Shown here: positions 1 to 64,000 of the stretch, in pieces
How the letters are laid out: each line of letters begins with the position of its first letter
How positions within the stretch are numbered: the first letter of the stretch is position 1
Assembly (NCBI GenBank): GCA_021325315.1
Contig: JAJPHK010000054.1
Location: 25,737 to 89,736 of the forward strand
Source: Alphaproteobacteria bacterium
Lineage (GTDB): Bacteria > Pseudomonadota > Alphaproteobacteria > Rhizobiales > Xanthobacteraceae
DNA length: 64,000 bases
Direction of reading: 5' to 3'
Translations under genes and position numbers: made by a program
The notes under the pieces: model-generated
The model's database searches: none
Seen by the model: the letters and a program-made list of their open reading frames with translations, nothing else
Told to the model about the DNA's origin: nothing

Positions 1-2024
1 GTAAATTTATGTCGGCGGCACGCGCTGCGGCTCGCATAAAACCCGTTATAGCCATCAAGAGTGGCCGTCACAAACAAGCAGCGGTTGCCGCGGCGACTCA
101 TACCGGGGCACTCGCTGGTTCCGATGCCGTTTACGACGCAGCGCTCGAACGCGCAGGCATTCTAAGAGTATTTGATCTTGACGAATTTTTTGATGCCGCC
201 GAAACGCTGGCGCGCACGCAACCATTTTCGGGCGATCGTCTCGCGATCCTTACGAATGGTGGCGGCGTCGGTGTTATGGCGGTCGATCGATTGAATGACT
301 ATAATGGAAAGCTAGCCCGGCTTTCTGACGCCGCGAAAAGTCAACTCGACGCATATCTTCCCGCGATATGGTCGCGGTCAAATCCGGTCGACATTGTAGG
401 CGACGCCGACGCTGACCGGTACGAGCTTGCGCTCAGGGCACTTCTTGCGGATTCGGAAAACGACGCGGTTCTTGTCCTGCAAGTGCCGACGGCGTTGTCG
501 TTGCCGATTGAAACTGCGCGGCGCGTCAGCGAAGTGGTGAAGAAAAGTCGCAATACTGTACGACCGAAACCGGTCTTTTGTGCTTGGGTCGGGGAAAATC
601 CGGAAACGGCGGATATCTTCGCGGAATCGAAAATCCCGCACTTTCTCACCGAAAGCGAGGCCGTGCGCGGATTTATGCACCTCGTTCGGTATCAAAAAGC
701 GCAAGAAGCGCTCTCGAAGGTTCCGCCGAGTCTCCCGAATGATTTTTCTCCCGATAGGGCGAGTGCACACGCCGTCATTCGAAAAGCCGTCGAAGAAAAG
801 CGAAAGTGGCTCGATCCCGATGAGATCGAAGCGTTGTTTGGGGCTTATCGTATTCCAATCCTCCCCGTCACGATTGCCGACACGCCGGAACATGCGGGAA
901 GAGCCGCCGCCGTCTTGCTCAAAACTTATAAGGCGGTCGTAGCCAAGATTTTTTCCCGCGACATTTTCCATAAATCGGATGTCGGCGGCGTAGAGTTGAA
1001 TCTCCGCGACGAAGAAGCAGTACATAATGCCGCGGCGGCGTTGCTCGAAAGAGCAAAAAAGACTCGGCCGGATGCCGTAATAAAAGGCGTGATCTTGCAG
1101 CCCATGCTGAAAAAACCAAACGGGCGGGAACTCATCGCCGGCATAGCAACCGACCCCACATTCGGACCGGTCGTATTGTTCGGGCGGGGCGGTACCGCAG
1201 TGGAAGTCATCAACGATAAGGCGTTAGGTCTTCCGCCGCTTGATCTGGGACTGGCGCAACGGTTGATCGGCAAAACCCGCGTTGCCCGTCGTTTGAAAGC
1301 ATACCGCAATATTCCCGCGGCCGATGAGAGCGCGATCGCGCTTACGCTCGTGAAGCTCTCGCAGATGGCCGCTGATTTTGCCGAGATTAGCGAAGTGGAT
1401 ATCAATCCACTCGTGGCGGACGAGGAGGGGGTAATCGCGCTGGATGCCCGCGTTGCGGTCTCTCCGCAAGCCAAGTCCGCTCCCACCAACCCGAATTTTG
1501 CAATCAAGCCCTATCCGAGCGAATGGGAGCGAGAGGCTGAATTCGGGGATCGAAAACGCATTTTTATACGTCCGATCCGTCCGGAGGACGAGAGTCTGCT
1601 TCGCAAATTCCTGGAGAAAATATCTGCGGAAGACCTTCGTTTACGCTTCTTTGCGCCGGTCAAGGATTTCAGTAGCGCTTTCATCGCACGGCTTACGCAG
1701 ATTGATTACAACCGCGCGATCGCGCTGATCGCGCTAGATGCCGATCGGCGGGAAATCCTGGGGGTGGTGCGGCTTCATATCGACGCGAATTTCGAAGCGG
1801 GTGAATATGCTGTTCTCGTTCGTTCTGACCTAAAAGGCCTCGGTCTCGGCCGGCTTTTGATGCAATTGATTATTGAGTACGCGCGATCCGTCAGGCTTCA
1901 GAGAATTGAGGGTGAGGTCCTAAGCGGAAATACGTCGATGTTGAAAATGTGCGAAGAGCTCGGTTTTAAAATATCGACTAGTCCCGACGACATGTCGATC
2001 AAGCTAGTAAAGCTCAGTCTATGA
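1..2024 (+). CDS. Pat/PatZ-type protein acetyltransferase (ADP-forming acyl-CoA synthetase-like domains fused to a C-terminal GNAT domain). The 5' end lies outside the window.
   Basis: The ORF frame is open to the window edge. The body is CoA-ligase/ATP-grasp-like (KPVIAIKSGR, LTNGGGVGV). The C-terminus has GNAT-like motifs (IRPIRPEDE ... GLGLGRLLM). Confidence 0.8.
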   Translation, partial: KFMSAARAAARIKPVIAIKSGRHKQAAVAAATHTGALAGSDAVYDAALERAGILRVFDLDEFFDAAETLARTQPFSGDRLAILTNGGGVGVMAVDRLNDYNGKLARLSDAAKSQLDAYLPAIWSRSNPVDIVGDADADRYELALRALLADSENDAVLVLQVPTALSLPIETARRVSEVVKKSRNTVRPKPVFCAWVGENPETADIFAESKIPHFLTESEAVRGFMHLVRYQKAQEALSKVPPSLPNDFSPDRASAHAVIRKAVEEKRKWLDPDEIEALFGAYRIPILPVTIADTPEHAGRAAAVLLKTYKAVVAKIFSRDIFHKSDVGGVELNLRDEEAVHNAAAALLERAKKTRPDAVIKGVILQPMLKKPNGRELIAGIATDPTFGPVVLFGRGGTAVEVINDKALGLPPLDLGLAQRLIGKTRVARRLKAYRNIPAADESAIALTLVKLSQMAADFAEISEVDINPLVADEEGVIALDARVAVSPQAKSAPTNPNFAIKPYPSEWEREAEFGDRKRIFIRPIRPEDESLLRKFLEKISAEDLRLRFFAPVKDFSSAFIARLTQIDYNRAIALIALDADRREILGVVRLHIDANFEAGEYAVLVRSDLKGLGLGRLLMQLIIEYARSVRLQRIEGEVLSGNTSMLKMCEELGFKISTSPDDMSIKLVKLSL

Positions 2025-2028
2025 CCGC

Positions 2029-2853
2029 CTAGTGCGACATCAGCACCGGAACTGTCATCGTCGCAAGAATTTGCGCGGTAACGCCACCGAAGATGAATTC
2101 TCGCAATCGGGTATGCCCGTAAGCACCCATCACAATAAAGTTAGCGTCTATGTCCGTGGCATGGGTCAAGATTACATTTGCAATGTCGATATCTTCAACG
2201 TCGATACGTTTTGTTTGCACGCTCAGCCCATGCCGCGAGAGATGCTGGGCGATCTCCGCGCCGGGCAAATCTTCGGTAACTTTGTTTGCTTCCGCCACTG
2301 TTATGATCTGAATTCTTTTCGCTTTACGCAAAAAGGGCATCGCGTCAGCCGTGGCCCGCGCAGCCTGCCTGCTTCCGTCCCAGCAAACGAGTGCGGTTTC
2401 GAATTTTGCTGGCTTCTCGTGAATGTAGGGAATAACGAATACGGGCCGCCCGCTATCGAACAATGCGGCTTCAATAAGAAAATCGTAATGGCTTGTACAC
2501 GTGTTCGCTTGCTCGACAACGCAGAGATCGTAATTCCGGCTAAACTTGGCAAACAAGCTAGCCGCGCCCGATACAGTAACTTGAGGCGAATATGATTCGC
2601 ATCGGACGGCGGTGTTTAATTGAAGAAATTTCTCTTTGGCTGTTCGGGCCGCTTGTTCGTTCGCGGCGCGCTCTTCTTCAATATAAGTTGCGGGCAACCC
2701 CTCGACGTTGCTCATCACGGAAATGATCGGTTCAAAGGCAAACGCAATTCCCGTTACATGAACGTTGAACTGCTCTCCAATTGAGAGAGCGTAGTCGCGC
2801 GCGCGGTCATGTTTCGTGGTCGTTGCCAGATTCACTACAAGATCGCGGATCAT
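2029..2853 (-). CDS. Tandem-domain universal stress protein (UspA family)
   Basis: Two USP domains, with the C-terminal motif GAYGHTRLREFIFGGVT. The start was moved to the internal ATG at 2853 (MIRDLVVNL); the longer ORF start overlaps the upstream gene. Last gene of the fixK operon. Confidence 0.85.
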   Translation of the reverse strand: MIRDLVVNLATTTKHDRARDYALSIGEQFNVHVTGIAFAFEPIISVMSNVEGLPATYIEEERAANEQAARTAKEKFLQLNTAVRCESYSPQVTVSGAASLFAKFSRNYDLCVVEQANTCTSHYDFLIEAALFDSGRPVFVIPYIHEKPAKFETALVCWDGSRQAARATADAMPFLRKAKRIQIITVAEANKVTEDLPGAEIAQHLSRHGLSVQTKRIDVEDIDIANVILTHATDIDANFIVMGAYGHTRLREFIFGGVTAQILATMTVPVLMSH

Positions 2854-2869
2854 TGCCGGCCTGTTACAA

Positions 2870-3283
2870 TTAATAATGCTCGACCGTGGATACTTTGTAG
2901 ACGTGCGTCTTTTCTTTCTCCCGGATCGAAACGTATTCGCCCGGTACGAGATGCTCATCTTCGAGGTGGAAGCCTTCTTCCTCGGCGTCCTCGCCCGATA
3001 TGTCGTACTGCAACGTCCAGCCGCCGTTTTTCCGATGTACGAGATGACCGATTTCGTTTGCTTGAGCTGGCCGGAATTTCAAAACGCGGTAATAATCGCG
3101 AAATTCTTTCCAGGGTTTCGTGTCTATCTTGCCGCTGGCATCCAGCGGTACCCAAAGGAGATAACCCGTATCGGATCGCCCTTCGGGACTCCCAGCTTCT
3201 CTCGCAAGCTCAAGCCGCACATGACGGAAGCTTTTTGGCAGATGAGGATTTGCTGTGGAGCGTGTCTTTAAAGCCGTAATCAT
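2870..3283 (-). CDS. Hypothetical 137-aa protein with no family recognised
   Basis: Intact ORF packed 8 nt downstream of fixK and 16 nt upstream of usp on the same strand. Acidic C-terminal half. Confidence 0.6.
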   Translation of the reverse strand: MITALKTRSTANPHLPKSFRHVRLELAREAGSPEGRSDTGYLLWVPLDASGKIDTKPWKEFRDYYRVLKFRPAQANEIGHLVHRKNGGWTLQYDISGEDAEEEGFHLEDEHLVPGEYVSIREKEKTHVYKVSTVEHY

Positions 3284-3291
3284 GCGACCCT

Positions 3292-4026
3292 CTACGCATT
3301 CAGCCGTGACAATAAATTTCGGTTGCGAAGAACTACACGCCGAGACGCTGGCAATTCGATCGCCTGCTCGTTTTCGAGTTGCGTGAAGGTGCGGGAAACG
3401 GTTTCAATCGTCAGACCGAGATAGTCGGCAATATCCTGCCGAGACATCGGAAGCTCGATCGTAAAGCTGCGGGCTCGCTTGGCCATTTCCAGCAAGAAAG
3501 CCGCAACGCGTTCAAGCGCATTTTTTCGGCCGAGCGTGATCATGAGGTTCTGGACATGATCGAGCTCACGCGCGGTGATGGACCAAAGTTCGCTTGCGAT
3601 TTCACTCTGACGCGCCGCCAGCGTGAGAACTGCGCTGCGTTTAATAACCAGTAGGCGAGATTTAACGACTGCTTCCGCGGAAAAATGATGTTCGCTTGAC
3701 GCTTCGATGCCGATGATGTCGCCTGGAAGATAGAAACCGTTGATTTGACGGCGGCCGTCGTCGAGAATTTTGTAAACGCGGACAGCGCCGCTGACGACTT
3801 TGTAAATAAATTCTGCTGATTCGCCTTCGCCATAGATTTCGTTGTTGCGGTCATATTCGATCTTGGCGCCCATCAACTCGAGTATTTCATCGAGGCTCCT
3901 TCGCTGATCGGTCGTCTTTGAGGCGGCATTTCGCTCTATCGTACGAATGAAAGGAGGGGCAGGAATTTTACCGCTTTCGCTTTGCGTCAACATGGTGCGT
4001 TCTCCTGTTGAGCCGCTTTTAAGCAA
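3292..4026 (-). CDS. fixK: Crp/Fnr-family transcriptional regulator, FixK type (no N-terminal Cys cluster)
   Basis: cNMP-binding-like beta-roll plus a C-terminal HTH (RQDIADYLGLTIETVSRTFTQL). No FNR-type cysteine motif. Divergent from fixLJ. The start could instead be the downstream ATG (MLTQSE). Confidence 0.9.
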   Translation of the reverse strand: MLKSGSTGERTMLTQSESGKIPAPPFIRTIERNAASKTTDQRRSLDEILELMGAKIEYDRNNEIYGEGESAEFIYKVVSGAVRVYKILDDGRRQINGFYLPGDIIGIEASSEHHFSAEAVVKSRLLVIKRSAVLTLAARQSEIASELWSITARELDHVQNLMITLGRKNALERVAAFLLEMAKRARSFTIELPMSRQDIADYLGLTIETVSRTFTQLENEQAIELPASRRVVLRNRNLLSRLNA

Positions 4027-4062
4027 TTGAAAAATCCCCCGAAATTCAGATCTTTCTCTTAA

Positions 4063-4086
4063 GTAGAATCCCGTAGGTTAGATCCC
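4063..4086 (+). promoter_or_regulatory. Candidate FixJ-binding tandem direct repeats in the fixK/fixL divergent intergenic region
   Basis: GTAGAATCCC (4063-4072) and GTTAGATCCC (4077-4086) are near-direct repeats 14 nt apart. The first resembles the S. meliloti FixJ high-affinity motif GTAGTTTCCC as I recall it. Confidence 0.35.
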
Positions 4087-4118
4087 TTAATTCGGCATGA
4101 TAAATTGCGGCACTGCTG

Positions 4119-5609
4119 ATGCATTCATTTCGTCCTGAGAATGAGAAAATCGCTGTGGCACGGTCATACGGTATCGCAATCCTGTGCGTTGCTCTTGCGA
4201 TGCTGGCCCAGACCATTCTGATTTCCCTTGGTGGCAGCGATGTTCGTTTTCTTTTTTTTACGCCGGCCGTGCTTCTTGCAGCTTTGATTGGCGGCGTAGG
4301 ACCGGGGATTTTTGCAACGGGGTTGAGCACTCTCTATCTGATTGCTTGGAAAGAGATCTGGCTCGAATTGCCCAAGGGGGAGGCGCTGCTGCTGCTGGCT
4401 TTCGCTGCGATCGGCATTGGGATCTCGATCGTAGGCGAACGTTTCAGGCGAATGCGGTTGAATGCGGCAGCCGTGACTGAAGATTTGCGTGAACGGGAGG
4501 CGCACCTCAAATCCATTCTCGATACGGTTCCGGATGCGATGGTCGTGATCGATACGGAAGGCATCATTCAATCATTCAGCGCCGCAGCGGAGAGACTATT
4601 CGGCTATCCTGCGGCAGAAGTCGTCGGCCAGAATGTCAAGATATTGATGCCTTCGCCTTACCGGCAAGATCATGACGGTTACATTCGCCGTTATCTCGCA
4701 ACAGGTGAGCGCAGAATCATCGGGATCGGCCGCGTTGTTGTCGGCGAACGAAAAGATGGGTCGACATTTCCAATGGAACTAGCTGTTGGAGAAATGAAAT
4801 CGTCCAATCGGCGCTACTTTACGGGATTCATTCGCGATCTTACCGAACGGCAAAAAACAGAGACGCGTTTGCAAGAGTTGCAGGCGGAACTCGTCCAGAT
4901 CTCGCGGTTGACCGCGATGGGAGAAATGGCCTCGACACTTGCCCATGAGTTAAACCAGCCCCTTTCCGCGATCGCGAATTATTTAAAGGGCTCAAGCCGG
5001 ATGCTGGAGGAGTTGAGCGGCGACGATGCGGCTGCGGTCCGCGGCGCCGTTAACAAAGCCGCTGATCAAGCATTGCGGGCCGGCCAAATCATCCGCCGTT
5101 TACGCGAATTCGTCTCCCAAGGGGAAAGCGAAAAACGTGTTGAAACCATTGCTAAGGTTGCAGAAGAGGCGAGTGCCTTGGCGCTTGTCGGCGCGCGTGA
5201 AACAGGTGTCAGAACAAGGGTCAATTTTGGAAATTTCGTCGATCTGGTGCTGGTTGACCGCATCCAAATTCAACAAGTGCTTGTAAACTTGATACGGAAT
5301 GCGTTGGAAGCGATGCAGAACAGCGATCGACGAGAACTCACTCTTACGACGAAAAAAACGAAGCCGGATACGATCGAAATTTCGGTTGCCGATACGGGAA
5401 CCGGTATCTCGCCAGAGATTGCCGAACATCTTTTCCAACCGTTCTTCACAACCAAGCCGCATGGAATGGGTGTGGGCCTTTCTATTTCGCGGGCGATTGT
5501 CGAAGATCATGGCGGACGAATTTGGATCGAACCGAATCCCGGCGGGGGTACGATTTTCAAGATTACCCTGCCGGCCATCGAAGCCGAGGAAGAAGCCGAT
5601 GCCGGGTAA
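4119..5609 (+). CDS. fixL: Oxygen-sensing haem-PAS histidine kinase FixL
   Basis: N-terminal TM segments. Haem-PAS signature ([52 protein letters not shown]). H-box (LAHELNQPL) and an HATPase_c domain. Confidence 0.93.
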
Positions 5610-6213
5610 GACAGTTCACGTGGTCGACGACGATGCCGCGATGCGCGATTCGTTACGCTTTCTGTTGAAATCGGCAAAGCTCGATGTGCGCACGTATGAG
5701 TCCGCCGATGCGTTCTTGCGCGCGCTTCCTGAAATTAAAGGAGGCTGCGTGCTTACCGACGTGAGGATGCCTGGATTGTCGGGAATCGACTTGTTGCACA
5801 GGTTGAAGAAAACGCCGATCGATCTTCCAGTAATCGTCATGACGGGCCACGGCGATGTCACTCTCGCCGTCGAAGCCATGAAGGAAGGTGCGATCGATTT
5901 TCTGGAAAAGCCCTTTGACGATGAGGTTCTGCTGAAGGCAACGCGTTCCGCGCTCGATCGCTATGAAAAAGATGCAAAAAAGGGCGCAGAGAAAGCCGAA
6001 ATCCTCTCAAGGCTCGCCTTGCTCTCGCAGCGCGAGCGGCAGGTTCTGGAGGGGCTCATCGCCGGTCAGCCGAATAAAGTAATCGCTGCCGATCATCAGA
6101 TCAGCCCGCGAACGGTCGAAATTTATCGGGCGCACGTCATGAGCAAGATGCAGGCGGATAGCCTATCGGAACTCGTCCGCATGGCGCTGGTCGCGGGCCT
6201 TTTTGAAAAATAG
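5599..6213 (+). CDS. fixJ: Response regulator FixJ (receiver domain plus LuxR-type HTH)
   Basis: The ATG at 5599 gives [12 protein letters not shown]... and overlaps the fixL stop by 11 nt. Receiver domain plus [24 protein letters not shown]. The longer listed ORF (5299) is an N-terminal artefact inside fixL. Confidence 0.93.
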
Positions 6214-6221
6214 GATTTTCA

Positions 6222-6235
6222 TTGCGCTAAATCAA
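6222..6235 (+). promoter_or_regulatory. FixK/FNR-type box TTGCGCTAAATCAA
   Basis: Matches TTG(A/C)-N6-(T/G)CAA. The centre at 6228.5 is 40.5 nt upstream of the nitroreductase ATG at 6269. Confidence 0.6.
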
Positions 6236-6268
6236 AACGTGAAATGATGGCTGGCGCAATAAATAGCG

Positions 6269-7312
6269 ATGCTGGCGAACATAAGCGCATCAGAAAATTA
6301 CGATCAGTCTGCAGATCCTTGGCAAGTAGACGCTGCCGCATTCCCCCGAAACGGAACGGCGATTGAGAAGCTGCGCTTCTTTCTCCGCTATGCTGTTCTC
6401 GCGCCGTCAAACCACAATAGCCAGCCTTGGGCAGTGCGCATTGCCCGGGATCATATCGATCTGCTCGCGGATCGTTCGCGTTCACTACCGATCTCGGATC
6501 CTTTCGATCGGGAGCTGATTATTTCATGCGGGGCGTTCCTTGCTTTTTTCGAGATTGCCGCACGCGCGTTTGGCTGTTTGCTGAGTATCGAACGGTTTCC
6601 CGACCGGGCAAACCAAGATGTCCTGGCCCGGATTTGGCTCAAACGCTACGATCCGGGGTCACCAAATTTGCCTCTGCTCGATGACATCCTGGCGCGCAGA
6701 ACCAATCGTCATGCCTTTGATTCCGCGCCCGTAACAAACGAGGAACAAGAACTTCTTTCCTTCGCAGCGGGTTCCGATCGTGCGCGCATTACCTGGATTA
6801 CTGACGGCACCGAAAAGGCATCTTTGGCGCAGATCATTATGGATGCGGACAAGGCTCAATTCGACAACCCATCCTTCTTGCGGGAGTTGGCCTCTTGGCT
6901 ACGCTTGCCAAAGACATCGGCGATGGATGGAATTCCGTCGACATCCATCGGCATTAGCGGCCTTACGGCCATATATATTGGCCCGCTGCTTGTACGAACC
7001 TTCGATGTCGGCCAAGGGAAAGCGGCTCGCGATCAGGAATTGATCAATAATTCGGCCGCTTTCGCTATTTTTTCGACGCCGTTCGACACTGAGCGCGATT
7101 GGCTCTTTTGTGGCGAGGCGCTGGGTTCATTTCTCTTGTGCGCCCAGCGGATCGGACTGCGTGTCTCCTATTTGAACCAACCTTGCGAGGTCGACAATAC
7201 TCGTTTCCGGCTGGCGATGCTGGGCTCGATGAAAAGCAATCCGCAGCTTGTTCTCCGGCTGGGACGAACCGAGTTCTCACCGCCTCCTACGCCGCGCCGG
7301 CGGCTAGTATGA
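6269..7312 (+). CDS. Acg-family (tandem nitroreductase-fold) FMN-binding protein
   Basis: About 347 aa with a nitroreductase motif (APSNHNSQPW). Size and architecture are typical of Acg/Rv2032-like proteins. Confidence 0.75.
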   Translation: MLANISASENYDQSADPWQVDAAAFPRNGTAIEKLRFFLRYAVLAPSNHNSQPWAVRIARDHIDLLADRSRSLPISDPFDRELIISCGAFLAFFEIAARAFGCLLSIERFPDRANQDVLARIWLKRYDPGSPNLPLLDDILARRTNRHAFDSAPVTNEEQELLSFAAGSDRARITWITDGTEKASLAQIIMDADKAQFDNPSFLRELASWLRLPKTSAMDGIPSTSIGISGLTAIYIGPLLVRTFDVGQGKAARDQELINNSAAFAIFSTPFDTERDWLFCGEALGSFLLCAQRIGLRVSYLNQPCEVDNTRFRLAMLGSMKSNPQLVLRLGRTEFSPPPTPRRRLV

Positions 7313-7331
7313 AACAGCGCCCATTCAAACG

Positions 7332-7508
7332 CTAAAATTTAATGCTGCTGCGCGTGGGGCTATGTTCGACGCGAATGATCTTTTTTTGGAGATAATTTTC
7401 GATAGCATCGACCCAGGGGGACGGCACGACGTAGACCCAAACAAGATAGCAAATCGCCCAAAGCAATATGATCGTAACTGTAGGATGTTTTCGAATGGCA
7501 TCAATCAT
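7332..7508 (-). CDS. Hypothetical small single-TM membrane protein (58 aa from the ATG at 7508)
   Basis: ORF with a hydrophobic segment (VTIILLWAICYLVWVYVV). The listed TTG start at 7526 lies upstream of the transcription start predicted from the FixK box. Confidence 0.3.
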   Translation of the reverse strand: MIDAIRKHPTVTIILLWAICYLVWVYVVPSPWVDAIENYLQKKIIRVEHSPTRSSIKF

Positions 7509-7543
7509 CGTGCATGCTCGTAGCAAAGGCGCGATACATCGGC

Positions 7544-7557
7544 TTGATCCAGATCAA
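7544..7557. promoter_or_regulatory. Consensus FixK/FNR box TTGATCCAGATCAA between divergent small genes
   Basis: Both half-sites are perfect (TTGAT / ATCAA) with 4-nt spacing, sitting in an AT-rich intergenic region. Confidence 0.75.
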
Positions 7558-7615
7558 CGAGATTCAGGTAATCCCGATTAATATATTTATAAATTGGCCA
7601 AACGGGTGTTTTCAA

Positions 7616-7720
7616 ATGACTGCTTTCGGGCAAGGAAATTTCGCTCCTTTCTTCACCGCCGTCGTTATTTCTGTTGTGGTGATCGCTTTATTTTTTGTGT
7701 TTTTCTCGCCGGCTTTATGA
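7616..7720 (+). CDS. Hypothetical 34-aa hydrophobic peptide translationally coupled to the cytochrome c gene
   Basis: MTAFGQGNFAPFFTAVVISVVVIALFFVFFSPAL. Its TGA stop overlaps the ATG of the next gene (ATGA at 7717-7720). Confidence 0.4.
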   Translation: MTAFGQGNFAPFFTAVVISVVVIALFFVFFSPAL

Positions 7721-8040
7721 TGATCTGCTGGCGATTTATGCTCGTATTGGGCATGTTCCTCGCGCTCTCATCAAACGGTATGCGAGCCAAAGCTGGCGAT
7801 GCTGTTCGCGGCCAGGAACTCGCTGCGATGTGGTGCAGTTCTTGTCACCTTCCCCGAGAAAGCAAGCCGCACAATATGATGGTGGCTCCGCCTTTCGAAG
7901 AAGTGGCGCAACGGAGCAATATAAACGCCAAAACGCTGGCTCAATTATTGATGTCACCTCACCCGGCAATGCCGGATCGCGGGCTTAGCCGCGAGGAGGC
8001 GGACGATATCGGAGCTTATCTCCTGTCGCTGCAGAAATAA
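7717..8040 (+). CDS. Small periplasmic class I c-type cytochrome
   Basis: Signal peptide (MMICWRFMLVLGMFLALSSNG), a CSSCH haem-binding motif, and a distal Met candidate (HPAMP). The start was set at ATG 7717 instead of TTG 7594. Confidence 0.8.
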   Translation: MMICWRFMLVLGMFLALSSNGMRAKAGDAVRGQELAAMWCSSCHLPRESKPHNMMVAPPFEEVAQRSNINAKTLAQLLMSPHPAMPDRGLSREEADDIGAYLLSLQK

Positions 8041-8071
8041 TCCGCAGCTCTACCGTCTCTCTGCAAGAAGC

Positions 8072-8085
8072 TTGAGCCAGATCAA
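8072..8085 (+). promoter_or_regulatory. FixK/FNR-type box TTGAGCCAGATCAA
   Basis: 13 of 14 positions are identical to the box at 7544. The centre at 8078.5 predicts a TSS near 8120, 20 nt upstream of ATG 8140. Confidence 0.65.
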
Positions 8086-8139
8086 GGGCGCTTACGGGGC
8101 GAACGGCTATTTTTGGAAAAATCTTTTAGGATTTTGCCA

Positions 8140-8883
8140 ATGTTTGTCGTCAACGTGATGATGCCCTATGCGATCACGATCAACCGCAGGGCGCCAATAC
8201 GCGACGCGATCCGGCTGATGCTGAAACACCAAATCAGCGGACTTCCCGTAGTTGATGACGAGGGCGCGCTGGTTGGCATCTTGAGCGAAAGTGATTTTTT
8301 GCACCGCGTGGAAATCGGCACCGAACGCCGCCGCAGCTGTTGGCTTGGCTTTTTGTTTAACGCCGAAAGACTTGCTTCAGAATATATTCATGACCATGGC
8401 CGAACGGTCGAAGACGTCATGACGAAAGCACCGGTGGTCACCGTCACGGAATTGACCGATCTTGAGAGCGCGGCCAAGTTGATGGAAGAGCACAAGATTA
8501 AGCGGCTCCCGGTCATGAGGGGAGATCGTATCATAGGCATATTGACGCGAGCGAGTTTGATCAAAGCCATTATGATGCAAGGAAAAAGCATGCCGATGCC
8601 GAAGAAAAGCGATCAGGAATTACGAGGCAGGATTTTCGAAGAGGTGCAACAAGCGCAATGGCTCGTCGCCCCGCTCCTCGATATTCAAGTGAAGAACGGG
8701 AACGCGCGGATAAGCGGAGTCGTTTACGATGAACGGCAGGAAGAAGCGATCAAGGTTCTTGTTGAAAACGTGCCGGGCGTGAAATCGGTGGCAAGCGAAT
8801 TGGCTTGGATCGAGCCTTTATCCGGGGCTGTAATTCTTTCCCCGGGGGAGGAGAAAACGCCGAAAATCATCACCCTGCATTAA
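8140..8883 (+). CDS. CBS-pair plus BON domain protein (copy 1)
   Basis: Two CBS motifs (ISGLPVVDDEGALVGILSESD; IKRLPVMRGDRIIGILTRASL) and a C-terminal BON-like segment (ISGVVYDERQEEAIKVLVENVPGVKSV). Confidence 0.85.
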   Translation: MFVVNVMMPYAITINRRAPIRDAIRLMLKHQISGLPVVDDEGALVGILSESDFLHRVEIGTERRRSCWLGFLFNAERLASEYIHDHGRTVEDVMTKAPVVTVTELTDLESAAKLMEEHKIKRLPVMRGDRIIGILTRASLIKAIMMQGKSMPMPKKSDQELRGRIFEEVQQAQWLVAPLLDIQVKNGNARISGVVYDERQEEAIKVLVENVPGVKSVASELAWIEPLSGAVILSPGEEKTPKIITLH

Positions 8884-8918
8884 GGTCGCCGCACGCCGTC
8901 ATTTAGAGAGGAGCTTTC

Positions 8919-9608
8919 ATGCTCGTTCTACACGCCATGATACCTATGGTGATCACTGTCTCACAGGATCAGACAATCGGCGACGCCATTAAAAAAATGA
9001 TCGAGTATCGGATCAGCGGCCTTCCGGTTGTCGACGCCGACGGCGCGCTTGTTGGTATGCTGAGCGAGAGTGATTTCTTGCGTCGGGCAGAATTGGGAAC
9101 CGGGCGCAAGCATCTGGGATGGCTCGCATATTTCATGCCCGGAAAGCTTGCCGGCGAATACGTTCACGAACACGGGAGAAGGGTGAGAGAGGTTATGACC
9201 CCCGATCCAATGACCGTCGACGAATACGCCCCGCTCGAAGATGCAGCGAAGATAATGGAAACAAATTACATCAAGCGGCTGCCTGTAACGAGGAAGGGGC
9301 GGCTAATTGGAATGCTAACCCGTTCGGACATGATGCGTGTTGTCGCCGAACGCGGACATGCGCTGCCGCCGCTCAAAGACAGCGATCAAGCGATTCGGCA
9401 ACACATACTCGAACAGGTTTCGCGACAGCCATGGCTACCGGGGTCGCCTGTCGATGTTACGGTCGACAACGGGAGGGTGACTCTGCTTGGAACCGTGTCC
9501 GACATACAACAAGCCAAAGCCTTGGAAGTGCTGGCCGGCAACGTGAAAGGCGTGTCGTCCGTGACGAACGGCATCCGTATTCTGCAACTGAAATTCGCAG
9601 AAGATTAA
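8919..9608 (+). CDS. CBS-pair plus BON domain protein (copy 2)
   Basis: Same architecture as copy 1 and clear paralogy to it. SD-like GAGAGGAG lies upstream. Confidence 0.85.
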   Translation: MLVLHAMIPMVITVSQDQTIGDAIKKMIEYRISGLPVVDADGALVGMLSESDFLRRAELGTGRKHLGWLAYFMPGKLAGEYVHEHGRRVREVMTPDPMTVDEYAPLEDAAKIMETNYIKRLPVTRKGRLIGMLTRSDMMRVVAERGHALPPLKDSDQAIRQHILEQVSRQPWLPGSPVDVTVDNGRVTLLGTVSDIQQAKALEVLAGNVKGVSSVTNGIRILQLKFAED

Positions 9609-11198
9609 ATGCCAAAACCGTTCGGATTTGGGCGAGACAGGAACCGGACGGATAAAAAAGACGTAGATACGCAGGATCGCGTCTTCGCCTATCTTGCCGA
9701 TCCGAGAACGCATGGCGGTCTCGAAGTAAAGCGAATCGATACGCACGCCTCCACCGTTTTCCTGGCCGGTAATCGCGCATACAAAGTGAAGCGAAGCGTG
9801 CGGTTTCCATATCTCGACTATTCGACGCCGGAGAAGCGGAAGGCCGCTTGCCTTCAGGAAGTAACTGTAAATCGTCGTTTCTCTCCCGATCTCTATCTGA
9901 GGGTCGCCGAGATTAAGGATTTCAACGGACGGCTAAGCCTTGAGGGAGAGGGCACACCAATCGAATGGGCCGTTGTTATGAAGCGATTCGATGAATCCCT
10001 TACGCTGGATCGGCTCGCGGAATACGGATCAATTACAAATGACCTCGCCGATGAACTTGGGCGAATGGTGGCGCGAATGCATGCGGATGCGCCGGTTATC
10101 CGCAGCGAGATGTGGCAAGGTTCGCTTTCAACTGTCATTGAGGAAAACGAAAGGGACCTGAAGACACATCCGGATCTATTTGATGCCGGGAAAGTTCGGG
10201 TTCTAACGCTGCAATCGAAAGAAAAACTCGAATCTAACAAGGCGCTGTTATCCGCACGCGCAGCAGCTGGTTTTGTGCGCGAAGGACATGGAGATCTCCA
10301 TCTCAGGAATATCGCCTTGATTGACGGAAATCCGACGCCTTTCGATGCGATCGAATTCGACCCATTGCTTGCTTCGGGCGATGTATTTTACGAACTTTCG
10401 TTTTTGCTGATGGATCTCTGGGAGAGGGGTGCGCGCGATTCCGCGAACATTGTGCTCAACCGATACCTGATTGAGGCCGATAGAGAAGAGCACCTGCCGG
10501 GGCTTGCGTTATTGCCGTTATTTTTGTCAATGCGCGCGGCGATACGTGCGAAAATTTGCGCGACCGAGTTAGCGCGTTCTGCCCGGGCCAACGAAAATCT
10601 CGCAAAGAGTGCGACGCGTTATTTCAATTTGGCTGTCGAGTTTTTGCGGCCTGATGCGCCGCGACTAGTAGTGGTAGGCGGCCTGTCGGGATCGGGAAAA
10701 TCTGCGCTTGCGAGATTGCTGGCATCTCATCTTTCCCCGGCGCCCGGAGCGGTCATTCTCCGCTCCGATATTGAACGAAAACAGCTCTTTCATGCGAGCG
10801 AAACGGAGCTGTTGCCAAGCCAAGCTTACAGATCCGATGTTTCTGGAAAAGTGTATGAGCGCCTCTTTCAGAAAACGGAGTCCGCGTTACAGGCCAAACA
10901 CTCTGTAATTCTTGATGCGACATTTCTGCATGAAGCGACGCGGGATGCAGCCCTAAAATTATCAAAAAGATGCGGCGTCCCGCTTGCGGGCCTGTATCTC
11001 GATGCGGATTTAAGCGTCCGTCTTGAACGTATCGCAAAAAGGAAAAGGGATGCATCGGATGCTGACGCAAAAGTAGCAATGCAGCAGAGAAGCCCTTCAA
11101 ACCTAAGCGCTGAGTGGACGCGTATCGACGCGAACGCCGATCTCAGCACCACCATGCTGCATGCTTTGCAGGCGATCGGCGTCACAGATCGGCAGTAA
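9609..11198 (+). CDS. Bifunctional protein: N-terminal APH/kinase-like phosphotransferase domain plus C-terminal P-loop (AAA_33-like) kinase domain
   Basis: Catalytic-loop-like HGDLHLRNI and FDAIEFD in the N-terminal part. Walker A (GGLSGSGKSA) in the C-terminal part. The ATG directly follows the TAA of the preceding CBS-BON gene. Confidence 0.8.
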   Translation: MPKPFGFGRDRNRTDKKDVDTQDRVFAYLADPRTHGGLEVKRIDTHASTVFLAGNRAYKVKRSVRFPYLDYSTPEKRKAACLQEVTVNRRFSPDLYLRVAEIKDFNGRLSLEGEGTPIEWAVVMKRFDESLTLDRLAEYGSITNDLADELGRMVARMHADAPVIRSEMWQGSLSTVIEENERDLKTHPDLFDAGKVRVLTLQSKEKLESNKALLSARAAAGFVREGHGDLHLRNIALIDGNPTPFDAIEFDPLLASGDVFYELSFLLMDLWERGARDSANIVLNRYLIEADREEHLPGLALLPLFLSMRAAIRAKICATELARSARANENLAKSATRYFNLAVEFLRPDAPRLVVVGGLSGSGKSALARLLASHLSPAPGAVILRSDIERKQLFHASETELLPSQAYRSDVSGKVYERLFQKTESALQAKHSVILDATFLHEATRDAALKLSKRCGVPLAGLYLDADLSVRLERIAKRKRDASDADAKVAMQQRSPSNLSAEWTRIDANADLSTTMLHALQAIGVTDRQ

Positions 11199-11867
11199 GG
11201 AGCTGCTTTGTCATCCGATCAACAACTTGCTTCACGCCCCACATGCTTTCTGCCGCAACTCGGATGGCACTTCGCTCAGAGTCGCTGCGAACCAAACCGG
11301 TCAGCTCGACGACGCCTTCTGTCACATTGATATTCACGAGGTCGAGATGCGCCCAAGGCTGATTTGCCAGATGAGTGAGCAGTTTCTCGCGGATATATCG
11401 ATCATCAGCTTCAATGCCGATAGCGCCGTGTAACTCTGCAAAAGCACGGATCAGATCGGCGCGGCTCGCGACGCCTACAACGCGGTCGTTTTCGACGACA
11501 GGCAAGCGCTTGATTGCATGCTTTTCCATGAGATCGACAAGGTATCGAATTGAATCGTTGGGATGAACGGACACAACCTTGGTCGTCATGATATCGCGGA
11601 TTTTTTTGGCGTGAGCTTTCACATATTCGCCGGCGAGAATTGCTTCCCCCACCAGCATTCGCAGCCACCAGGAACGCTGCTTTTCTGTCGAGATTTCGTA
11701 CCGTCGGATGAGATCGCGTTCCGTTACAATACCGCCAGCTTGCCGCTTTCTTCGACGACCGGAACGCCACTGATACGCTTTTCGGCCATCAGCTTGGCTA
11801 GCTCGATCACCGAAATGTTCGGCTTCACGGTAACCGCCGGCGCTATCATAATCTTGCGCACATTCAT
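11182..11867 (-). pseudogene. CBS-pair plus BON domain gene (copy 3) interrupted by a 1-nt frameshift near 11732
   Basis: ATG 11867 gives MNVRKIMIAPAVTVKPNISVIELAKLMAEKRISGVPVVEESGKLA, then a stop at 11726-11724. The -1 frame continues IVTERDLIRRYEISTEKQRSWWLRMLVGE... into ORF 11182..11658. One extra G in CTGGCGGTATT would restore a single roughly 228-aa ORF. Confidence 0.7.
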
Positions 11868-11941
11868 GATTGCCTTCGCGTAACTTATGAAAGTTTAGGC
11901 GGCTGCTCCGCGGGAATATTAATCTCGGTCAAACGAAGAAT

Positions 11942-11955
11942 GTGCGCTGAATCAA
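11942..11955 (-). promoter_or_regulatory. Degenerate FixK-like box GTGCGCTGAATCAA
   Basis: 12 of 14 positions are identical to the box at 6222, but the first T is replaced by G. It lies about 80 nt upstream of the CBS-BON copy 3 start. A second weak candidate, TTAATCTCGGTCAA, is at 11919-11932. Confidence 0.3.
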
Positions 11956-12029
11956 AATCTGCCTTTGGAGGCGCTAGTTTAGCTGCGGCATTCAATGACA
12001 GAAGAGCACCGAAGTTTCGGGTGCGCTTT

Positions 12030-12140
12030 TTAGTCGATGAGAACCGGTGGGAGCCAAATAAGCATAAGAGCGATTAAAACGCCCAAGAGAGTCAGGAACA
12101 CAATCGTTGCCGCCCAAGATTCCGCCTCAGCTCGATTCAT
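12030..12140 (-). CDS. Hypothetical 36-aa hydrophobic peptide
   Basis: My translation gives MNRAEAESWAATIVFLTLLGVLIALMLIWLPPVLID. It starts 10 nt downstream of the usp stop on the same strand. Too short for the supplied ORF track. Confidence 0.3.
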   Translation of the reverse strand: MNRAEAESWAATIVFLTLLGVLIALMLIWLPPVLID

Positions 12141-12150
12141 GGCGATCTCC

Positions 12151-12972
12151 TTAATGCGATAACAAACAGGCACAGGGTGGCTGATTGAGAAGGACTTCAG
12201 TCACGCCTCCGAATATCCATTCACCGATTTGGCTGCGGCCATACGCGCCGGCGACGATAACATCGGCGTCGTATTGTTTCGCTTGCAAGAGGAGCTCTTC
12301 CGCTACGGAATAATTTCCTGAATGTGCGACTTTAGGCTCTACAGTAATCTCATGACCGAGCAGATAAGAGCCGACATCGGATAGGATCTCGTGTACTTCT
12401 TGCTGAGTTTGTGCTTCTTCGCAGATTCCAAGAAGCAAAATATCTTTCGTTATTTTTAAAAAAGGCAATGCATTGGCAAGTGCGCACCGTGACTCACGCC
12501 CATCCTTCCAGGCGATAATCGCCCGACGAAAGGGAACGGTTTTGACGTGGTCGGGCACGTACAAAATCGGCCGCCCCGCCTGCATGATGATCGTGGCGGG
12601 ATTGAAGCGATGTTCGAGTGGCGCCTCGGAATCGGAACCGATGACGAGAAGATCGACGGATCTGAGCTTGTTTATGAAGGCTTTGAGAGGATAATCGTTG
12701 CTTCCGCGCCATTCGAGGTGCGGAGTCTTGCAAGTGGCAAGCTCTCGAAATCGCTTTTCCCGCTGTGTTAGTTCCGCGGTCGCATGTTCAAACTCAAGCT
12801 TTAAGAGTCGATTGCTGACCGGGCCATTGGGAAAAGCCTTGCTGGAAATAGATTGGCAGCCCAAGCCGACTAATTTTGCGTTCATTTTTTGAGTGAGTTC
12901 GCAAGCAATGTTGACGCGCCGATCAGATGCGGCGCCTGAACTCACATAGACACTAATCGAGGGATGGATCAT
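12151..12972 (-). CDS. Tandem-domain universal stress protein (UspA family)
   Basis: Two USP domains, C-terminal GAYGRSQIGEWIFGGVT. The start was set at ATG 12972 (MIHPSISVYV) because the longer ORF start would lie inside the FixK box. Confidence 0.85.
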   Translation of the reverse strand: MIHPSISVYVSSGAASDRRVNIACELTQKMNAKLVGLGCQSISSKAFPNGPVSNRLLKLEFEHATAELTQREKRFRELATCKTPHLEWRGSNDYPLKAFINKLRSVDLLVIGSDSEAPLEHRFNPATIIMQAGRPILYVPDHVKTVPFRRAIIAWKDGRESRCALANALPFLKITKDILLLGICEEAQTQQEVHEILSDVGSYLLGHEITVEPKVAHSGNYSVAEELLLQAKQYDADVIVAGAYGRSQIGEWIFGGVTEVLLNQPPCACLLSH

Positions 12973-13005
12973 GTTTATTTCTAAGCATCTTTCGACAGTG
13001 CGCTT

Positions 13006-13019
13006 TTGACGCAAATCAA
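13006..13019. promoter_or_regulatory. FixK/FNR-type box TTGACGCAAATCAA between divergent genes
   Basis: Matches TTGA-N6-TCAA. The centre at 13012.5 is 40.5 nt from the usp ATG (12972, minus strand). It is 41.5 nt from position 13054, just upstream of the AGGAGGAG SD of the plus-strand gene. Confidence 0.65.
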
Positions 13020-13066
13020 AGGATCCAACCTTATGAAGCCGCAGGAAAACACAGCAGGAGGAGAAT

Positions 13067-13462
13067 ATGCAGCAACATTTTCACATGGCGGTGTGGATCG
13101 ATCACCACGAGGCGCGCGTATTCAGCTTCAACGCCGATCAATCGGATAAGTTAGTCGTTCATCCCGAACACCCTGTCCGCAATATCCATCACAAAGCGAA
13201 TTCGATCGGCAGCGGGCATGCAGCCGAAGATCAGGATTTCTACGACAAGGTGGCTCAACACATTCGGCAAGCCGGCGCAATTCTTGTGGCTGGACCTGCG
13301 AACGCGCGTATCGAATTTATCAAGCATCTAAGATCGAATGACCCGGCTCTCGCACAAAAAATAAATACCGTCGAACGTACCGGTCGCTTCACCGACGCTG
13401 AATTTCTTGCGCATGCGCGAGAATACTTTTCTCGGCATGATCGCATGACACCCCTTCTATAA
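13067..13462 (+). CDS. Small conserved protein, host-attachment/eRF1-domain-like (databases often label homologues 'translational machinery protein')
   Basis: 131 aa. His-rich N-terminus (MAVWIDHHEARVF) and an AILVAGPANARIEFIKHL segment typical of that family as I recall it. Strong SD. Confidence 0.6.
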   Translation: MQQHFHMAVWIDHHEARVFSFNADQSDKLVVHPEHPVRNIHHKANSIGSGHAAEDQDFYDKVAQHIRQAGAILVAGPANARIEFIKHLRSNDPALAQKINTVERTGRFTDAEFLAHAREYFSRHDRMTPLL

Positions 13463-13477
13463 ACAGGGTTACACGAA

Positions 13478-14455
13478 ATGGTCCCGTATTTTGGCTCCCG
13501 AAGACGTTTCTCCGATCTTTCAGAATCCGAGATACTAGCGCTTGCCATCTCCTCCGAAGAGGACGACGCGCGCATCTATTCGTCTTACGCAGAGCAACTG
13601 CGGGAGAAGTTTCCCGCGTCTGCCCGGATTTTCGACCAGATGGCGGAGGAGGAAAATGATCATCGCCGTTTGCTGATTGACATCTATGAACGGCGCTTCG
13701 GAAAAACCATTCCGTTAATTCGGCGAGAGCATGTCGCTGGCTATTACTGGCGTCGGCCGATTTGGCTTGTTCAGAATCTGGGGCTGGAGCGTATTCGGCA
13801 GGAAGCCAGCCGCATGGAGGACGATGCTGCCGCTTTCTATACACGCGCCGCTCAATCCAGCTCGGATCCGGCAACTCGAAAGCTGCTTGGCGACCTTGCT
13901 GCGGCCGAAAGAATGCATGAGAGCAGGGCGGACAAGCTGCAGGTGGACGTGGCGGGAGGTGAACCGGGAAAGGAAGAGGAGCGTAAGGCTTTTCGGCAAT
14001 TCATTCTTACTTGGGTGCAACCCGGACTTGCTGGGTTAATGGATGGTTCTGTTTCAACACTCGCGCCGATTTTTGCAACGGCGTTCTCCACGCACTCGAG
14101 CTCAACGACATTTACAGTCGCACTTGCGGCCGCCGTGGGCGCAGGAATTTCAATGGGCTTCACCGAAGCAGCGCACGATGATGGTGTGATTTCTGGCCGT
14201 GGCTCGCCACTTAAGCGCGGCATCGCCTCAGGATTGATGACCGCATTAGGTGGTCTTGGTCATGCTCTCCCATATCTCATCCAGAATTTCTGGACAGCAA
14301 CTACGTTGGCAGTGGCGATCGTCTTCGTAGAATTGTGGGCGATTGCGTTTATTCAAAATCGTTACATGGAAACGCCATTTTGGCGGGCTGTGTTCCAGAT
14401 CGTGTTAGGAGGTTCGCTGGTTCTCGGAACGGGGATCTTAATCGGAGGAACGTAG
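13478..14455 (+). CDS. mbfA: Membrane-bound ferritin-like/VIT1 (CCC1) family iron exporter
   Basis: The N-terminal ferritin-like domain has ExxH motifs (EEENDHRRL, AAERMHESR). The C-terminal VIT1-type TM domain has about 5 hydrophobic segments. The length (325 aa) matches MbfA. Confidence 0.8.
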   Translation: MVPYFGSRRRFSDLSESEILALAISSEEDDARIYSSYAEQLREKFPASARIFDQMAEEENDHRRLLIDIYERRFGKTIPLIRREHVAGYYWRRPIWLVQNLGLERIRQEASRMEDDAAAFYTRAAQSSSDPATRKLLGDLAAAERMHESRADKLQVDVAGGEPGKEEERKAFRQFILTWVQPGLAGLMDGSVSTLAPIFATAFSTHSSSTTFTVALAAAVGAGISMGFTEAAHDDGVISGRGSPLKRGIASGLMTALGGLGHALPYLIQNFWTATTLAVAIVFVELWAIAFIQNRYMETPFWRAVFQIVLGGSLVLGTGILIGGT

Positions 14456-14680
14456 AATCGTAACAACGATAATTCGTGAGTTTAAGACGATCTCTATTCG
14501 GAATTCCCAGATCGCCGATGTTCACTCAGGGAATTTAGAGAGAATGCATTGATTTTATTGCCAATTCATTAGGTCCTGCGTGGAGATGCGAGAAAATCTA
14601 ATTTTTCCCTGTTCTTTTCGCTGTTATAGGGGAACGGCCTAGCCAGAGGCTGAATCGCTGCAGACTACATCCTGCACCAC

Positions 14681-16018
14681 TCAGCCTTCAGCCGATTCTC
14701 TGGCTACGGACTCCGCAAGAAATGCGCCGGTGATGCGTGAAGTGTCACTCATAGGCGCCACCGTATAAGCTTCCGGGAGGATGATCGAAGGATCTGCAGG
14801 ATCTGGCGCCTCGTGCGTGACGACCCCGCCCACAGGAGCGGTTGCGGCAAGATCGAACTCGGTCTTTTGCCGCGAGGCGAGCGGACGTTGTACCCGTGTG
14901 CGATAAAACACGTAGACTGCCAGCAGCGCCTGCGTCAGCGCGGTGAACAGGAACAGTCCGCGCGGTCCTTCCGTCGACATGAAGCCAGCGGCGACAAGCG
15001 GGCCGATCACTGAGCCGAGACCATTGGCGAGCAGGATCGTGGCAGCGACCGAGACAGCATCGCTTGCCGGCGTCTTATCGTAGGCATGGGCGGCCGCGAG
15101 CGAATAGCCTGGCAGCGCGAGCGCGCCGAACAAAATACCGAGCAACAGCAGTATTGGGCCGGACGCGGAGGTCAGAAAAATGACGATGCCTACAACGGCG
15201 GCGCCGATCAGGAGCGCGAGTAGCACCAAGCGGCGGTCGACGCGATCGGACAGATGGCCGACCGGCCACTGCGCAATCGCTCCGGCCAGCACTGCGAGGC
15301 TCATGAAGAGCGCTGCACGATCGACGCTGAGGCCGCTCCGGGCGGCCGAGAGCGGCGCGAGTCCCCAAAATGCGCCGTTGGCGCAACCGATCACAAAACT
15401 CGCAATCAGCGCGACCGGAGCCTCGCGGTAGATCTGCCCCGGGTGAAAACGGACAATTGTGATCGGCGCCGGTTGCGCCGAGCGGGTCAATGCCACCGGA
15501 ACAGTCGCCAACGAGGAAAGCATGGCGGCGACCATAAAGCTCCCGGCCTCAACGACCGGATAAAGCGTCGCCAGCGCCTGGCCGAGCGTGATAGCGCCGT
15601 AACTGACCACTACGTAGGACGAAAGCACGAGTCCGCGCGTTTCGTTGGAAGCGCCGTCATTGAGCCAGCTTTCAACAACCAGATAGAGGCCGGCGAGGCA
15701 AAGACCCGTTACGACACGGAACGCTATCCAGGCGGGAACCGTCGGCGCGAGCGCGTAGGCAAGCGCCATGGCGGCCGTGACCGCCACCATCGCCGTAAAT
15801 GCCCGGATGTGTCCCGCACGCAGGATCACGTAGGGTCCAAGCAGACAGCCGCTGACGAAGCCGACGAAATAGCCCGAGCCGATGACGCCAAGCGCAAGAT
15901 CGCCGAAACCTTCAGCGCTGCCACGCAGCGGAAGCAACGTGAATTGCATGCCGCTGCCTGCCAGCAGGAACGCTACTCCCAGGAGCAGCGAAACGATCGG
16001 GCGCAGATTCTTTCGCAT
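14681..16018 (-). CDS. MFS transporter
   Basis: About 12 predicted TM segments. The start was set at ATG 16018 (MRKNLRPIVSLLLG). Confidence 0.85.
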   Translation of the reverse strand: MRKNLRPIVSLLLGVAFLLAGSGMQFTLLPLRGSAEGFGDLALGVIGSGYFVGFVSGCLLGPYVILRAGHIRAFTAMVAVTAAMALAYALAPTVPAWIAFRVVTGLCLAGLYLVVESWLNDGASNETRGLVLSSYVVVSYGAITLGQALATLYPVVEAGSFMVAAMLSSLATVPVALTRSAQPAPITIVRFHPGQIYREAPVALIASFVIGCANGAFWGLAPLSAARSGLSVDRAALFMSLAVLAGAIAQWPVGHLSDRVDRRLVLLALLIGAAVVGIVIFLTSASGPILLLLGILFGALALPGYSLAAAHAYDKTPASDAVSVAATILLANGLGSVIGPLVAAGFMSTEGPRGLFLFTALTQALLAVYVFYRTRVQRPLASRQKTEFDLAATAPVGGVVTHEAPDPADPSIILPEAYTVAPMSDTSRITGAFLAESVARESAEG

Positions 16019-16150
16019 CGGGATCGATACTCTCCCCGTTCTCCCCGTGCCGTGGGTCGACCCAACACGCTTTTGGAGGTTCAGATTCGTCCACCACCAC
16101 ACAAAAATGGCGGCGAGATTGTGGGGACCGGCGCCAAATCGTCGGAACAC

Positions 16151-16225
16151 GTGCCCCCTAGCGCAGTTGGTTGGACAAGTGACTAAAAATCATGGTGCCG
16201 GTGGTTCGATTCCGCCCCGGCACCA
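16151..16225 (+). pseudogene. Degenerate tRNA-Phe-like sequence (anticodon loop CTAAAAA)
   Basis: It has an intact T-arm (GGTGG TTCGATT CCGCC), and its 3' half closely resembles alphaproteobacterial tRNA-Phe. Only 5 of 7 acceptor pairs form, the D-stem is broken (GCGC vs GGAC), and the anticodon would be AAA instead of GAA. Confidence 0.5.
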
Positions 16226-16297
16226 TTTCCATCTCGGAAAATTCTCTGCCGTGAATTTCGCGTGGATCCGCCAATCTGGGGCAATTCGCGTTAAATC

Positions 16298-17458
16298 ATG
16301 GCGATGGCTTGGAAAACGAGAAACGATAGAGTTCGCGTGGTTTTGTGCGGCGACGTGATGATCGGCCGCGGCATCGACCAGGTGCTTCCAGACCCATGCG
16401 ACCCGGAACTCCGCGAACCGTACGTCTCGTCAGCGCTCGACTATGTCCGCCTCGCGGAGCGTATGAACGGCGCAATCCCGCGCCCAGTTTCCAGTGCTTA
16501 CCTTTGGGGCGCCTTCCTCGACGAATTAAGGCGCGCGAAGCCCGACGCCAGCCTTATCAACCTCGAAACGAGCATCACCAGATCCGGCGATTTTGCGGAT
16601 AAGGGCATCAATTATCGGGTAAGCCCGGAAAATGCGGGCTGTCTCGCCGACGTGCCGATCGATTGCTGCGTGCTGGCCAACAATCATGTTCTGGATTTCG
16701 GGCCGGACGGACTGCGCGATACGTTATCCGCCTTGGACCGACTGAAGATTAAACGTTCCGGCGCGGGAAAGAACGCAGTCGAGGCAGCAGCTCCAGCGAT
16801 TTTGGAGATCGGCGACCGGGCACGCTTATTGATCTGGTCGTTCGCGTTCGCGACAAGCGGCGTGCCGCCGCTCTGGGCTGCCACGCAGCAATGCGCAGGC
16901 GTCAATTTCCTTCATGACATGTCCGACGATACGATCCTCATGATCGCCCGTCAGATCGCGAGCATGCGCTTGCCGCGCGATATCGCGGTTGTCTCTCTCC
17001 ATTGGGGACCGAACTGGGGCTACGCAATACCGCATGAATACACGCGCTTTGCGCGCGCCTTGTTGGATCAGGCGAATGCATCGATCATATTCGGCCATTC
17101 CTCTCATCACCCGAAGGCAATCGAACTCTACCATGAACGTCTTGTGCTGTATGGTTGCGGCGATTTTCTTAACGATTACGAGGGTATTCAAGGCTACGCG
17201 CAATATCGCAGCGATATCGTCGCGATGTATGTTGTCGATGTGCACGCATCGACAAAGAATGTGATCGCGGCCGAGGCCGTGCCTTTCCGGATTCAAAAAT
17301 TTCAGCTGGCTGCGGCTTCCGAATATGAACGAGAGTGGCTTTGCAGAACGCTCGATCGCGAAAGCCGTACCTTTTCAACAGCAATTGAAAACGCCGGGAA
17401 CGGACGGCTAATCGTTCGCGACAGCCTTGGCCGTGGCTCACCGCCTGAACGTGCTTAG
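16298..17458 (+). CDS. CapA/PGA_cap family metallophosphoesterase-like protein
   Basis: The N-terminal VVLCGDVMIGRGID motif and the ANNH motif are typical of the CapA family. Confidence 0.75.
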   Translation: MAMAWKTRNDRVRVVLCGDVMIGRGIDQVLPDPCDPELREPYVSSALDYVRLAERMNGAIPRPVSSAYLWGAFLDELRRAKPDASLINLETSITRSGDFADKGINYRVSPENAGCLADVPIDCCVLANNHVLDFGPDGLRDTLSALDRLKIKRSGAGKNAVEAAAPAILEIGDRARLLIWSFAFATSGVPPLWAATQQCAGVNFLHDMSDDTILMIARQIASMRLPRDIAVVSLHWGPNWGYAIPHEYTRFARALLDQANASIIFGHSSHHPKAIELYHERLVLYGCGDFLNDYEGIQGYAQYRSDIVAMYVVDVHASTKNVIAAEAVPFRIQKFQLAAASEYEREWLCRTLDRESRTFSTAIENAGNGRLIVRDSLGRGSPPERA

Positions 17459-17468
17459 TGTTGTTTGA

Positions 17469-17777
17469 CTACTTCGAAGACCCGCCGTGTTTGGTGACGC
17501 CTCGTTTGGAGGGTGATTGATCGGGCGAAGCCGGAGGTTCGCTCGGTGCTGCGATAACGTAGGCCCTGTCAAGGCAGCGCTCGGTCGAGCCGCGCGGTTT
17601 CGCACGCTCGCATTGGGCGAGCGTCTGGTAGGCGCAGCGCGCCTGGTTCTCGCCCCTGATTTCCAGGCAGAATCGGTTCTGCTGCGGCTGTTTTTGTCGG
17701 GTCTGTGCGAAGGCAGTGGAGGACAAGACCGTCAGAATAACGCCGGCCACTGCCGATGACGCAATGAGAATTCGCAT
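17469..17777 (-). CDS. Small secreted Cys-containing protein (DUF3551-like)
   Basis: Signal peptide ending AFAQ, with the pattern FCLE...CAYQTLAQC...C. Confidence 0.6.
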   Translation of the reverse strand: MRILIASSAVAGVILTVLSSTAFAQTRQKQPQQNRFCLEIRGENQARCAYQTLAQCERAKPRGSTERCLDRAYVIAAPSEPPASPDQSPSKRGVTKHGGSSK

Positions 17778-17892
17778 GGGATTGGCCTCGCTCTGAGAGT
17801 CTCCTCTGCCAGGAACGAATCTTGGCCGAGATCGTTCCGCCTTGCTAAGCTGTTCGCGTGTCCCTCAATCCGAGCCGACAGCGAGCCAAGCG

Positions 17893-18276
17893 ATGAGCCA
17901 AGTGACCATCTATCACAATCCCGATTGCGGCACGTCGCGCAACGCGCTCGCCATGATCCGGCAAAGCGGGGAAGAGCCCGAGATCATCGAATACTTGAAA
18001 AACCCGCCGACACGCGAGCGCCTGGCCGAACTCATCTCGGCAATGAAAATTACGCCTCGGCAGCTATTGCGGGAAAAAGGAACACCTTATGCGGAACTCG
18101 ATCTCGGCAATCCGAAGTGGACCGATGACGAGTTGATCGATTTCATGCTGGCGCACCCGATTTTAATCAATCGCCCTATCGTGGTGACGCCAAAGGGCGT
18201 GCGAGTGTGTCGTCCGTCCGAGGTCGTCCTGGAAATTTTGCCGAATCCGAATATCGGAAAGTTTGTCAAATCGTAG
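17893..18276 (+). CDS. arsC: Arsenate reductase, glutaredoxin-dependent ArsC family
   Basis: MSQVTIYHNPDCGTSRN...HPILINRPIVVTP...CRPSEVVLEIL closely parallels R773/E. coli ArsC. The start was set at ATG 17893. Confidence 0.88.
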   Translation: MSQVTIYHNPDCGTSRNALAMIRQSGEEPEIIEYLKNPPTRERLAELISAMKITPRQLLREKGTPYAELDLGNPKWTDDELIDFMLAHPILINRPIVVTPKGVRVCRPSEVVLEILPNPNIGKFVKS

Positions 18277-18340
18277 TTGCCTGATTGCGCCGCGCGACAC
18301 GCCGCAATCAGCGCCCATCCTGCCCCGAATCCTTTGGGCG

Positions 18341-19111
18341 TCAAACTGCAATATATTGCGGAAATTTTTTCCGGATTTTGTCGGTGTTCGCGATGGTGTC
18401 GGCAAGATGTTTGCGCATAGAATCACGCGCCTTGTCGAGGTTGCCGGCGGCGACCGCGTCGATGATCGCGCGATGCTGCGCCATGATAGAATCGGCTTTT
18501 CCGGGCGAGGGCAGATGAAGACGCCGCAACCGATCGAGATGCCCGCTCTGTCCCCGGATGAGCGACCACAGTTCGGGGACATTCGCTACTTCGAACAGCG
18601 TGCGATGAAATGCCTGATCCGCCTCGGTAAAGGCGCGCCTGTCGCGGAGCTGGTGCATTGCTCGTTGCCGCGCCAAGAGATCGCGGAGCCGCGCGATCAA
18701 TTCCTTAGTTGGGGCCTTGGCGACAATACCGACGACTTCCAGCTCGATTGCGCGGCGAAGAAAGTGGGCTTCATGCACCTTGCGAAGATCGATACGACTC
18801 ACCACCGTTCCGTGTTGCGGAAAGATATCGACCAGTCCCTCTTCCGCGAGCCGCATGAACGCATCTCGTAGAGGAGTGGAACTGACACGGAAACGCGTCG
18901 CCAATTCGGTCCGCGACAGCGAGGCTCCAGGCGGCAGACTGAGATCGATGATTGCTTCCCGCAGGACTTCGAAAATCTGCACAGAGGCCTGACGGCCCCG
19001 TTCCAACTTCAGTTGCTCGAAAGCGCCCAGCGTTTCTTGAACGAGATGCGTGGCTTTGCGCGCGCTCGGCACCGCCGCCACTCTGCGCGTCTCAATTGCC
19101 CGGTAGGTCAT
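18341..19111 (-). CDS. GntR-family transcriptional regulator (FadR/FCD subfamily)
   Basis: N-terminal winged HTH (LSRTELATRFRVSSTPLRDAFMRLAEEGLV) and a C-terminal helical FCD-like domain. Confidence 0.85.
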   Translation of the reverse strand: MTYRAIETRRVAAVPSARKATHLVQETLGAFEQLKLERGRQASVQIFEVLREAIIDLSLPPGASLSRTELATRFRVSSTPLRDAFMRLAEEGLVDIFPQHGTVVSRIDLRKVHEAHFLRRAIELEVVGIVAKAPTKELIARLRDLLARQRAMHQLRDRRAFTEADQAFHRTLFEVANVPELWSLIRGQSGHLDRLRRLHLPSPGKADSIMAQHRAIIDAVAAGNLDKARDSMRKHLADTIANTDKIRKKFPQYIAV

Positions 19112-20099
19112 GCAGGATCGGCAAATAGTAATCCTTCCACGATGCCGGCATCGTTTTCAGCGTGCCAACCTTATGGAGATGAGCGGCGAATTTCATGGTG
19201 CCTTGCGGGTATAGATTCCACTCGCTCATGCCCGGCCGGCTTAAGAGGGCAATCAGGACATCCGCCGGGGTCTTGTCGTTGTTGACGGCCCGGTAGGCCT
19301 CTACGCCTGCCGCGATATCCCTTTCGATAATCTGTTTTGCTTCCTCAGCGGCAGCACGAAGGGCCTGTATGATCTTGGGATTCGCATCCGCGAATTTCGT
19401 CGTCGTGATAAATTGGCCTTGCGTGAGCGGCCCGCCGATAATGTCCGCCGAGTTTGTTACCACATGCGTTTCGGGGATCTGCGTCAGTTCGTAATAGTCG
19501 TACGGCGGCGCCGCGAAGTGGTTTTTGATCTCGTGCGAATCGTTCTTCATCGCAATAAATGCGTCGGGATGTCCCAACTGCACGGTGAGCGGATCGAATT
19601 TTGCCCATTGGTCTGGACCGAACAGCTTGCTCGCCGCCATCTGCAGAAGGATCGCCTGCGTCGAAACCTTCACGGTTGGCACAGCGATCCTGTCGTCCTC
19701 TTTGTAGTCCGTGAGAGACTTGATGCGTGCCTCGCGGCTGATGAGCTGCAGCGGCAGCGCTGAGCTTGCGACGACACCTTTGACGCCGCCGCGTGTGCGA
19801 TCCCACAACAGAAGCAGATTTCCCGTTCCGGTATTAATGATGTCCACATTGCCGGAGATCAGTGCGTCCTGCTGCGGTCCGCCGCCGGAGAAAGCCACCC
19901 ATTTCACCGTTGTCCCGGCAAGACCGAGGCTGGCTGCATGCTTCTCAAGCAAGTTGTGTTTCTCGATGATGTGCAGCGGCATATACAGGATGCCAGGCTG
20001 GCGGCTCATCGTAATTTCGGTTTTCGGCTGCGCCCGCGCTGGCGTCCGGGCAAGCGCGAGCGCGCCTATGCCGACGACAACGGTTCTTCGGTTGAGCAT
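19092..20099 (-). CDS. Periplasmic substrate-binding protein, NMT1/THI5-like (nitrate/sulfonate/bicarbonate ABC family)
   Basis: Tat/Sec-like leader (MLNRRTVVVGIGALALARTPARAQ) and an SBP-like body. The start was set at ATG 20099. Its 3' end overlaps the gntR-like start by 20 nt. Confidence 0.7.
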   Translation of the reverse strand: MLNRRTVVVGIGALALARTPARAQPKTEITMSRQPGILYMPLHIIEKHNLLEKHAASLGLAGTTVKWVAFSGGGPQQDALISGNVDIINTGTGNLLLLWDRTRGGVKGVVASSALPLQLISREARIKSLTDYKEDDRIAVPTVKVSTQAILLQMAASKLFGPDQWAKFDPLTVQLGHPDAFIAMKNDSHEIKNHFAAPPYDYYELTQIPETHVVTNSADIIGGPLTQGQFITTTKFADANPKIIQALRAAAEEAKQIIERDIAAGVEAYRAVNNDKTPADVLIALLSRPGMSEWNLYPQGTMKFAAHLHKVGTLKTMPASWKDYYLPILHDLPGN

Positions 20100-20249
20100 T
20101 GAGTTCCTCCCTTGATCCCTGCCGAATTCGAGGGACGGCCACCCGTCTTGTTTTTGCGATTGGGCTTTCTTTTGAACCATTAATGCATTAGTACGTCAAC
20201 TGAGGAAAATTACCCGCAGGGCTGCACACGCGACAGTGAGGGCCGATTG

Positions 20250-20960
20250 ATGACTCCGGAAACACGGCTGAAATTGAAAGAGGTCAGCGTAGCGACAGTC
20301 TCGACGGCGCTGTTCAAACGCGGCTTACGCACACAATTCATTCAGGACGTATCGCGTCTCAACCCGAACCAGCCAAAGCTCTTGGGTGAGGCCTATACGC
20401 TTCGTTACATCCCGGCTCGCGAGGATCTCAATCCCATTTCCGTCTTCGCCGACCGCAATCATCCTCAGCGCAAGGCCGTCGAAGAATGCCCGCCCGGCGC
20501 GGTCCTCGTCGTGGATAGCCGCAAGAATCCCCGGGCGGCATCGGCCGGTGCTATTCTCGTTTCGAGGCTGCAGCAGCGCGGTGTGGCCGGTATTGTGACT
20601 GATGGGGGATTTCGAGACTCCGACGAGATCGCTGCCTTGAATTTTCCCGCCTATCACCAGCGTCCCAGCGCACCGACGAATCTGACGCTTCATCAGGCAG
20701 TCGAGATCAACGCCCCAATCGGATGCGGAGATGCTCCGGTTTTCCCCGGCGACGTAATCCTGGGGGATGGCGACGGAGTAATTGTCATTCCGGCTGCTAT
20801 TGCGGACGAGATCGCTGGCGAAGCCTACGAAATGACCGCCTTCGAGGATTTTGTCGCCGAGCAGGTAAAAGCGGGAAGTTCAATTTTTGGCTTGTACCCG
20901 TCGACCAGCGAGCAAACGGCCGAACGATTCAAGGCATGGCGAAGCACCAACAAGCGCTGA
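20250..20960 (+). CDS. RraA-family protein (RNase E regulator-like / 4-hydroxy-4-methyl-2-oxoglutarate aldolase-like)
   Basis: Family-typical GAILVSRLQQRGVAGIVTDGGFRD and GDVILGDGDGVIVIP segments. Confidence 0.75.
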   Translation: MTPETRLKLKEVSVATVSTALFKRGLRTQFIQDVSRLNPNQPKLLGEAYTLRYIPAREDLNPISVFADRNHPQRKAVEECPPGAVLVVDSRKNPRAASAGAILVSRLQQRGVAGIVTDGGFRDSDEIAALNFPAYHQRPSAPTNLTLHQAVEINAPIGCGDAPVFPGDVILGDGDGVIVIPAAIADEIAGEAYEMTAFEDFVAEQVKAGSSIFGLYPSTSEQTAERFKAWRSTNKR

Positions 20961-20965
20961 CAATT

Positions 20966-21856
20966 TTAGCCAGAGCGGTACGCAATGTTACGCCACGCAA
21001 CGACGCGCTTTAAATATTCGCCGTAGCTCGACTTGGAGTATTTCTCGATCTGTTTCTTGATCCGCGCCTCGTCGATCCAGCCGGAATTCAGCGCGATTTC
21101 CTCGGGACAGGCGATCCGCAAACCTTGCCGCTCCTCGAGAATTTGCATGAATTGACTCGCTTCCACGAGCGCGTCGTGCGTGCCGGTATCTAACCACGCG
21201 AAACCGCGGCCGAGAAGCTCGATATGCAATTCTCCGAGCTCGAGATAGGCGCGGTTCACATCGGTGATCTCGATCTCATTACGCTGCGATGGCTTGATTT
21301 TGGCGGCGATATCGAGGACGCGGTTGTCGTAGAAGTAAATCCCCGTCACTGCATAGCGCGATTTCGGCTTTTCGGGTTTTTCCTCGATCGAAACCGGTTT
21401 TCCCGCCGCGTCGATCTCGACGATTCCGTATCGTTGCGGATCGTTCACCGCATAGCCAAAAATCGTCGCGCCCCGCTCGCGCGCGGCGGCGGCGAGCAGA
21501 AGCTCGGTAAGGCCGTGGCCGTAGAAAATATTGTCGCCCAGGACGAGCGCGACCGGGTCGCCGCCGACAAATTCGCGCCCGACGATGAATGCGTCGGCAA
21601 GGCCGCGCGGCTTTTCCTGCACCGCGTAGGTGAAGCGCACGCCGAAATCCGAACCATCGCCCAACAGGCGGCGGAACTGGCTTTGATCTTCCGGCGTCGT
21701 GATCAAGAGGATATCGCGAATGCCCGCGAGCATCAGCGCACTCAGCGGGTAATAGATCATCGGCTTGTCGAAAACAGGCAGTAGCTGTTTCGACACCGCG
21801 AGCGTAATCGGATGCAGCCGGGAACCGACGCCGCCCGCGAGAATGATGCCCTTCAT
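20966..21856 (-). CDS. rfbA: Glucose-1-phosphate thymidylyltransferase
   Basis: [18 protein letters not shown]... canonical N-terminus. The start was set at ATG 21856. Confidence 0.93.
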
Positions 21857-22755
21857 GACGCCGCCTTCGATGGCCCTGCCGCGAACAGAGCGTCGACGGT
21901 TTCGGCCGTGCGTTCGCGCCAAGGCTTTGCGGTATAGCCGAATGTCCGGATGAAAAGCGCACTGCTCAGCTCCGAATTCATCGGGCGCTTGGCCGGCGTC
22001 GGATATCCGGCTGTCGAAATCGGAGTGACTTTCGGCGAGCGGTTCGTGAAGGCGCTTTGACGTTTCACGATCTCGTTCGCGAATTCGTACCAGCTCGCGC
22101 GGCCAGCGCCCGCGAAGTGGTAGATGCCGGCGACAGGTTCTTGCGCGGACAATTTTTCGCCCACGACCAGAAGCGCTTCCGCGATATCGGCTGCCGCTGT
22201 CGGACAGCCGTGTTGGTCGCTGACGACCCGCAATTCGTCGCGCTCTTGCGTAAGGCGCAAAATCGTTTTCAAAAAATTATTCCCGTAAAAACCGTATACC
22301 CACGAGGTCCTGAGAATAACATAATCTTTCAGCGCCGCCTGAATCCGTTTTTCTCCCGCGAGCTTGGAGCGCCCATAAGCGTTGACCGGCGCGGGCGCGT
22401 CGGATTCCGTATAGGCGCCTTTTTTGTTGCCATCAAAGACATAGTCGGTGGAAAGATGAATGAGCGGCACGTTCATGGACGCGCAAACTGTTGCGATGAT
22501 TTCCGCGCCGTCGATGTTAATGGTATTTGCAAGCTCCGTTTCGTGCTCGGCACGATCGACCGCCGTATAGGCGGCGCAATTGATCGCAAGCGCGGGCTTG
22601 AATTTCTCGAAAGCCTTATTCACGGAGACCGCATTGGTAATATCGGCTTCCGCGTGCGTAAGCCCGCGGATATCGAGTCCGCGAATTTCCGCAAGTGAAA
22701 CGAGTTCGCGGCCGATCTGGCCGCCGGCGCCAAATACGATCGTGGAGGCGTTCAT
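21853..22755 (-). CDS. rfbD: dTDP-4-dehydrorhamnose reductase
   Basis: Rossmann N-terminus ([12 protein letters not shown]) and the STDYVFDG motif. It has 4-nt overlaps with both rfbB and rfbA. Confidence 0.9.
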
Positions 22756-23816
22756 TTCCGTATCCCCAGCCGCTCACCGCCGTAGACGCGTGTGCGCAAC
22801 GGCTGCCACCAGTCGCGATGTTCGAGATACCAGCGCACGGTTTTGCGAAGGCCCGTCTCGAAGCTTTCCCGCGGCGCCCATCCAAGTTCGCGGCGGACCT
22901 TGCTCGCATCGATCGCATAGCGGAGATCGTGGCCTGGCCGGTCGGCGACGAATTCGATCAGCGTCTCGCGCCTGCCGATCTTCTCATCGGGGATGAATTC
23001 GTCGAGCAGTGCACAGATCATGCGCACGACGTCGATATTTTTTCGTTCGTTCGACGCCCCCACGTTGTAGCTTTCGCCGAGTGTGCCGCGTTCGGCGATC
23101 AAGAGAAGCGCGCGTGCGTGATCCTCGACATAGAGCCAGTCGCGCACATTCTCGCCGCGGCCGTAAACGGGGAGGCGCTTTCCTTCGAGCCCGTTCAGAA
23201 TGAGGAGAGGGATGAGCTTTTCGGGAAACTGATACGGCCCGTAATTGTTGCTCGTGTTCGAAAGCACGACAGGCAAGCCGTAGGTGTGATGAAAGGCGCG
23301 CACGAAATGATCAGCTGCCGCCTTCGATGCCGCATAGGGTGAATTGGGGTGATAGGGAGATTCCTCGCTGAAAACTCCATCCGCGCCCAGGCTGCCGTAC
23401 ACTTCGTCGGTAGAAACATGATGAAAGCGAAAACGCATGCGCGTTTCGTTTTTCAGCTTGCGCCAGTAGTCGAGCGCCGCTTCGAGAAGCGTGCAGGTTC
23501 CGATCACATTGGTATCGGCGAACGCGGCCGGCCCGTCGATCGAGCGATCGACATGGGTTTCGGCCGCGAGATGCATTACGAGATCGGGCTGGAAGCGCTC
23601 GAACAGCGCGCGCACTGCGGCCGCGTCCCGGATGTCGCATTTTTCGAATTCGTAGCGCTCGTGCCTGGCCACCGGCACGAGCGAGTCGAGGGAGCCCGCG
23701 TAACTCAGATTGTCGGCGACGAGCACACGATGCGGGGTGTCGTTCACGATCATGCGCGCGACCGCCGAGCCGATAAAGCCGGCTCCGCCTGTCACAAGGA
23801 TACGCCTACCCAACAT
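22752..23816 (-). CDS. rfbB: dTDP-glucose 4,6-dehydratase
   Basis: [21 protein letters not shown] and [10 protein letters not shown] motifs. The start was set at ATG 23816. Confidence 0.93.
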
Positions 23817-23941
23817 GAAATGCCCCAAAAAACGCCGCAACATGCGAAAGCCCCGGCCGGAAATCAAGCGAGCGATTGGCGGGGCAATTCGCTTGCTTTA
23901 TAGACTTCGTGCGAAGCCGTTTACCAAGGGCTGCGAAGTTC

Positions 23942-24493
23942 ATGGAATTCCGCCGTCTTCACATCCCGGACGTCGTTCTGATCGTCCCGCCCCGTTTCGA
24001 GGACAAACGCGGCTGGTTCATGGAAAGCTATAACGCGGCGCGGCTCGCGGAACGCGGCATTAAGAACGAATTCTTGCAGGACAATCAGGCCTTCTCGTGC
24101 AATGCCGGAACGGTGCGCGGCTTGCATTTTCAGCGCCCGCCGGAGGCGCAAGCGAAACTCGTGCGCGTCTTGCACGGTGCGATTTACGACGTCGCCGTAG
24201 ATTTGCGAAAAAAATCCGCTACTTACGGAAAATTCGCCGCCGCGAAGCTCTCCGCCAAAGGCGGCGAGCAACTTTTTATCCCCACTGGCTTCGCGCATGG
24301 CTATTGCACGCTCGAGAACGAAACCGAAGTTCTCTACAAAGTAGACGCGAGATACGCTCCGGAAGCCGAGGCGGGTCTTCTCTGGAACGACCCGGACCTC
24401 GGAATCCCGTGGCCGGTCGATTCATCCGCCGCGTATCTTTCCGAAAAAGACCTGAAACTTCCCCGCTTGCGGGACTTGCAAAACCCATTCTGA
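23942..24493 (+). CDS. rfbC: dTDP-4-dehydrorhamnose 3,5-epimerase
   Basis: FEDKRGWFMESYN, RGLHFQ and the cupin fold. The start was set at ATG 23942. Confidence 0.92.
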   Translation: MEFRRLHIPDVVLIVPPRFEDKRGWFMESYNAARLAERGIKNEFLQDNQAFSCNAGTVRGLHFQRPPEAQAKLVRVLHGAIYDVAVDLRKKSATYGKFAAAKLSAKGGEQLFIPTGFAHGYCTLENETEVLYKVDARYAPEAEAGLLWNDPDLGIPWPVDSSAAYLSEKDLKLPRLRDLQNPF

Positions 24494-24498
24494 GCAAG

Positions 24499-25581
24499 AT
24501 GACGCCGTTGAAAGCGACATTCGTCTGGATTGAGCGGGGTATCGCTGAGCTTCCGCCCGGCTATTTCGCGCTGGTGATGGCGACCGGCATTATTTCCAAC
24601 GCGATGTTCTTTGCCGGGCACCGCTTCGTTTCCGACGTGCTGTTTGCGGTGGCGTTCGCGTCGCTCCTCTGGCTCGTGGCCGCGACGCTCGCGCGCCTGA
24701 TCCGTTTTCGACAGGCCTTGTGGGACGATCTTGTCAATCCGCGTCTCGTGTTTTCGTTCTTCACCATCGTCGCGGCGCTCGACGTTTTTGGCGGCGGCCT
24801 TTGCCTGCGCGGCTTGAACGCGGTCGCGCTGCCGATCTGGTTTCTTGCCTTCGCGTTCTGGTTCTTTCTGCTCTATTTCAGCTTCGGCGTGCTTACCTTT
24901 CTCAATAAAGCTGAGGAAGCGAACGTAATCCACGGCGGCTGGTTGATCGCGATCGTGGGCACGGAGTCCCTTGTGATTCTCGGCTCGCAGGTTGCGCCGC
25001 TTCTAGGCGCACATGCGCCCGCGATTTTCGTTCTCATTCACATGCTCTGGGGCGTCGGCCTCGGCCTCTACGCGATTTTCATCACGCTGTTCGCGCACCG
25101 CATCTTCTTTTTCGAGGTGAAGCCCGTAGATCTCTCGCCGCTCCTGTGGGTGGTGATGGGCGCGGCCGCGATCAGCACGAATGCGGGCTCGATCCTGATC
25201 CTCACCGACAGCGGACTTCCCTTTCTGCGTTCGATCCGCCCGTTCATCGACGGCGTGACAATGCTCATGTGGGCTTGGGCGGCGTGGCTCATTCCGCTTC
25301 TTCTCATGTTCGACATCTGGAAGCATCGCGTTCGACGCGAGCCGCTCGCCTACACGCCGCTCTTCTGGAGTCTTGTCTTCCCGCTCGGGATGTTCGCGCT
25401 CGCAAGCGCGCGCCTTTCGCTCGCTTCCGACTTCACGCTCTTGCGCGATGTCTCCTACGTGATGGTTTGGATCTCGCTGATTGCCTGGATTGCGACCGCG
25501 TTCGGACTCGTCGCGGCGCTGTGGCGAAGTTTTCTCGCCTTCGAACGGGTTCCATCGCGAATCGTGCGCAAGCGAAAGTGA
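24499..25581 (+). CDS. Tellurite-resistance/dicarboxylate transporter (TDT, TehA/SLAC1-like) family membrane protein
   Basis: About 10 TM segments. The start was set at ATG 24499 (MTPLKATFVWIERG); the longer listed ORF (24097) overlaps rfbC in another frame. Confidence 0.7.
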   Translation: MTPLKATFVWIERGIAELPPGYFALVMATGIISNAMFFAGHRFVSDVLFAVAFASLLWLVAATLARLIRFRQALWDDLVNPRLVFSFFTIVAALDVFGGGLCLRGLNAVALPIWFLAFAFWFFLLYFSFGVLTFLNKAEEANVIHGGWLIAIVGTESLVILGSQVAPLLGAHAPAIFVLIHMLWGVGLGLYAIFITLFAHRIFFFEVKPVDLSPLLWVVMGAAAISTNAGSILILTDSGLPFLRSIRPFIDGVTMLMWAWAAWLIPLLLMFDIWKHRVRREPLAYTPLFWSLVFPLGMFALASARLSLASDFTLLRDVSYVMVWISLIAWIATAFGLVAALWRSFLAFERVPSRIVRKRK

Positions 25582-25887
25582 TTCGCGCTACGACTATTTG
25601 CCTAAGTAAAAAGGCATTCCGTCAAATTTTGACCGTAGGAATAAATATTCCGGTTGCGGAATGATATTTTGCGGGTTCCAAATCCAGGAAAACTTTTGTT
25701 CAAAAAACGCGCCTAATTTTTAGGATCTGCAAAAGCCGGACGATTTTTTGCCGCTTTCGTGCCGCGAAAGTTCCGTTTCGCGTGCGTGCGGAACTTAATC
25801 CTTTTTCCCATCGAGCGTCACTTTCGTGCCACTTCGTCGCCTCCTTGCATTTGCACAGAACGCGCACTGCAATCGAGAGGAGCAGAC

Positions 25888-26376
25888 ATGAAAATCGCTG
25901 TGGCGGTGGGAGTTCTTTCGGCGGTGTTGATCACTTCGGCCGAAGCAAAGAGCCGTAAACATCGTATACGCCATTACACGCCGGTCGCGCAGACCGTCGC
26001 CAATCCGTTCAATTTTCAATTTTTCGGTTTCACCGGCGGCTTCGCCGGTGCATCGATGATCTCGACCGCGCAGAGCTATTCCGGCCGCAATCCGACCGGA
26101 CGCTCACGCCAGTGGTGCGGCGAATTCATGGCAATGGTCGCCCGCCAGTCGGGCGGCCGCGTGCCCGAGGGCTATGCCAAGGCCAGCAATTGGGCGAAGC
26201 TCCCGCGCACGACTGAGCACGTCGGCGCCGTCGCGGTCATGCCGCATCACGTCGGCATCGTCACAGGCCAGTGTGAGAATGGCGGGGTGAAAATCGTGTC
26301 GGGTAATTTCGGCCGCGCCAAGGTCGGCGAAGGTTGCATTTCGCGCTCGCGCATCATGGCGTTCGTGCAACCCTAA
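25888..26376 (+). CDS. Secreted CHAP/NlpC-P60-like cysteine peptidase domain protein
   Basis: Signal peptide (MKIAVAVGVLSAVLITSAEA). Candidate catalytic Cys (RQWCGEFMA) and His (HHVGIVTG), followed by SGN. Confidence 0.6.
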   Translation: MKIAVAVGVLSAVLITSAEAKSRKHRIRHYTPVAQTVANPFNFQFFGFTGGFAGASMISTAQSYSGRNPTGRSRQWCGEFMAMVARQSGGRVPEGYAKASNWAKLPRTTEHVGAVAVMPHHVGIVTGQCENGGVKIVSGNFGRAKVGEGCISRSRIMAFVQP

Positions 26377-26402
26377 GCGGTCGAATGCATCGATCCATCT
26401 GC

Positions 26403-26436
26403 AACAGGCGGCCTACCGGCCGCCTGTTCTTTTTTT
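26403..26436 (+). terminator. Rho-independent terminator downstream of the CHAP gene
   Basis: Perfect 11-bp stem AACAGGCGGCC / GGCCGCCTGTT with a 4-nt loop (TACC), followed by CTTTTTTT. Confidence 0.85.
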
Positions 26437-26532
26437 GCGTGCGTCACATTGACGTATCCGGCGAGCCTCCGTTCAAACAAGCTGCGGAACAGCCGTCCAC
26501 GATGAGCGTTCTGTAGATTGAAAAGGTGGGCC

Positions 26533-27024
26533 ATGGCGATCTCGATTAAGGTGAATGGCAAGACGCACGAAATCGACGCCGATCCCGCAACACCGCTTCT
26601 ATACATCTTGCGAGACGAGCTTGCGCTGAATGGCGCGAAATTCGGCTGCGGCCTCGGCCAGTGCGGGGCGTGCACCGTACACGTCGATGGCAAGCCGGCT
26701 TTCTCCTGTCTCCTGCCGCTTGCGGCCGTCGGGAACCGTGAAGTCACGACCATCGAAGGCCTTGCGAGCAACGGAAAACTTAACGCACTCCAGCAAGCCT
26801 TCATCGACGAGCAGGCGGCACAGTGCGGCTACTGCATTGCCGGCATGGTCATGCGGGCGGAAGCGCTTTTGCGCGTCAATCCGCATCCCGGCGAAGAGGA
26901 AATTCGCGCCCATATGCAGCCGAATCTTTGCCGCTGCGGAACGCATATGAGAATCCTGCGAGCGATCAAGCGCGCCGCGGATCGTTCTACGGAGATCGGC
27001 GTTGGGCACGAGGAGCGGTTATGA
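26533..27024 (+). CDS. (2Fe-2S)-binding small subunit of a molybdopterin aldehyde/isoquinoline oxidoreductase (IorA-like)
   Basis: Two [2Fe-2S] Cys clusters (CGLGQCGACTV; CGYCIAG...CRCGTH). Its stop overlaps the start of the large-subunit gene (ATGA). Confidence 0.88.
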   Translation: MAISIKVNGKTHEIDADPATPLLYILRDELALNGAKFGCGLGQCGACTVHVDGKPAFSCLLPLAAVGNREVTTIEGLASNGKLNALQQAFIDEQAAQCGYCIAGMVMRAEALLRVNPHPGEEEIRAHMQPNLCRCGTHMRILRAIKRAADRSTEIGVGHEERL

Positions 27025-29221
27025 CGGTTCTTTCGCGGCGCGAGATTCTGAAAAGCGGCGCGCTCGTTGTGGCCTTCCAATTTTGCAGTTCATTTCCTTC
27101 GCTGGCGCAGGACGCGAAACAGCTCTCCGGAAGCTTGAAGCGTTCTTCATTTCTCGATTCCTGGATCCGCATCGACGCCGGCGGCCAAATCACGGTCTTC
27201 ACCGGAAAATCCGAACTCGGACAAGGGATCAAGACGGCGCTGATTCAGGTCGCGGCGGAAGAGCTTTGCGTCACTCCTGAAAACATAAAGCTCATCACTT
27301 CGGACACCGCGCAAACGCCGAACGAAGGCTTTACGTCAGGAAGCCTGTCCATGTCCGAGAGCGGCACCGCGATTTTAAATGCAGCGGCGCAGACACGGGA
27401 AATCTTGCTCGGGCTTGCCGCGAGCCACATGCAGGTTCCAGCAGACTCGTTGCGCGCCGTGAATGGCGCAGTCGAATCCCCGGACGGCAGAAAATTGCGC
27501 TACGCCGAACTCGTGAAAGATCTGGACTTGCACGTGGAAGCGCAGCCGGTCAGCAAGAAAAAGAATCCGGATACATATTCCGTGGTCGGCACGCCGCTGC
27601 AGCGCGTGGATATTCCGGGGAAGGTTTCCGGCGGAGCGGCGTATGTACAGGATATGCGCTTGCCGAACATGGTGCATGCGCGCGTGGTTCGCCCGCCGGC
27701 GGTCGGCGCCGTTTTGCAAACCGCTGTTCGTCCGTCGAAGCCCTGCCGGGTGTTCTGAAAGTCCATCGCGATGGAAACTATCTCGCAGTTGTCGCCGAGG
27801 GCGAATACCAAGCGATTCTCGCGCAGAGGACGCTCCGCAATCTCAGCGCGTGGAAAGATGCTCCTTCGCTTCCCAAACAGGCCGGAATTTACGACTATCT
27901 GCGCTCGCTTTCGTCCGAGGACGATCCGATTTTAGTCCGGGGAAATGGTTCGGCGTCGGGCGGCAGGAAGATCTCGGGGCAATATCAGCGACCCTATCAG
28001 ATGCACGGCTCGATCGGCCCTTCTTGCGCGATCGGCCTGTTCGAGAATGGTACGCTGACGGTCTGGTCGCACGCGCAGGGAATGTTTCCGCTGCGAAGAT
28101 CCCTAAGCGAGCTCGTCAATCTGCCGCAAGAGAAAATCCGCTGCATTCATGTCGAGGGCTCAGGCTGCTACGGGCATAATGGAGCTGACGATGCAGCCGC
28201 CGACGCGGCGATCCTCGCACTCTCTTTGCCGGGACGGCCGGTGCGTGTGCAGTTCATGCGCGACGAAGAACACGGCTTCGAGCCGTTCGGCGCGGCCATG
28301 ATTTCAAGCGCGCGGGCGACGCTTGCGGTGGACGGCTCGGTTGTCGATTGGCAATACGAGGTTTGGTCGAATACGCACTCGACGCGCCCGGGCGGCGCGG
28401 GCAACCTGCTCGCCGGCTGGCTGATTGAAAAGCCGTTCGAACAGCCGTCGCCCGAGAAGATCCCGCAGCCCGCTGGCGGCGGCGACCGCAACGCGATCCC
28501 GCTTTACAACTTTCCCAATGCACGCGTGACGCACCATTTCATTCGCAAAATGCCGTTGCGCGTTTCCGCCCTGCGTTCGCTCGGCGCTTACATGAACGTA
28601 TTCTCGGTTGAAAGCTTCATGGACGAACTGGCAAAGGAAGCAAAGGCGGATCCCGTCGAATTTCGCCTGAGATATCTCGACGATCCGCGTGCGCGCGACG
28701 TCGTTACAAGGGCAGCCGAGAAATTCGGGTGGTCGGACTGGAAACCGGCGCACGAAAGACAGGGGCGCGGATTCGCCTTTGCGAAGTACAAGAACATCGC
28801 GGCCTATTGTGCGGTCGCGCTCGATCTCGAAGTAGATGAAAACGGCCGCATCGCTTTGGGCCGCGCGGTTGCGGTCGACGACAGCGGGCAAGCGGTGAAC
28901 CCCGACGGCATCCGTAATCAGATCGAGGGTGCGCTCGTCCAGTCCGCAAGCTGGACTCTTTTTGAAGAAGTCCATTTTGACGCTTCGGCAGTCTCGAGCC
29001 GCGACTGGGCGACCTATCCGATTCTGCGTTTCGGCGACGTGTTCAAAAGCGTCGAGGTCGAGGTCATCAATCGGCCCGGCGCGCCTTATCTTGGCACCGG
29101 CGAAGCAGGCCAGGGCCCCACGGCCGCGGCGATCGCGAATGCGTTGGCGGACGCGGTCAATATCCGCGTGCGCCAGTTGCCATTGACGCCCGCCCGCATC
29201 CAGGCGGCGGCCAGGGCGTAA
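27021..29221 (+). pseudogene. Molybdopterin-binding large subunit (IorB-like) with a frameshift near 27728-27735
   Basis: Tat leader (MTVLSRREILKSGA). Frame 0 ends at 27758 (…LQTAVRPSKPCRVF*). A different frame reads SSVEALPGVLKVHRDGNYLAVVAEGE... with no stop and runs into ORF 28001..29221. The combined length of about 734 aa fits IorB. Confidence 0.7.
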
Positions 29222-29258
29222 TTCTGCACTGCATGCTGGTTTTGCGCCTGGCGACCTC

Positions 29259-29335
29259 GGCAGGATTCGAACCTGCAACCCCCAGATTCGAAATCTGGTG
29301 CTCTATCCAGTTGAGCTACGAAGTCTGAGCCCGGC
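29259..29335 (-). tRNA. tRNA-Arg (anticodon UCG)
   Basis: The reverse complement folds as a cloverleaf: GACTTCG TA GCTC AACTGGAT AGAGC A CCAGA TTTCGAA TCTGG GGGTT GCAGG TTCGAAT CCTGC CGAGGTC G CCA. All stems pair. Confidence 0.9.
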
Positions 29336-29372
29336 CACCGGAGTTTAGCCTGGCAAGCCGGGCAAATCTATT

Positions 29373-30200
29373 TCAAAGCGCACGGCGGATTTCTTCGGCT
29401 TTCTTGCGCATCAAGGGCAGGAAGCGGCCGATCATTTCCTCTTTCGAGACGCGGGCGACGGGCGCGACGACATTCATCGCCGCGACCACGCGGCGCCGGT
29501 CATTTTCGATCGGCACCGAGATCGCGTGCAGGCCGATTTCCGCCTGCTCGCTCTGGAATGCATAGCCGTTCGCTCGCGTCTCGAGAATCGAGGAGCGGAT
29601 CCGCGAAATATCCGTTTCGGTGTGGGGGGTGATCGCTTCTGGTTTCACCCGCGCGAGATAGCCGTCGATCGCGTCGTCCGGCTGGCCCGAAAGCAGAACA
29701 TGGCCGGTCGCCGTGCAATAGGCTGGAAAGCGGCTTCCGGCCGGGATGCCGGGATTGATCATGCGCTGAACGGGCACGCGGGCGATCAGAATAACGTCGT
29801 CGCCGTCGAGAATGGCGGTTCCCGAGGTCTCGTTCAGCGCCGAGGAAATGTCCTCAAGACGGGATTTCGAAACACGGGCAAGCGGCATCGAACTCAAATA
29901 GGAATAGCCGAGCGAGAGCACCTTGGGCGTCAGGGAAAACGTCCGGCCGTCACTTTCGACATAACCGAGAGTTTGCAACGTGATCAGCGAACGGCGTACA
30001 GTTGCGCGGGCAAGCCCCACGCGCCGCGCAATTTCCGCAAGAGTCGCGGGCGGCCCGTCTTCGCCGAGCGCGCGGATCACCGATAATCCTCGTGCAAGAG
30101 CCGTTACGAAATCAGGCTGGTTGAGCGGAATTCCCGTGATGGGGGCGGGCGTAGGCAAATTCATGGCCGGTTTCCCATTACCTTTATTATCGCTTTCCAC
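29373..30200 (-). CDS. IclR-family transcriptional regulator (PcaR/PobR-like)
   Basis: N-terminal HTH (LAEIARRVGLARATVRRSLITLQTLGYV) and a C-terminal IclR effector domain. Divergent from the thiolase gene. The start may be the internal ATG (MNLPTP). Confidence 0.85.
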   Translation of the reverse strand: MESDNKGNGKPAMNLPTPAPITGIPLNQPDFVTALARGLSVIRALGEDGPPATLAEIARRVGLARATVRRSLITLQTLGYVESDGRTFSLTPKVLSLGYSYLSSMPLARVSKSRLEDISSALNETSGTAILDGDDVILIARVPVQRMINPGIPAGSRFPAYCTATGHVLLSGQPDDAIDGYLARVKPEAITPHTETDISRIRSSILETRANGYAFQSEQAEIGLHAISVPIENDRRRVVAAMNVVAPVARVSKEEMIGRFLPLMRKKAEEIRRAL

Positions 30201-30314
30201 GGTAAGGCGGGCAATAGTGGATCGAAAATAAAATGCCTGCCTTGGGGAATAAACACAGACCGGCGCATTTTCCTGCGCAGCGCGATATAGAACGAAAGCA
30301 AAACGGAACGAACG

Positions 30315-31523
30315 ATGGCCGCTCGCGAAGCCTTCATCTGCGATTTCGTGCGAACGCCGATCGGCCGCTATGGCGGCGCGCTCGCGAAAGTGCGTACCGA
30401 CGATCTCGCCGCAATTCCTCTCCGCGCGCTGGTGGCAAGAAATAGTTCCGCCAATTGGTCGAAGCTCGACGACGTGTATCTTGGTTGCGCCAATCAGGCG
30501 GGCGAGGACAACCGGAACGTCGCGCGCATGGCGCTCCTGCTCGCAGGATTGCCCGCGAGCGTGCCGGGAATGACGATCAACCGTCTTTGTGCATCGGGGC
30601 TGGAGGCGGTCGGTGCGGCCGCGCGCGCGATCAAATCGGGCGAGATGGATTTTGCGATCGCGGGCGGAGTCGAGTCCATGTCGCGCGCGCCTTTCGTGAT
30701 GGGGAAGGCCGCGGAAGCGTTTTCACGCAATGCCGAGATTTACGACACCACGATCGGCTGGCGTTTCGTCAATCCTGTGTTGAATAAACAATACGGGATC
30801 GATTCGATGCCCGAGACCGGAGAGAATGTCGCCGATGAATTTCAGGTCTCACGCGAGGACCAGGACAAGTTTGCACTGCGCTCGCAGCAGCGCGCCGTCG
30901 CCGCGCAGAAGAGCGGATTTTTCGACGCCGAGATCGTGCCCGTGGAAATCCCCGGCAAGAACGGCGCGACGCTCGTCACTAAGGACGAGCATCCGCGCGC
31001 GGACACGACGCTCGAAGGCCTGGCGAAGCTGAAAACGCCTTTTCGCAATCCGGGCACTGTGACGGCAGGCAATGCTTCCGGCGTGAACGATGGCGCGTGC
31101 GCGCTCATCATTGCTTCCGAGCAAGCGGCGAAAACGCACGGCTTTACGCCGCGCGCTCGAATCCTGGGGATGGCTGCTGCCGGCGTACCGCCGCGGATCA
31201 TGGGCATTGGCCCCGTACCGGCGACCGAAAAACTCGCACAGAGGCTCGGTATCAAGGTTTTGGACTTCGACGTGATCGAATTGAACGAGGCCTTCGCGAG
31301 CCAGGCGATCGCCGTTCTGCGCCAGCTCGGCGTTCCCGAGGATGCGGAGCATGTGAATCCGCACGGCGGTGGAATCGCGCTCGGTCACCCGCTCGGCATG
31401 ACCGGCGCGCGCATTGCGGGTACTGCGATGCACGCGCTCGAAGAGCGGAAAGGAAAACTCGGCCTCGCGACACTATGCGTCGGCGTGGGGCAGGGCGTGT
31501 CGCTGGCGATGGAGCGGGTTTAA
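30315..31523 (+). CDS. pcaF: Acetyl-CoA C-acyltransferase / 3-oxoadipyl-CoA thiolase
   Basis: Thiolase signatures: NRLCASGLEAV (active-site Cys), NEAFASQ, and GGGIALGHPLG...C-terminal CVGVGQG. The pcaF assignment rests on the adjacent IclR gene and the N-terminal similarity. Confidence 0.8.
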   Translation: MAAREAFICDFVRTPIGRYGGALAKVRTDDLAAIPLRALVARNSSANWSKLDDVYLGCANQAGEDNRNVARMALLLAGLPASVPGMTINRLCASGLEAVGAAARAIKSGEMDFAIAGGVESMSRAPFVMGKAAEAFSRNAEIYDTTIGWRFVNPVLNKQYGIDSMPETGENVADEFQVSREDQDKFALRSQQRAVAAQKSGFFDAEIVPVEIPGKNGATLVTKDEHPRADTTLEGLAKLKTPFRNPGTVTAGNASGVNDGACALIIASEQAAKTHGFTPRARILGMAAAGVPPRIMGIGPVPATEKLAQRLGIKVLDFDVIELNEAFASQAIAVLRQLGVPEDAEHVNPHGGGIALGHPLGMTGARIAGTAMHALEERKGKLGLATLCVGVGQGVSLAMERV

Positions 31524-32386
31524 GCCCGTCCGCGCTCCGAGCGCGTCGGTTTCACCTTCAACTCGATCCAGTTCTTCAATTCCTGGATTCGAATCTCGCG
31601 ATGCGTGACGGCTGCGTCCAGGCCGTGCCGCCAGGCGAGCCGGCGGTTGGTCGGATCCTGCGCGAGCGTGTCCACGTCCTTGATATAAAGCGACGCGTCC
31701 TCGTTGCTTGCGAAAAATCCTTCGGTCACGAGCGAGCCGTTCAGCCGCTTCAGGATCGCGGAAATTTCCTTGAAATTATACTCGGGATGGTACTGCACGC
31801 CCCAGGCGACTCCGCCTTCATACTGGATTTCGGCGGCCTGCACGCCCGAATGATCGTTCATCGCGAGCACGGTACCCTTGAGCGGAAGGGATTCCACTTC
31901 GTCAAGATGGACGGTGAGTGCCTCGAACACCGGCGGCTTCATCTTGAAGATCGGGTGCTTCGACCCGGCCTCGGTGACGCGGATACGGCGGCTGAAGCCG
32001 ATTTCGCGCCCGCGCGGATTTTTATGCACCGTGCCGCCTGCCGCGACGGTCGCGACCTGCAAGCCCCAGCAGCTTCCGAAAATCGGCGTCTTCGCGCGAT
32101 AAACCTCGCGAACGAATTCGATTTGCGGCTGGATCGCGGGGCCGCCGTCGTAAACATGGAGCGAAGAGCCTGTGATGGCGACCCCGTCATAGCTCTCGAG
32201 CCCACCGCCGTCGGGCAAGTTCGCGCCGGGGTCGGCGGGAAAGCAAATGTCGACCGCTGCCTCCGGCCAGATTTCGTTTAGTAATCTTGCGTAACGGTCG
32301 CTCGCCACTTCCCCGCCGGCGGCGACCTGACGTTTTCGGCCCTCGGCGGTATTTCCTTCAATGACGAGCAGGCGGGGTGTACTCAT
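31520..32386 (-). CDS. Class I glutamine amidotransferase-like protein
   Basis: GATase1 nucleophile elbow (IFGSCWGLQ) and a downstream HPE motif (VQYHPE). The start was set at ATG 32386. Confidence 0.75.
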   Translation of the reverse strand: MSTPRLLVIEGNTAEGRKRQVAAGGEVASDRYARLLNEIWPEAAVDICFPADPGANLPDGGGLESYDGVAITGSSLHVYDGGPAIQPQIEFVREVYRAKTPIFGSCWGLQVATVAAGGTVHKNPRGREIGFSRRIRVTEAGSKHPIFKMKPPVFEALTVHLDEVESLPLKGTVLAMNDHSGVQAAEIQYEGGVAWGVQYHPEYNFKEISAILKRLNGSLVTEGFFASNEDASLYIKDVDTLAQDPTNRRLAWRHGLDAAVTHREIRIQELKNWIELKVKPTRSERGRA

Positions 32387-32564
32387 AACTCCAGAACATA
32401 AGGAAAAGAGGTGAACAAAAGTTAGATAGGGCATTTTGCGGCGAAAACGAGGAAATTCGCAGCGCATTCGTTCACGCGAACGTGTGGAACAACGTCCGCA
32501 TTGGCAATTCCTCGCGGATCATTCAGCATACGCGCGACGAAAGTATCAGCAATGCAGGGTACGG

Positions 32565-34058
32565 ATGGCCGGTTTCGATCTCGCGGTTGTCGGCGGCGGA
32601 ATTAACGGCTGTGGCATCGCACGCGATGCGGCGGGGCGCGGCCTGAAAGTGCTGCTCATCGAGCAGGGCGATCTCGGCGGCGCGACGTCCTCCGCTTCGA
32701 CCAAATTGATTCATGGCGGCCTGCGTTATCTCGAACATTACGAATTTTTACTGGTGCGGAAGTCGCTCGCCGAGCGCGAACTTTTGATGAAGCTTGCGCC
32801 GCATCTCGTTCGCCCGATGCGTTTCGTGTTGCCCTATGTGAAAGGCGGCCGCCCGGCCTGGATGCTGCGCGCGGGCTTCTGGCTTTATGATCATCTTGCG
32901 CGCTCCTCGCTGCCAGGAACGCGTATTCTCGATCTTGCCGACGATCCCGCCGGCGTGCCGCTCAAGCCTGGATTCCGCCTCGGCTTCGAATATTCCGATT
33001 GTACAACCGATGACTCGCGGCTCGTGATCGCGAACGCGATCGGCGCGCGCGAAAAGGGCGCCGATATCCGCCTTCACACGCGCCTCACCTCGGCGCGGCG
33101 GGAAGACGATCGCTGGAAACTCATCCTGCAAACGGGCGGTGCGCGCGAGGTCGAATATGCACGTGCGTTTGTGAACGCGGCGGGCCCCTGGGTCGCGCGC
33201 GTGAACGACGTCGTGCTGCATCAGCCCGCCAAACATCACGTCCGGCTCGTCAAAGGCAGCCATATCGTGGTTCCTCGGCTGCATGCGCACGAGCGCGCGT
33301 ATTTTTTCCAGAACGACGACGGCCGACTGATTTTCGCAATTCCCTATCAGGACCAGTACACGCTGATCGGCACCACCGAGATCGATGTCGGCGACGAGCC
33401 GGATCTTCCGTCCGCAAGCGCCGACGAAATTCTTTATCTTTGCGCCGCCGCTTCGCGGTACTTCCGCAATCCTGTCGAACCCTCGAAAGTCGTCTGGAAC
33501 TATGCGGGCGTGCGCCCGCTCGTCGATGACGGCTCCGCGAGTACCGAAGACGTGACGCGCGACTTCACGATCGACGTCGAAGGCCGCCAGAACGAGCCGC
33601 CGCTTGTTTCCGTGCTCGGCGGCAAACTCACGACCTATCGGCGTCTCGCCGAGGCGGTGCTTGCGAAACTCAGCAAGCGTTTCGTTATGGGAAAACCCTG
33701 GACGGCGAACGAGCCGCTCCCCGGCGGGGATATCGGCGAGCGCGGCGTGCAGGGCCTGATCGCCGAAATTTTGGAGCAACATCCCTATATCGAAGAGCCG
33801 CTGGCACGGCGGCTTGCCTATTCCTACGGCACGCGCGCCTGGAAAATCATTGGCTCGACCTCTAAAGCGTCCGATCTCGGCTTGCGCCTGGTCGGCAATC
33901 TTCATCGGATCGAGCTCGACTATTTGCGCGGCGAAGAATGGGCGCGCACGCCGGAAGACGTTTTGTGGCGGCGGACGAAGCTCGGCCTGCTCGCGGGGCC
34001 GGCGGAAATGGCGTCGCTCAGAGCGGCGCTCGGCACCCACTTCTCGGAGGCGAGCTAG
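32565..34058 (+). CDS. glpD: Glycerol-3-phosphate dehydrogenase (FAD-dependent)
   Basis: [25 protein letters not shown] fold and the GGLRYLE motif. The start was set at ATG 32565. Confidence 0.92.
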
Positions 34059-34059
34059 C

Positions 34060-35547
34060 GTGAGTCACGTTCTCGCCATCGATCAAGGTACAACTTCGAG
34101 CCGCGCGGTCGTCTTCGATAGCGCCCTCAACCCGATTGCAACCGCGCAAAGAGAGTTCCAGCAGTTTTATCCCGAGCCGGGCTGGGTGGAGCACGACGCC
34201 GAGGAAATCTGGCAAAGCGTCGTCGAAACCGCGCGCGAAGCGATCGCGCAAGCGAAGCTGAAGCCGTCCGGCCTCGCAGCGATCGGCATCACCAATCAGC
34301 GCGAAACGGCCGTGATCTGGGAGCGCGCGACCGGAAAGCCCATCCATCGCGCGATTGTCTGGCAGGACCGGCGCACAGCGGACATTTGCGCGAAGCTCCG
34401 GAGCGAGAGTGCCGAAGAAAAAATTTCTGCGCGCACGGGCCTTTTGTGCGACCCGTATTTTTCCGCGACCAAAATCGCGTGGATTCTGGATCATGTCGAA
34501 GGGGCACGAAAGGCGGCGGAGGATGGCAAGCTCGCCTTCGGTACCATCGAGACTTTTCTGCTCTGGCGGCTGACCGGCGGAAAAATGCACGCCACCGACG
34601 CGACCAACGCTTCCCGCACGCTGCTCCTGAACCTCGACACCGGGCGCTGGGACTTCGACATGCTGAAACTCCTGAACGTTCCGCCGCCGCTGCTTCCGGA
34701 AGTGCGCGACAACGCGGCCGAATTCGGCGTGACGGAAGCATCGCTTTTCGACGCATCAATTCCCGTCAGAGCCATGATCGGCGACCAGCAAGCCGCGACC
34801 GTGGGGCAGGCCTGCGTGAAGCCAGGCATGATGAAATCGACCTACGGCACCGGCTGCTTCGCGCTTCTGCACACCGGCGAGAAGCCCGTGCGCTCGCGCC
34901 ATCGGCTGCTCTCGACGATCGCCTATCAGCTGGAAGGCAAGCGCGCTTATGCGCTCGAAGGCTCGATCTTCGTCGCTGGCGCTGCCGTGCAATGGCTGCG
35001 CGATGCGATGGGCGCAATCAAATCGTCATCTGAGGCCGATGCTCTCGCTGCAAAAGCCAATCCGAAGGAGCAGGTCGTGCTCGTGCCCGCCTTCACCGGT
35101 CTCGGCGCGCCCTGGTGGGACGCGGAAGCGCGCGGTGCGATCTTCGGGCTCACCCGCGAAAGCGGCGCGGCGGAACTCGCGCGAGCGGTCATCGAGAGCG
35201 TTGGCTTCCAAACAGCGGATCTCTTGCAGGCCATGCACGCCGATTGTCCCGAAGCGAGCGAGGGCACCGTGCTTCGTGTCGACGGCGGCATGGCGAAAAG
35301 CGAGCTCACGATGCAGTTCTTGGCCGACATTCTTGGCGCGCCCATCGACCGGCCGCGCGCGACGGAAATGACGGCGCGCGGCGCCGCCTATCTCGCGGGC
35401 AGGGCGGCGGGGATCTATCCGGACTTGGATGCGCTCGAAAAATTGTGGTCGCTCGAGCGGCGGTTCCTTCCGAAAATCGGCGCGGAGGAGCGCGCCATCA
35501 AACTTTCGCGCTGGCGCGACGCGGTAGCGCGCACGCGAAGCCGTTAA
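34060..35547 (+). CDS. glpK: Glycerol kinase
   Basis: GTG 34060 gives [20 protein letters not shown]..., a canonical FGGY N-terminus. It starts 1 nt after the glpD stop. Confidence 0.92.
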
Positions 35548-35580
35548 TGTGCTATTCGTCCTGAGTCGCAGGGAGACGGG

Positions 35581-36891
35581 ATGCTTTACACGCAGGATAT
35601 CGCGCGCGCGCTAAAGAGCGGCCACCATGGCGGCATTTCCGATGAAGCGTTCAATGCGGCGCTCATGCAGACGGAAGGCGCGCTCGAAGAGTTGCGCGCG
35701 GCGCATGCGAGCGGCTCCTTGCCGCTTCTCAGGCTGCCGGAAAAAATCGACGATTTTCCCGCGCTGAAAAAAGCCGCGGCTCGTTTGAAGAAGGCGAGCG
35801 ACGTGGTGATCCTCGGCGTCGGCGGATCGAGTCTCGGCGGCCAGACGCTCGCGCAGCTCGCGGACTATGCGGTACCCGGCCTCGGCACGCTGCGCGGGAA
35901 GCCGCGCGTGCATTTTTTCGACAATCTCGATCCGCGCACGTTTGAGGCGGTGCTGAAAAAACTGCCGATCAAGACTGCGCAATTCGTGGCGATCTCGAAA
36001 TCCGGCGGCACCGGCGAAACCTTGATGCAGACCATCGCCGCGATCGGCGCGCTGAAAAAAGCCGGGCGCGGGAAACGTATCAAGGACCACATGATCGGTC
36101 TTTCCGAGCCGGCAAAGCCCGGCAAGAAAAACGGCCTGCGAGAGCTTCTCGAGAGTTTCGGTTGCATGATGCTCGATCACGACACAGGCATCGGCGGGCG
36201 GTTTTCGGCGCTTTCCAATGTCGGGCTCTTGCCCGCGCTCGTGCTCGGTCTTGACGGCAAGAAAATCCGCGCGGGCGCGGGAGAAGCGCTCGCGCCATTG
36301 CTTGCGAGAGCGCCGGCGAAAGAAGTTCCTTTTGCGCTGGGCGCGGCGCTTTCCGTCGCCGCAAGCGCCGAGGGAAAAAACATTCAGGTGTTGCAAGCCT
36401 ATAACGATCGCTGCGAGCGTTTCACCCGCTGGTGGGTGCAGCTCTGGGCGGAAAGTCTCGGCAAGAACGGCAAGGGCACAACGCCGGTCACGGCTCTCGG
36501 CCCGGTCGACCAGCACAGCCAGTTGCAGCTTTGGCTTGCGGGGCCGCGCGACAAGCTGTTCACCGTTCTCACGACGGATGTCGCGAACACCGGTTCGCGC
36601 ATGGACGGTGCGCTCGCGAAGCGTTCGGGCGAGCCGGATTTCGGCGGCAGAAAAATCGGCGATCTCGTCGCGGCCCAGGGCCGCGCCACCGCCGACACGC
36701 TCGCGAAGAACGGCTGCCCGGTCCGCACGATCCATGTCGCGAAGCTGGATGAGCGCTCGCTCGGCGCGCTGATGATGCATTTCATGCTGGAGACGATCGT
36801 CGCCGCCCATCTTCTCGGCGTCGATCCCTTCGATCAGCCGGCCGTGGAAGAAGGAAAGGTGCTTGCGAAGAAATATCTCGCCGGAAAATAG
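35581..36891 (+). CDS. pgi: Glucose-6-phosphate isomerase (short bacterial form)
   Basis: SIS-domain motifs GVGGSSLG and ISKSGGTGETL. Confidence 0.85.
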   Translation: MLYTQDIARALKSGHHGGISDEAFNAALMQTEGALEELRAAHASGSLPLLRLPEKIDDFPALKKAAARLKKASDVVILGVGGSSLGGQTLAQLADYAVPGLGTLRGKPRVHFFDNLDPRTFEAVLKKLPIKTAQFVAISKSGGTGETLMQTIAAIGALKKAGRGKRIKDHMIGLSEPAKPGKKNGLRELLESFGCMMLDHDTGIGGRFSALSNVGLLPALVLGLDGKKIRAGAGEALAPLLARAPAKEVPFALGAALSVAASAEGKNIQVLQAYNDRCERFTRWWVQLWAESLGKNGKGTTPVTALGPVDQHSQLQLWLAGPRDKLFTVLTTDVANTGSRMDGALAKRSGEPDFGGRKIGDLVAAQGRATADTLAKNGCPVRTIHVAKLDERSLGALMMHFMLETIVAAHLLGVDPFDQPAVEEGKVLAKKYLAGK

Positions 36892-36979
36892 GGTGTGAAC
36901 AGCGGGGATGATTTTCCCCGCGCCGTTCAACCCCTTCTTTCTGCTGGAATTTTGCGCGAGACTCGCACAGGTTTTCCAC

Positions 36980-38758
36980 ATGCCCGTCCGCCAGCTCTCC
37001 GAGGCCGTCATCAACCGCATCGCCGCCGGCGAAGTGGTCGAGCGTCCGGCGTCGGTGGTGAAGGAGCTCGTGGAGAACGCGCTCGATGCGGGCGCGCGGC
37101 GGATCGAGGTCGTGCTTTCGGGCGGCGGCCAGCGGTTGATCCGCGTCACCGACGACGGCGCGGGCATGACGCCGCAGGACTTGCAGCTCGCGGTCGACCG
37201 GCACGCCACCTCGAAATTGCCGGACGACGATCTGAATTCCGTCTCCACCCTCGGCTTTCGCGGCGAGGCGCTTCCTTCCATCGGTGCGGTGGCGAAGTTG
37301 TCGATCATCACGCGCACGAAAGATGCGGCGAATGCATCTGAAATCGTCGTCGACGGCGGCAGGAAGGGCGCAGTGAGGCCAGCCGCGCTCGGCGCGGGCA
37401 CGCGCATCGAGGTGCGCGATCTTTTTTACGCGACGCCGGCGCGGCTGAAATTCATGAAATCCGAGCGCGCGGAAACAGCCACCGCGGTCGAAGCCGTGAA
37501 GCGGCTCGCACTCGCGCGGCCGGATGTGACCTTCGTGATTGCGGCGGAGGATCGCCCGCCGATCACCTACGCGGCGCAAAGCGACAGCGCCGAAGGCCGC
37601 CTCGCGCGTATGGCCGACGTGCTTGGCGCGGACCTGAAGGAAAACGCCATCGCCGTCGAAGGCGAGCGGGAAGGAGTGAAGCTCTCCGGCATCGCGGGCC
37701 TGCCCACTTTTTCGCGCGCGAACTCTTTGTCGCAGTATTTCTTCGTGAACGGCCGCCCGGTGCGCGACAAGGTTTTGCTCGGCGCGGTGCGGGGTGCTTA
37801 CGCCGACCTTTTGCACGGCGACCGCCACCCGGTCGTCGCACTGTTCGTCACGCTCGATCCGCGCGAGGTGGACGTGAACGTGCACCCGGCGAAAACCGAA
37901 GTACGCTTCCGCGATTCCGGACTCATCCGCGCGCTGATTGTTCGCAGCCTGCAGGATGCGCTTGGCACGGGGGCGCGGCGCGCGTCGACGACAGGTGCGA
38001 CGCGGCTCGTTTCTTTCGCGAGGCCGCATCGTGGCGCGCGCGGCCACGTCTCTTGGCGCGGCAGTGCGGCGTCTTTGCGCAGCGGTTTCGCTGAAGCCGC
38101 GCAGGAGGCTTTCGCGCATTTCGAGCCGTCGGCCGACGCGCGCCCGTCCTTCGCGCTGGCCGCTCCCGATCTGCTCGACAAGCCCTTGGGTGCCGCCCGC
38201 GCGCAGGTACACGAAACCTACATCGTCGCGCAGACGCGCGACGGGCTCGTGATCGTCGATCAGCACGCGGCGCATGAACGGCTTGTTTACGAGAAGCTGA
38301 AGGCCGCGATGGAGCGCGATGGCGTCGCACGCCAGATTTTGCTGGTACCGGCTGTGGTCGAACTTGGCCCCGACAACGCGGCGGCGCTCGTCGAGCGCGC
38401 CGCCGATCTCGCAAAGATGGGCCTTGTGATCGAGGCCTTCGGCTCCGGTGCGGTGCTCGTGCGCGAGCAGCCCGCGCTTTTGGGCGATACCGACATCGAA
38501 GCGCTCATCCGCGATCTCGCCGAGCATATGGCCGAATGGGATGCTGCTTTGCCGCTGGAGCGGCGCTTGCTCGCAGTCGCATCTTCAATGTCCTGCCACG
38601 GCTCGGTGCGGGCGGGGCGTCGCTTGAAGCCCGACGAGATGAACGCGCTTCTGCGGGAGATGGAAACGACCGACTACGCCGGACAATGCAATCACGGCCG
38701 GCCGACTTACATCGAGTTGAAGCTTTCCGACATCGAGAAATTATTCGGCCGGCGCTAG
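36980..38758 (+). CDS. mutL: DNA mismatch repair protein MutL
   Basis: [42 protein letters not shown] ATPase N-terminus and a C-terminal dimerisation domain. The start was set at ATG 36980. Confidence 0.93.
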
Positions 38759-39304
38759 CCGTGCGATGATGATTTCCGAGTCGCCGTATTCCCGCCGCTC
38801 CAGCTCCTCGAATCCTGCCGGCGTTTTGAATCCGGACTTCGCCGCTTCCTCGACAACAAGGAGGGCCGAGGGCGAAAGCCATTTTCCTTCGCGCAAACTC
38901 GCGAGCGATTGTTCAGCAAAGCCCTTGCCATAGGGCGGATCGCAAAAGGCGAGATCGAAAGGCGCGAGGGTGCCAGCCTCGCCCATCTTGGAAGCGTCAC
39001 GCCGGAAGATTTTGGTGACGCCCATGAGCGATAACATCTCGATATTCGCGCGAATGATTCCGCGCGCTTCCGCGCCTTCATCAACGAAAAGTGCGAACTT
39101 CGCGCCGCGCGACAGCGCTTCGAGGCCCAGCGCCCCGGTGCCGGCGAAAAGATCGAGCACGCGCGCGCCCGTGACCGGATCGCCATAGGCATGCGCGAGG
39201 ATGTTGAAGATCGACTCGCGCAGCTTGTCCGACGTCGGCCGGATCGCGTTCGAAGAGGGGCTTTTCAGCGTTCGCCCGCGAAACTGTCCTCCGACGATAC
39301 GCAT
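38741..39304 (-). CDS. rsmD: 16S rRNA (guanine966-N2)-methyltransferase
   Basis: [13 protein letters not shown]..., [19 protein letters not shown] and DPPY motifs. Confidence 0.9.
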
Positions 39305-39347
39305 TCAGAAAATACCCTTGCAGGTGAGAACTTGCATAACCTCCCCC

Positions 39348-40307
39348 TCACTCTCGGTCGCGGTTTCGCAGCTTCCTTTTCCCTTTCCCCCTCCTGACAG
39401 GAGGGGGAGAGGGAGGGAAGGGGCGGCCGTGAGAGCGTGGTCCCTTCCGGGTGAAGAGCTGGTCCGAATGCGCGCCGGACTTCGAAGAAAGCTGCTTCCG
39501 ATAATCCGCCCGCGGCTCATCCGTCTTCTCCCTCTCTCTCGCCGGCGCTGAAAAATCCGCGCCCGAAAGCCGCACGATTTTCTCGCCCAGCTGTTCGCGC
39601 AGCACGCGCGAAGCCACTTCGTCCACTTCACCCGGCTTCAGCTCGCCCAATTGAAATGGCCCGTAGGAAACCCGGATGAGCCGGTTCACGACGAGCCCGA
39701 GCGCGCCCAGCACGTTTCGTACCTCGCGATTCTTTCCCTCGCGCAGCGTCATGGTGAGCCAGACATTCGCGCCTTGTTCACGGTCGAGTACGGCCTTGAT
39801 CGGCCCGTATTCGACACCGTCGACGGTGATCCCTTTCGCGAGCCGGTCGAGCGCCTCCTGCGTCACGCGGCCGTTCGCGCGCACGCGATAGCGCCGCTGC
39901 CAGCCGGTTTGCGGCAATTCCAGCACGCGCTTGAGTCCGCCGTCATTGGTGAGGAGCAGCAGGCCCTCGCTGTTGAGATCGAGCCTCCCGACGGAGACGA
40001 CGCGCGGCAGATGCGATGGCAAGGCCGCGAACACGGTCGCGCGCTCGCGCTCGTCGCGGTTGGTCGTCACGAGGCCTTTCGGCTTGTGATACAGAAACAG
40101 CCGGGTGCGCTCGCGCAACGGCAGCGGCTTGCCGTCGACAAGAACCCGGTCGCGCGGCGACACGGTAAACGCGGGCGTGGCGAGCGTCTCGCCGTTCACC
40201 GCGACGCGCCCCGCCAGAATCCATGTTTCCGCTTCGCGCCGGGAGCAAAGCCCGGCGCGCGCCATGACCTTGGCAATGCGCTCTTTATCGTCAGGCTTGC
40301 GATTCAT
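39348..40307 (-). CDS. rluB: Pseudouridine synthase, RluB/RsuA family, with a basic C-terminal tail
   Basis: S4 domain (RIAKVMARAGLCSRREAE) and catalytic GRLDLNSEGLLLLTNDG. The start was set at ATG 40307; the listed longer ORF runs antisense through tadA. Confidence 0.85.
   Translation of the reverse strand: MNRKPDDKERIAKVMARAGLCSRREAETWILAGRVAVNGETLATPAFTVSPRDRVLVDGKPLPLRERTRLFLYHKPKGLVTTNRDERERATVFAALPSHLPRVVSVGRLDLNSEGLLLLTNDGGLKRVLELPQTGWQRRYRVRANGRVTQEALDRLAKGITVDGVEYGPIKAVLDREQGANVWLTMTLREGKNREVRNVLGALGLVVNRLIRVSYGPFQLGELKPGEVDEVASRVLREQLGEKIVRLSGADFSAPAREREKTDEPRADYRKQLSSKSGAHSDQLFTRKGPRSHGRPFPPSPPPVRRGKGKRKLRNRDRE
39377..39417. repeat. Polypyrimidine/polypurine inverted repeat (19-bp hairpin) inside the 3' end of rluB
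   Basis: TTTTCCCTTTCCCCCTCCT GAC AGGAGGGGGAGAGGGAGGG. The core has 10 perfect bp. The outer part pairs with G.U wobble only in plus-strand RNA. Confidence 0.7.
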
Positions 40308-40358
40308 GGTGCGTACGTGCAAAGCGAGGCGTCTTAGCATGAAGGTTTCATAAAGCGA

Positions 40359-40826
40359 ATGAGCGCGCCGAAAACCGTCAATCCGAAATTCATGGACGAG
40401 GCGCTGGAAATCGCCGCCGCGGCGGAACGCGCGGGCGAAGTGCCGGTCGGCGCGCTGGTGGTGAAGGACGGTGAAATCGTTGCGCGCGCCGGCAATCGCA
40501 CCTTGCGCGACCGCGATCCGACGGCGCATGCCGAAATGCTGGCGTTGCGCGAGGCCGCGAAGAAGCTGAGCACCGAGCGTCTTTCTGATTGCGACCTTTA
40601 TGTCACGCTCGAACCCTGCACGATGTGCACGGCCGCGATTTCCTTCGCGCGCATCCGCCGCCTCTATTACGGCGCCTCCGATCCGAAGGGCGGCGCGATC
40701 GAATCTGGGGTGCGGTTTTTCGCGTCGCCGACCTGTCATCACAGGCCCGAGGTCTATGGCGGGATCCAGGAAGCGCGCGCCGGCGAACTTTTGCGCGGGT
40801 TTTTTCGCAGGCGTCGGGGGCCTTAG
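40359..40826 (+). CDS. tadA: tRNA-specific adenosine deaminase
   Basis: CMP/dCMP deaminase zinc motifs HAEMLALREA and PCTMCTAAI. Confidence 0.9.
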   Translation: MSAPKTVNPKFMDEALEIAAAAERAGEVPVGALVVKDGEIVARAGNRTLRDRDPTAHAEMLALREAAKKLSTERLSDCDLYVTLEPCTMCTAAISFARIRRLYYGASDPKGGAIESGVRFFASPTCHHRPEVYGGIQEARAGELLRGFFRRRRGP

Positions 40827-40871
40827 TTTCCGCTTAAAGTTGCGCTAGAGTTTTCGGAACTGGAGGGGCGT

Positions 40872-41150
40872 ATGCCGAAAATCCAGCCCGACAAGGTTCA
40901 AGACCTGATCCAGCACGTCAAGGAAAACGCCGACGCACTGGAGAAGAAGGGCGTCGACAAGGAAGCGCTCGACGCGCATATCGCAAAGCTCGAAGCGGAG
41001 ATGAAAAAGCCCGAGCCCGATCACGGCGCGGTGGCCGATACGCTCGCGGCGATCGAGACCACCGTCGGCAAGGCCGAGCAGAATATGATCTCGAGGGGCG
41101 TGTTTCAGTTATTGAATCAGATTTTCGGCACCGGCGTGCCGAATCCTTAA
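40872..41150 (+). CDS. Hypothetical small helical protein (92 aa)
   Basis: Intact ORF with coding-like composition. No family confidently recognised. Confidence 0.5.
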   Translation: MPKIQPDKVQDLIQHVKENADALEKKGVDKEALDAHIAKLEAEMKKPEPDHGAVADTLAAIETTVGKAEQNMISRGVFQLLNQIFGTGVPNP

Positions 41151-41222
41151 CGCCAGCGTTCTGGGTTTCCGGGCCTGCCTACGGTTCGATCTCCGGGATG
41201 ACGCGCAGGTTACTGCGACTAC

Positions 41223-41495
41223 TCAAGCAGGGCGTTCAAAGTTGTAACTCAAACCTGAGATGACCGCGCCTAAACCGAAAAGGATCATTCCACCGATCCA
41301 AAAAAGTAAGCCAAGAACCATGTAAGCGGACGTTCCGACACCGACCGAACCGCTTAGGGCGAGGTACGAGCCGGTATTGAGAAACAGCCCTATAATTCCC
41401 CATAACCAAAAACATAATGCACAAAATGTTCTGCCTCCTGAACTGAAGGCTGTGATCTGCGCGGCTTTTGTAAATTCTGCCATTGTTCCCCCCAT
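41223..41495 (-). CDS. Hypothetical small membrane protein (about 3 TM segments)
   Basis: Hydrophobic segments CALCFWLWGIIGLFL and MVLGLLFWIGGMILFGLGAVI. Confidence 0.5.
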   Translation of the reverse strand: MGGTMAEFTKAAQITAFSSGGRTFCALCFWLWGIIGLFLNTGSYLALSGSVGVGTSAYMVLGLLFWIGGMILFGLGAVISGLSYNFERPA

Positions 41496-41539
41496 AGTTG
41501 AGGGAAACTATAGCTGTTCGCTGTGTCTCCGTCAGGTGA

Positions 41540-42439
41540 CTAGCGGAAAAACGCCAGCATCGCCTTCGCCGTATCCTCCGGATTTTCTTCCGCGAGGAAA
41601 TGCCCGCTTTTGATCGGGCCGCCTATGACGTTCACCGCCCATTTCCGCCAAACGTCGAGCGGGTTCGCGCCCTTCGACGGAATGCCGCTCTCGCCCCAGA
41701 GCGCGAGCATCGGGCATTGGATTTTCCGGCCCGCCGCAGCATCCGCTTCGTCGTTCTTCAAATCCGTCGTCGCGCCCGCGCGATAGTCCTCGCAGCTCGC
41801 ATGCAGCCGCGCGGGCTGCGAGAAGGCGGCGCGGTAGTGCTCCAGCGCGCGCGGATCGAAGACGGATAAATTGTGCTCGCCGTTCCACGCGGAAATTTTC
41901 CATTCAAGATATTCGACGGGCATGTGCCCGATCATTTTTTCGGGAAGGGGGTAAGGCTGGGCGAGAAATGTCCAGTGAAAGATTTTCATGGCGCTTACGG
42001 GCGTGAGCGCATGCCACATCTGATGCGTGGGCACGATATCGAGCGTGCAGAGCTTCGAAAGCCGTTCGGGATGATCGAGCGCGAGCCGATACGCCACACG
42101 CCCGCCGCGGTCGTGACCCGCAAGCGCGAACTTCTTGTGACCGAGTTTTTCCATCAATTCGACCATTGCCTTCGCCATCGAGCGCTTGTCGTAGGGCGCG
42201 TGGCCTTCGCGCGATTCCGGCGTGTCGCTTTGGCCGTAGCCGGGAAGATCGGCGATCACGAGCTGAAAGTTATTGTCGAGCAGCGGCGCGAGCCGGTGCC
42301 ACATCACAGTCGATTGCGGGTATCCGTGCAGAAGGAGAAGCGGCGCGCCCAAGCCGCCGATCCGCGCGAAAATCTTTCCGGCGCTGGTTTCGACGAATTT
42401 GGAATCGTAGCGGGGGAAAAGGTCAGCGAGTTTGGTCAT
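41540..42439 (-). CDS. Alpha/beta hydrolase of the haloacetate/fluoroacetate dehalogenase family
   Basis: LLLLHGYPQS, nucleophile elbow GHDRGGRVAYR, the FHWTFLAQP motif and CEDYRAG. The start was set at ATG 42439; the upstream ORF extension is translated repeat sequence. Confidence 0.8.
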   Translation of the reverse strand: MTKLADLFPRYDSKFVETSAGKIFARIGGLGAPLLLLHGYPQSTVMWHRLAPLLDNNFQLVIADLPGYGQSDTPESREGHAPYDKRSMAKAMVELMEKLGHKKFALAGHDRGGRVAYRLALDHPERLSKLCTLDIVPTHQMWHALTPVSAMKIFHWTFLAQPYPLPEKMIGHMPVEYLEWKISAWNGEHNLSVFDPRALEHYRAAFSQPARLHASCEDYRAGATTDLKNDEADAAAGRKIQCPMLALWGESGIPSKGANPLDVWRKWAVNVIGGPIKSGHFLAEENPEDTAKAMLAFFR

Positions 42440-42459
42440 GGCGTCTCCGTATTCATCAC

Positions 42460-42568
42460 CGTCATGCCCGGCTTTATGCCGGGCATCCACGCCTTTCTTC
42501 ATGACGGCCAAGACGTGGATGGCCGGGACTTCAGGCGCGAAGATGCGCCTTTCGCCCGGCCATGACGA
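42460..42568. repeat. Nested palindromic intergenic repeat (REP-like, the 'PGHDE'-type element common in Rhizobiales)
   Basis: Hairpins: ATGCCCGGC-TTTAT-GCCGGGCAT (42464-42486); ATCCACG...CGTGGAT (42485-42520); GGCCGGG...CCCGGCC enclosing AGGCGC-GAAGAT-GCGCCT (42521-42561). Confidence 0.75.
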
Positions 42569-42588
42569 ATGGGAATTGTCTGGAGAGA

Positions 42589-43842
42589 CTAAACCGCCCG
42601 CCAGCCGATGTCGCGGCGGCAGAAGCCCTCGGGCCAGTCGATCAGGTCGACCGCCTGATAAGCGCGCGTCTGCGCTTCCTTTACGGTCTTGCCCAGCGCC
42701 GTCACATTCAGAACGCGCCCGCCCGCAGCGAGCAATTTGCCGTCCTCGCGCTTGGTGCCGGCGTGAAAGATCGTGACGTCCTCGGCCCGCGCCGCTCTAT
42801 CGAGCCCGCGAATTTCCGAGCCGGATTTGTAACTGCCGGGATAGCCTCTGGTCGCGAGCACGACCGTGATCGCCACTTCGTCCCGCCAGCGTACGCTCAT
42901 TTTATCGAGCGTTCTGTCGCAGGCGGCTAACATCAGCGTGAGCAGATCGTCCTTCAGGCGCGGCATCAGCACCTGGCATTCGGGATCGCCGAAGCGGACA
43001 TTGTATTCGATGAGCTTCGGTCCATCCTCCGTGATCATCAGCCCGGCATAAAGAACGCCGCGATAGGGCGTTCCCGCTTTCGCAAGCGCGCGCGCAGTCG
43101 GACACACGATCTCCGCTAACGTCCGCTGTTCGATTTCCGGCGTGAACACGGGCGCGGGCGAATAGGCACCCATGCCGCCGGTGTTCGGGCCCTTGTCGCC
43201 GTCAAAGACGCGCTTGTGATCCTGCGCGGAAGTGAGTGGCAAAACCGTTTCGCCGTCGACAAAGCAGAAATAGCTCGCCTCCTCGCCTTGCAGAAATTCC
43301 TCGATTACAACCGGCTCGTTCGATCCCATCGCGAACACCTGATCGAGCGCGGCAATCGCTTCTTCTTTCGTCATCGCGACGACGACGCCCTTTCCCGCAT
43401 GCAAGCCGTCGGCTTTCAGCACGATCGGCGCGCCATGCAGATCGAGATATTGTTTCGCAGCCGCTTTGTCGCGAAACTCGGCATAGCCCGCCGTCGGAAT
43501 ATTGTTCTCGACGCAAAGCTGCTTCGTGAACGACTTCGATCCTTCGAGTTTCGCCGCCGCCGCGCTTGGCCCGAACGCCTTGATCTTCGCCCCGCTCAAG
43601 CGATCGACGAGGCCCGCGACGAGCGGCGCCTCCGGCCCGACCACGACCAGATCGATCTTTTTCTCCTTGCAGAATGTCTCCACTGCCGCATTGTCGCTTA
43701 TTTTCAGATCGACGAGATCGGCTTCTTCCGCGATGCCCGGATTGCCCGGCGCGGCATAAAGCTTGGTCAGAAGCGGACTCGAAGCGAGCTTCCATGCCAG
43801 CGCATGTTCGCGCCCGCCGGAGCCGAGAAGAAGGACTTTCAT
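42589..43842 (-). CDS. purD: Phosphoribosylamine--glycine ligase
   Basis: [19 protein letters not shown]... canonical N-terminus and an ATP-grasp body. Confidence 0.93.
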
Positions 43843-43892
43843 GCCGCGTTCCCTGCCTGTATCGCCTTGCGGCGCTGATGTAGCATAGGCTT

Positions 43893-45293
43893 ATGCGAGT
43901 CACCGAAACCATCGTGGTCGCGTCCACGGAAATCCGCACGAACCTCCGCGAGCTCACGGTCTCTGAGCTTTCGGCGGAGTTGAAGCGCACGGTCGAGGAA
44001 AATTTCTCCTATGTGCGGCTTCGCGGCGAGATCCTGAATTACCGGGGACCGCATTCCTCCGGACACGTCTATTTCTGCCTCAAGGACGCGGGTGCCCGGA
44101 TCGATGCGATCATCTGGAAGGGGAATTTCTCGCGCCTCAAATTCAAGCCGGAAGAAGGCCTTGAAGTCGTCGTCACCGGCAAAGTCACGACCTATCCGGG
44201 GAAATCCACCTATCAGATCGTAATCGACAGTCTCGAGCCTGCGGGCGCGGGCGCGTTGATGGCGCTCCTCGAAGAGCGCAAGAAAAAGCTCAAGGCCGAA
44301 GGCCTGTTCGATGAGGCGCGCAAGAAGCCGCTGCCGTATCTGCCGCGCGTGATAGGCGTCGTGACGTCGCCGACCGGCGCGGTGATTCGCGATATCCTGC
44401 ATCGGCTGACCGACCGCTTTCCCCGTCAGGTTCTCGTCTGGCCGGTACGCGTGCAGGGCGAGACTTGCGCGGCGGAAGTGGCGGCGGCGATCGAGGGCTT
44501 CAATGCGCTGGAAGCGGGCGGCGCGGTTCCTCGTCCCGACGTATTGATTGTCGCGCGCGGCGGCGGCTCGCTCGAGGATTTGTGGGGCTTCAACGAGGAA
44601 ATCGTCGCCCGCGCCGCCGCCGCGAGCGAAATCCCGCTGATTTCCGCCGTCGGCCACGAGACGGATTTTACGCTGATCGACTTTGTTTCCGACCGCCGCG
44701 CGCCGACGCCGACCGCGGCGGCCGAGCTCGCTGTCCCCGTGCGCGCCGAGCTTATAGCGGCGACGGCAAGCCACGCGGCACGGCTTTCCGGCTGCCTGCG
44801 GCGCTATTTCGACCGGCTGAAAAGCGAATTGCGCGGGCTCGCGCGCGGTGTGCCGTCGCTCGACGCCATTCTTTCCATGCCTCGCCAGAGACTGGATACG
44901 CTTGGCGATCGCCTGCCGCGTGCGCTGCGCGCGAATGCGCATCAACATCGCGTCGATTTCACCCGCGCTGCCGGCCGCCTCACGCCGTCGAGCCTGCGCG
45001 CGAAGCTGGAACGATTGCGCGACCGCGTGCGTTCCTGCGCACAGCTCGTCGAGGCCTACAGCTATCACAAGGTTTTGAACCGCGGCTTTGCACTGGTGCG
45101 TGACGCCGCGGGCGCGCCGATTCGCGCCGCGGCGGCAATCAGTACCGGCGACCGGCTCGAGATTGAATTTTCCGATGGCCGCATTGGCGCCGTCGCGGAT
45201 TCCCGAGCGCCGACGCGCAGCAAGGCAAAAGAGCCTGCCAAAGCGGGGAAAAAAAGCGGCGAAAAGGACGGACAGGGCGGGCTTTTCGATTAG
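43893..45293 (+). CDS. xseA: Exodeoxyribonuclease VII large subunit
   Basis: OB-fold N-terminus ([25 protein letters not shown]) and catalytic region ([15 protein letters not shown]). Confidence 0.9.
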
Positions 45294-45334
45294 CTCTGGT
45301 CAGTCGCGCCGCGAATGACTATCTTGCTGTTTCC

Positions 45335-45559
45335 ATGAACCGTTTCGAGCGTATCCCCCTTGCCGTCGGCGAGGCCCAGCTTCGTTATCTTGACGGCGAC
45401 TACCGCATTGTCCGTCCGGGCAGCTATGTGCGCTGCGCGGTTACGGGCGATGCGATTCCGCTCGATGAGCTGAAATACTGGAGCGTGGAGCGGCAGGAGG
45501 CCTATGTGAGTCCCGAAGCCGTGATGCAGCGATTCGGTGCCGATCTCAAGAAGAGCTGA
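45335..45559 (+). CDS. DUF2093-like small protein
   Basis: 74 aa with the conserved pattern LRYLDGDYRIVRPGSYVRCAVTG...YWSVERQEAY. Confidence 0.65.
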   Translation: MNRFERIPLAVGEAQLRYLDGDYRIVRPGSYVRCAVTGDAIPLDELKYWSVERQEAYVSPEAVMQRFGADLKKS

Positions 45560-46561
45560 TTAGCGGCGCGAGAGCGCCATTTTTAAAAGCCGCTTCAGCG
45601 CGGCTTCATCTTCAAACCGAAGTTCGATGGGAAGAGCGCGGCTCGCCGCCGCGATTTCCTCGAGCGCGGGGTTCTTTCGCATCCGCGCATGGTCCTTCTC
45701 GGTCGTGACGAGCGTGAGTTTTCGCGCGCGGGCGGTTTCCAGCAACTCGCGCGCCTCGTTTTCCGAAAAAACGTGGTGATCTGGAAATTCGCAGCGCTCG
45801 ACGACACGGCAGCCGGCTGTTTCGAGTGTCGCGAAAAACTTCGTCGGCCGCCCGATGCCCGCATAGGCGAGTACGTTTTCGCCTTTGATCTTCTCCGATA
45901 CGCCCGCATCGGGGGCGATCCGTGCGCGCAAAACGGCTTTCCCTTGCACAGCCGCCTGTCGCGCGACTTTTTCGCCAGCCTCGCCGCCGCCGACCAGCAC
46001 GATGCCGTGTGCGCGATCGACCTGAGCGGCGAGCGGCGCCCGCAGCGGCCCTGCCGGAAATACGGAACCGTTCCCGATCCCGTTCGCCGCATCGACTATC
46101 AGCAAGGAAAGGTCCTTGGCGAGCGCCGGATTCTGAAATCCGTCATCCATCACGATGACGCTTGCGCCGGATTGCGCCGCGCGGCTTGCGCCCGCAACGC
46201 GGTCGGCGGAAACGACAACCGGTGCGACAGCGGCGAGCAAAAGCGGCTCGTCGCCGACATCTTCCGCGCCATGACGATTGAAGTCGACGACTACCGGCCC
46301 CGCTTCGCGCCCGCCATAGCCGCGGGTCAAGAAAAACGGTTTCTCGTTTTCCTCAAGCAGCAATTTCGCAATCGCGATCGCCGTCGGCGTCTTGCCCGCG
46401 CCGCCCAGCGTCGGATCGCCGATGCAAATCACCGGCACGGCGGCCCGCGCTCCCGTGCGCTTCAATCGCGCTCCCGCGATTGCGCTGTAGATCGCGCCCA
46501 AGGGCGCAAGCGCGGCGGAAGCGAGTCCCGGCGCTTTCCACCAGAAATCGGGTGCCCGCAT
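45560..46561 (-). CDS. lpxK: Tetraacyldisaccharide 4'-kinase
   Basis: P-loop (IGDPTLGGAGKTP) and the RGYGG motif. Downstream of waaA, sharing 1 nt. Confidence 0.9.
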   Translation of the reverse strand: MRAPDFWWKAPGLASAALAPLGAIYSAIAGARLKRTGARAAVPVICIGDPTLGGAGKTPTAIAIAKLLLEENEKPFFLTRGYGGREAGPVVVDFNRHGAEDVGDEPLLLAAVAPVVVSADRVAGASRAAQSGASVIVMDDGFQNPALAKDLSLLIVDAANGIGNGSVFPAGPLRAPLAAQVDRAHGIVLVGGGEAGEKVARQAAVQGKAVLRARIAPDAGVSEKIKGENVLAYAGIGRPTKFFATLETAGCRVVERCEFPDHHVFSENEARELLETARARKLTLVTTEKDHARMRKNPALEEIAAASRALPIELRFEDEAALKRLLKMALSRR

Positions 46562-47868
46562 CAGCGAAGCCGCAACTGCACGAGATAGGGCTGAATGGCG
46601 TTCAAGGTCCGCTCCAATGCGCCGCCCATGCGCATGACCGTAGCATACGCGGATTCTTTCATACGCTCCACGAGCGCGGGATCGTCGAGCAACCGTTGCA
46701 GGCTGTTCGCGAGCGACTCCGCGTCGGTGACGGTCGCGGCGCCTCGCATGCGATTGAGCTCGCCATAGATCGCGGTGAAGTTCGAGACATAGGGCCCGTG
46801 CAAAATCGCGCTACCGATTTTGGCGGGCTCGATCGGATTTTGGCCGCCATGCTTCACCAGCGAGCCGCCCATGAACACGATCGGAGCGAGACGATAGAAC
46901 AGGCCCATCTCGCCGATCGTGTCGGCGATATAAATTTCCGTGCCGCGGTCCGGCAAGTATCCGTGCGAACGCAGTACCGCTGGCAGGCCGTACTGTTGGG
47001 CGACATCCGCCACCGCGCTGCCGCGTTGCGGGTGCCGCGGCACGATGATGGTGACAAGTCCGGGCGTCGTGCGCCGCAGGCGGCGGTGAGCCTCGATCAC
47101 TGCTTCTTCTTCGCCGCCATGGGTGCTGGCGGCGAGAATCACCGTGCGCCGGTGCAGGGACCGCTCGAGCGCAGCCAGCGATCGCGGCTCGGCTTCGGGG
47201 GGCGTCACGTCGAATTTGAGATTGCCGATGGTTGCGATTCGTTGCGCGCCGAGTTTCGCGAAACGCCGGGCGTCCTCGGGCTCTTGCACCAGAAGAAGGT
47301 CGATTCGCGATAACAGCGCGGACGCCGTTCGCTTCATCTTTTTCCAGCGCGCGAATGAGCGCTCCGAAAGCCGCCCGTTGATCAGCACGAGCGGCGTGCC
47401 GGCGTCCGAGGTCTGCAGGATCAGGTTCGGCCAAAGTTCCGATTCGGTGAGCAGCGCGAGGTCCGGCTGCCAGTGGTCGAGAAAACGCTTCATAAACTTC
47501 GGCGTATCGATCGGCAGGAACTGGTGCAGCACGCCTTCGGGCAACTTATTGCTGGCGATTTGCGCCGCAGTGACGGTGCCGGAGGTGAGGAGCACCGAAA
47601 ACCCATGTTTTCGGATTCGCCCGAGCAGCGGAAACACCGCGAGAATTTCGCCGACGCTTGCCCCATGTACCCAGACGAGCGGGCCGTCGGGGCGGGGAAG
47701 GCTCGCTATTCCGTGGCGCTCGCCGATCCGCTCGGGATCTTCCTTGCCGCGCTTCAGGCGGCGATTCAGCATGAAGCCGGTGAGCGGCCCCGCGATCCGC
47801 GTCGAGCCGCGGTAAAGGCGAAGCGAGAGCGGTGTGCGCGCTTTAGCCATGATCATGACCTTGGCCAT
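46561..47868 (-). CDS. waaA: 3-deoxy-D-manno-octulosonic acid (Kdo) transferase
   Basis: VWVHGASVGE N-terminal motif and a GT30-family body. Confidence 0.9.
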   Translation of the reverse strand: MAKVMIMAKARTPLSLRLYRGSTRIAGPLTGFMLNRRLKRGKEDPERIGERHGIASLPRPDGPLVWVHGASVGEILAVFPLLGRIRKHGFSVLLTSGTVTAAQIASNKLPEGVLHQFLPIDTPKFMKRFLDHWQPDLALLTESELWPNLILQTSDAGTPLVLINGRLSERSFARWKKMKRTASALLSRIDLLLVQEPEDARRFAKLGAQRIATIGNLKFDVTPPEAEPRSLAALERSLHRRTVILAASTHGGEEEAVIEAHRRLRRTTPGLVTIIVPRHPQRGSAVADVAQQYGLPAVLRSHGYLPDRGTEIYIADTIGEMGLFYRLAPIVFMGGSLVKHGGQNPIEPAKIGSAILHGPYVSNFTAIYGELNRMRGAATVTDAESLANSLQRLLDDPALVERMKESAYATVMRMGGALERTLNAIQPYLVQLRLR

Positions 47869-48568
47869 TCCTGCGGATAGCCGTGCGGCCCGCGAGTTCT
47901 TCCGCGCGGGCGGTCACCGCATTCAACCGCTCTTCTACAAGCTTACGCGCGGCTTCGAGCTCTTCCTCGCCGGCGTCGGCGGGAACGCGGATGGGCTCGC
48001 CTGCGACCGCGCCGCCCTTGCCGAATGGAAGATCGACGCTCGCCTTGTCCCAGCTCGGTGCCGTGATGCGGCGGTTCGTGGCGATCGCGATCGGATAAAT
48101 CGGCCGGCCCGAATAGCGCGCGAGCGTCACGACCCCGAGACCAGCGACGCGCGAGACTTTCGGCACGTCCGCCGTGAGCGCGACGTTAATGCCGTCGGCG
48201 AGGGCTTGAATCATCTCGCGCATGGCGCCGACGCCGTTCTTGCGGTGGAAATCCTTCGGATTGACCGAGCCGGAGCCGCGGATCGTTTCGACGCCAAGCG
48301 CTTCCGCCGCAATCGCGTTCACGTCCGCATCCGCATGCCGCGAGATCAGAACTTTCGCGCGGTGATGCGGCTTCATGATGAAAGGCGCGAGAAAATGCTG
48401 GCCGTGCCAGAAAGTGAGAATGACCGGCATCTCCGGCTCAGCGATCTCGTAGATATTTTCCGGCTCGATCGTAATCCTGAGTGTCTTGTGCACGCTCCAC
48501 AGATAGCCGGCCATGGTGCGGCCGAGCGCTTGCCGGACAAGCTTCGATTTGCGGACAGCTCTCCACAT
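47843..48568 (-). CDS. DUF374 / lysophospholipid acyltransferase-like protein
   Basis: Conserved position upstream of waaA-lpxK in Rhizobiales. The start was set at ATG 48568. Confidence 0.7.
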   Translation of the reverse strand: MWRAVRKSKLVRQALGRTMAGYLWSVHKTLRITIEPENIYEIAEPEMPVILTFWHGQHFLAPFIMKPHHRAKVLISRHADADVNAIAAEALGVETIRGSGSVNPKDFHRKNGVGAMREMIQALADGINVALTADVPKVSRVAGLGVVTLARYSGRPIYPIAIATNRRITAPSWDKASVDLPFGKGGAVAGEPIRVPADAGEEELEAARKLVEERLNAVTARAEELAGRTAIRRNGQGHDHG

Positions 48569-48579
48569 CGTGACGCCGC

Positions 48580-48837
48580 TCAGCCGTTTCGCGGGGCGGG
48601 TTCGGTTTCCGGGTCGAGCAGCCGGTGCAAATGAACGATGAAGTAGCGCATCAGGGCGTTGTCGACGGTCTGTTGCGCTTTCGCCTTCCATGCGGCGTAA
48701 GCGCTCGCATAGTTCGGATAGACCCCGACAAGATCGACCTTGTCGAGATCGCGGAATTCGGTCGAGCCCATCTCGGTGAGTTCGCCACCGATGACAAGAT
48801 GCAAGAGCTGTTTAGGTTTTTTTGACGGTTCGCTCAT
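48580..48837 (-). CDS. DUF4170-like small protein
   Basis: LHLVIGGEL...DLVGVYPNYASAYAAWKAKAQQTVDNALMRYFIVHLHRLLDP. Confidence 0.65.
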   Translation of the reverse strand: MSEPSKKPKQLLHLVIGGELTEMGSTEFRDLDKVDLVGVYPNYASAYAAWKAKAQQTVDNALMRYFIVHLHRLLDPETEPAPRNG

Positions 48838-49070
48838 CGTTCGGCGTCCCCTTCGCCGATAGAGTGGCTTCTAGGCACTCGTCGGTGGGTAGGCAAGAGT
48901 TAACAGATATCGGCTTGTGCCGCTTATTTCAGCGCCGCAACGTTTCGGCAAGCATCCTTCGAAGAACAGCCGTGGCACGAAAGATTAACCAGCTCCTTTA
49001 AGCCGTTTATGAAAATTCACTGACATTCTTCTTCGCAACACGGGCAAAAAAAAGCCCGCAGGGGGAAGAA

Positions 49071-49649
49071 TTGAGGCGTCAAAACAAGGCCGGCGGGGTC
49101 ACCTCGGCCGGGTCGGGCCGCGCGTTGCGGCTCGACCCCCACAGGTTGCCTGTTCGCTACACCGCGGCTGACGAGCTTGCCGACGGCCGCGCGCGCGTAA
49201 TCGAGATCGATCGCGAACAGGTTCTGTTGCATCGTTCGGTGAACGGCGTGCGGATGCGTTTCCGGATTCCGATGGAAGTGTTCCGCGGCGTCGCGGTGCG
49301 GGTGCTGGACGGGAACGATTCCGAAGTCGCGATCACGCTCGAACATCCGGACCCGGCGCTCACCGTGGCGTTGCATCGCGCCGAAGGCATCGAGGACTCC
49401 GCCGCCGAATGGCAGTCCTGGGGCCGCGTGCTCGGTCTTCCGCTCCTGATCGAGGACGTCGACGGCACGTTGCGCAGCCCTGTCGAGATGATCGGTGCAC
49501 TGATGACGGGTGAAGTCGCACTGCGCCGCCGCAGGAAAACGCCGCTCCGGAAGCGCCGGCCTTATTTCCTCGCGCGTCGCCGCGGCTTCGGCCCGGGCAT
49601 TGCGCCCGCGGTTCATCGCGGAGAACGCGAGATCATTGCGCCGGAATAA
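49071..49649 (+). CDS. Conserved hypothetical protein (DUF6101-like; family name from memory)
   Basis: Intact ORF with a TTG start. Coding-like composition. Confidence 0.5.
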   Translation: MRRQNKAGGVTSAGSGRALRLDPHRLPVRYTAADELADGRARVIEIDREQVLLHRSVNGVRMRFRIPMEVFRGVAVRVLDGNDSEVAITLEHPDPALTVALHRAEGIEDSAAEWQSWGRVLGLPLLIEDVDGTLRSPVEMIGALMTGEVALRRRRKTPLRKRRPYFLARRRGFGPGIAPAVHRGEREIIAPE

Positions 49650-50592
49650 GATAGACTTTCGCGAAAGCGTCGCACGCAAGCGTCGCGAATAGAATCAGGC
49701 CCGCATCCCGGTTTGACCGGAAGATGCGCAGGCATAGCGCCGGATCGTCGATGTCGAGCGATTTTACCTGCCAGGCAAGATGCAATGCGAAGGCGGCTAC
49801 GCCGGCCGCAAAGATGATTCCGCCGCCCGCGAAGTAGCCGGCAAGCGCGATCAAAACGATGGTCATCGTATAAAAGGCGGCAAGGGCAGGCTTCGTGTTC
49901 TCCCCGAAGAAGAGCGCCGTAGAGCCGACGCCAATCAAAGCATCATCCTCCCGGTCTTGATGGGCGTAGATCGTGTCATAGCCGATCACCCAAAAAAACG
50001 ATCCGGCATAAAGAAGAAGTGCGGGCGAATCGAGCCGCCCGAACACCGCCGCCCACCCCATCAACGCGCCCCAGGAAAAAGCGAGCCCAAGCACGGCTTG
50101 CGGGAAATTCGTGACGCGCTTGGCGAGCGGATAGAGTGCGACAACGAAAAGCGAGGCAATGCCGGTAAAAATTGCGAATCGATTAAGCTGCAACAGCACC
50201 GCCAATCCGATCAGCGAAAGCAGCACCAGGAAAACAAACGCCTTCTTCGCAGTGACCTGTCCCGACGGAATCGGCCGCGAGCGCGTGCGCTCTACGCTTG
50301 CGTCAAGATCGCGATCCAGAATGTCGTTCCAGGTGCAGCCCGCGCCGCGCATGGCGACGGCGCCGATTGCGAACAGGATCAGGAGCTTCAAATCCGGCCA
50401 TGGCGCGCCCGCGGCGATCACCGCCAGCGCCGTCGACCACCAGCAGGGAAGAAGCAGGAGCCAGGATCCGATCGGCCGGTCGGCACGCGCGAGGCGGAGA
50501 TAAGGCTGTGTCCAGGATGGCGCCCGGCGATCGACCCAGTTTCCGGTCGAGTCGGCGACCGGACGGAGGCTTGTCCGTCCGGCTTCGCTCAT
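49633..50592 (-). CDS. ubiA: 4-hydroxybenzoate polyprenyltransferase
   Basis: UbiA prenyltransferase motifs (GCTWNDILDRDLD; YAHQDREDD) and multiple TM segments. The start was set at ATG 50592. Confidence 0.9.
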   Translation of the reverse strand: MSEAGRTSLRPVADSTGNWVDRRAPSWTQPYLRLARADRPIGSWLLLLPCWWSTALAVIAAGAPWPDLKLLILFAIGAVAMRGAGCTWNDILDRDLDASVERTRSRPIPSGQVTAKKAFVFLVLLSLIGLAVLLQLNRFAIFTGIASLFVVALYPLAKRVTNFPQAVLGLAFSWGALMGWAAVFGRLDSPALLLYAGSFFWVIGYDTIYAHQDREDDALIGVGSTALFFGENTKPALAAFYTMTIVLIALAGYFAGGGIIFAAGVAAFALHLAWQVKSLDIDDPALCLRIFRSNRDAGLILFATLACDAFAKVYLIPAQ

Positions 50593-51092
50593 TGTCCGAG
50601 CACGTTGCCGTGCAACGTATCGAACACAGCGCTCGGCTTCTCGTCGCCTCTGTTGCCGCCGACGGTGTTCACGCCAAGGGCCTCGCTTAAGCCCGCGCTC
50701 GGCCCGCGTACGGGGCCTCCGCCGTTCGCGGCCGCCTGGCAAACCTTCGCGCTCATCTGCGATGACTTGGCGTGAGCCTCGCCAAGCTGTTTGAGGAAAT
50801 TATCGGGCACGCCGCACTGGACCTTGGCGCTGGTCAGGAATTTCAAGAGCTTGTTTTCGATGGAGACGTAATTTTTCAACAGGCCGCAGGCGGTCTTGAC
50901 GTCGGCTTTTCGTTTGTTCGCTGCTTGCAGCGCCTTGCCGGCCTTGTCGCGTTCCGTCATCAGGCCATTCACCGTGCCCTGGCAGTCGATGCCGCCGCCG
51001 CCAAAGGTGCCGAAGCCCTGCGCCGCGACATTGGACGCGGCGAAAGCCAGCATCGAAACTCCCGCGGCGGTGGACACCCAGAAAGAACGCAT
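50589..51092 (-). CDS. Hypothetical secreted protein
   Basis: Signal peptide (MRSFWVSTAAGVSMLAFAASNVAAQ) and four Cys. It overlaps the ubiA start by 4 nt. Confidence 0.55.
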   Translation of the reverse strand: MRSFWVSTAAGVSMLAFAASNVAAQGFGTFGGGGIDCQGTVNGLMTERDKAGKALQAANKRKADVKTACGLLKNYVSIENKLLKFLTSAKVQCGVPDNFLKQLGEAHAKSSQMSAKVCQAAANGGGPVRGPSAGLSEALGVNTVGGNRGDEKPSAVFDTLHGNVLGQ

Positions 51093-51182
51093 CGTCAAGC
51101 TCCGGCAAGCGCTATAGACGTAACCAGACAACGCTATTTAGGGCAAGATCGGGGCGGTTAACCTCCGGGGAACATTAACTTT

Positions 51183-51923
51183 ATGGCGCGTTACGACTTT
51201 CGAACGCCGCGGCTCCATATTTCCGCCGATCTCGCGGCCGGCGCGACAGTGATTCCGGGCGAATCGGCCGTTCACTATCTTCGCCATGTGCTCCGGCTGG
51301 AGGCGGGCGCGAAGATTCTTGTCTTTAACGGCCGCGACGGCGAATGGGAGGCGCGCCTTGCGCTTCCTTCCAAACGGGATGTGAAGCTCGAGATTCTCGC
51401 GCAAACGCGGCCGCAGCCTTCGGCAAGCCCGCTGCATTACGCCTTCGCGCCGGTGAAACAGGCGCGCTTCGACTTCATCGTGCAAAAGGCCGTGGAAATG
51501 GGCGCGGGCCGGCTCACGCCGGTCACCACGCAACACACGCAGGTGACGCGCGTAAATATGGAGCGTATGCGCGCCAATGTGATCGAGGCGGCGGAGCAGT
51601 GCGGGATTCTTGCTGTGCCGGAGATCGAGGAGGTGCTGTCCTTCCCCGAGTGGCTGGCTGCGATTCCGTCCGAGCGCGTTGTGGTGTTCTGCGACGAGGA
51701 CGCGGAAAGGGCCGATCCATTGCGCGCGTTGGCTGCGGCACCCGAAGGGCCGGTCACGCTGATCGTCGGTCCGGAAGGCGGATTCCACGCGAAAGAGCGC
51801 GAAGCGCTTCTCGCCCATGACCGCGTCGTCCGGCTTTCGCTCGGTCCCCGCATCTTGCGGGCCGATACGGCGGCAGTGGCGGCGCTCGCGATTTTACAGG
51901 CGGTGCGCGGGGACTGGCGCTAG
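51183..51923 (+). CDS. rsmE: 16S rRNA (uracil1498-N3)-methyltransferase
   Basis: SPOUT-fold C-terminus (LIVGPEGGF...[16 protein letters not shown]). Confidence 0.9.
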
Positions 51924-52119
51924 AGCGGATTCGTCCGGCTGCAGCCGGCAGATATCGCAACTGCGAGATGTCCCCGATTTCCCCCGGAACCAAATTTTTC
52001 CTTGCGCGTTGAAAAGCGCTCACGCCTCATTTTGGTCCGTATGGGCGCAGGAGATCGGGGGACCAACCGCCACAACTGATTCGCTTTTTGCCGTCGTTTG
52101 CGCGTGCAGGGAGGTTTCC

Positions 52120-53244
52120 ATGACCGAAAAGAATTACAGCTTCGGGGTGGAGGAGGAGTATTTCATCGTCGACGGCGACACCAAGGCCTTGCGCAAGAAG
52201 GCCGCGCCCGCGTTTCTTTCCGACCTGAAGCGCAAGGTCGGCTCGGTGATGAACCGCGAGATGCTGCAATCGCAACTCGAGATCTCGACCAAGCCCGCCT
52301 ATACGATGGAAGAAATCCACGACGAATTGAAAAACCTGCGCCAGACGATCGGCGTGGTGGCGGCGGATCACGGCCTTTCCTATTTCGCCGCGAGCACCCA
52401 TCCGACGGCCGGCTGGTCGGGCGGCCAGCCCACGCAGAAAATCCGTTACGACGGCATGATGCAGGACCTGCAGATGCTCGGCGAGCGCAATTTGCTTTGC
52501 GGCATGCACGTGCACGTGGCTCTTCCTGACGTCGATCGCCGGGTCGACGTCATGCGCCGGATTATCCCGTACATTCCTCTCTTCATTGCGCTTTCGACTT
52601 CGTCGCCGTTCTGGCGCTCGCGCGCGACGGGCCTCATGGGCTACCGGCTTGCCGCCTACGACGAGCTGCCGCGCACCGGCATTCCCGAGCTGTTCGAAAG
52701 TAACGAAGACTATGAGGCGTATATCAATGCGCTGATCGAAACGCGCGTCATCCAGGATTCGAGTTATATCTGGTGGACGATCCGCCCGTCGAATGCGAAT
52801 CCCACGCTGGAATTGCGCGCACCCGACGTTTGCACCCGCGTGGAGGATGCCGTCGGCCTCGCGGCGCTCTATCGCGCGCTTGCGCGGCATCTCTACAATC
52901 ATCCGGAGCTGAACAAGAATATCTGTTCGGTCGACCGCGCGATCGCAGTCGAGAACAAGTGGCGCGCGCAGCGCTACGGCATCCACGGCAGCTTCGTCGA
53001 CCGCGGGGAGGGGCGAGCGGTGCCAATTTCGGAAGAGCTTGATCGTGTGATCAAGCTGATCGAAGAGGACATTGGCGAGCTGAACTGCGGGCACGAAATC
53101 GAAAACGTCCGCAAAATTCTGTCCACCGGCACCAGCGCCGACATGCAGATCGCCGTTTTCCGCGAGGCCGAACAGCGCACCGGCAGCCGCAACAAGGCTT
53201 TTGGCGCTGTCAAGACATGGCTCGCGGAAGCAACCCTGCAATGA
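52120..53244 (+). CDS. Carboxylate-amine ligase, YbdK/GCS2 family
   Basis: [12 protein letters not shown] and GMHVHV motifs. The start was set at ATG 52120. Confidence 0.85.
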
Positions 53245-53328
53245 ATTTTTAGACGGCGGCCGTTGTAGCCGGGGCGCGGGGCCTCGTATATCGTCCCGCA
53301 ACTTTACCCTGCCCCGGCAGACCGCTGT

Positions 53329-54699
53329 ATGGCTCGTGATCAGATCGACATGACTCCCATCGAGTCGCGCAACGAACTCGTTGCGTGGCTCGAAGCCGGC
53401 TGCAAGCGGCCCTCCGAATTCCGGGTCGGCACCGAGCACGAAAAACTCCCCTTCATGCTGCGCGACCATAAGCCCGTGCCTTACGACTGCACGCGCGGGA
53501 TTTGCACGATCCTCTATGGCATGCGCGATCTTCTCGGCTGGGAGCCGATCATGGAAGGCGAGACCATCATTGGGCTTGCGGACGTGACCGGCGGCGGCGC
53601 GATCTCGCTCGAGCCCGGCGGTCAATTCGAGCTCTCCGGCGCGCCGCTCGAAAACCTGCACCAGACTTCGCGAGAGCTGCATGCGCATCTCGCGCAGTTG
53701 CGCGAAGTCTCTCAGCCGCTCGGCATTGGCTTCGCCGCGGTCGGCATGAGCCCGGCCTGGACGCGTGCCGAGACGCCGGCGATGCCGAAGGGCCGCTACA
53801 AAATCATGGCCGCCTATATGCCGAAGGTCGGCAAGCTCGGTCTCGACATGATGTTCCGCACCTGCACGGTGCAGGCGAATCTCGATTTCTCGTCGGAAAC
53901 AGATATGGTGAAAAAGTTGCGCGTCGGAATTGCCTGGCAGCCGATCGCAACGGCGATGTTCGCGAACTCGCCCTTCACGGACGGCAAACCGAACGGCTAT
54001 CTGTCCTACCGCGCGCATATCTGGAGCGACACCGACCCGGACCGCACGGGCACGCTGCCCTTCGCGTTCGATCCCGGCATGGGCTTCGAACGCTATGTCG
54101 ATTATCTGCTCGATGTGCCGATGTATTTTGTGAAGCGCGGCTCGACTTACATCGATGTTTCCGGAAGTTCGTTCCGCGACTTGCTTGACGGCAAGCACCC
54201 GAAGCTTCCGGGCGAGCGCGCAACGATCTCCGACTGGGCCAATCACGCAAGCACCGCTTTCCCGGAGGTGCGCCTCGAGCGCTATCTCGAAATGCGCGGC
54301 GCCGATAACGGCCCGATGAAAATGATTTGCGCGCTTCCCGCCCTTTGGGTGGGGCTTCTGTATTGCCAGCCCGCGCTCGATGAAGCGTGGGACGAGGTGA
54401 AGGACTGGACGGCGGAAGAGCGCGAACAATTGCGCGCGGACACGGCGAGATTCGGCCTGAACGCCAAGATCCGCGGCCGCCGCGTGCAGGACATCGCGCG
54501 CAATATGTTGAAGCTCGCGCGCGCGGGGCTCACGCAACGCATGCAGCTCGACTTCATGAACCGGGACGAGGCGCGTTATCTCGATCCGCTCGAGGAAATC
54601 GTCGAGCGAAACGAGACGCAGGCGGAAGCGCTGCTGAAGCTCTATAATGGCCCCTGGAAGAAATCGGTCGATCCGATTTTCGATTTGCTGGCGTACTGA
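53329..54699 (+). CDS. gshA: Glutamate--cysteine ligase (plant/alphaproteobacterial type)
   Basis: 456 aa with RVGTEHEKLPF, LEPGGQFELSGAP and a C-terminal region typical of the GSH1-type enzyme. Confidence 0.88.
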   Translation: MARDQIDMTPIESRNELVAWLEAGCKRPSEFRVGTEHEKLPFMLRDHKPVPYDCTRGICTILYGMRDLLGWEPIMEGETIIGLADVTGGGAISLEPGGQFELSGAPLENLHQTSRELHAHLAQLREVSQPLGIGFAAVGMSPAWTRAETPAMPKGRYKIMAAYMPKVGKLGLDMMFRTCTVQANLDFSSETDMVKKLRVGIAWQPIATAMFANSPFTDGKPNGYLSYRAHIWSDTDPDRTGTLPFAFDPGMGFERYVDYLLDVPMYFVKRGSTYIDVSGSSFRDLLDGKHPKLPGERATISDWANHASTAFPEVRLERYLEMRGADNGPMKMICALPALWVGLLYCQPALDEAWDEVKDWTAEEREQLRADTARFGLNAKIRGRRVQDIARNMLKLARAGLTQRMQLDFMNRDEARYLDPLEEIVERNETQAEALLKLYNGPWKKSVDPIFDLLAY

Positions 54700-54748
54700 C
54701 GCCTCTACAGGAAATCGAGCAAGCTCGCACCGCCGGGCCGGTTATTTC

Positions 54749-54883
54749 GTGCTTCTCGCCCCACTCGCGCAGCTCTTTGATCACCGGGCGGAGCTCGCGG
54801 CCCTTTTCGGTCAGCACATATTCCGCGCGCGGCGGATGCTCTTCATAGAAGCGCTGCGCGACGATGCCGATCGCGCTTTCGGT
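54749..54883 (-). pseudogene. Remnant of an HxlR-family transcriptional regulator (C-terminal wing only)
   Basis: My translation gives TESAIGIVAQRFYEEHPPRAEYVLTEKGRELRPVIKELREWGEKH, preceded by an in-frame TAA. The N-terminal HTH half is absent, and the reading frame then runs on into the gshA 3' end. Confidence 0.55.
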
Positions 54884-54916
54884 TTATCTGCGGCCCTGGA
54901 AAGGGGGCGACGCGCT

Positions 54917-56782
54917 TCACGACTGAGCTTTTGCCTTTTCCTCGCGCTCTTCTTTTTCAATCACGTCCTTCGCCTCCGGATTGAGCGCTTGCGACTCGCG
55001 CTTCTTGCCGGTGAAGGGCTCTGGCTTCGGCTTGATGCGGTGCATCTTGTCGACGCCCGCATAGATGCCGCCGGCCTGCTGCAGCGCGAGCCGTTCGCGG
55101 TCGCGGGTGCGGACATCGTCGACGATGTCGTCGATCGTTTCGTCGTTCGCACCAAGCTCGGCGAGCGTCGCACGGCCGAATTCGATCGCGGATTCGAAGG
55201 TTTCGCGAATCTCGTAGTCCACGTTCTTCGACAAGAGCGCGAGCGTGCTCGCGCGGTCGAACGAGCGGACATAAAGCTTCGTGCCCGGGAAGTTCGCCTG
55301 AATGACATCGACGATACGCTCGGTATTCTCCGCGCCGTCGGTGCAGACCGCGATCAGGCGCGCCTTATCGGCATGCGCCGCGCGCAAGACGTCGAGCCTC
55401 GCCCCGTCGCCGTAGTAAATCTTGAAGCCGAAGCGCGCGACCGCCTGCACCATCTCGGCGTCGTTGTCGATCACGGTCACGTCGACTTCCTGCGCGAGCA
55501 GGCATTGCGAGACGATCTGGCCGAAGCGGCCGAAGCCGATGATCAGCACCGAGCCGCGCGTTTGCTCGAGCCCCTCGATCTCGTATTCCGGCTCTTCGCC
55601 GTCGCGTTTTCTCGATCGCAGCCACTCCACGAGCGTCGCAAAAGGCGGACCTATCAGCATCGTGAGGCCGGCGAGCGCGACCACGAGGCTCGCCTGTTTC
55701 GTCGTGAGCACCACGATCGAAAGCCCGAGCGGGATCAGCACGAACGCGAATTCGCCCGCGGGGGTGAGCACGGCGCCGACACGCCACGCGTCGGCGCGTA
55801 GCTCTCTTTTAATCTGCGAGATCAGCCAAATGATGCCGGCCTTGAGCAATGTCACGATGACAGCGCCGGCGAACAGGATCAGCATGTTGTCTTGCACGAC
55901 GGCGACGTCGATCGACATGCCGACGCCCATGAAAAAGATCGCAAGCAGCAGGCCGCGGAACGGCTCGATATCGGCTTCCAGCTCGTGCCGGTAGCTCGAC
56001 TCGGCGAGCACGAGGCCTGCGAGAAACGCGCCGAGGCCCATCGACATGCCCGCTTGCTGCACGGCGAGTCCCGTACCGATCACGACAAGAAGCGCCGCCG
56101 CCGTCATCACCTCGCGCGCATTGGCGCGGGCGAGGATCTGGAAAAAGGGATTAATCAGATAGCGCCCGGCGAGAAAAACGATCGCGATCGTGGCCGTGAC
56201 CATCGCGGCCTTCTCGACGCCGCCCCAGAAACCGCCGCCGTCGTTCACCTGCCAGGGCGAGAGCAGCGGGATCAGCGCGAGTATCGGCACCACCGTGATG
56301 TCCTGGAACAAAAGGATCGCGAAGGCGCGCTGACCGTAGGGCGTCTGCAGGTCGCCGCGCTCGTCCAGGATTTGCAGCGCGATCGAGGTCGCCGACATCG
56401 CGAGCGCGATACTCGCAACGAGCGCGCCTGCGAAGCCGAGGCCGAGCGCGTAGATCGCAAGCGGCCACAGGACGAGTGTCGTGATCGATAACTGCAATGC
56501 GCCGCCGATGAAGATCGCCCGCCGCATCGCCTTCAGCCGGCTCAGTTTTAATTCGAGGCCGATCAGGAAGAGCAGCATCACCACGCCAAGTTCGGCAATG
56601 CTCAGGATCGTCTGGGGGTCGCGAAAAAATCCGAAGCCGAACGGGCCGATCACAACACCGGCGGCGAGATAGCCCACCACCGCCGAAAGCCCGAACCGGC
56701 GCGCAAGCGGTGCTGCCGCGACCGTCGCACAGAGCAAAACAAGAAGTGGGAGGAGAAGGCCGTATTCGGCGCCATGCTGCAT
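54917..56782 (-). CDS. Glutathione-regulated K+ efflux / CPA2 cation:proton antiporter (KefB/KefC type) with a C-terminal RCK/TrkA-N domain
   Basis: Na_H exchanger TM body plus VLIIGFGRFGQIV Rossmann motif. Confidence 0.88.
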   Translation of the reverse strand: MQHGAEYGLLLPLLVLLCATVAAAPLARRFGLSAVVGYLAAGVVIGPFGFGFFRDPQTILSIAELGVVMLLFLIGLELKLSRLKAMRRAIFIGGALQLSITTLVLWPLAIYALGLGFAGALVASIALAMSATSIALQILDERGDLQTPYGQRAFAILLFQDITVVPILALIPLLSPWQVNDGGGFWGGVEKAAMVTATIAIVFLAGRYLINPFFQILARANAREVMTAAALLVVIGTGLAVQQAGMSMGLGAFLAGLVLAESSYRHELEADIEPFRGLLLAIFFMGVGMSIDVAVVQDNMLILFAGAVIVTLLKAGIIWLISQIKRELRADAWRVGAVLTPAGEFAFVLIPLGLSIVVLTTKQASLVVALAGLTMLIGPPFATLVEWLRSRKRDGEEPEYEIEGLEQTRGSVLIIGFGRFGQIVSQCLLAQEVDVTVIDNDAEMVQAVARFGFKIYYGDGARLDVLRAAHADKARLIAVCTDGAENTERIVDVIQANFPGTKLYVRSFDRASTLALLSKNVDYEIRETFESAIEFGRATLAELGANDETIDDIVDDVRTRDRERLALQQAGGIYAGVDKMHRIKPKPEPFTGKKRESQALNPEAKDVIEKEEREEKAKAQS

Positions 56783-56868
56783 TTCGGCGGACCTAACTGA
56801 TTTTCTTGCGCGGCTTTATCACGGAATCGGAATTTTCCGTGCTGATTTATCGGGCGAACCGCGTGGGC

Positions 56869-57369
56869 TTACGGCAGTTTATCGTAGCCCTGCGCGAAGC
56901 CGTTCAGGCTCACCGGAATGCCGATTCCTTCTTCCGGTGTCTGGAAGATAATGAAGACGGCGTCCTTGCCGCCCTTGAGCTGGCCTGCGAGTTTTTCGTC
57001 CATCTCGACGTCGGCGACGCAGCCGTTCGGGAGACACCGCACGAAACCGACCCGGCCGATATCCGTGCCGTCGACCTTGAGCCCGAGCCCTTTCGGCAAC
57101 AAGACGCCGAGCGGCGCCAGCACTCGCATCAGGCGGCCTTTCTGGTCGGCGGTCTTCAGAATAATGATGGTGAGCCCGACATTGGGGCGGTCGTCGGCGG
57201 TAACGCTTTGAATGAGTGCGCATTGCTCGTTTTTCGCGCCGGGCGGCGTATCGCAACGAATTTGCCAGTCACCGTGAACGGATTTCACGACACCTTGCGC
57301 GCGCGCAGGAAATGAGAAGGCCAGGAAGAGGACCGAAACGAGAATTGCCAATCGGGAAAAATGCATCAT
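56869..57369 (-). CDS. Invasion-associated locus B (IalB) family periplasmic protein
   Basis: Signal peptide. The HGDWQIRCD...EQCALIQSV pattern is typical of IalB. Confidence 0.8.
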   Translation of the reverse strand: MMHFSRLAILVSVLFLAFSFPARAQGVVKSVHGDWQIRCDTPPGAKNEQCALIQSVTADDRPNVGLTIIILKTADQKGRLMRVLAPLGVLLPKGLGLKVDGTDIGRVGFVRCLPNGCVADVEMDEKLAGQLKGGKDAVFIIFQTPEEGIGIPVSLNGFAQGYDKLP

Positions 57370-57759
57370 GAACGGAGCCAGGCTGTCATTCCTTTCGGCC
57401 GCTGCGAATCGTTTTCGCCCTTTCCGTATGACGGGAAGTAGCCCGAGGTACAACGCCGCCTGTCCATGTCAAGAATACGGCGCGCGCGAGCGGTGAATTA
57501 TCCGAAAAATCGCCTGTTCTGAGCGGAATTTTTGCCCTGCAGCTTTCGCCTTATGGCGTTGAAAGGGCCGTGGAATTATGTTTGATGGTCGCGAAGCCGC
57601 GGCATTCGCGGCCCATCCGCGATCTTGGGGAGCATCCGGAAAAACAACGATTTTGCGCGGCCTTGCGCTGACCATTCGTTGAGTTCCGGAGGGAAGTCCC
57701 CAATAGTATGTTGCATTGCGGCCGGGCGCGGTCTCGGAGGCGAAAGAGAAGAACCGGAA

Positions 57760-58623
57760 ATGCGACCAATGTTGAACAGAATTCATCAGACGGCTTTGAC
57801 CGCTTTTTTCACGCTCGCGGGACTCCTTCCGGCGGCCGCTGCACAGCGAGGCCAGCCTTCGCCATGGGAGATCTATTTCCAGCCGCCCGCGACGCCGATC
57901 ATGGAGTTCATCGAAACCTTCCATGGCTGGCTTTTGATTATCATCACCCTCATCACGCTTCTGGTCACGGTGCTGCTTGGCTACTGCATGTATGCCTTCA
58001 ATGCGAAGCGCAATCCGAGGCCATCGAGGGTCACGCACAACACGCCGCTCGAAATCGTCTGGACCGTAATCCCCGTGCTCATCCTGGTCGGCATCGCCAT
58101 TCCGTCTTTCCGGCTCCTGTACGATCAGCTCACCATCCCGAAGAGCGATCTCACGGTGAAGGCAACCGGCACCGCGCAATGGACGTGGACCTATGCCTAC
58201 CCGGACAATGGCGGCTTCAGCTACGATTCCGTCATGCTGCAGGATAACGAGCGCAAGCCTGACCAGCCGCGCTTGCTGGCCGTCGATAACCCGCTTGTCG
58301 TGCCGGTGAACAAGGTTGTCCGCGTGCAGGTGACGGGCGAGGGGATCATCCACTCGTGGTCTGTGCCGTCCTTCGGCATCAAGATCGATGCGGTTCCCGG
58401 CCGTCTGAACGAGACCTGGCTTAAGGCCGAGCATGAAGGCATGTATTACGGCCAGTGCTCGCAGCTTTGCGGCAAGAATCACGCCTATATGCCGATCGCC
58501 GTCCGGGTCGTGAGCGAACAAGAATTCGCGAACTGGGTTGAACAGGCGAAGAAGAAGTATTCGGCCGTGCCGGGCCTCGCGCCCAACAACGTAGCGTCCG
58601 CCGCCGAACCGGCGCGGCAATAA
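57760..58623 (+). CDS. coxB: Cytochrome c oxidase (aa3) subunit II
   Basis: CuA site (HSWSVPSFGIKIDAVPGRLN...CSQLCGKNHAYM). The start was set at ATG 57760. Confidence 0.93.
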   Translation: MRPMLNRIHQTALTAFFTLAGLLPAAAAQRGQPSPWEIYFQPPATPIMEFIETFHGWLLIIITLITLLVTVLLGYCMYAFNAKRNPRPSRVTHNTPLEIVWTVIPVLILVGIAIPSFRLLYDQLTIPKSDLTVKATGTAQWTWTYAYPDNGGFSYDSVMLQDNERKPDQPRLLAVDNPLVVPVNKVVRVQVTGEGIIHSWSVPSFGIKIDAVPGRLNETWLKAEHEGMYYGQCSQLCGKNHAYMPIAVRVVSEQEFANWVEQAKKKYSAVPGLAPNNVASAAEPARQ

Positions 58624-58646
58624 ATTCGAGACAGAGGTAGAAGATC

Positions 58647-60245
58647 ATGGCTAATGCAGCAGCTCATGCCGAACATCACAATCCGACGGGAATTCGGCGG
58701 TGGCTCTTTTCCACCAACCACAAGGATATCGGCACGCTGTATCTGATCGAAGCGATCTTCGCGGGCGTGCTCGGCGGGTTGTTTTCCGCCGCGATGCGCG
58801 CCGAGCTTGCCGAGCCGGGCGTGCAGTTCTTCCACAGCGCCCACGCCTTCAATGCCGTCGCGACGGCCCATGGCGTCATCATGATCTTCTTCATGATCAT
58901 GCCGGCCTTGATCGGCGGTTTCGGCAACTGGTTCGTGCCGCTGATGATCGGCGCGCCGGACATGGCGTTCCCGCGCATGAACAACGTCTCGTACTGGTTC
59001 CTGGTTGCGGCGCTCATCCTCCTCGTCGTTTCGATGTTCGTTCCGGGCGACGCGGAAGGCACGGGGTTCGCAGGCGGGTGGACGATCTACCCGCCGCTGT
59101 CGTCAAAAGCCGGACAACCGGGGCCGGCGATGGACTGCGTGATCTTCGCGCTGCATTTGGCGGGCGCCTCGTCCATTCTCGGCGCGATCAATTTCATCAC
59201 TACGATTCTGAACATGCGCGCGCCCGGCATGACGCTGCACAAGATGCCGCTATTCGTGTGGTCGATTCTGGTGACCGCGTTCCTGCTTCTTCTGGCGCTG
59301 CCCGTTCTCGCGGGCGCGATCACGATGCTGCTCACCGACCGTAACTTCGGAACGACTTTCTTCGATCCACAGGGCGGCGGCGATCCGCTTCTCTTTCAGC
59401 ACCTGTTCTGGTTCTTCGGTCATCCCGAGGTGTACATCCTCGTGCTGCCCGCCTTCGGCGTGATCAGCCAGGTGATCTCGACCTTCTCGAAGAAGCCGGT
59501 CTTCGGCTATCTCGGAATGGCCTACGCCATGGTCGCGATCGACGCGATCGGCTTCGTCGTCTGGGCGCACCACATGTACACGGTCGGCATGAGCTTCCCG
59601 GCGCAGGCCTATTTCATGGTTGCGACCATGGTGATCGCGGTGCCGACGGGCATCAAGGTATTCTCCTGGATCGCCACGATGTGGGGCGGTTCGATCGAAT
59701 TCCGCACGCCGATGTTGTGGGCGATCGGATTCATCTTCCTGTTCACCATCGGCGGCGTCACCGGGGTCGTGATTTCGAACGCCGGTGTCGATCGCTCGCT
59801 GCACGATACCTATTATGTGATCGCGCACTTCCACTACACGATGTCGCTCGGCGCCACCTTCGGCATCTTCTGCGCCTGGTACTACTGGTTCCCGAAGATG
59901 ACCGGTTACAGCTATTCCGAATTTCTCGGAAAGCTGCATTTCTGGCTCACCTTCATCGGAGTGAACCTCGTTTTCTTCCCGCAGCACTTCCTCGGGCTCT
60001 CCGGCATGCCGCGCCGCATTGTCGATTATCCCGACGCCTTCGCGGGCTGGAACATGGTTTCGTCCATCGGCGCCGCGATTTCTACCGTCGGCATGTTCGT
60101 GTTCCTCTATACGATCGCGGAAGCCTTCATGAGGAAGCGGAGAGCCGCGGACAATCCGTGGGGCGTAGGCGCCACCACCCTCGAGTGGACGGTCTCGTCG
60201 CCGCCGCCGTTCCACACCTTCGAGACGCTGCCGCGGATCAAGTAA
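58647..60245 (+). CDS. coxA: Cytochrome c oxidase (aa3) subunit I
   Basis: Canonical haem-copper oxidase subunit I sequence ([24 protein letters not shown]). Confidence 0.95.
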
Positions 60246-60246
60246 G

Positions 60247-61161
60247 ATGAACCAGGCCGGCGCCTCACGCTCGGCCGAAGTGCTGCCGGGCTTTTCGGAT
60301 GTTGCGGATTATTTCGCGCTTCTAAAGCCGCGCGTGATGTCGCTCGTCGTGTTCACGGCGCTTGTCGGATTACTTCGCGCGCATGGCGACCTGCATCCGT
60401 TCCTCGGCTTCACGGCGCTTCTCTGCATCGCTATCGGCGCCGGTGCGTCGGGCGCGCTCAACATGTGGTGGGACGCCGATATCGACGCGCGCATGGGGCG
60501 CACCTGTGCTCGTCCGATCCCGGCGGGCCGCGTACCGGCGGGGGAGGCGCTCGCGGTGGGTCTCACACTTTCGGTCGCTTCGGTCGTGATGCTGGGCCTG
60601 TTCGCCGGGTTCCTGGCGGCGGGGCTTCTTGCGTTTACGATCTTCTTCTACGCCGTCATCTACACGATGTGGCTGAAGCGCTGGACCGCCCAGAATATCG
60701 TGATCGGGGGCGCGGCTGGCGCGTTTCCGCCGATGATCGGCTGGGCTGCCGCGACGGGCTCGATCGGCCTTGAAAGCATAATCCTTTTCCTGATGATTTT
60801 CTTCTGGACGCCGCCGCATTTCTGGGCGCTCGCGCTTTTGCGCAAGGACGACTACGCGCGTGTGGGCGTTCCGATGCTTCCGAATGTCGCCGGCGACCAG
60901 GAGACGCGAAAGCAGATCGTGATCTATGCCGCGATCATGGCGGCGGTCGGCGTCCTGCCGGCGCTTCTCGGCTTCGCGGGGATTTTCTACGGCGCTGTAT
61001 CCGCCGTTCTTGGCGCGATTTTCTTCGCGCTCGCGCTCGACGTTTGGCGGAAGACACGCGGGGCCGCCGCCGAAATGGCGGCAAGGCGCCTGTTCGCGTT
61101 CTCCGTTCTTTATCTTTTCTTGTTGTTTGCCGTTCTTCTCGTCGAAGGGATGGGCTGGTAA
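60247..61161 (+). CDS. ctaB: Protoheme IX farnesyltransferase (haem O synthase)
   Basis: UbiA-family motifs ([19 protein letters not shown]) at the expected position in the cox cluster. Confidence 0.92.
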
Positions 61162-61328
61162 TGGCATCGACAAAGCAAAAGCGCGGAATCGTGCTCACTG
61201 AGGAGCAGCAGCGCATTCGCCGCACGCGTTCGATCGCGCTCGCCCTTGTGCTCGCGGGCTTTGCGATCCTGTTTTACCTGGTCACGATCGTGAAGCTCGG
61301 GCCGGGAGTATTGAATCGTCCGCTATGA
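61161..61328 (+). CDS. Small single-TM protein of the cox cluster (CoxF-like, 55 aa)
   Basis: The ATG overlaps the ctaB stop (TAATG). The TM segment is IALALVLAGFAILFYLVTIV. Its stop overlaps the ctaG start. Confidence 0.6.
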   Translation: MASTKQKRGIVLTEEQQRIRRTRSIALALVLAGFAILFYLVTIVKLGPGVLNRPL

Positions 61329-61972
61329 AGAAAGCGAAGAAGAAAACCGGAGCGAAAACCCGGACAAGCGGCAAAGTCATTCCTCCGCTTGCTCCGCGCA
61401 CGTATCTCCTGAACCGGCATCAGGCGGTAGCGCTCTCTTGTGCGGTTTTCGCCGTCGCAATGGTCGGCGCGGCCTACGCGGCCGTCCCGCTCTACAACTG
61501 GTTCTGCCGCACCACCGGATTCGGCGGGACGCCCCTCGTCGCGGAGGAGGCACCGTCAGCGCCGATTTCCCGCAAGATCACGGTACGCTTCGACGGCAAT
61601 GTCGCGGGCGGTCTGCCGTGGACCTTCGGTCCCGACCAGTCCTCGGTCACCATCAATATCGGCCAGACGACGCTTTTCCATTACACCGCGAAGTCTTTCA
61701 GCCGGACAGAGACCGAAGGGATCGCCTCCTACAATGTCTCTCCGCCTGAGGCGGCGGGCTATTTCAACAAGCTGCAATGCTTCTGCTTCACGAATCAGAA
61801 GCTCGGGCCGGGCGAGAAGATGGACATGCCGGTCGTTTTCTTCGTCGATCCCGCGATCGACAAGGACCCGCAATTCCGTTCGCTCGACACGATCACGCTT
61901 TCCTACACATTCTTCCCCGCCAGGAAGCCGGCGAATTCGGTCTCGGCGGTGGAGGGCAACAAACTGCGCTAA
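61325..61972 (+). CDS. ctaG: Cytochrome c oxidase copper-insertion assembly protein CtaG/Cox11
   Basis: PLYNWFCRTTGFGGTP and CFCF motifs. Confidence 0.92.
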   Translation: MKKAKKKTGAKTRTSGKVIPPLAPRTYLLNRHQAVALSCAVFAVAMVGAAYAAVPLYNWFCRTTGFGGTPLVAEEAPSAPISRKITVRFDGNVAGGLPWTFGPDQSSVTINIGQTTLFHYTAKSFSRTETEGIASYNVSPPEAAGYFNKLQCFCFTNQKLGPGEKMDMPVVFFVDPAIDKDPQFRSLDTITLSYTFFPARKPANSVSAVEGNKLR

Positions 61973-62041
61973 ATCGCGCTTGCGGCACGGCAAAAGCCGT
62001 GCTGTTAGAGCGGTTGCAAGAGGGGACTACGGAGAAGAACG

Positions 62042-62884
62042 ATGGCCGACGTTCACGTAAAACAGCACGATTATCATCTCGTCGACCCGTCGCCGTGGCC
62101 GGTCGTCACCGGCATTTCCGCCGTCATCCTCACGCTCGGCGCCGTCTACTGGTTTCACGGCGGCACGCCCTGGATCATGCCGGTTGGCGCGCTCGGCATC
62201 GTTTACGTGATGTTCGCCTGGTGGCGCGACGTCATCAACGAAGCGCAGTACAAGGGCGATCACACCCGCGTCGTTCAGCTCCACCTCCGCTATGGCATGA
62301 TCATGTTCATCGCCTCCGAGGTGATGTTCTTCGTCGCGTGGTTCTGGGCCTATTTCGACGTCGCGCTGTTTCCGGGCGATGCGCACGAATATCTCCGCGT
62401 CGAAGCGATCGGCGGCGTTTGGCCGCCGAAGAACATCACGACGCTCGATCCGTGGCATTTCCCGCTTTTGAATACGCTGATCCTGCTCACCTCCGGCACG
62501 ACCGTGACCTGGGCGCACCACGCGCTGATCGAAAACGACCGCAAGGGCCTGGTGCAGGGGCTCGCGCTCACCATCCTGCTCGGTATCGCCTTCACCTGCG
62601 TGCAGGCTTATGAATATGCGCATGCGCCGTTTACCTTCACCGGCGGCATCTACGGCTCGACCTTCTTCATGGCGACGGGCTTCCATGGCGCGCATGTCAT
62701 CATCGGCACGATCTTCCTCATCGTCTGCCTGCTTCGCGCGATGCGCGGCCACTTCACGCCCACGCATCACTTCGGCTTCGAGGCGGCCGCCTGGTACTGG
62801 CACTTCGTCGACGTCGTCTGGCTGTTCCTCTTCACCTTCATCTACGTGTGGGGAGCGGGCGTCGCAGTGGAGCACGGCGGCTGA
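62042..62884 (+). CDS. coxC: Cytochrome c oxidase (aa3) subunit III
   Basis: HDYHLVDPSPWP N-terminus and ATGFHGAHVIIGT / AAAWYWHFVDVVWLFLF motifs. Confidence 0.94.
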   Translation: MADVHVKQHDYHLVDPSPWPVVTGISAVILTLGAVYWFHGGTPWIMPVGALGIVYVMFAWWRDVINEAQYKGDHTRVVQLHLRYGMIMFIASEVMFFVAWFWAYFDVALFPGDAHEYLRVEAIGGVWPPKNITTLDPWHFPLLNTLILLTSGTTVTWAHHALIENDRKGLVQGLALTILLGIAFTCVQAYEYAHAPFTFTGGIYGSTFFMATGFHGAHVIIGTIFLIVCLLRAMRGHFTPTHHFGFEAAAWYWHFVDVVWLFLFTFIYVWGAGVAVEHGG

Positions 62885-63279
62885 AAAAGCCATCTACCCG
62901 GCACACGGATTTTCCGCCGGTCTCTCCCTATCTTGCCGGCATACGCGGCCGCTGTCCGAGTTGCGGGCAGGGGAAGTTGTTCTCCGGCTTTCTCGATCTT
63001 GCGAAGCGCTGCAGCGTTTGCGGGTTCGACTACCGTTCCGCCGATCCGGGCGACGGGCCTGCGGTGTTCGTGATCTTGATCGCGGGTTTCCTTGTCGTAG
63101 GCCTCGCCGTCGTCGTCGAATTCGTCTTCCGGCCGCCTTATTGGGTGCACGCGGTATTGTGGATTCCGCTGGTGCTTGCCTCCACGCTCGGTCTCTTGCG
63201 GCCGCTGAAGGGGATCTTGGTCGCGCTGCAATTTCATCATAAGGCGGCGCAGGGAAAGCTCGACCGGGATCAGCGGTGA
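62848..63279 (+). CDS. DUF983 family zinc-ribbon membrane protein
   Basis: CPSCGQGKLF...CSVCGF zinc ribbon followed by two TM segments. The start codon is uncertain; the listed GTG overlaps coxC by 37 nt. Confidence 0.7.
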   Translation: MGSGRRSGARRLKKPSTRHTDFPPVSPYLAGIRGRCPSCGQGKLFSGFLDLAKRCSVCGFDYRSADPGDGPAVFVILIAGFLVVGLAVVVEFVFRPPYWVHAVLWIPLVLASTLGLLRPLKGILVALQFHHKAAQGKLDRDQR

Positions 63280-64000
63280 ATCGTCCGAAGCAATCCGCTC
63301 GCAGCCGGGCGACGAAAGCCGCCCGCAAGCCGCTCTGGCAGCGGCTCTTGTGGCCCGGCGTCTTCGCCCTCGTTGCCTTTGCCATTTTGTGCGGGCTCGG
63401 CTTCTGGCAATTGCAGCGGCTTGCGTGGAAGGAAGAACTGATCGCCCGTGCGGAAAGCCGCCACAGCGCCACGGAAGCCGCGCCTCTCCGCGACGAGAAG
63501 GACTGGCCGAAGGTCAATGCGGAAACCGATGAATATCGCCGCGTGAAAGTCACCGGCAAATACCGCTACGGCCGAGAGTCGTTCGCCTACGCACTGCTCT
63601 CCGACGCGAAAGGAAAATTCTCGGGTCCCGGCTATTGGGTGATGACGCCGCTCGAGCTTGCGAATGGCTCCATGGTCATCGTCAACCGCGGCTTCGTGCC
63701 GATGGATCGCATGGACCTTCCCACCAGGGCGGGACCGGAGGGCGAGCAGGTCACCGTCACCGGTCTTCTTCGCATACCGGAGGGCCGCCACTGGTTTACG
63801 CCCGCCGACGATCCCGCGCGCGGCATCTGGCAGGAGCGCGATCCGGCGGCGATCGCGAAGGCCTATGGGCTTTCCCGCGTCGCGCCCTTCTTCATCGACG
63901 CCGAGACGAGCGGCCCGAACGGCCTGCCGCAAGCGGGCGAGACCCGCGTCTCGTTCCTGAATAACCACCTGCAATACGCCGTCACGTGGTTTGGGCTTGC
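63276..64000 (+). CDS. surf1: SURF1 family cytochrome oxidase biogenesis protein. The 3' end lies outside the window.
   Basis: My translation from GTG 63276 (which overlaps the DUF983 stop) gives VNRPKQSA...GLGFWQLQRLAWKEELI...VIVNRGFVP...NNHLQYAVTWFGL. No stop occurs before the window edge, so it is absent from the ORF track. Confidence 0.85.
   Translation, partial: MNRPKQSARSRATKAARKPLWQRLLWPGVFALVAFAILCGLGFWQLQRLAWKEELIARAESRHSATEAAPLRDEKDWPKVNAETDEYRRVKVTGKYRYGRESFAYALLSDAKGKFSGPGYWVMTPLELANGSMVIVNRGFVPMDRMDLPTRAGPEGEQVTVTGLLRIPEGRHWFTPADDPARGIWQERDPAAIAKAYGLSRVAPFFIDAETSGPNGLPQAGETRVSFLNNHLQYAVTWFGL

Follow-up and report, generated by a model that had tools for sequence, protein, structure and literature searches.

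A compact FixLJ-FixK gene block as a probable low-oxygen response island in an uncultured Xanthobacteraceae bacterium

Do the genes that surround fixL, fixJ and fixK in this alphaproteobacterial contig form one oxygen-responsive unit, and how far does their likeness to the DosR regulon go? Within the window (the whole 64-kb stretch of DNA that was analysed), we consider it probable that the ~13-kb FixLJ-FixK block is a self-contained FixLJ-FixK-type low-oxygen response island, carried on the chromosome of a so far uncultured member of the Xanthobacteraceae.

Composition and gene content of the block

The host is a soil-type alphaproteobacterium of metagenomic origin only; the MutL encoded in the window is 90% identical to proteins of Xanthobacteraceae metagenome-assembled genomes (MAGs), and the island kinase is at most 55% identical to homologues beyond its own lineage (Xanthobacteraceae and related MAGs). 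The block is unusually GC-poor, with GC3 of 0.52-0.66 inside it versus 0.69-0.84 elsewhere in the window. Gene identities were assigned by Pfam, NCBIfam and PDB searches at the coordinates listed below. Found together are fixK, fixL, fixJ, two tandem USPs, an Acg-family double nitroreductase, a cytochrome c, CBS-pair + BON proteins and a two-domain kinase, so that almost every call of an earlier note, which had placed fixL, fixJ and fixK amid USPs, Acg, CBS proteins and a kinase, was borne out by these searches. The cytochrome c, h137, h131 and MbfA genes of the block were missing from its list. The regulatory genes are as follows:

3292..4026, minus strand: fixK, CRP/FNR family (Pfam cNMP_binding, HTH_Crp_2, Crp)
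3994..4118, no strand: divergent fixK / fixLJ control region, containing TTAAGTAG
4119..5609, plus strand: FixL, haem-PAS sensor histidine kinase (Pfam PAS, HisKA, HATPase_c, DUF4118)
5599..6213, plus strand: FixJ, REC + LuxR/GerE HTH response regulator (Pfam Response_reg, 2.8e-29; GerE, 6.9e-20)

FixL consists of an N-terminal membrane segment and a single PAS domain ahead of the kinase; its haem-PAS matched the PDB entries of S. meliloti FixL (1D06, 5e-53) and B. japonicum FixL (1DP6, 2e-51), and the protein matched FixL kinase chimeras at 1e-103. The fixJ gene overlaps fixL by 11 nt. The true start of fixK is likely the ATG at 3993, giving 233 aa, which equals the orthologue length called in two close relatives (L001 and L002). 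Its product has the recognition helix E--SR, and its best NCBIfam model was FixK of Caulobacter (223 bits, under the equivalog cut-off of 300). Because the sequence holds zero cysteines, FixK cannot bind an FNR-type Fe-S cluster. In the control region, TTAAGTAG resembles what we take to be the S. meliloti FixJ-site consensus, GTA(A/C)GTAG, and is given as a putative lead.

The other genes of the block, from left to right, are as follows:

9..2024, plus strand: Pat-like protein acetyltransferase (Pfam ATP-grasp_5, Succ_CoA_lig, Ligase_CoA_2, Acetyltransf_1)
2029..2853, minus strand: USP1, tandem USP of 274 aa (Pfam Usp, 1.8e-12; best PDB match the tandem USP 3LOQ, two-domain alignment)
2870..3283, minus strand: h137, uncharacterised protein of 137 aa, conserved partner of fixK
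6269..7312, plus strand: Acg-family double-nitroreductase-fold protein of 347 aa (NCBIfam NF047509, 282.7 bits, cut-off 199)
~7741..8040, plus strand: small class I cytochrome c with a CSSCH motif (Pfam Cytochrome_CBB3, Cytochrom_C)
8140..8883, plus strand: CBS-pair + BON protein 1, first gene of the CBS-CBS-kinase operon (Pfam CBS, 1.3e-28; BON, 6.2e-9)
8919..9608, plus strand: CBS-pair + BON protein 2 (Pfam CBS, 3.9e-33; BON, 2.3e-16)
9609..11198, plus strand: two-domain kinase of 529 aa (Pfam APH + AAA_33)
11182..11867, minus strand: CBS3, CBS-pair + BON, frameshifted pseudogene in fragments 11724-11867 (47 aa) and 11182-11658 (158 aa)
12151..12972, minus strand: USP2, tandem USP of 273 aa (Pfam Usp, 7.9e-11)
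13067..13462, plus strand: h131, small protein with sub-threshold resemblance to eRF1 domain 2 and baeRF (Pfam E ~0.07)
13478..14455, plus strand: MbfA iron exporter, rubrerythrin + VIT1 (NCBIfam NF045676 FeExpMbfA, 538 bits, cut-off 450)

At the left end, the Pat-like gene joins ADP-forming acyl-CoA synthetase-like domains to a C-terminal GNAT domain and has its 5' end cut by the window edge; it is convergent to USP1, lies within the 92-94% conserved block common to L001 and has an island-like GC3 (0.58), and its product may belong to the regulon. USP1 is separated from h137 by 16 nt and is probably the last gene of a fixK-h137-USP1 operon; h137 had no match in Pfam or NCBIfam. At the right edge of the island, mbfA follows h131 at 15 nt and also has an island-like GC3 (0.56), and similarity to L001/L002 stops at 13501. 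By its faint profile resemblance, h131 may be of the baeRF type (compare the "translational machinery" and "host attachment" FixK2 targets).

The Acg protein exceeds the cut-off of the NCBIfam model titled "Acg family FMN-binding oxidoreductase (Rv3131_FMN_oxido)" and aligned over its full length with MsAcg (2YMV, 4.5e-23, residues 38-345). The cytochrome c gene may start at 7594, 7720 or 7741, and it was called at 100-107 aa on contigs of identical sequence. The kinase start abuts the CBS2 stop codon. Its N-terminal domain has an APH/choline-kinase-like fold with the motif HGDLHLRN and its C-terminal domain is a P-loop kinase with the motif GGLSGSGKS, both motifs being invariant across 16 kinase homologues. 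Foldseek searches with the predicted AlphaFold model (pLDDT 84.9) returned choline, MTR, APH and malto-kinases for the N-domain and polynucleotide and gluconate kinases for the C-domain.

Three CBS-domain proteins had been proposed; those at 8140-8883 and 8919-9608 are whole, whereas the length of 11182-11867 is not divisible by three and the frame is broken. A sequencing error was ruled out, since the split recurs on independent metagenome contigs carrying an identical kinase; with CBS3 whole (228 aa) in L001 and L002, relatives 92-94% identical in DNA, this makes it a real pseudogene. USP2 is whole in the window and broken into fragments in L001 and L002. Decay of CBS3 here and of another effector in the sister lineage argues against a need for every member. 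All three CBS genes encode a fusion of a CBS pair to BON, a domain that had been missed; PDB matches of CBS-BON2 were to generic CBS proteins.

FixK boxes and the predicted circuit

A perfect FixK box was defined as TTGA-N6-TCAA, and one-mismatch variants were listed separately. The perfect box occurs three times in the 64 kb, each time intergenic and in a promoter of the block, versus an expectation of ~0.32 in 12.4 kb (P(>=3)=0.004) and of ~0.03 in the block's 1158 intergenic bases (Poisson P ~4e-6). The candidate sites are:

6222..6235, no strand: one-mismatch box TTGCGCTAAATCAA, centre ~40 nt upstream of the Acg start codon
7544..7557, no strand: perfect box TTGATCCAGATCAA, upstream of the cytochrome c gene, in the same place in L001 and L002
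8072..8085, no strand: perfect box TTGAGCCAGATCAA, centre 61.5 nt before the CBS-BON1 start codon, also present in L001 and L002
11919..11932, no strand: one-mismatch box TTAATCTCGGTCAA, centre ~58 nt upstream of the CBS3 start codon
13006..13019, no strand: perfect box TTGACGCAAATCAA, in the divergent USP2 / h131 promoter region

Box positions are kept in the 92-94% identical relatives L001 and L002, including the 61 nt from the start of the TTGACGCAAATCAA box to h131 (equal in L001), and the CBS3 box, which has one mismatch in the window, has none in L001 (12312) and L002 (10422). The wiring through FixK boxes suggested earlier thus holds as a set of predicted sites at promoter distance. A near-identical counterpart of the Acg box, TTGCGCTAGGTCAA, has been published for B. 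diazoefficiens, where it is the FixK2 box of groEL5 (PMC9104804). As the Acg box is imperfect and no perfect box precedes Acg in three homologous modules (L093, L094 and L176), Acg may merely belong to the fixLJ transcript.

From these positions we infer a circuit in which a drop in O2 would cause the haem-PAS kinase FixL to phosphorylate FixJ, and FixJ~P would activate the divergent promoter, raising fixK together with h137 and USP1. FixK, cysteine-free and without an Fe-S cluster, would then bind TTGA-N6-TCAA centred ~40-60 nt upstream of start codons and turn on Acg (read-through from fixLJ being also possible), the small cytochrome c, the CBS-BON1/CBS-BON2/kinase operon and the divergent USP2 and h131-mbfA units; the third CBS-BON gene, now dead, would have been a further target.

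Conservation and published FixK regulons

Both related and moderately distant genomes retain the neighbourhood. The core h137<-fixK | fixL->fixJ->Acg recurs in two other lineages (L093 and L094) at 45-75% protein identity (FixL 67-69%, FixJ 74-75%, FixK 55-64%, Acg 54%, h137 45-49%); FixJ is 74-75% identical in L176 too. The acg gene lies directly 3' of fixJ in L001, L002, L093, L094 and L176, and h137 is the next gene after fixK in the window, L001/L002, L093, L094 and a Rhizobiales MAG (L178). The latter has almost all of the genes, though rearranged: fixLJ, fixK-h137, Acg-cytochrome c-CBS, CBS-BON, USP and a host-attachment gene fit into 13 kb, together with five perfect boxes, all intergenic. 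One of these boxes, upstream of a 118aa-USP-Host_attach operon, is identical to TTGAGCCAGATCAA. Of 85 kinase loci, 37 have a USP1 homologue no more than 10 kb from the kinase, many of these homologues being preceded by a perfect FixK box at ~80 bp; h137 occurs at this range in 31, mostly as a divergent neighbour. In Xanthobacteraceae with a dispersed regulon, the homologous tandem USP has a perfect box ~80 bp upstream (~17 loci).

In B. diazoefficiens, the genes published as under direct FixK2 control, with the same boxes, include those for USP, CBS, nitroreductase, cytochrome c, host-attachment and translational-machinery proteins, among them USP bll4644, nitroreductase blr4652 (95-fold down in the fixK2 mutant), CBS blr6074 and cytochrome c blr4241 (PMC9104804; PMC6515984). 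Kinase blr6071 and CBS blr6074 are FixK2-dependent in the same organism, and a comparative study placed CBS, class I cytochrome c and a "putative kinase" in the predicted core of the FixK regulon (PMC2908626). The description of the block as functionally undescribed is therefore not valid at the level of the regulon, although it stands for the effectors, which have no defined biochemical role.

The DosR parallel and alternative explanations

The parallel that the earlier note drew with the DosR regulon, the dormancy regulon of tuberculosis, is genuine, but its strength differs from family to family, several of which are shared. It is strong in the case of Acg, a true member of a family named after DosR-regulon proteins (NF047509, MsAcg) that scores above the cut-off of the Rv3131/Acg model, and plausible for the kinase, whose family has actinobacterial members in DosR-like clusters and whose Rhodococcus homologue sits in a GNAT-kinase-pfkB-ppsA-CBS-USP cluster. 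The tandem USPs, which had been likened to Rv2623, showed superfamily-level likeness without significant similarity even with a profile (E=0.2). The CBS proteins matched HRP1 (Rv2626c) only generically (E=5e-7, about rank 31, outscored by many unrelated CBS proteins), and they differ from it in architecture, the window's proteins being a CBS pair + BON. The analogy between FixLJ/FixK and DosRS/DosR, convergent evolution included, has already been drawn for the Burkholderia lxa locus (PMC6127331; PMC12071387).

Shared ancestry by horizontal transfer, in which hypoxia sub-clusters (Acg, two-domain kinase, USP, CBS, pfkB, ppsA, RtcB/archease, hibernation factor, PGA_cap) passed between Actinobacteria and Proteobacteria and each host added its own oxygen-responsive regulator, is a doubtful though credible account of this likeness. 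The island is compositionally foreign and integrase genes adjoin the homologous modules in L094 and L176; plasmid pDK1 of Rhodococcus sp. DK17 has GNAT-kinase-pfkB-ppsA...CBS-USP, with a kinase 31% identical over 79% of the window kinase; and ppsA, a pfkB-family kinase, USP, CBS and nitroreductase share one FixK2-controlled B. diazoefficiens region (blr4644-4659). L177 has a FixK/FNR box in the interval that separates an S30AE-archease-RtcB-PolX operon from Acg-Cpn60; CBS-BON, a P-type ATPase and PGA_cap are encoded close by. We take the L177 families to be those of Rv0079, Rv2631, Rv0574c and Rv1997, and the archease to be Rv2630. The DosR regulon lists Rv0079, Rv2631, Rv0574c and Rv1997, and DosR-regulon genes are reviewed as conserved across environmental bacteria, possibly via horizontal transfer (PMC5309233), which we count for this explanation. 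Set against it are the low cross-phylum identities (<=30-40%), the USP and CBS results above, Acg homologues at ~40% identity in diverse metagenomes with no linkage to FixLJK, USP or CBS, and the commonness of USP and CBS, which are open to independent recruitment by any stress regulon.

Sequence cannot separate FixK boxes from those of FNR, FnrN or NnrR, so another host CRP/FNR regulator could drive these genes: TTGA-N6-TCAA is common to FNR, FixK, DNR/NnrR and Anr (PMC2908626; PMC12071387), Xanthobacteraceae usually have their own FixLJ-FixK2, and the homologous module of L093 adjoins NnrS and fixNOQP. That the boxes mainly serve such a regulator (chromosomal FixK2, FnrN or the NO-responsive NnrR), with NO/redox as the signal instead of the adjacent FixLJ-FixK, nevertheless appears improbable, as the island carries its own regulator and fixK stays linked to h137, fixLJ and Acg across lineages at 45-75% protein identity, for which a functional unit is the simplest explanation. 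Chance juxtaposition of abundant stress families beside a two-component system with no common regulation is very improbable and effectively refuted by the conservation and box data (3/3 perfect boxes intergenic in the block, conserved boxes and core synteny) and by experiments in Bradyrhizobium in which the same families depended on FixK2, even though few bacterial families are commoner than USP and CBS domains and fixL and fixK lie within 10 kb of the kinase in only two near-identical relatives of the 85 loci.

As a low-oxygen response island, the block would supply nucleotide-/ligand-binding stress proteins (USP, CBS-BON), an Acg-type flavoprotein and a small-molecule-kinase fold fused to a P-loop kinase, which presumably tune metabolism for microoxic/anoxic survival. 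The block is a compact version of the low-oxygen regulon already known from Bradyrhizobium, and its newness is modest: the packing of that regulon into one low-GC accessory island, and the linkage of fixLJ to acg in several lineages.

Gene content, regulators and FixK boxes

The block is a compact, island-borne case of a known type of FixLJ-FixK system. The earlier note had placed fixLJ and fixK amid stress genes, and this was borne out by ORF listing and domain searches with one correction: its coordinates were right for every gene except the third CBS gene (11182-11867), which it had taken as intact and which a frameshift splits into 47- and 158-aa pieces.

Genes of the block (window coordinates, strand, product; assigned by ORF listing and domain searches; the first has its 5' end truncated at the window edge)
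9-2024, +, Pat-like acyl-CoA-synthetase/GNAT protein
2029-2853, -, tandem USP1
2870-3283, -, h137, unknown
3292-3993/4026, -, FixK
4119-5609, +, FixL
5599-6213, +, FixJ
6269-7312, +, Acg-family protein
about 7741-8040, +, small cytochrome c
8140-8883, +, CBS-pair+BON protein 1 (CBS1)
8919-9608, +, CBS-pair+BON protein 2 (CBS2)
9609-11198, +, APH-like + P-loop kinase
11182-11867, -, third CBS-pair+BON gene (CBS3), frameshifted
12151-12972, -, tandem USP2
13067-13462, +, h131, unknown
13478-14455, +, MbfA iron exporter

Spacing suggests that fixK-h137-USP1 (intergenic gaps of 8 and 16 nt), fixL-fixJ with or without the Acg gene, CBS1-CBS2-kinase (gaps of 35 and 0 nt) and h131-mbfA (gap of 15 nt) form transcription units. 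A 58-aa ORF on the opposite strand between the Acg and cytochrome c genes (7330-7506, -), inferred from position 7724-7900 of the sister-lineage locus L001, is called in several related contigs, has no domain match and may be spurious. The sole match of an Rfam search of the window was a tRNA, and the block gave no regulatory-RNA hit.

In a PDB search, FixL residues 120-255 matched two solved FixL haem domains, 1D06 from S. meliloti (5e-53) and 1DP6 from B. japonicum (2e-51), and the kinase core matched FixL chimeras (1e-103), which gives the haem-PAS plus HisKA/HATPase_c layout of the sensor in a FixLJ-FixK cascade. An 11-residue motif is present, and the proximal histidine presumably lies inside it, taking BjFixL His200 as the guide. 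FixJ, whose gene overlaps fixL by 11 nt, joins a receiver to a LuxR/GerE helix-turn-helix (Pfam Response_reg, 2.8e-29; GerE, 6.9e-20). FixK carries cNMP_binding and HTH_Crp_2 domains, and its top NCBIfam model was FixK at 223 bits, under the equivalog cut-off of 300; the protein contains zero cysteines, so that this CRP/FNR-type regulator can hold no FNR-type cluster.

The 64 kb contain three perfect FixK boxes, TTGA-N6-TCAA (7544, 8072 and 13006), every one in an intergenic stretch of the block. By Markov simulation 0.32 occurrences are expected in the 12.4 kb and 0.03 in the 1158 intergenic bases of the block, giving P ~4e-6. One-mismatch boxes lie ~40 nt before the start codon of the Acg gene (6222) and ~58 nt before CBS3 (11919). 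Box centres are 40-62 nt upstream of start codons, apart from that of cytochrome c at ~190 nt; the distances at CBS1 (61.5 nt), h131 (54.5 nt) and CBS3 (58.5 nt) would be compatible with class II activation and short leaders. Both sister-lineage loci (L001 and L002) retain the boxes, with a perfect one at CBS3, and the Acg box TTGCGCTAAATCAA nearly equals the published FixK2 box TTGCGCTAGGTCAA of groEL5 (PMC9104804). The proposal that the genes are wired through FixK rather than DosR boxes is supported by three perfect and two one-mismatch predicted boxes, which are enriched and conserved.

Island character and conservation of the gene order

The organism is known from metagenome contigs only. 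The remainder of the window is chromosomal (MutL, PGI, glycerol kinase, GlpD, thiolase, pseudouridine synthase), and its MutL is 90% identical to Xanthobacteraceae MAG proteins; best identities outside the own lineage were ~55% for the island kinase and ~62% for the island Acg. GC3 is 0.52-0.66 in the block (GC 0.51-0.56) vs 0.69-0.84 elsewhere in the window, with a sharp step between 1-14455 and 14681-64000, although the MFS and PGA_cap genes at 14.7-17.5 kb are intermediate (GC3 0.64-0.70). Similarity to the sister lineage spans window positions 1 to 13501 and then ends, the left island boundary lies beyond the window start, and phage-type integrase genes adjoin homologous modules in two of the more distant loci (L094 and L176). 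From composition and homology, the block is probably a horizontally acquired accessory island. A plasmid origin was rejected because a near-identity search of a plasmid collection came back empty and the rest of the window consists of chromosomal housekeeping genes.

The PGA_cap (CapA-like) gene 2 kb past the block (16298-17458, +) is 55% identical to L177 20057-21098, at the edge of the Acg/RtcB/CBS-BON cluster of that locus, and a FixK box was not found in front of the window copy.

The kinase-anchored survey covered 85 loci (80 GTDB genomes and 5 contigs). Both fixL and fixK lay within 10 kb of the kinase only in two near-identical relatives, which points to a regulon dispersed in most Xanthobacteraceae. 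Within the same distance a tandem USP was present in 37/85 loci, with perfect FixK boxes ~80 bp upstream of it in ~17, and h137 in 31/85 Xanthobacteraceae-type loci, usually as the divergent neighbour of the kinase. A widespread full 12-kb arrangement was rejected, since in the surveyed loci fixLJK does not adjoin the kinase beyond the window's own lineage.

With Acg as the anchor a conserved core emerged, h137<-fixK / fixL->fixJ->Acg, in the distant loci L093 and L094, while L176 retains fixJ->Acg. In four lineages h137 is the gene that immediately follows fixK (window 2870-3283, -; L093 6533-6946; L094 6538-6930; L178 17757-18092). L178, from a Rhizobiales MAG, holds five intergenic FixK boxes together with CBS-BON, CMD-Acg-cytochrome c-CBS, host-attachment-USP, fixJ-fixL, fixK-h137-hemN and a further USP. 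L177 (4749-12925) has a perfect FixK/FNR box between a divergent S30AE+CSD (hibernation factor)-archease-RtcB-PolX operon and Acg-Cpn60, and a second box before a CBS-BON gene; a P-type ATPase and PGA_cap are also present. Among the matches listed in a metagenome profile scan, Acg homologues of ~40% identity from many environments were without FixLJK-type linkage, a result that bears on relatives at this distance and not on the close clade.

Kinase homologues with other company were found on two plasmids. Rhodococcus sp. DK17 pDK1 (L179, 220645-239880) carries GNAT-kinase-pfkB-ppsA...CBS-USP, and R. leguminosarum pRL22b4 (L180, 27649-47178) carries a kinase, CBS, two USP, host-attachment, FtsH, P-type ATPase, Hsp20 and a BON protein.

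Effector families and the DosR regulon

The earlier note had read the block as a mirror of the actinobacterial DosR regulon. Acg passed the NCBIfam model built on Rv3131 (NF047509, 282.7 bits vs cut-off 199, model positions 2-315/319), and its residues 38-345 matched the double-nitroreductase-fold structure 2YMV (MsAcg, 4.5e-23); by these matches it is a true member of the Acg family (Rv2032, Rv3127, Rv3131, MsAcg). Some Acg homologues at ~45% identity (P0183, P0191, P0194, P0231 and P0235) carry a fused hemerythrin/RIC domain (PF01814), which would tie the Acg fold to O2/NO-binding modules.

The AlphaFold model of the kinase (pLDDT 85) comprises an APH/choline-kinase-like domain and a polynucleotide/gluconate-kinase-like P-loop domain, and the catalytic motifs are invariant in the homologue alignment. 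The kinase search returned no PDB homologue, and a 504-aa Rhodococcus homologue (31% identity, 79% of the kinase covered, 3e-25) was used as a proxy for Rv2004c, for which phosphotransferase activity has been reported (PMC8701281).

For the USPs the specific likeness to Rv2623 (2JAX/3CIS) did not hold: it was not found with USP1 at E<0.01 or USP2 at E<10 as single sequences, and a 16-sequence USP profile reached it at E=0.2, below archaeal and Thermus USPs, so that the tandem two-domain architecture is what the block USPs and Rv2623 have in common. Nor did such a likeness hold for the CBS proteins, whose match to Rv2626c (1XKF/1Y5H; 5e-7, about rank 31) covered one CBS motif; unlike Rv2626c, a stand-alone CBS pair of ~140 aa, they add BON to the CBS pair (about 230-250 aa), and the likeness is generic. 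Compared family by family, the mirror is genuine at the level of the families recruited; an orthology-like relation to DosR members is limited to Acg, by its model and structure matches, and probably the kinase, through the Rhodococcus proxy. The interpretation in the earlier note is in this sense partly supported.

The regulatory logic is alike in that a haem sensor kinase acts on a LuxR/NarL-type response regulator (DosRS/DosT-DosR; in the block FixL -> FixJ), in that USPs, an Acg-family protein, CBS proteins and an APH-like protein are among the members, and in that an Acg-family gene adjoins the sensor-regulator operon (fixLJ-acg in the block; in M. tuberculosis, Rv3131 next to dosS). The block differs in its PAS rather than GAF sensor (DosS/DosT), in an additional tier from FixJ via FixK to targets bearing FixK boxes, and in the absence of hspX, tgs1, narK2 and fdxA equivalents; judged by the PAS-haem FixL and the FixK boxes, control is not that of DosR boxes with GAF-haem DosS/DosT. 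The L177 set parallels DosR-regulon Rv0079, Rv2630/Rv2631, Acg and Rv2626c, Rv2630 being presumably the archease. The DosR regulon also includes a poly-glutamate-synthase-like gene, Rv0574c (PMC5309233).

The sister lineage, 92-94% identical in DNA, has an unbroken CBS3 (228 aa), and there USP2 is the gene in fragments (window 11182-11867, -, vs L001 12473-12790 and L002 10583-11394). A sequencing error was ruled out because independent assemblies with identical kinase carry the same frameshift. The reciprocal decay of CBS3 and USP2 suggests redundancy among the duplicated effectors.

The small protein h137 had no Pfam match, also at relaxed thresholds, and no NCBIfam match, and its single-sequence AlphaFold model, with a pLDDT of 51, was of too low quality for a structure search; h131 showed a sub-threshold eRF1/baeRF resemblance (Pfam, relaxed thresholds). 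Because mbfA, which starts 15 nt after h131, sits with it behind the 13006 box, iron export may be coupled to low oxygen in the window organism. In the sister lineage mbfA is absent from this position, where a 49-aa ORF stands instead.

A GNAT acetyltransferase recurs beside a USP or the kinase: the Pat-like ACS/GNAT gene of the window (9-2024, +) is convergent with USP1 (2029-2853, -), two Xanthobacteraceae loci have USP->GNAT (L003 887-2288, L005 4998-6458), and Rhodococcus pDK1 has GNAT->kinase (L179 8399-10476). Microoxia induces both bll6068 (GNAT) and bll6069 (USP) in B. diazoefficiens. Mycobacterial Pat acetylates a USP, and by analogy USP acetylation in the block would be a lead.

Published FixK regulons and the meaning of the block

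The earlier note had also called the block undescribed, and for its families this does not hold, as USP, CBS, nitroreductase and cytochrome c are already published FixK2 targets (PMC9104804, PMC6515984, PMC2908626). In B. diazoefficiens, FixK2 targets with boxes include USP, host-attachment, nitroreductase, CBS, cytochrome c, translational-machinery, Hsp20 and GroEL genes (PMC9104804), and microoxia induces them as well (PMC6515984). The core FixK regulon that Dufour et al. predicted for Bradyrhizobiaceae includes CBS, class I cytochrome c and a putative kinase, and these authors cited FixK2 dependence of blr6071 and blr6074 (PMC2908626).

The window host belongs to the same family as Bradyrhizobium and has the same cascade as B. 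diazoefficiens FixLJ-FixK2, from a haem-PAS FixL via FixJ to a CRP/FNR-type FixK. By published target descriptions the tandem USP, CBS, nitroreductase, small cytochrome c, 'putative kinase', GNAT and baeRF-like families are common to both. Sensor, regulator and ~10 targets stand within one 13-kb low-GC block, whereas the Bradyrhizobium regulon occupies several chromosomal regions, and the block lacks fixNOQP, hemN and other respiratory targets. The window FixL is membrane-anchored with one PAS domain, as in the S. meliloti/Caulobacter type, while B. japonicum FixL is soluble with two. The oxidation-sensitive cysteine of FixK2 (Cys183) is missing from the window FixK because that protein has no cysteine. 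The TTGA-N6-TCAA box and its variant TTGCGC...TCAA occur in both systems (PMC9104804, PMC6515984, PMC2908626).

Compared by description, the low-oxygen-induced lxa locus of B. cenocepacia is likewise a discrete, USP-rich genomic locus, with FixLJ proposed to drive it via a FixK/Anr-type regulator and a palindromic TGAT...ATCA-type box akin to the FixK/Anr site; unlike the block, it is a betaproteobacterial locus of 50 genes and 50 kb without its own FixLJ. It has been expressly compared with the DosR regulon, and convergent evolution proposed (PMC6127331, PMC12071387). According to a review, many environmental bacteria carry DosR-regulon genes, which horizontal transfer may have spread (PMC5309233).

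Regulon membership of these families and the DosR analogy are therefore published, and the gain is incremental. Beyond the searchable literature lie the repeated pairing of fixLJ with acg and of fixK with h137, the packing of sensor, regulator and effectors into a compositionally foreign block, and the further DosR families (RtcB/archease, hibernation factor, PGA_cap) that turn up in related loci. We hold it possible, though unlikely, that fixLJ, fixK, h137, Acg, CBS-BON, kinase and tandem USPs form a mobile plug-in hypoxia-survival cassette on a compositionally foreign island, and that its effector families belong to an ancient, horizontally exchanged 'dormancy toolkit' in common with the actinobacterial DosR regulon. 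If so, the toolkit would include RtcB/archease, the hibernation factor, PGA_cap and the P-type ATPase in other carriers, and the oxygen sensor to which it was rewired would differ from phylum to phylum.

The block gathers a complete oxygen cascade and its effectors (Acg, CBS-BON, kinase, h137) in a short, transferable DNA segment, and its compactness makes it a convenient unit for asking what the effectors do, for example by whole-block transfer to a tractable host. The recurrent fixLJ-acg linkage, resembling the position of Rv3131 beside dosS in M. tuberculosis, suggests by analogy that Acg proteins act closely with haem oxygen sensors, and it could offer a way into what Acg proteins do, a question of long standing.

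What the first reader, a model, noticed from the sequence alone, without database searches (positions are those of the whole stretch)
8140..11198. Uncharacterised three-gene operon: two CBS-pair+BON proteins and an APH-like/P-loop double kinase
The three genes are tightly packed: a 35-nt gap with an SD, then the TAA is immediately followed by the next ATG. A FixK box precedes them.

CBS pairs typically sense adenosyl ligands, and BON domains are proposed membrane/osmotic-shock binding modules. The third protein fuses a eukaryotic-like/APH kinase fold (HGDLHLRNI, FDAIEFD) to a separate P-loop kinase domain (GGLSGSGKS).

The combination looks like an energy-charge-sensing, phosphotransfer-based module switched on by hypoxia. 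To my knowledge no substrate or function is established for this architecture.
Basis: partly seen in the sequence, partly recalled or inferred. Interest (0 to 1): 0.6.

Follow-up and report, generated by a model that had tools for sequence, protein, structure and literature searches.

The report
Hypoxia-induced CBS proteins plus double kinase
Three tightly packed genes behind a low-oxygen (FixK) promoter box encode two CBS-pair+BON proteins and a two-headed kinase of the mycobacterial Rv2004c type; the gene set is real and its biochemistry is unknown, but its members are already listed in rhizobial low-oxygen regulons and their fusion into one operon is a local rearrangement.

Summary
Genes 8140-8883 and 8919-9608 each encode a CBS pair plus a BON domain. 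Gene 9609-11198 encodes an APH/choline-kinase-like domain fused to a gluconokinase-like P-loop domain, and both catalytic sites are intact. The gaps are 35 nt and 0 nt. A TTGA-N6-TCAA box lies at 8072-8085.

Hypoxia control is well supported. Thirty-one of the 91 boxes in 80 homologous loci lie within 400 bp upstream of the kinase. About 13 of 21 CBS-BON genes elsewhere have their own box. Published Bradyrhizobium work places a "putative kinase" (blr6071) and a CBS protein (blr6074) in the FixK2 regulon.

The three genes are not an obligate module. Kinase and CBS-BON lie within 8 kb in about 11 of 55 same-family genomes that have both, usually with separate boxes. In an order-wide sample they are rarely near each other. 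Two fully syntenic relatives keep all three CBS-BON genes and have no kinase in that slot.

The kinase belongs to the large COG2187 family, which PGAP names [quoted passage not shown]. Full-length homologues in Mycobacteriales sit beside Acg-type nitroreductases.

An AcuB-like adenylate-sensing role for the CBS-BON proteins is plausible but untested. Verdict: a new member of a known kind, of moderate interest.

The parts
8072..8085 (.). FixK/FNR-type box TTGAGCCAGATCAA. Its centre lies 61.5 nt upstream of the ATG at 8140.
   Evidence: 3 exact TTGA-N6-TCAA sites in 64 kb against 1.0 expected. The same box is kept in the 92%-identical relative L081/L082.
8108..8113 (+). Putative -10 element TATTTT, placed as expected for a class II promoter with the box centred at -41.5 (predicted transcription start near 8120).
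   Evidence: Read from the sequence. This is inference only; the promoter scan did not call it.
8140..8883 (+). CBS-BON1, 247 aa. A cytoplasmic CBS pair plus BON, the 'long' form with the C-terminal W-x-EP-x-SG tail.
   Evidence: Its orthologue follows the cytochrome c gene in L081, L155, L156 and L148.
8919..9608 (+). CBS-BON2, 229 aa. A short-form paralogue, 45% identical to CBS-BON1.
   Evidence: The AlphaFold model has pLDDT 83.6. The best structural matches are AcuB and CBSX1/2. Its orthologue lies directly upstream of the kinase in L081, L083, L084 and G307.
9609..11198 (+). COG2187-type double kinase, 529 aa. The N-terminal APH/choline-kinase-like domain spans about residues 20-345 (K59/K61, E84, H227-G-D229-x4-N234, D246). 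The C-terminal gluconokinase/AAA_33-like P-loop domain spans about residues 350-525 (G357-x-x-x-x-G363-K364-S, D387, R390, D436).
   Evidence: (pLDDT 89.5, pTM 0.90).
11182..11867 (-). CBS-BON3, convergent with the kinase; the two 3' ends overlap by 17 bp. It is broken here by a 1-bp deletion near 11733 relative to the intact 228-aa gene of L081.
   Evidence: A degenerate box TTAATCTCGGTCAA lies at 11919. The intact orthologue has an exact box in L081.
3292..4026 (-). Crp/Fnr-family regulator (FixK-like), the presumed reader of the boxes.
   Evidence: cNMP_binding, HTH_Crp_2 and Crp domains.
4119..6213 (+). fixL (4119-5609; PAS, HisKA, HATPase) and fixJ (about 5602-6213; receiver plus GerE), the oxygen-sensing two-component pair upstream in the cascade.

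Best explanation
The three genes are a lineage-specific polycistronic unit inside an accessory, lower-GC fixK-fixLJ low-oxygen island.

Proposed sequence of events: under microoxia FixL phosphorylates FixJ and FixK is made. FixK binds the box at 8072-8085, which is spaced for a class II promoter, and drives one mRNA for CBS-BON1, CBS-BON2 and the kinase.

The kinase is a COG2187 'bifunctional aminoglycoside phosphotransferase/ATP-binding protein', the family to which M. tuberculosis Rv2004c belongs. It is a rigid fusion of an APH/choline-kinase/MTR-kinase-like small-molecule kinase and a gluconokinase-like P-loop kinase. Both active sites are conserved from Alphaproteobacteria to Actinobacteria. 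It most likely phosphorylates one or two hydroxyl groups of a still unknown small metabolite.

The CBS-BON proteins are cytoplasmic Bateman-domain proteins. They most likely bind adenine nucleotides and act as adaptors or regulators through the C-terminal BON domain.

Kinase and CBS-BON are each independent, widespread members of FixK regulons. They sit in the same island in part of this bacterial family. Their fusion behind a single box is a local rearrangement, not proof of an obligate sensor-kinase complex.

Shown here: domains, folds, catalytic residues, box conservation, and the synteny patterns. Inferred: co-transcription, nucleotide binding, and the small-molecule nature of the substrate.
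For: Domains and folds:
- The kinase AlphaFold model has pLDDT 89.5 and pTM 0.90.
- In Foldseek the N-terminal part matches choline/ethanolamine kinase 3dxq, MTR kinase 2pul, APH(3')-Ia, capreomycin phosphotransferase, maltokinase 4u94 and NahK.
- The C-terminal part matches sugar kinase 4eun and gluconokinase 3t61.

Catalytic residues:
- They are invariant in 44 alphaproteobacterial homologues.
- They are kept in 8 actinobacterial homologues at 30-34% identity; the only change is N234 to D.

Regulation:
- 31 of the 91 TTGA-N6-TCAA boxes in 960 kb of 80 kinase loci lie within 400 bp upstream of the kinase, in 29 loci, against 2-3 expected.
- About 13 of 21 CBS-BON genes in other genomes have a box within 450 bp upstream.
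- In five other genera the island reads GNAT-ACS<, CBS-pair<, [box], kinase>, <PhaC, <USP, USP>, [box], CBS-BON>, fixL>, fixJ>. This matches the order bll6068-blr6074 in B. diazoefficiens.
- In B. diazoefficiens, blr6071 ('putative kinase') and blr6074 (CBS) are FixK2-dependent, and blr6074, bll6068, bll6069 and bll6073 are microoxia-induced (PMC2908626, PMC6515984).

Local origin of the operon:
- The same-genus genome G307 has [box] CBS-BON2>kinase><CBS-BON3. Its cyt c-CBS-BON1 pair lies about 7 kb away.
- L155 and L156 are fully syntenic but have no kinase.
- The island has 53% GC against 58-64% for the rest of the window.
- Same-genus genome G254 has no match for the kinase, CBS-BON or a FixL orthologue.

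Cross-phylum parallel:
- Mycobacteriales homologues lie next to Acg-type nitroreductases in 5 of 8 loci and next to CBS genes in 2 of 8.
- Rv2004c is COG2187 and belongs to the DosR regulon (PMC1950094).
Against: - Co-transcription therefore rests only on the spacing and on the lack of an internal box or strong terminator.
- No substrate is known and no neighbouring enzyme gives a pathway hint.
- The M. tuberculosis genome could not be reached in the collection. Homology to Rv2004c itself rests on the shared COG assignment and on full-length Mycobacteriales homologues.
- The orthology of blr6071 is inferred from gene order, not from its sequence.
- Kinase and CBS genes co-localise in several unrelated lineages. 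These are the window clade, a Bradyrhizobium-like group, two Acetobacterales-like loci with a CBS pair directly downstream, and two actinobacterial loci. This is more than co-regulation alone strictly requires, so a functional link is not excluded.
Confidence: 0.72

Rival explanations
1. Integrated sensor-kinase module. One or both CBS-BON proteins sense AMP/ADP/ATP (or Ap4A), bind the double kinase and gate it. This would resemble AcuB gating AcuC, or loosely AMPK gamma gating the alpha subunit. The operon would then be a functional unit.
For: - The best structural matches of CBS-BON2 are AcuB, a CBS pair plus a small C-terminal alpha/beta domain. AcuB is an adenylate/Ap4A sensor that inhibits the enzyme encoded in its own operon (PMC13121692, PMC13039410).
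- The ribose-binding G-h-h-S/T-x-x-D motifs are conserved (G46..D52 is invariant).
- The arrangement CBS-BON>kinase><CBS-BON is kept in the window, L081, G307, L083 and L084 at only 50-58% kinase identity.
- CBS genes flank the kinase in several other lineages, including two actinobacterial loci.
- The two genes lie within 8 kb in about 11 of 55 family genomes, against fewer than 1 expected.
Against: - 75 of the 80 best kinase loci have no CBS gene within 6 kb, even by HMM search.
- In the order-wide sample only 2 of about 27 genomes with both genes have them near each other.
- Eight CBS-BON-positive genomes in that sample have no kinase match.
- L155 and L156 keep all three CBS-BON genes with no kinase in the slot.
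- In most islands the two genes have separate boxes.
- The linkage label is not clustered on the kinase tree (4 changes; 39 of 500 shuffles as low).
- No interaction test was possible.
Confidence: 0.15
2. The kinase is an aminoglycoside (streptomycin-type) resistance enzyme, as its database name and the Rv2004c report suggest.
For: - The APH Pfam match is above the cut-off.
- Foldseek hits include APH(3')-Ia, APH(2'') and capreomycin phosphotransferase.
- Rv2004c is reported to have mild streptomycin phosphotransferase activity (PMC8701281).
Against: - The APH match is marginal (25.5 bits). Choline, MTR, malto- and hexosamine kinases match equally well at 10-18% identity.
- The gene is a single-copy, vertically widespread member of oxygen-controlled islands: 72 of 100 family genomes, with a FixK box. 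It is not in a resistance or mobile context.
- The extra P-loop kinase domain is conserved, which a simple APH would not need.
Confidence: 0.05
3. The kinase is a growth-arrest effector. Either a zeta-toxin-like P-loop kinase phosphorylates a nucleotide-sugar or cofactor, or the APH-like domain acts as a protein kinase. In both cases it would impose dormancy under hypoxia.
For: - The Zeta_toxin Pfam match scores 38 bits against a cut-off of 22.3.
- The gene belongs to dormancy-type regulons in two phyla (PMC1950094).
Against: - The AAA_33 match is much stronger (98 bits), and gluconokinase and sugar kinase are the best structural matches.
- There is no antitoxin-like partner.
- There is no meaningful PADLOC hit.
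- Nothing here shows toxicity.
Confidence: 0.05
4. The three genes are not one operon and are transcribed from separate promoters despite the tight spacing.
For: - In relatives CBS-BON2 can carry its own box: L156 at 4943, and G307 at 8967 and 9063.
- In L083 the kinase is 263 bp from the CBS-BON gene.
Against: - In the window the gaps are 35 and 0 nt, with no box and no convincing promoter or terminator between the genes.
- L081 and L082 keep exactly the same junctions.
Confidence: 0.08

Closest known systems
M. tuberculosis Rv2004c (DosR/DevR dormancy regulon; COG2187). In PGAP annotation this family is named 'bifunctional aminoglycoside phosphotransferase/ATP-binding protein'.
   Same: - The size is similar, about 500-530 aa.
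- The published description fits: 'low similarity to gluconate kinase, highly similar to COG2187' (PMC1950094).
- JGI and PGAP names of the window's homologues correspond.
- Both genes belong to a low-oxygen regulon.
- Full-length Mycobacteriales homologues (30-34% identity, both catalytic sites kept) lie beside Acg-type nitroreductases and CBS genes.
   Different: - The regulator differs: FixLJ-FixK with a TTGA-N6-TCAA box, against DosRST.
- The catalytic-loop Asn is Asp in the actinobacterial proteins.
- The only reported activity, weak streptomycin phosphorylation, is unlikely to be the physiological one.
Bradyrhizobium diazoefficiens FixK2-regulon cluster bll6068-blr6074 (blr6071 'putative kinase', blr6074 CBS-domain protein)
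   Same: - The gene repertoire matches: GNAT-ACS, USP, kinase and CBS protein.
- The control is FixK-type.
- The gene order kinase> <phaC ... CBS-BON> was found in five genera of the same family.
- Published data show FixK2 dependence and microoxic induction (PMC2908626, PMC6515984).
   Different: - There the kinase and the CBS protein are separate transcription units a few kb apart. Here two CBS-BON genes and the kinase share one box.
- The orthology of blr6071 is inferred from synteny, not checked on its sequence.
AcuB of Bacillus and Geobacillus (CBS pair + ACT; adenylate/Ap4A sensor that inhibits AcuC)
   Same: - It is the best structural match of CBS-BON2 over about 190 columns.
- It is a stand-alone Bateman domain followed by a small alpha/beta domain.
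- It is encoded in an operon with an enzyme.
- Its nucleotide-binding motifs are conserved.
   Different: - The C-terminal domain here is BON by Pfam, not ACT.
- Sequence identity is only about 22%.
- No deacetylase partner is present.
- Nucleotide binding and partner binding are untested here.
- The island does encode a Pat-like ACS-GNAT acetyltransferase (window 3-2024). Whether that is relevant is unknown.
Hypoxic response protein 1 (Rv2626c) and plant CBSX1/2: stand-alone CBS-pair proteins
   Same: - The CBS pair is homologous (PDB 1xkf/1y5h at E 5e-7; CBSX1 at E 6e-18).
- Rv2626c is hypoxia-induced.
   Different: Those proteins lack the BON domain.
OsmY, DolP/YraP: classical BON-domain proteins
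   Same: The BON fold matches: PF04972, and YraP 7a2d at E 2e-4.
   Different: Those proteins are periplasmic and carry signal peptides or lipoboxes. The proteins here have the CBS domain starting at residue 3-5 and are therefore cytoplasmic.

Membership tests
COG2187 / 'bifunctional aminoglycoside phosphotransferase/ATP-binding protein' (Rv2004c type) | N-terminal APH/eukaryotic-like-kinase fold with an H-x-D-x4-N catalytic loop and a metal-binding Asp | tested here: met
   PF01636 scores 25.5 bits, above the 23.2 cut-off. HGDLHLRN and FDAIEF have invariant H227, D229, N234 and D246. Foldseek matches ChoK, MTRK and APH.
COG2187 / 'bifunctional aminoglycoside phosphotransferase/ATP-binding protein' (Rv2004c type) | C-terminal P-loop (AAA_33/gluconokinase-like) domain fused in the same chain, about 500-530 aa in total | tested here: met
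   PF13671 scores 98 bits at residues 353-494. Structural matches are 4eun and 3t61. More than 7,900 full-length homologues carry the JGI name 'aminoglycoside phosphotransferase family enzyme/predicted kinase'. The PGAP name appears on plasmid homologues.
COG2187 / 'bifunctional aminoglycoside phosphotransferase/ATP-binding protein' (Rv2004c type) | Detectable homology to Rv2004c itself | not testable with these tools
   No M. tuberculosis record was reachable. As surrogates, about 10 full-length homologues were found in 81 Mycobacteriales genomes at 30-34% identity, and the literature assigns Rv2004c to COG2187 (PMC1950094).
True aminoglycoside phosphotransferases (resistance enzymes) | Aminoglycoside substrate specificity and a resistance phenotype | not testable with these tools
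   There is only fold-level likeness at 13-16% identity, no better than to choline, MTR, maltose or hexosamine kinases.
FixK/FNR regulon member | TTGA-N6-TCAA box at promoter distance, next to a cognate Crp/Fnr regulator and fixLJ | tested here: met
   The box is at 8072-8085. fixK is at 3292-4026 and fixLJ at 4119-6213.
FixK/FNR regulon member | The box is conserved upstream of orthologues in other genomes | tested here: met
   Kinase: 29 of 80 loci have a box within 400 bp upstream. CBS-BON: about 13 of 21.
FixK/FNR regulon member | Low-oxygen, FixK-dependent expression | not testable with these tools
Published data exist for blr6071 and blr6074 of B. diazoefficiens (PMC2908626, PMC6515984), whose orthology is inferred from synteny.
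CBS-pair + BON proteins | Two CBS repeats followed by one BON domain in a protein of about 230-250 aa without a signal peptide | tested here: met
   Shown. Six hundred homologues matched; all 120 listed (223-271 aa) carry the same two Pfam domains. The AlphaFold model shows a Bateman domain plus an alpha-beta-beta-alpha-beta domain.
AcuB-type energy-charge adaptors | C-terminal ACT domain that contacts the partner enzyme | tested here: not met
   Pfam calls the domain BON, not ACT. The resemblance is at fold level only.
AcuB-type energy-charge adaptors | Adenine-nucleotide or Ap4A binding in the Bateman cleft, and nucleotide-dependent binding of an operon-encoded enzyme | not testable with these tools
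   Only the G-h-h-S/T-x-x-D motifs can be seen.
AMPK-like heterotrimer | A gamma subunit with four CBS repeats regulating a eukaryotic-type Ser/Thr protein kinase subunit | tested here: not met
   There are two CBS repeats per protein. The kinase is of the small-molecule APH/ChoK type plus a P-loop kinase.
Zeta toxin / toxin-antitoxin or phage-defence kinase | Zeta-type P-loop kinase with a cognate antitoxin or a defence-system context | tested here: not met
   The Zeta_toxin match (38 bits) is secondary to AAA_33 (98 bits). There is no antitoxin-like neighbour. PADLOC gives only two weak hits, at E 5e-5 and 3e-4.

The most novel reading that the evidence does not exclude
The short-form CBS-BON paralogue that sits directly upstream of the kinase in this clade, and possibly the convergent one downstream, is an AcuB-like adenylate/Ap4A sensor. 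It would dock on the COG2187 double kinase and switch it on when energy charge falls in hypoxia. That would be a bacterial analogue of AMPK logic built from unrelated parts. It would also give the first physiological handle on the family of Rv2004c-type dormancy kinases.
Probability: 0.12. Interest if true: 0.7.

Novelty: new member of a known kind. Interest (0 to 1): 0.4.

Why it matters
COG2187 double kinases are present in about 70% of genomes sampled in this bacterial family and in just over half of those sampled in the order. They also occur on many rhizobial, Azospirillum and Cupriavidus plasmids. In Mycobacteriales they sit beside dormancy-type genes. Despite this distribution, no physiological substrate is known.

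The same four gene types (double kinase, CBS protein, Acg-type nitroreductase and USP) are wired to FixK in Alphaproteobacteria. In mycobacteria the same gene types belong to the DosR regulon (literature; only a few DosR-like boxes were seen here). This points to a conserved low-oxygen survival toolkit.

This locus adds a natural experiment. The kinase is fused into a CBS-BON operon in one lineage, separate in others, and missing in syntenic relatives. That pattern can guide tests in cultivable relatives such as Bradyrhizobium or Rhizobium. The locus does not reveal a new kind of system.

Tried and rejected
- **Direct comparison with Rv2004c.** A search of genome contigs with a standard IS6110 PCR primer found no M. 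tuberculosis record. I did not pursue this further and used other Mycobacteriales genomes instead.
- **CBS-BON as a single-protein query to the search for related loci.** This returned only two irrelevant loci. I replaced it with the genome search.
- **Pathway hint from conserved neighbours of the kinase in 80 loci.** Only hypoxia-island genes recur: USP, Pat-like ACS-GNAT, a TPP enzyme and Hsp20. Many of the clusters were spurious antisense ORFs in high-GC DNA.
- **DosR-box scan in 8 actinobacterial loci.** A few GGGxC-N4-GxCCC sites were found, and GGGCCGAAGGTCCC recurs. The result was not systematic enough to claim.
- **Supplement of PMC2908626.** It held nothing on the 'putative kinase' orthologue set.
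- **Phage-defence or toxin reading.** Rejected.
- **My own intermediate reading.** After the 80-locus and order-level surveys I concluded there was no conserved linkage at all. The family-level survey corrected this to 'linked in some lineages, as an island'.
- **Tree of the kinases.** My extraction of the L081, L083 and L084 kinases for the tree was out of frame, so those rows were dropped. I placed them by BLAST instead.

Full report
**1. Observation**

- Gene 1 is 8140-8883 and encodes 247 aa. A TTG at 8113 is a possible alternative start. The close relative L081 is also called at 247 aa, and the predicted transcription start favours 8140.
- After 35 nt, which contain AGAGAGGAG 5 nt before the ATG, comes gene 2 (8919-9608, 229 aa).
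- The TAA of gene 2 abuts the ATG of gene 3 (9609-11198, 529 aa).

Pfam finds two CBS repeats and one BON domain in each small protein. In the large protein it finds an APH match (residues 75-292, marginal at 25.5 bits) followed by a strong AAA_33 match (residues 353-494, 98 bits). NCBIfam has no specific model for any of the three.

The box TTGAGCCAGATCAA is at 8072-8085. Only three exact TTGA-N6-TCAA sites exist in the 64 kb, against 1.0 expected. All three lie within 5.5 kb of each other, beside fixK (3292-4026), fixL and fixJ. With the box centred at -41.5, the predicted transcription start is near 8120, and TATTTT at 8108-8113 would serve as the -10 element. That promoter geometry is inference.

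**2. The kinase**

An AlphaFold2 model built on 44 homologues is confident as a single rigid body (pLDDT 89.5, pTM 0.90).

Foldseek against the PDB gives two sets of matches.
- For the N-terminal two thirds: choline/ethanolamine kinases, 5-methylthioribose kinase, APH(3')-Ia, APH(2''), capreomycin phosphotransferase, maltokinase, N-acetylhexosamine kinase and glucosamine kinase. All are at 10-18% identity and none stands out.
- For the C-terminal third: a sugar kinase (4eun) and gluconokinase (3t61) at about 20% identity.

No solved structure is detectable by sequence alone.

The catalytic residues of both sites are invariant in the 44 alphaproteobacterial homologues.
- APH-like site: K59/K61, E84, H227-G-D229, N234 and D246.
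- P-loop site: G357..G363-K364-S, D387, R390 and D436.

They are also kept in eight actinobacterial homologues, where N234 is replaced by Asp. The name 'double kinase' is therefore justified at the fold and active-site level. The substrate is unknown.

**3. How common the kinase is, and what it is called**

The family is very large. At least 7,977 clusters at 90% identity matched, and JGI names them 'aminoglycoside phosphotransferase family enzyme/predicted kinase'. PGAP names the plasmid-borne homologues 'bifunctional aminoglycoside phosphotransferase/ATP-binding protein' or 'AAA family ATPase'. These occur in Azospirillum, Rhizobium, Sinorhizobium, Leisingera, Cupriavidus, Ralstonia and Variovorax.

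The kinase is found, mostly as a single copy, in 85 of 151 genomes sampled from the order and in 72 of 100 from the family.

The literature describes M. tuberculosis Rv2004c, a DosR/DevR-regulon gene, as weakly gluconate-kinase-like and 'highly similar to COG2187' (PMC1950094). It also reports mild streptomycin phosphotransferase activity for it (PMC8701281, citing Doddam 2019). I could not reach the M. tuberculosis genome.

About 10 of 81 other Mycobacteriales genomes carry full-length homologues at 30-34% identity. In 5 of 8 such loci an Acg-type nitroreductase lies within 8 kb. In 2 of 8 a CBS gene does, and one of those is CBS+BON.

**4. Hypoxic control is conserved, gene by gene**

In 80 loci holding the closest kinase homologues from species-representative genomes, 31 of the 91 TTGA-N6-TCAA boxes lie within 400 bp upstream of the kinase. 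They fall in 29 loci, against 2-3 expected. Fourteen of those 29 loci are related Stappiaceae.

In 20 loci fetched around CBS-BON homologues, about 13 of 21 CBS-BON genes have a box within 450 bp upstream. Nine of those are at 50-130 bp.

[quoted passage not shown] It states that blr6070, blr6071 and blr6074 were shown to depend on FixK2 (PMC2908626).

A proteome and transcriptome study shows microoxic induction of the CBS proteins blr6074, blr4646 and blr2762. It shows the same for bll6068 (GNAT), bll6069 (USP) and bll6073 (phaC2) (PMC6515984).

In five genera of the window's family I find this order: GNAT-ACS<, CBS-pair<, [box], kinase>, <PhaC, <USP, USP>, [box], CBS-BON>, fixL>, fixJ>. It reproduces the bll6068-blr6074 order, so blr6071 is very probably the COG2187 orthologue. 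This is inferred from gene order, not checked on sequence.

**5. Whether the three genes form a conserved module**

The answer depends on the phylogenetic scale.

Evidence for linkage:
- The 92%-identical relative L081/L082 has the identical arrangement.
- L083 and L084 have [box] CBS-BON>kinase><CBS-BON.
- The same-genus genome G307 has the same core. There the cyt c-CBS-BON1 pair lies about 7 kb away and CBS-BON2 carries its own boxes.
- In the family sample the two genes lie within 8 kb in 11 of about 55 genomes that have both, spread over at least 7 genera, against fewer than 1 expected by chance.

Evidence against linkage:
- Of the 80 best kinase loci, only 4-5 have any CBS gene within 6 kb, even with an HMM.
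- In the order sample only 2 of about 27 genomes with both genes have them near each other.
- Linkage is not clustered on the kinase tree.
- L155 and L156 are syntenic gene for gene with the window: fixK, fixL, fixJ, Acg, cyt c, CBS-BON1, CBS-BON2, CBS-BON3, USP and rubrerythrin-VIT, at 51-84% identity. Between CBS-BON2 and CBS-BON3 they have about 400 bp of non-coding DNA and no kinase or kinase remnant.

My reading is that kinase and CBS-BON are independent members of one regulon and tend to share an island. The window's three-gene operon arose by juxtaposing a cyt c-CBS-BON1 unit and a CBS-BON2-kinase unit.

**6. The CBS-BON proteins**

Their architecture is common: 600 homologues matched, and all 120 listed have the same two domains. 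The CBS domain begins at residue 3-5, so the proteins are cytoplasmic. This differs from the classical periplasmic BON proteins.

The AlphaFold model (pLDDT 83.6) shows a Bateman domain, a poorly ordered insert at residues 57-75 and an alpha-beta-beta-alpha-beta C-terminal domain. The G-h-h-S/T-x-x-D ribose-binding motifs are conserved.

The best structural matches over about 190 columns are AcuB proteins (CBS pair + ACT), followed by CBSX1/2 and other stand-alone CBS pairs. Rv2626c also matches by sequence.

AcuB has recently been shown to bind AMP, ADP, ATP and Ap4A and to inhibit AcuC, the enzyme encoded in its own operon, through its C-terminal domain (PMC13121692, PMC13039410). It is a resemblance and not membership, because the C-terminal domain here is BON and not ACT.

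**7. The island**

The first 16 kb of the window has 53-55% GC, against 58-64% for the rest. It encodes a Pat-like ACS-GNAT, a USP, fixK, fixLJ, an Acg-like nitroreductase and a cytochrome c. These are followed by the three genes, a frameshifted third CBS-BON, a tandem USP, a 131-aa protein and a rubrerythrin-VIT1 protein.

A same-genus genome (G254, 98% complete) has no match for the kinase, CBS-BON or a FixL orthologue. The island is therefore accessory within the genus.

**8. Verdict**

The finding is real and correctly described. Its regulatory interpretation is supported. It belongs to an already catalogued, functionally uncharacterised set of FixK-regulon genes, with a known counterpart in the mycobacterial dormancy regulon.

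The claim of a dedicated sensor-kinase module is possible, at about 0.12-0.15, but the distribution data do not favour it.

The earlier first-reader notes on this window were each confirmed here. They cover the DosR-like repertoire, the four boxes, the frameshifted third paralogue and the GC shift.

Noticed in passing
window 11182-11867 (-): The third CBS-BON paralogue is convergent with the kinase and overlaps its 3' end by 17 bp. It carries a 1-bp deletion (GGCGGG to GGCGG, near 11733) relative to the intact 228-aa gene in L081. Its upstream box is degenerate (TTAATCTCGGTCAA at 11919, against an exact box in L081). This is either a pseudogene or a MAG assembly error.
   Followed up: yes
L155 5691-6069; L156 5691-6107: Two metagenomic relatives are syntenic with window 3292-14455 gene for gene, but the kinase is missing. 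Only about 400 bp of non-coding DNA lies between CBS-BON2 and CBS-BON3, with no kinase remnant by tblastn.
   Followed up: yes
L148 (G307:C7) 9870-11376: In the same-genus genome the kinase orthologue is split into two frames near residue 193. This is a frameshift or a sequencing error. The flanking CBS-BON genes are intact.
   Followed up: partly
window 1-16000: The fixK-fixLJ stress block has 53-55% GC, against 58-64% for the rest of the window. A same-genus genome (G254) lacks a FixL orthologue, the kinase and CBS-BON. The block therefore looks like an accessory, possibly acquired island.
   Followed up: partly
window 3-2024 (+): This is a Pat-like protein (ADP-forming acyl-CoA synthetase domains plus GNAT), cut by the window edge. 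The same gene recurs near the kinase in 19 of 80 loci and in L149, and corresponds to the microoxia-induced bll6068 of B. diazoefficiens. It may be relevant to the AcuB analogy (acetylation control), but this is untested.
   Followed up: partly
L137 (G216:C1) 8293-9246 (-); also G089, G209, G211, G205, G285: Stand-alone versions of the APH-like N-terminal domain exist (about 340-370 aa, no P-loop domain). In G216 one has its own FixK box and lies 1.7 kb from a CBS-BON gene. Stand-alone C-terminal P-loop versions also occur (G088, G149, G207).
   Followed up: no
L149 5518-5943 (-), and the equivalent genes in L150-L153: A small CBS-pair-only protein (141 aa, Hrp1-like) is transcribed divergently from the kinase. 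It shares the kinase's FixK box in five genera of the family.
   Followed up: partly
window 13067-14455 (+): A 131-aa protein with no Pfam match is followed by a rubrerythrin-VIT1 protein. The gene pair is also present in L084, and the rubrerythrin-VIT1 protein is 84% identical in L155/L156. A FixK box lies upstream at 13006-13019.
   Followed up: no
L119, L121, L124 (Mycobacteriales loci): The palindrome GGGCCGAAGGTCCC and close variants recur around the actinobacterial kinase homologues. L119 has 4-5 copies in 17 kb, one of them 186 bp upstream of the kinase. These are compatible with DosR-type boxes but were not tested statistically.
   Followed up: partly
L154 (R. johnstonii 3841 pRL9) 8003-8844: On pRL9 the kinase homologue is divergent from fragments of an inositol-monophosphatase-family gene. 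It sits among adhP, USP, host-attachment protein, GroEL, a BON fragment and the HlyD/RbbA transporter, which is again a hypoxia-island context.
   Followed up: no
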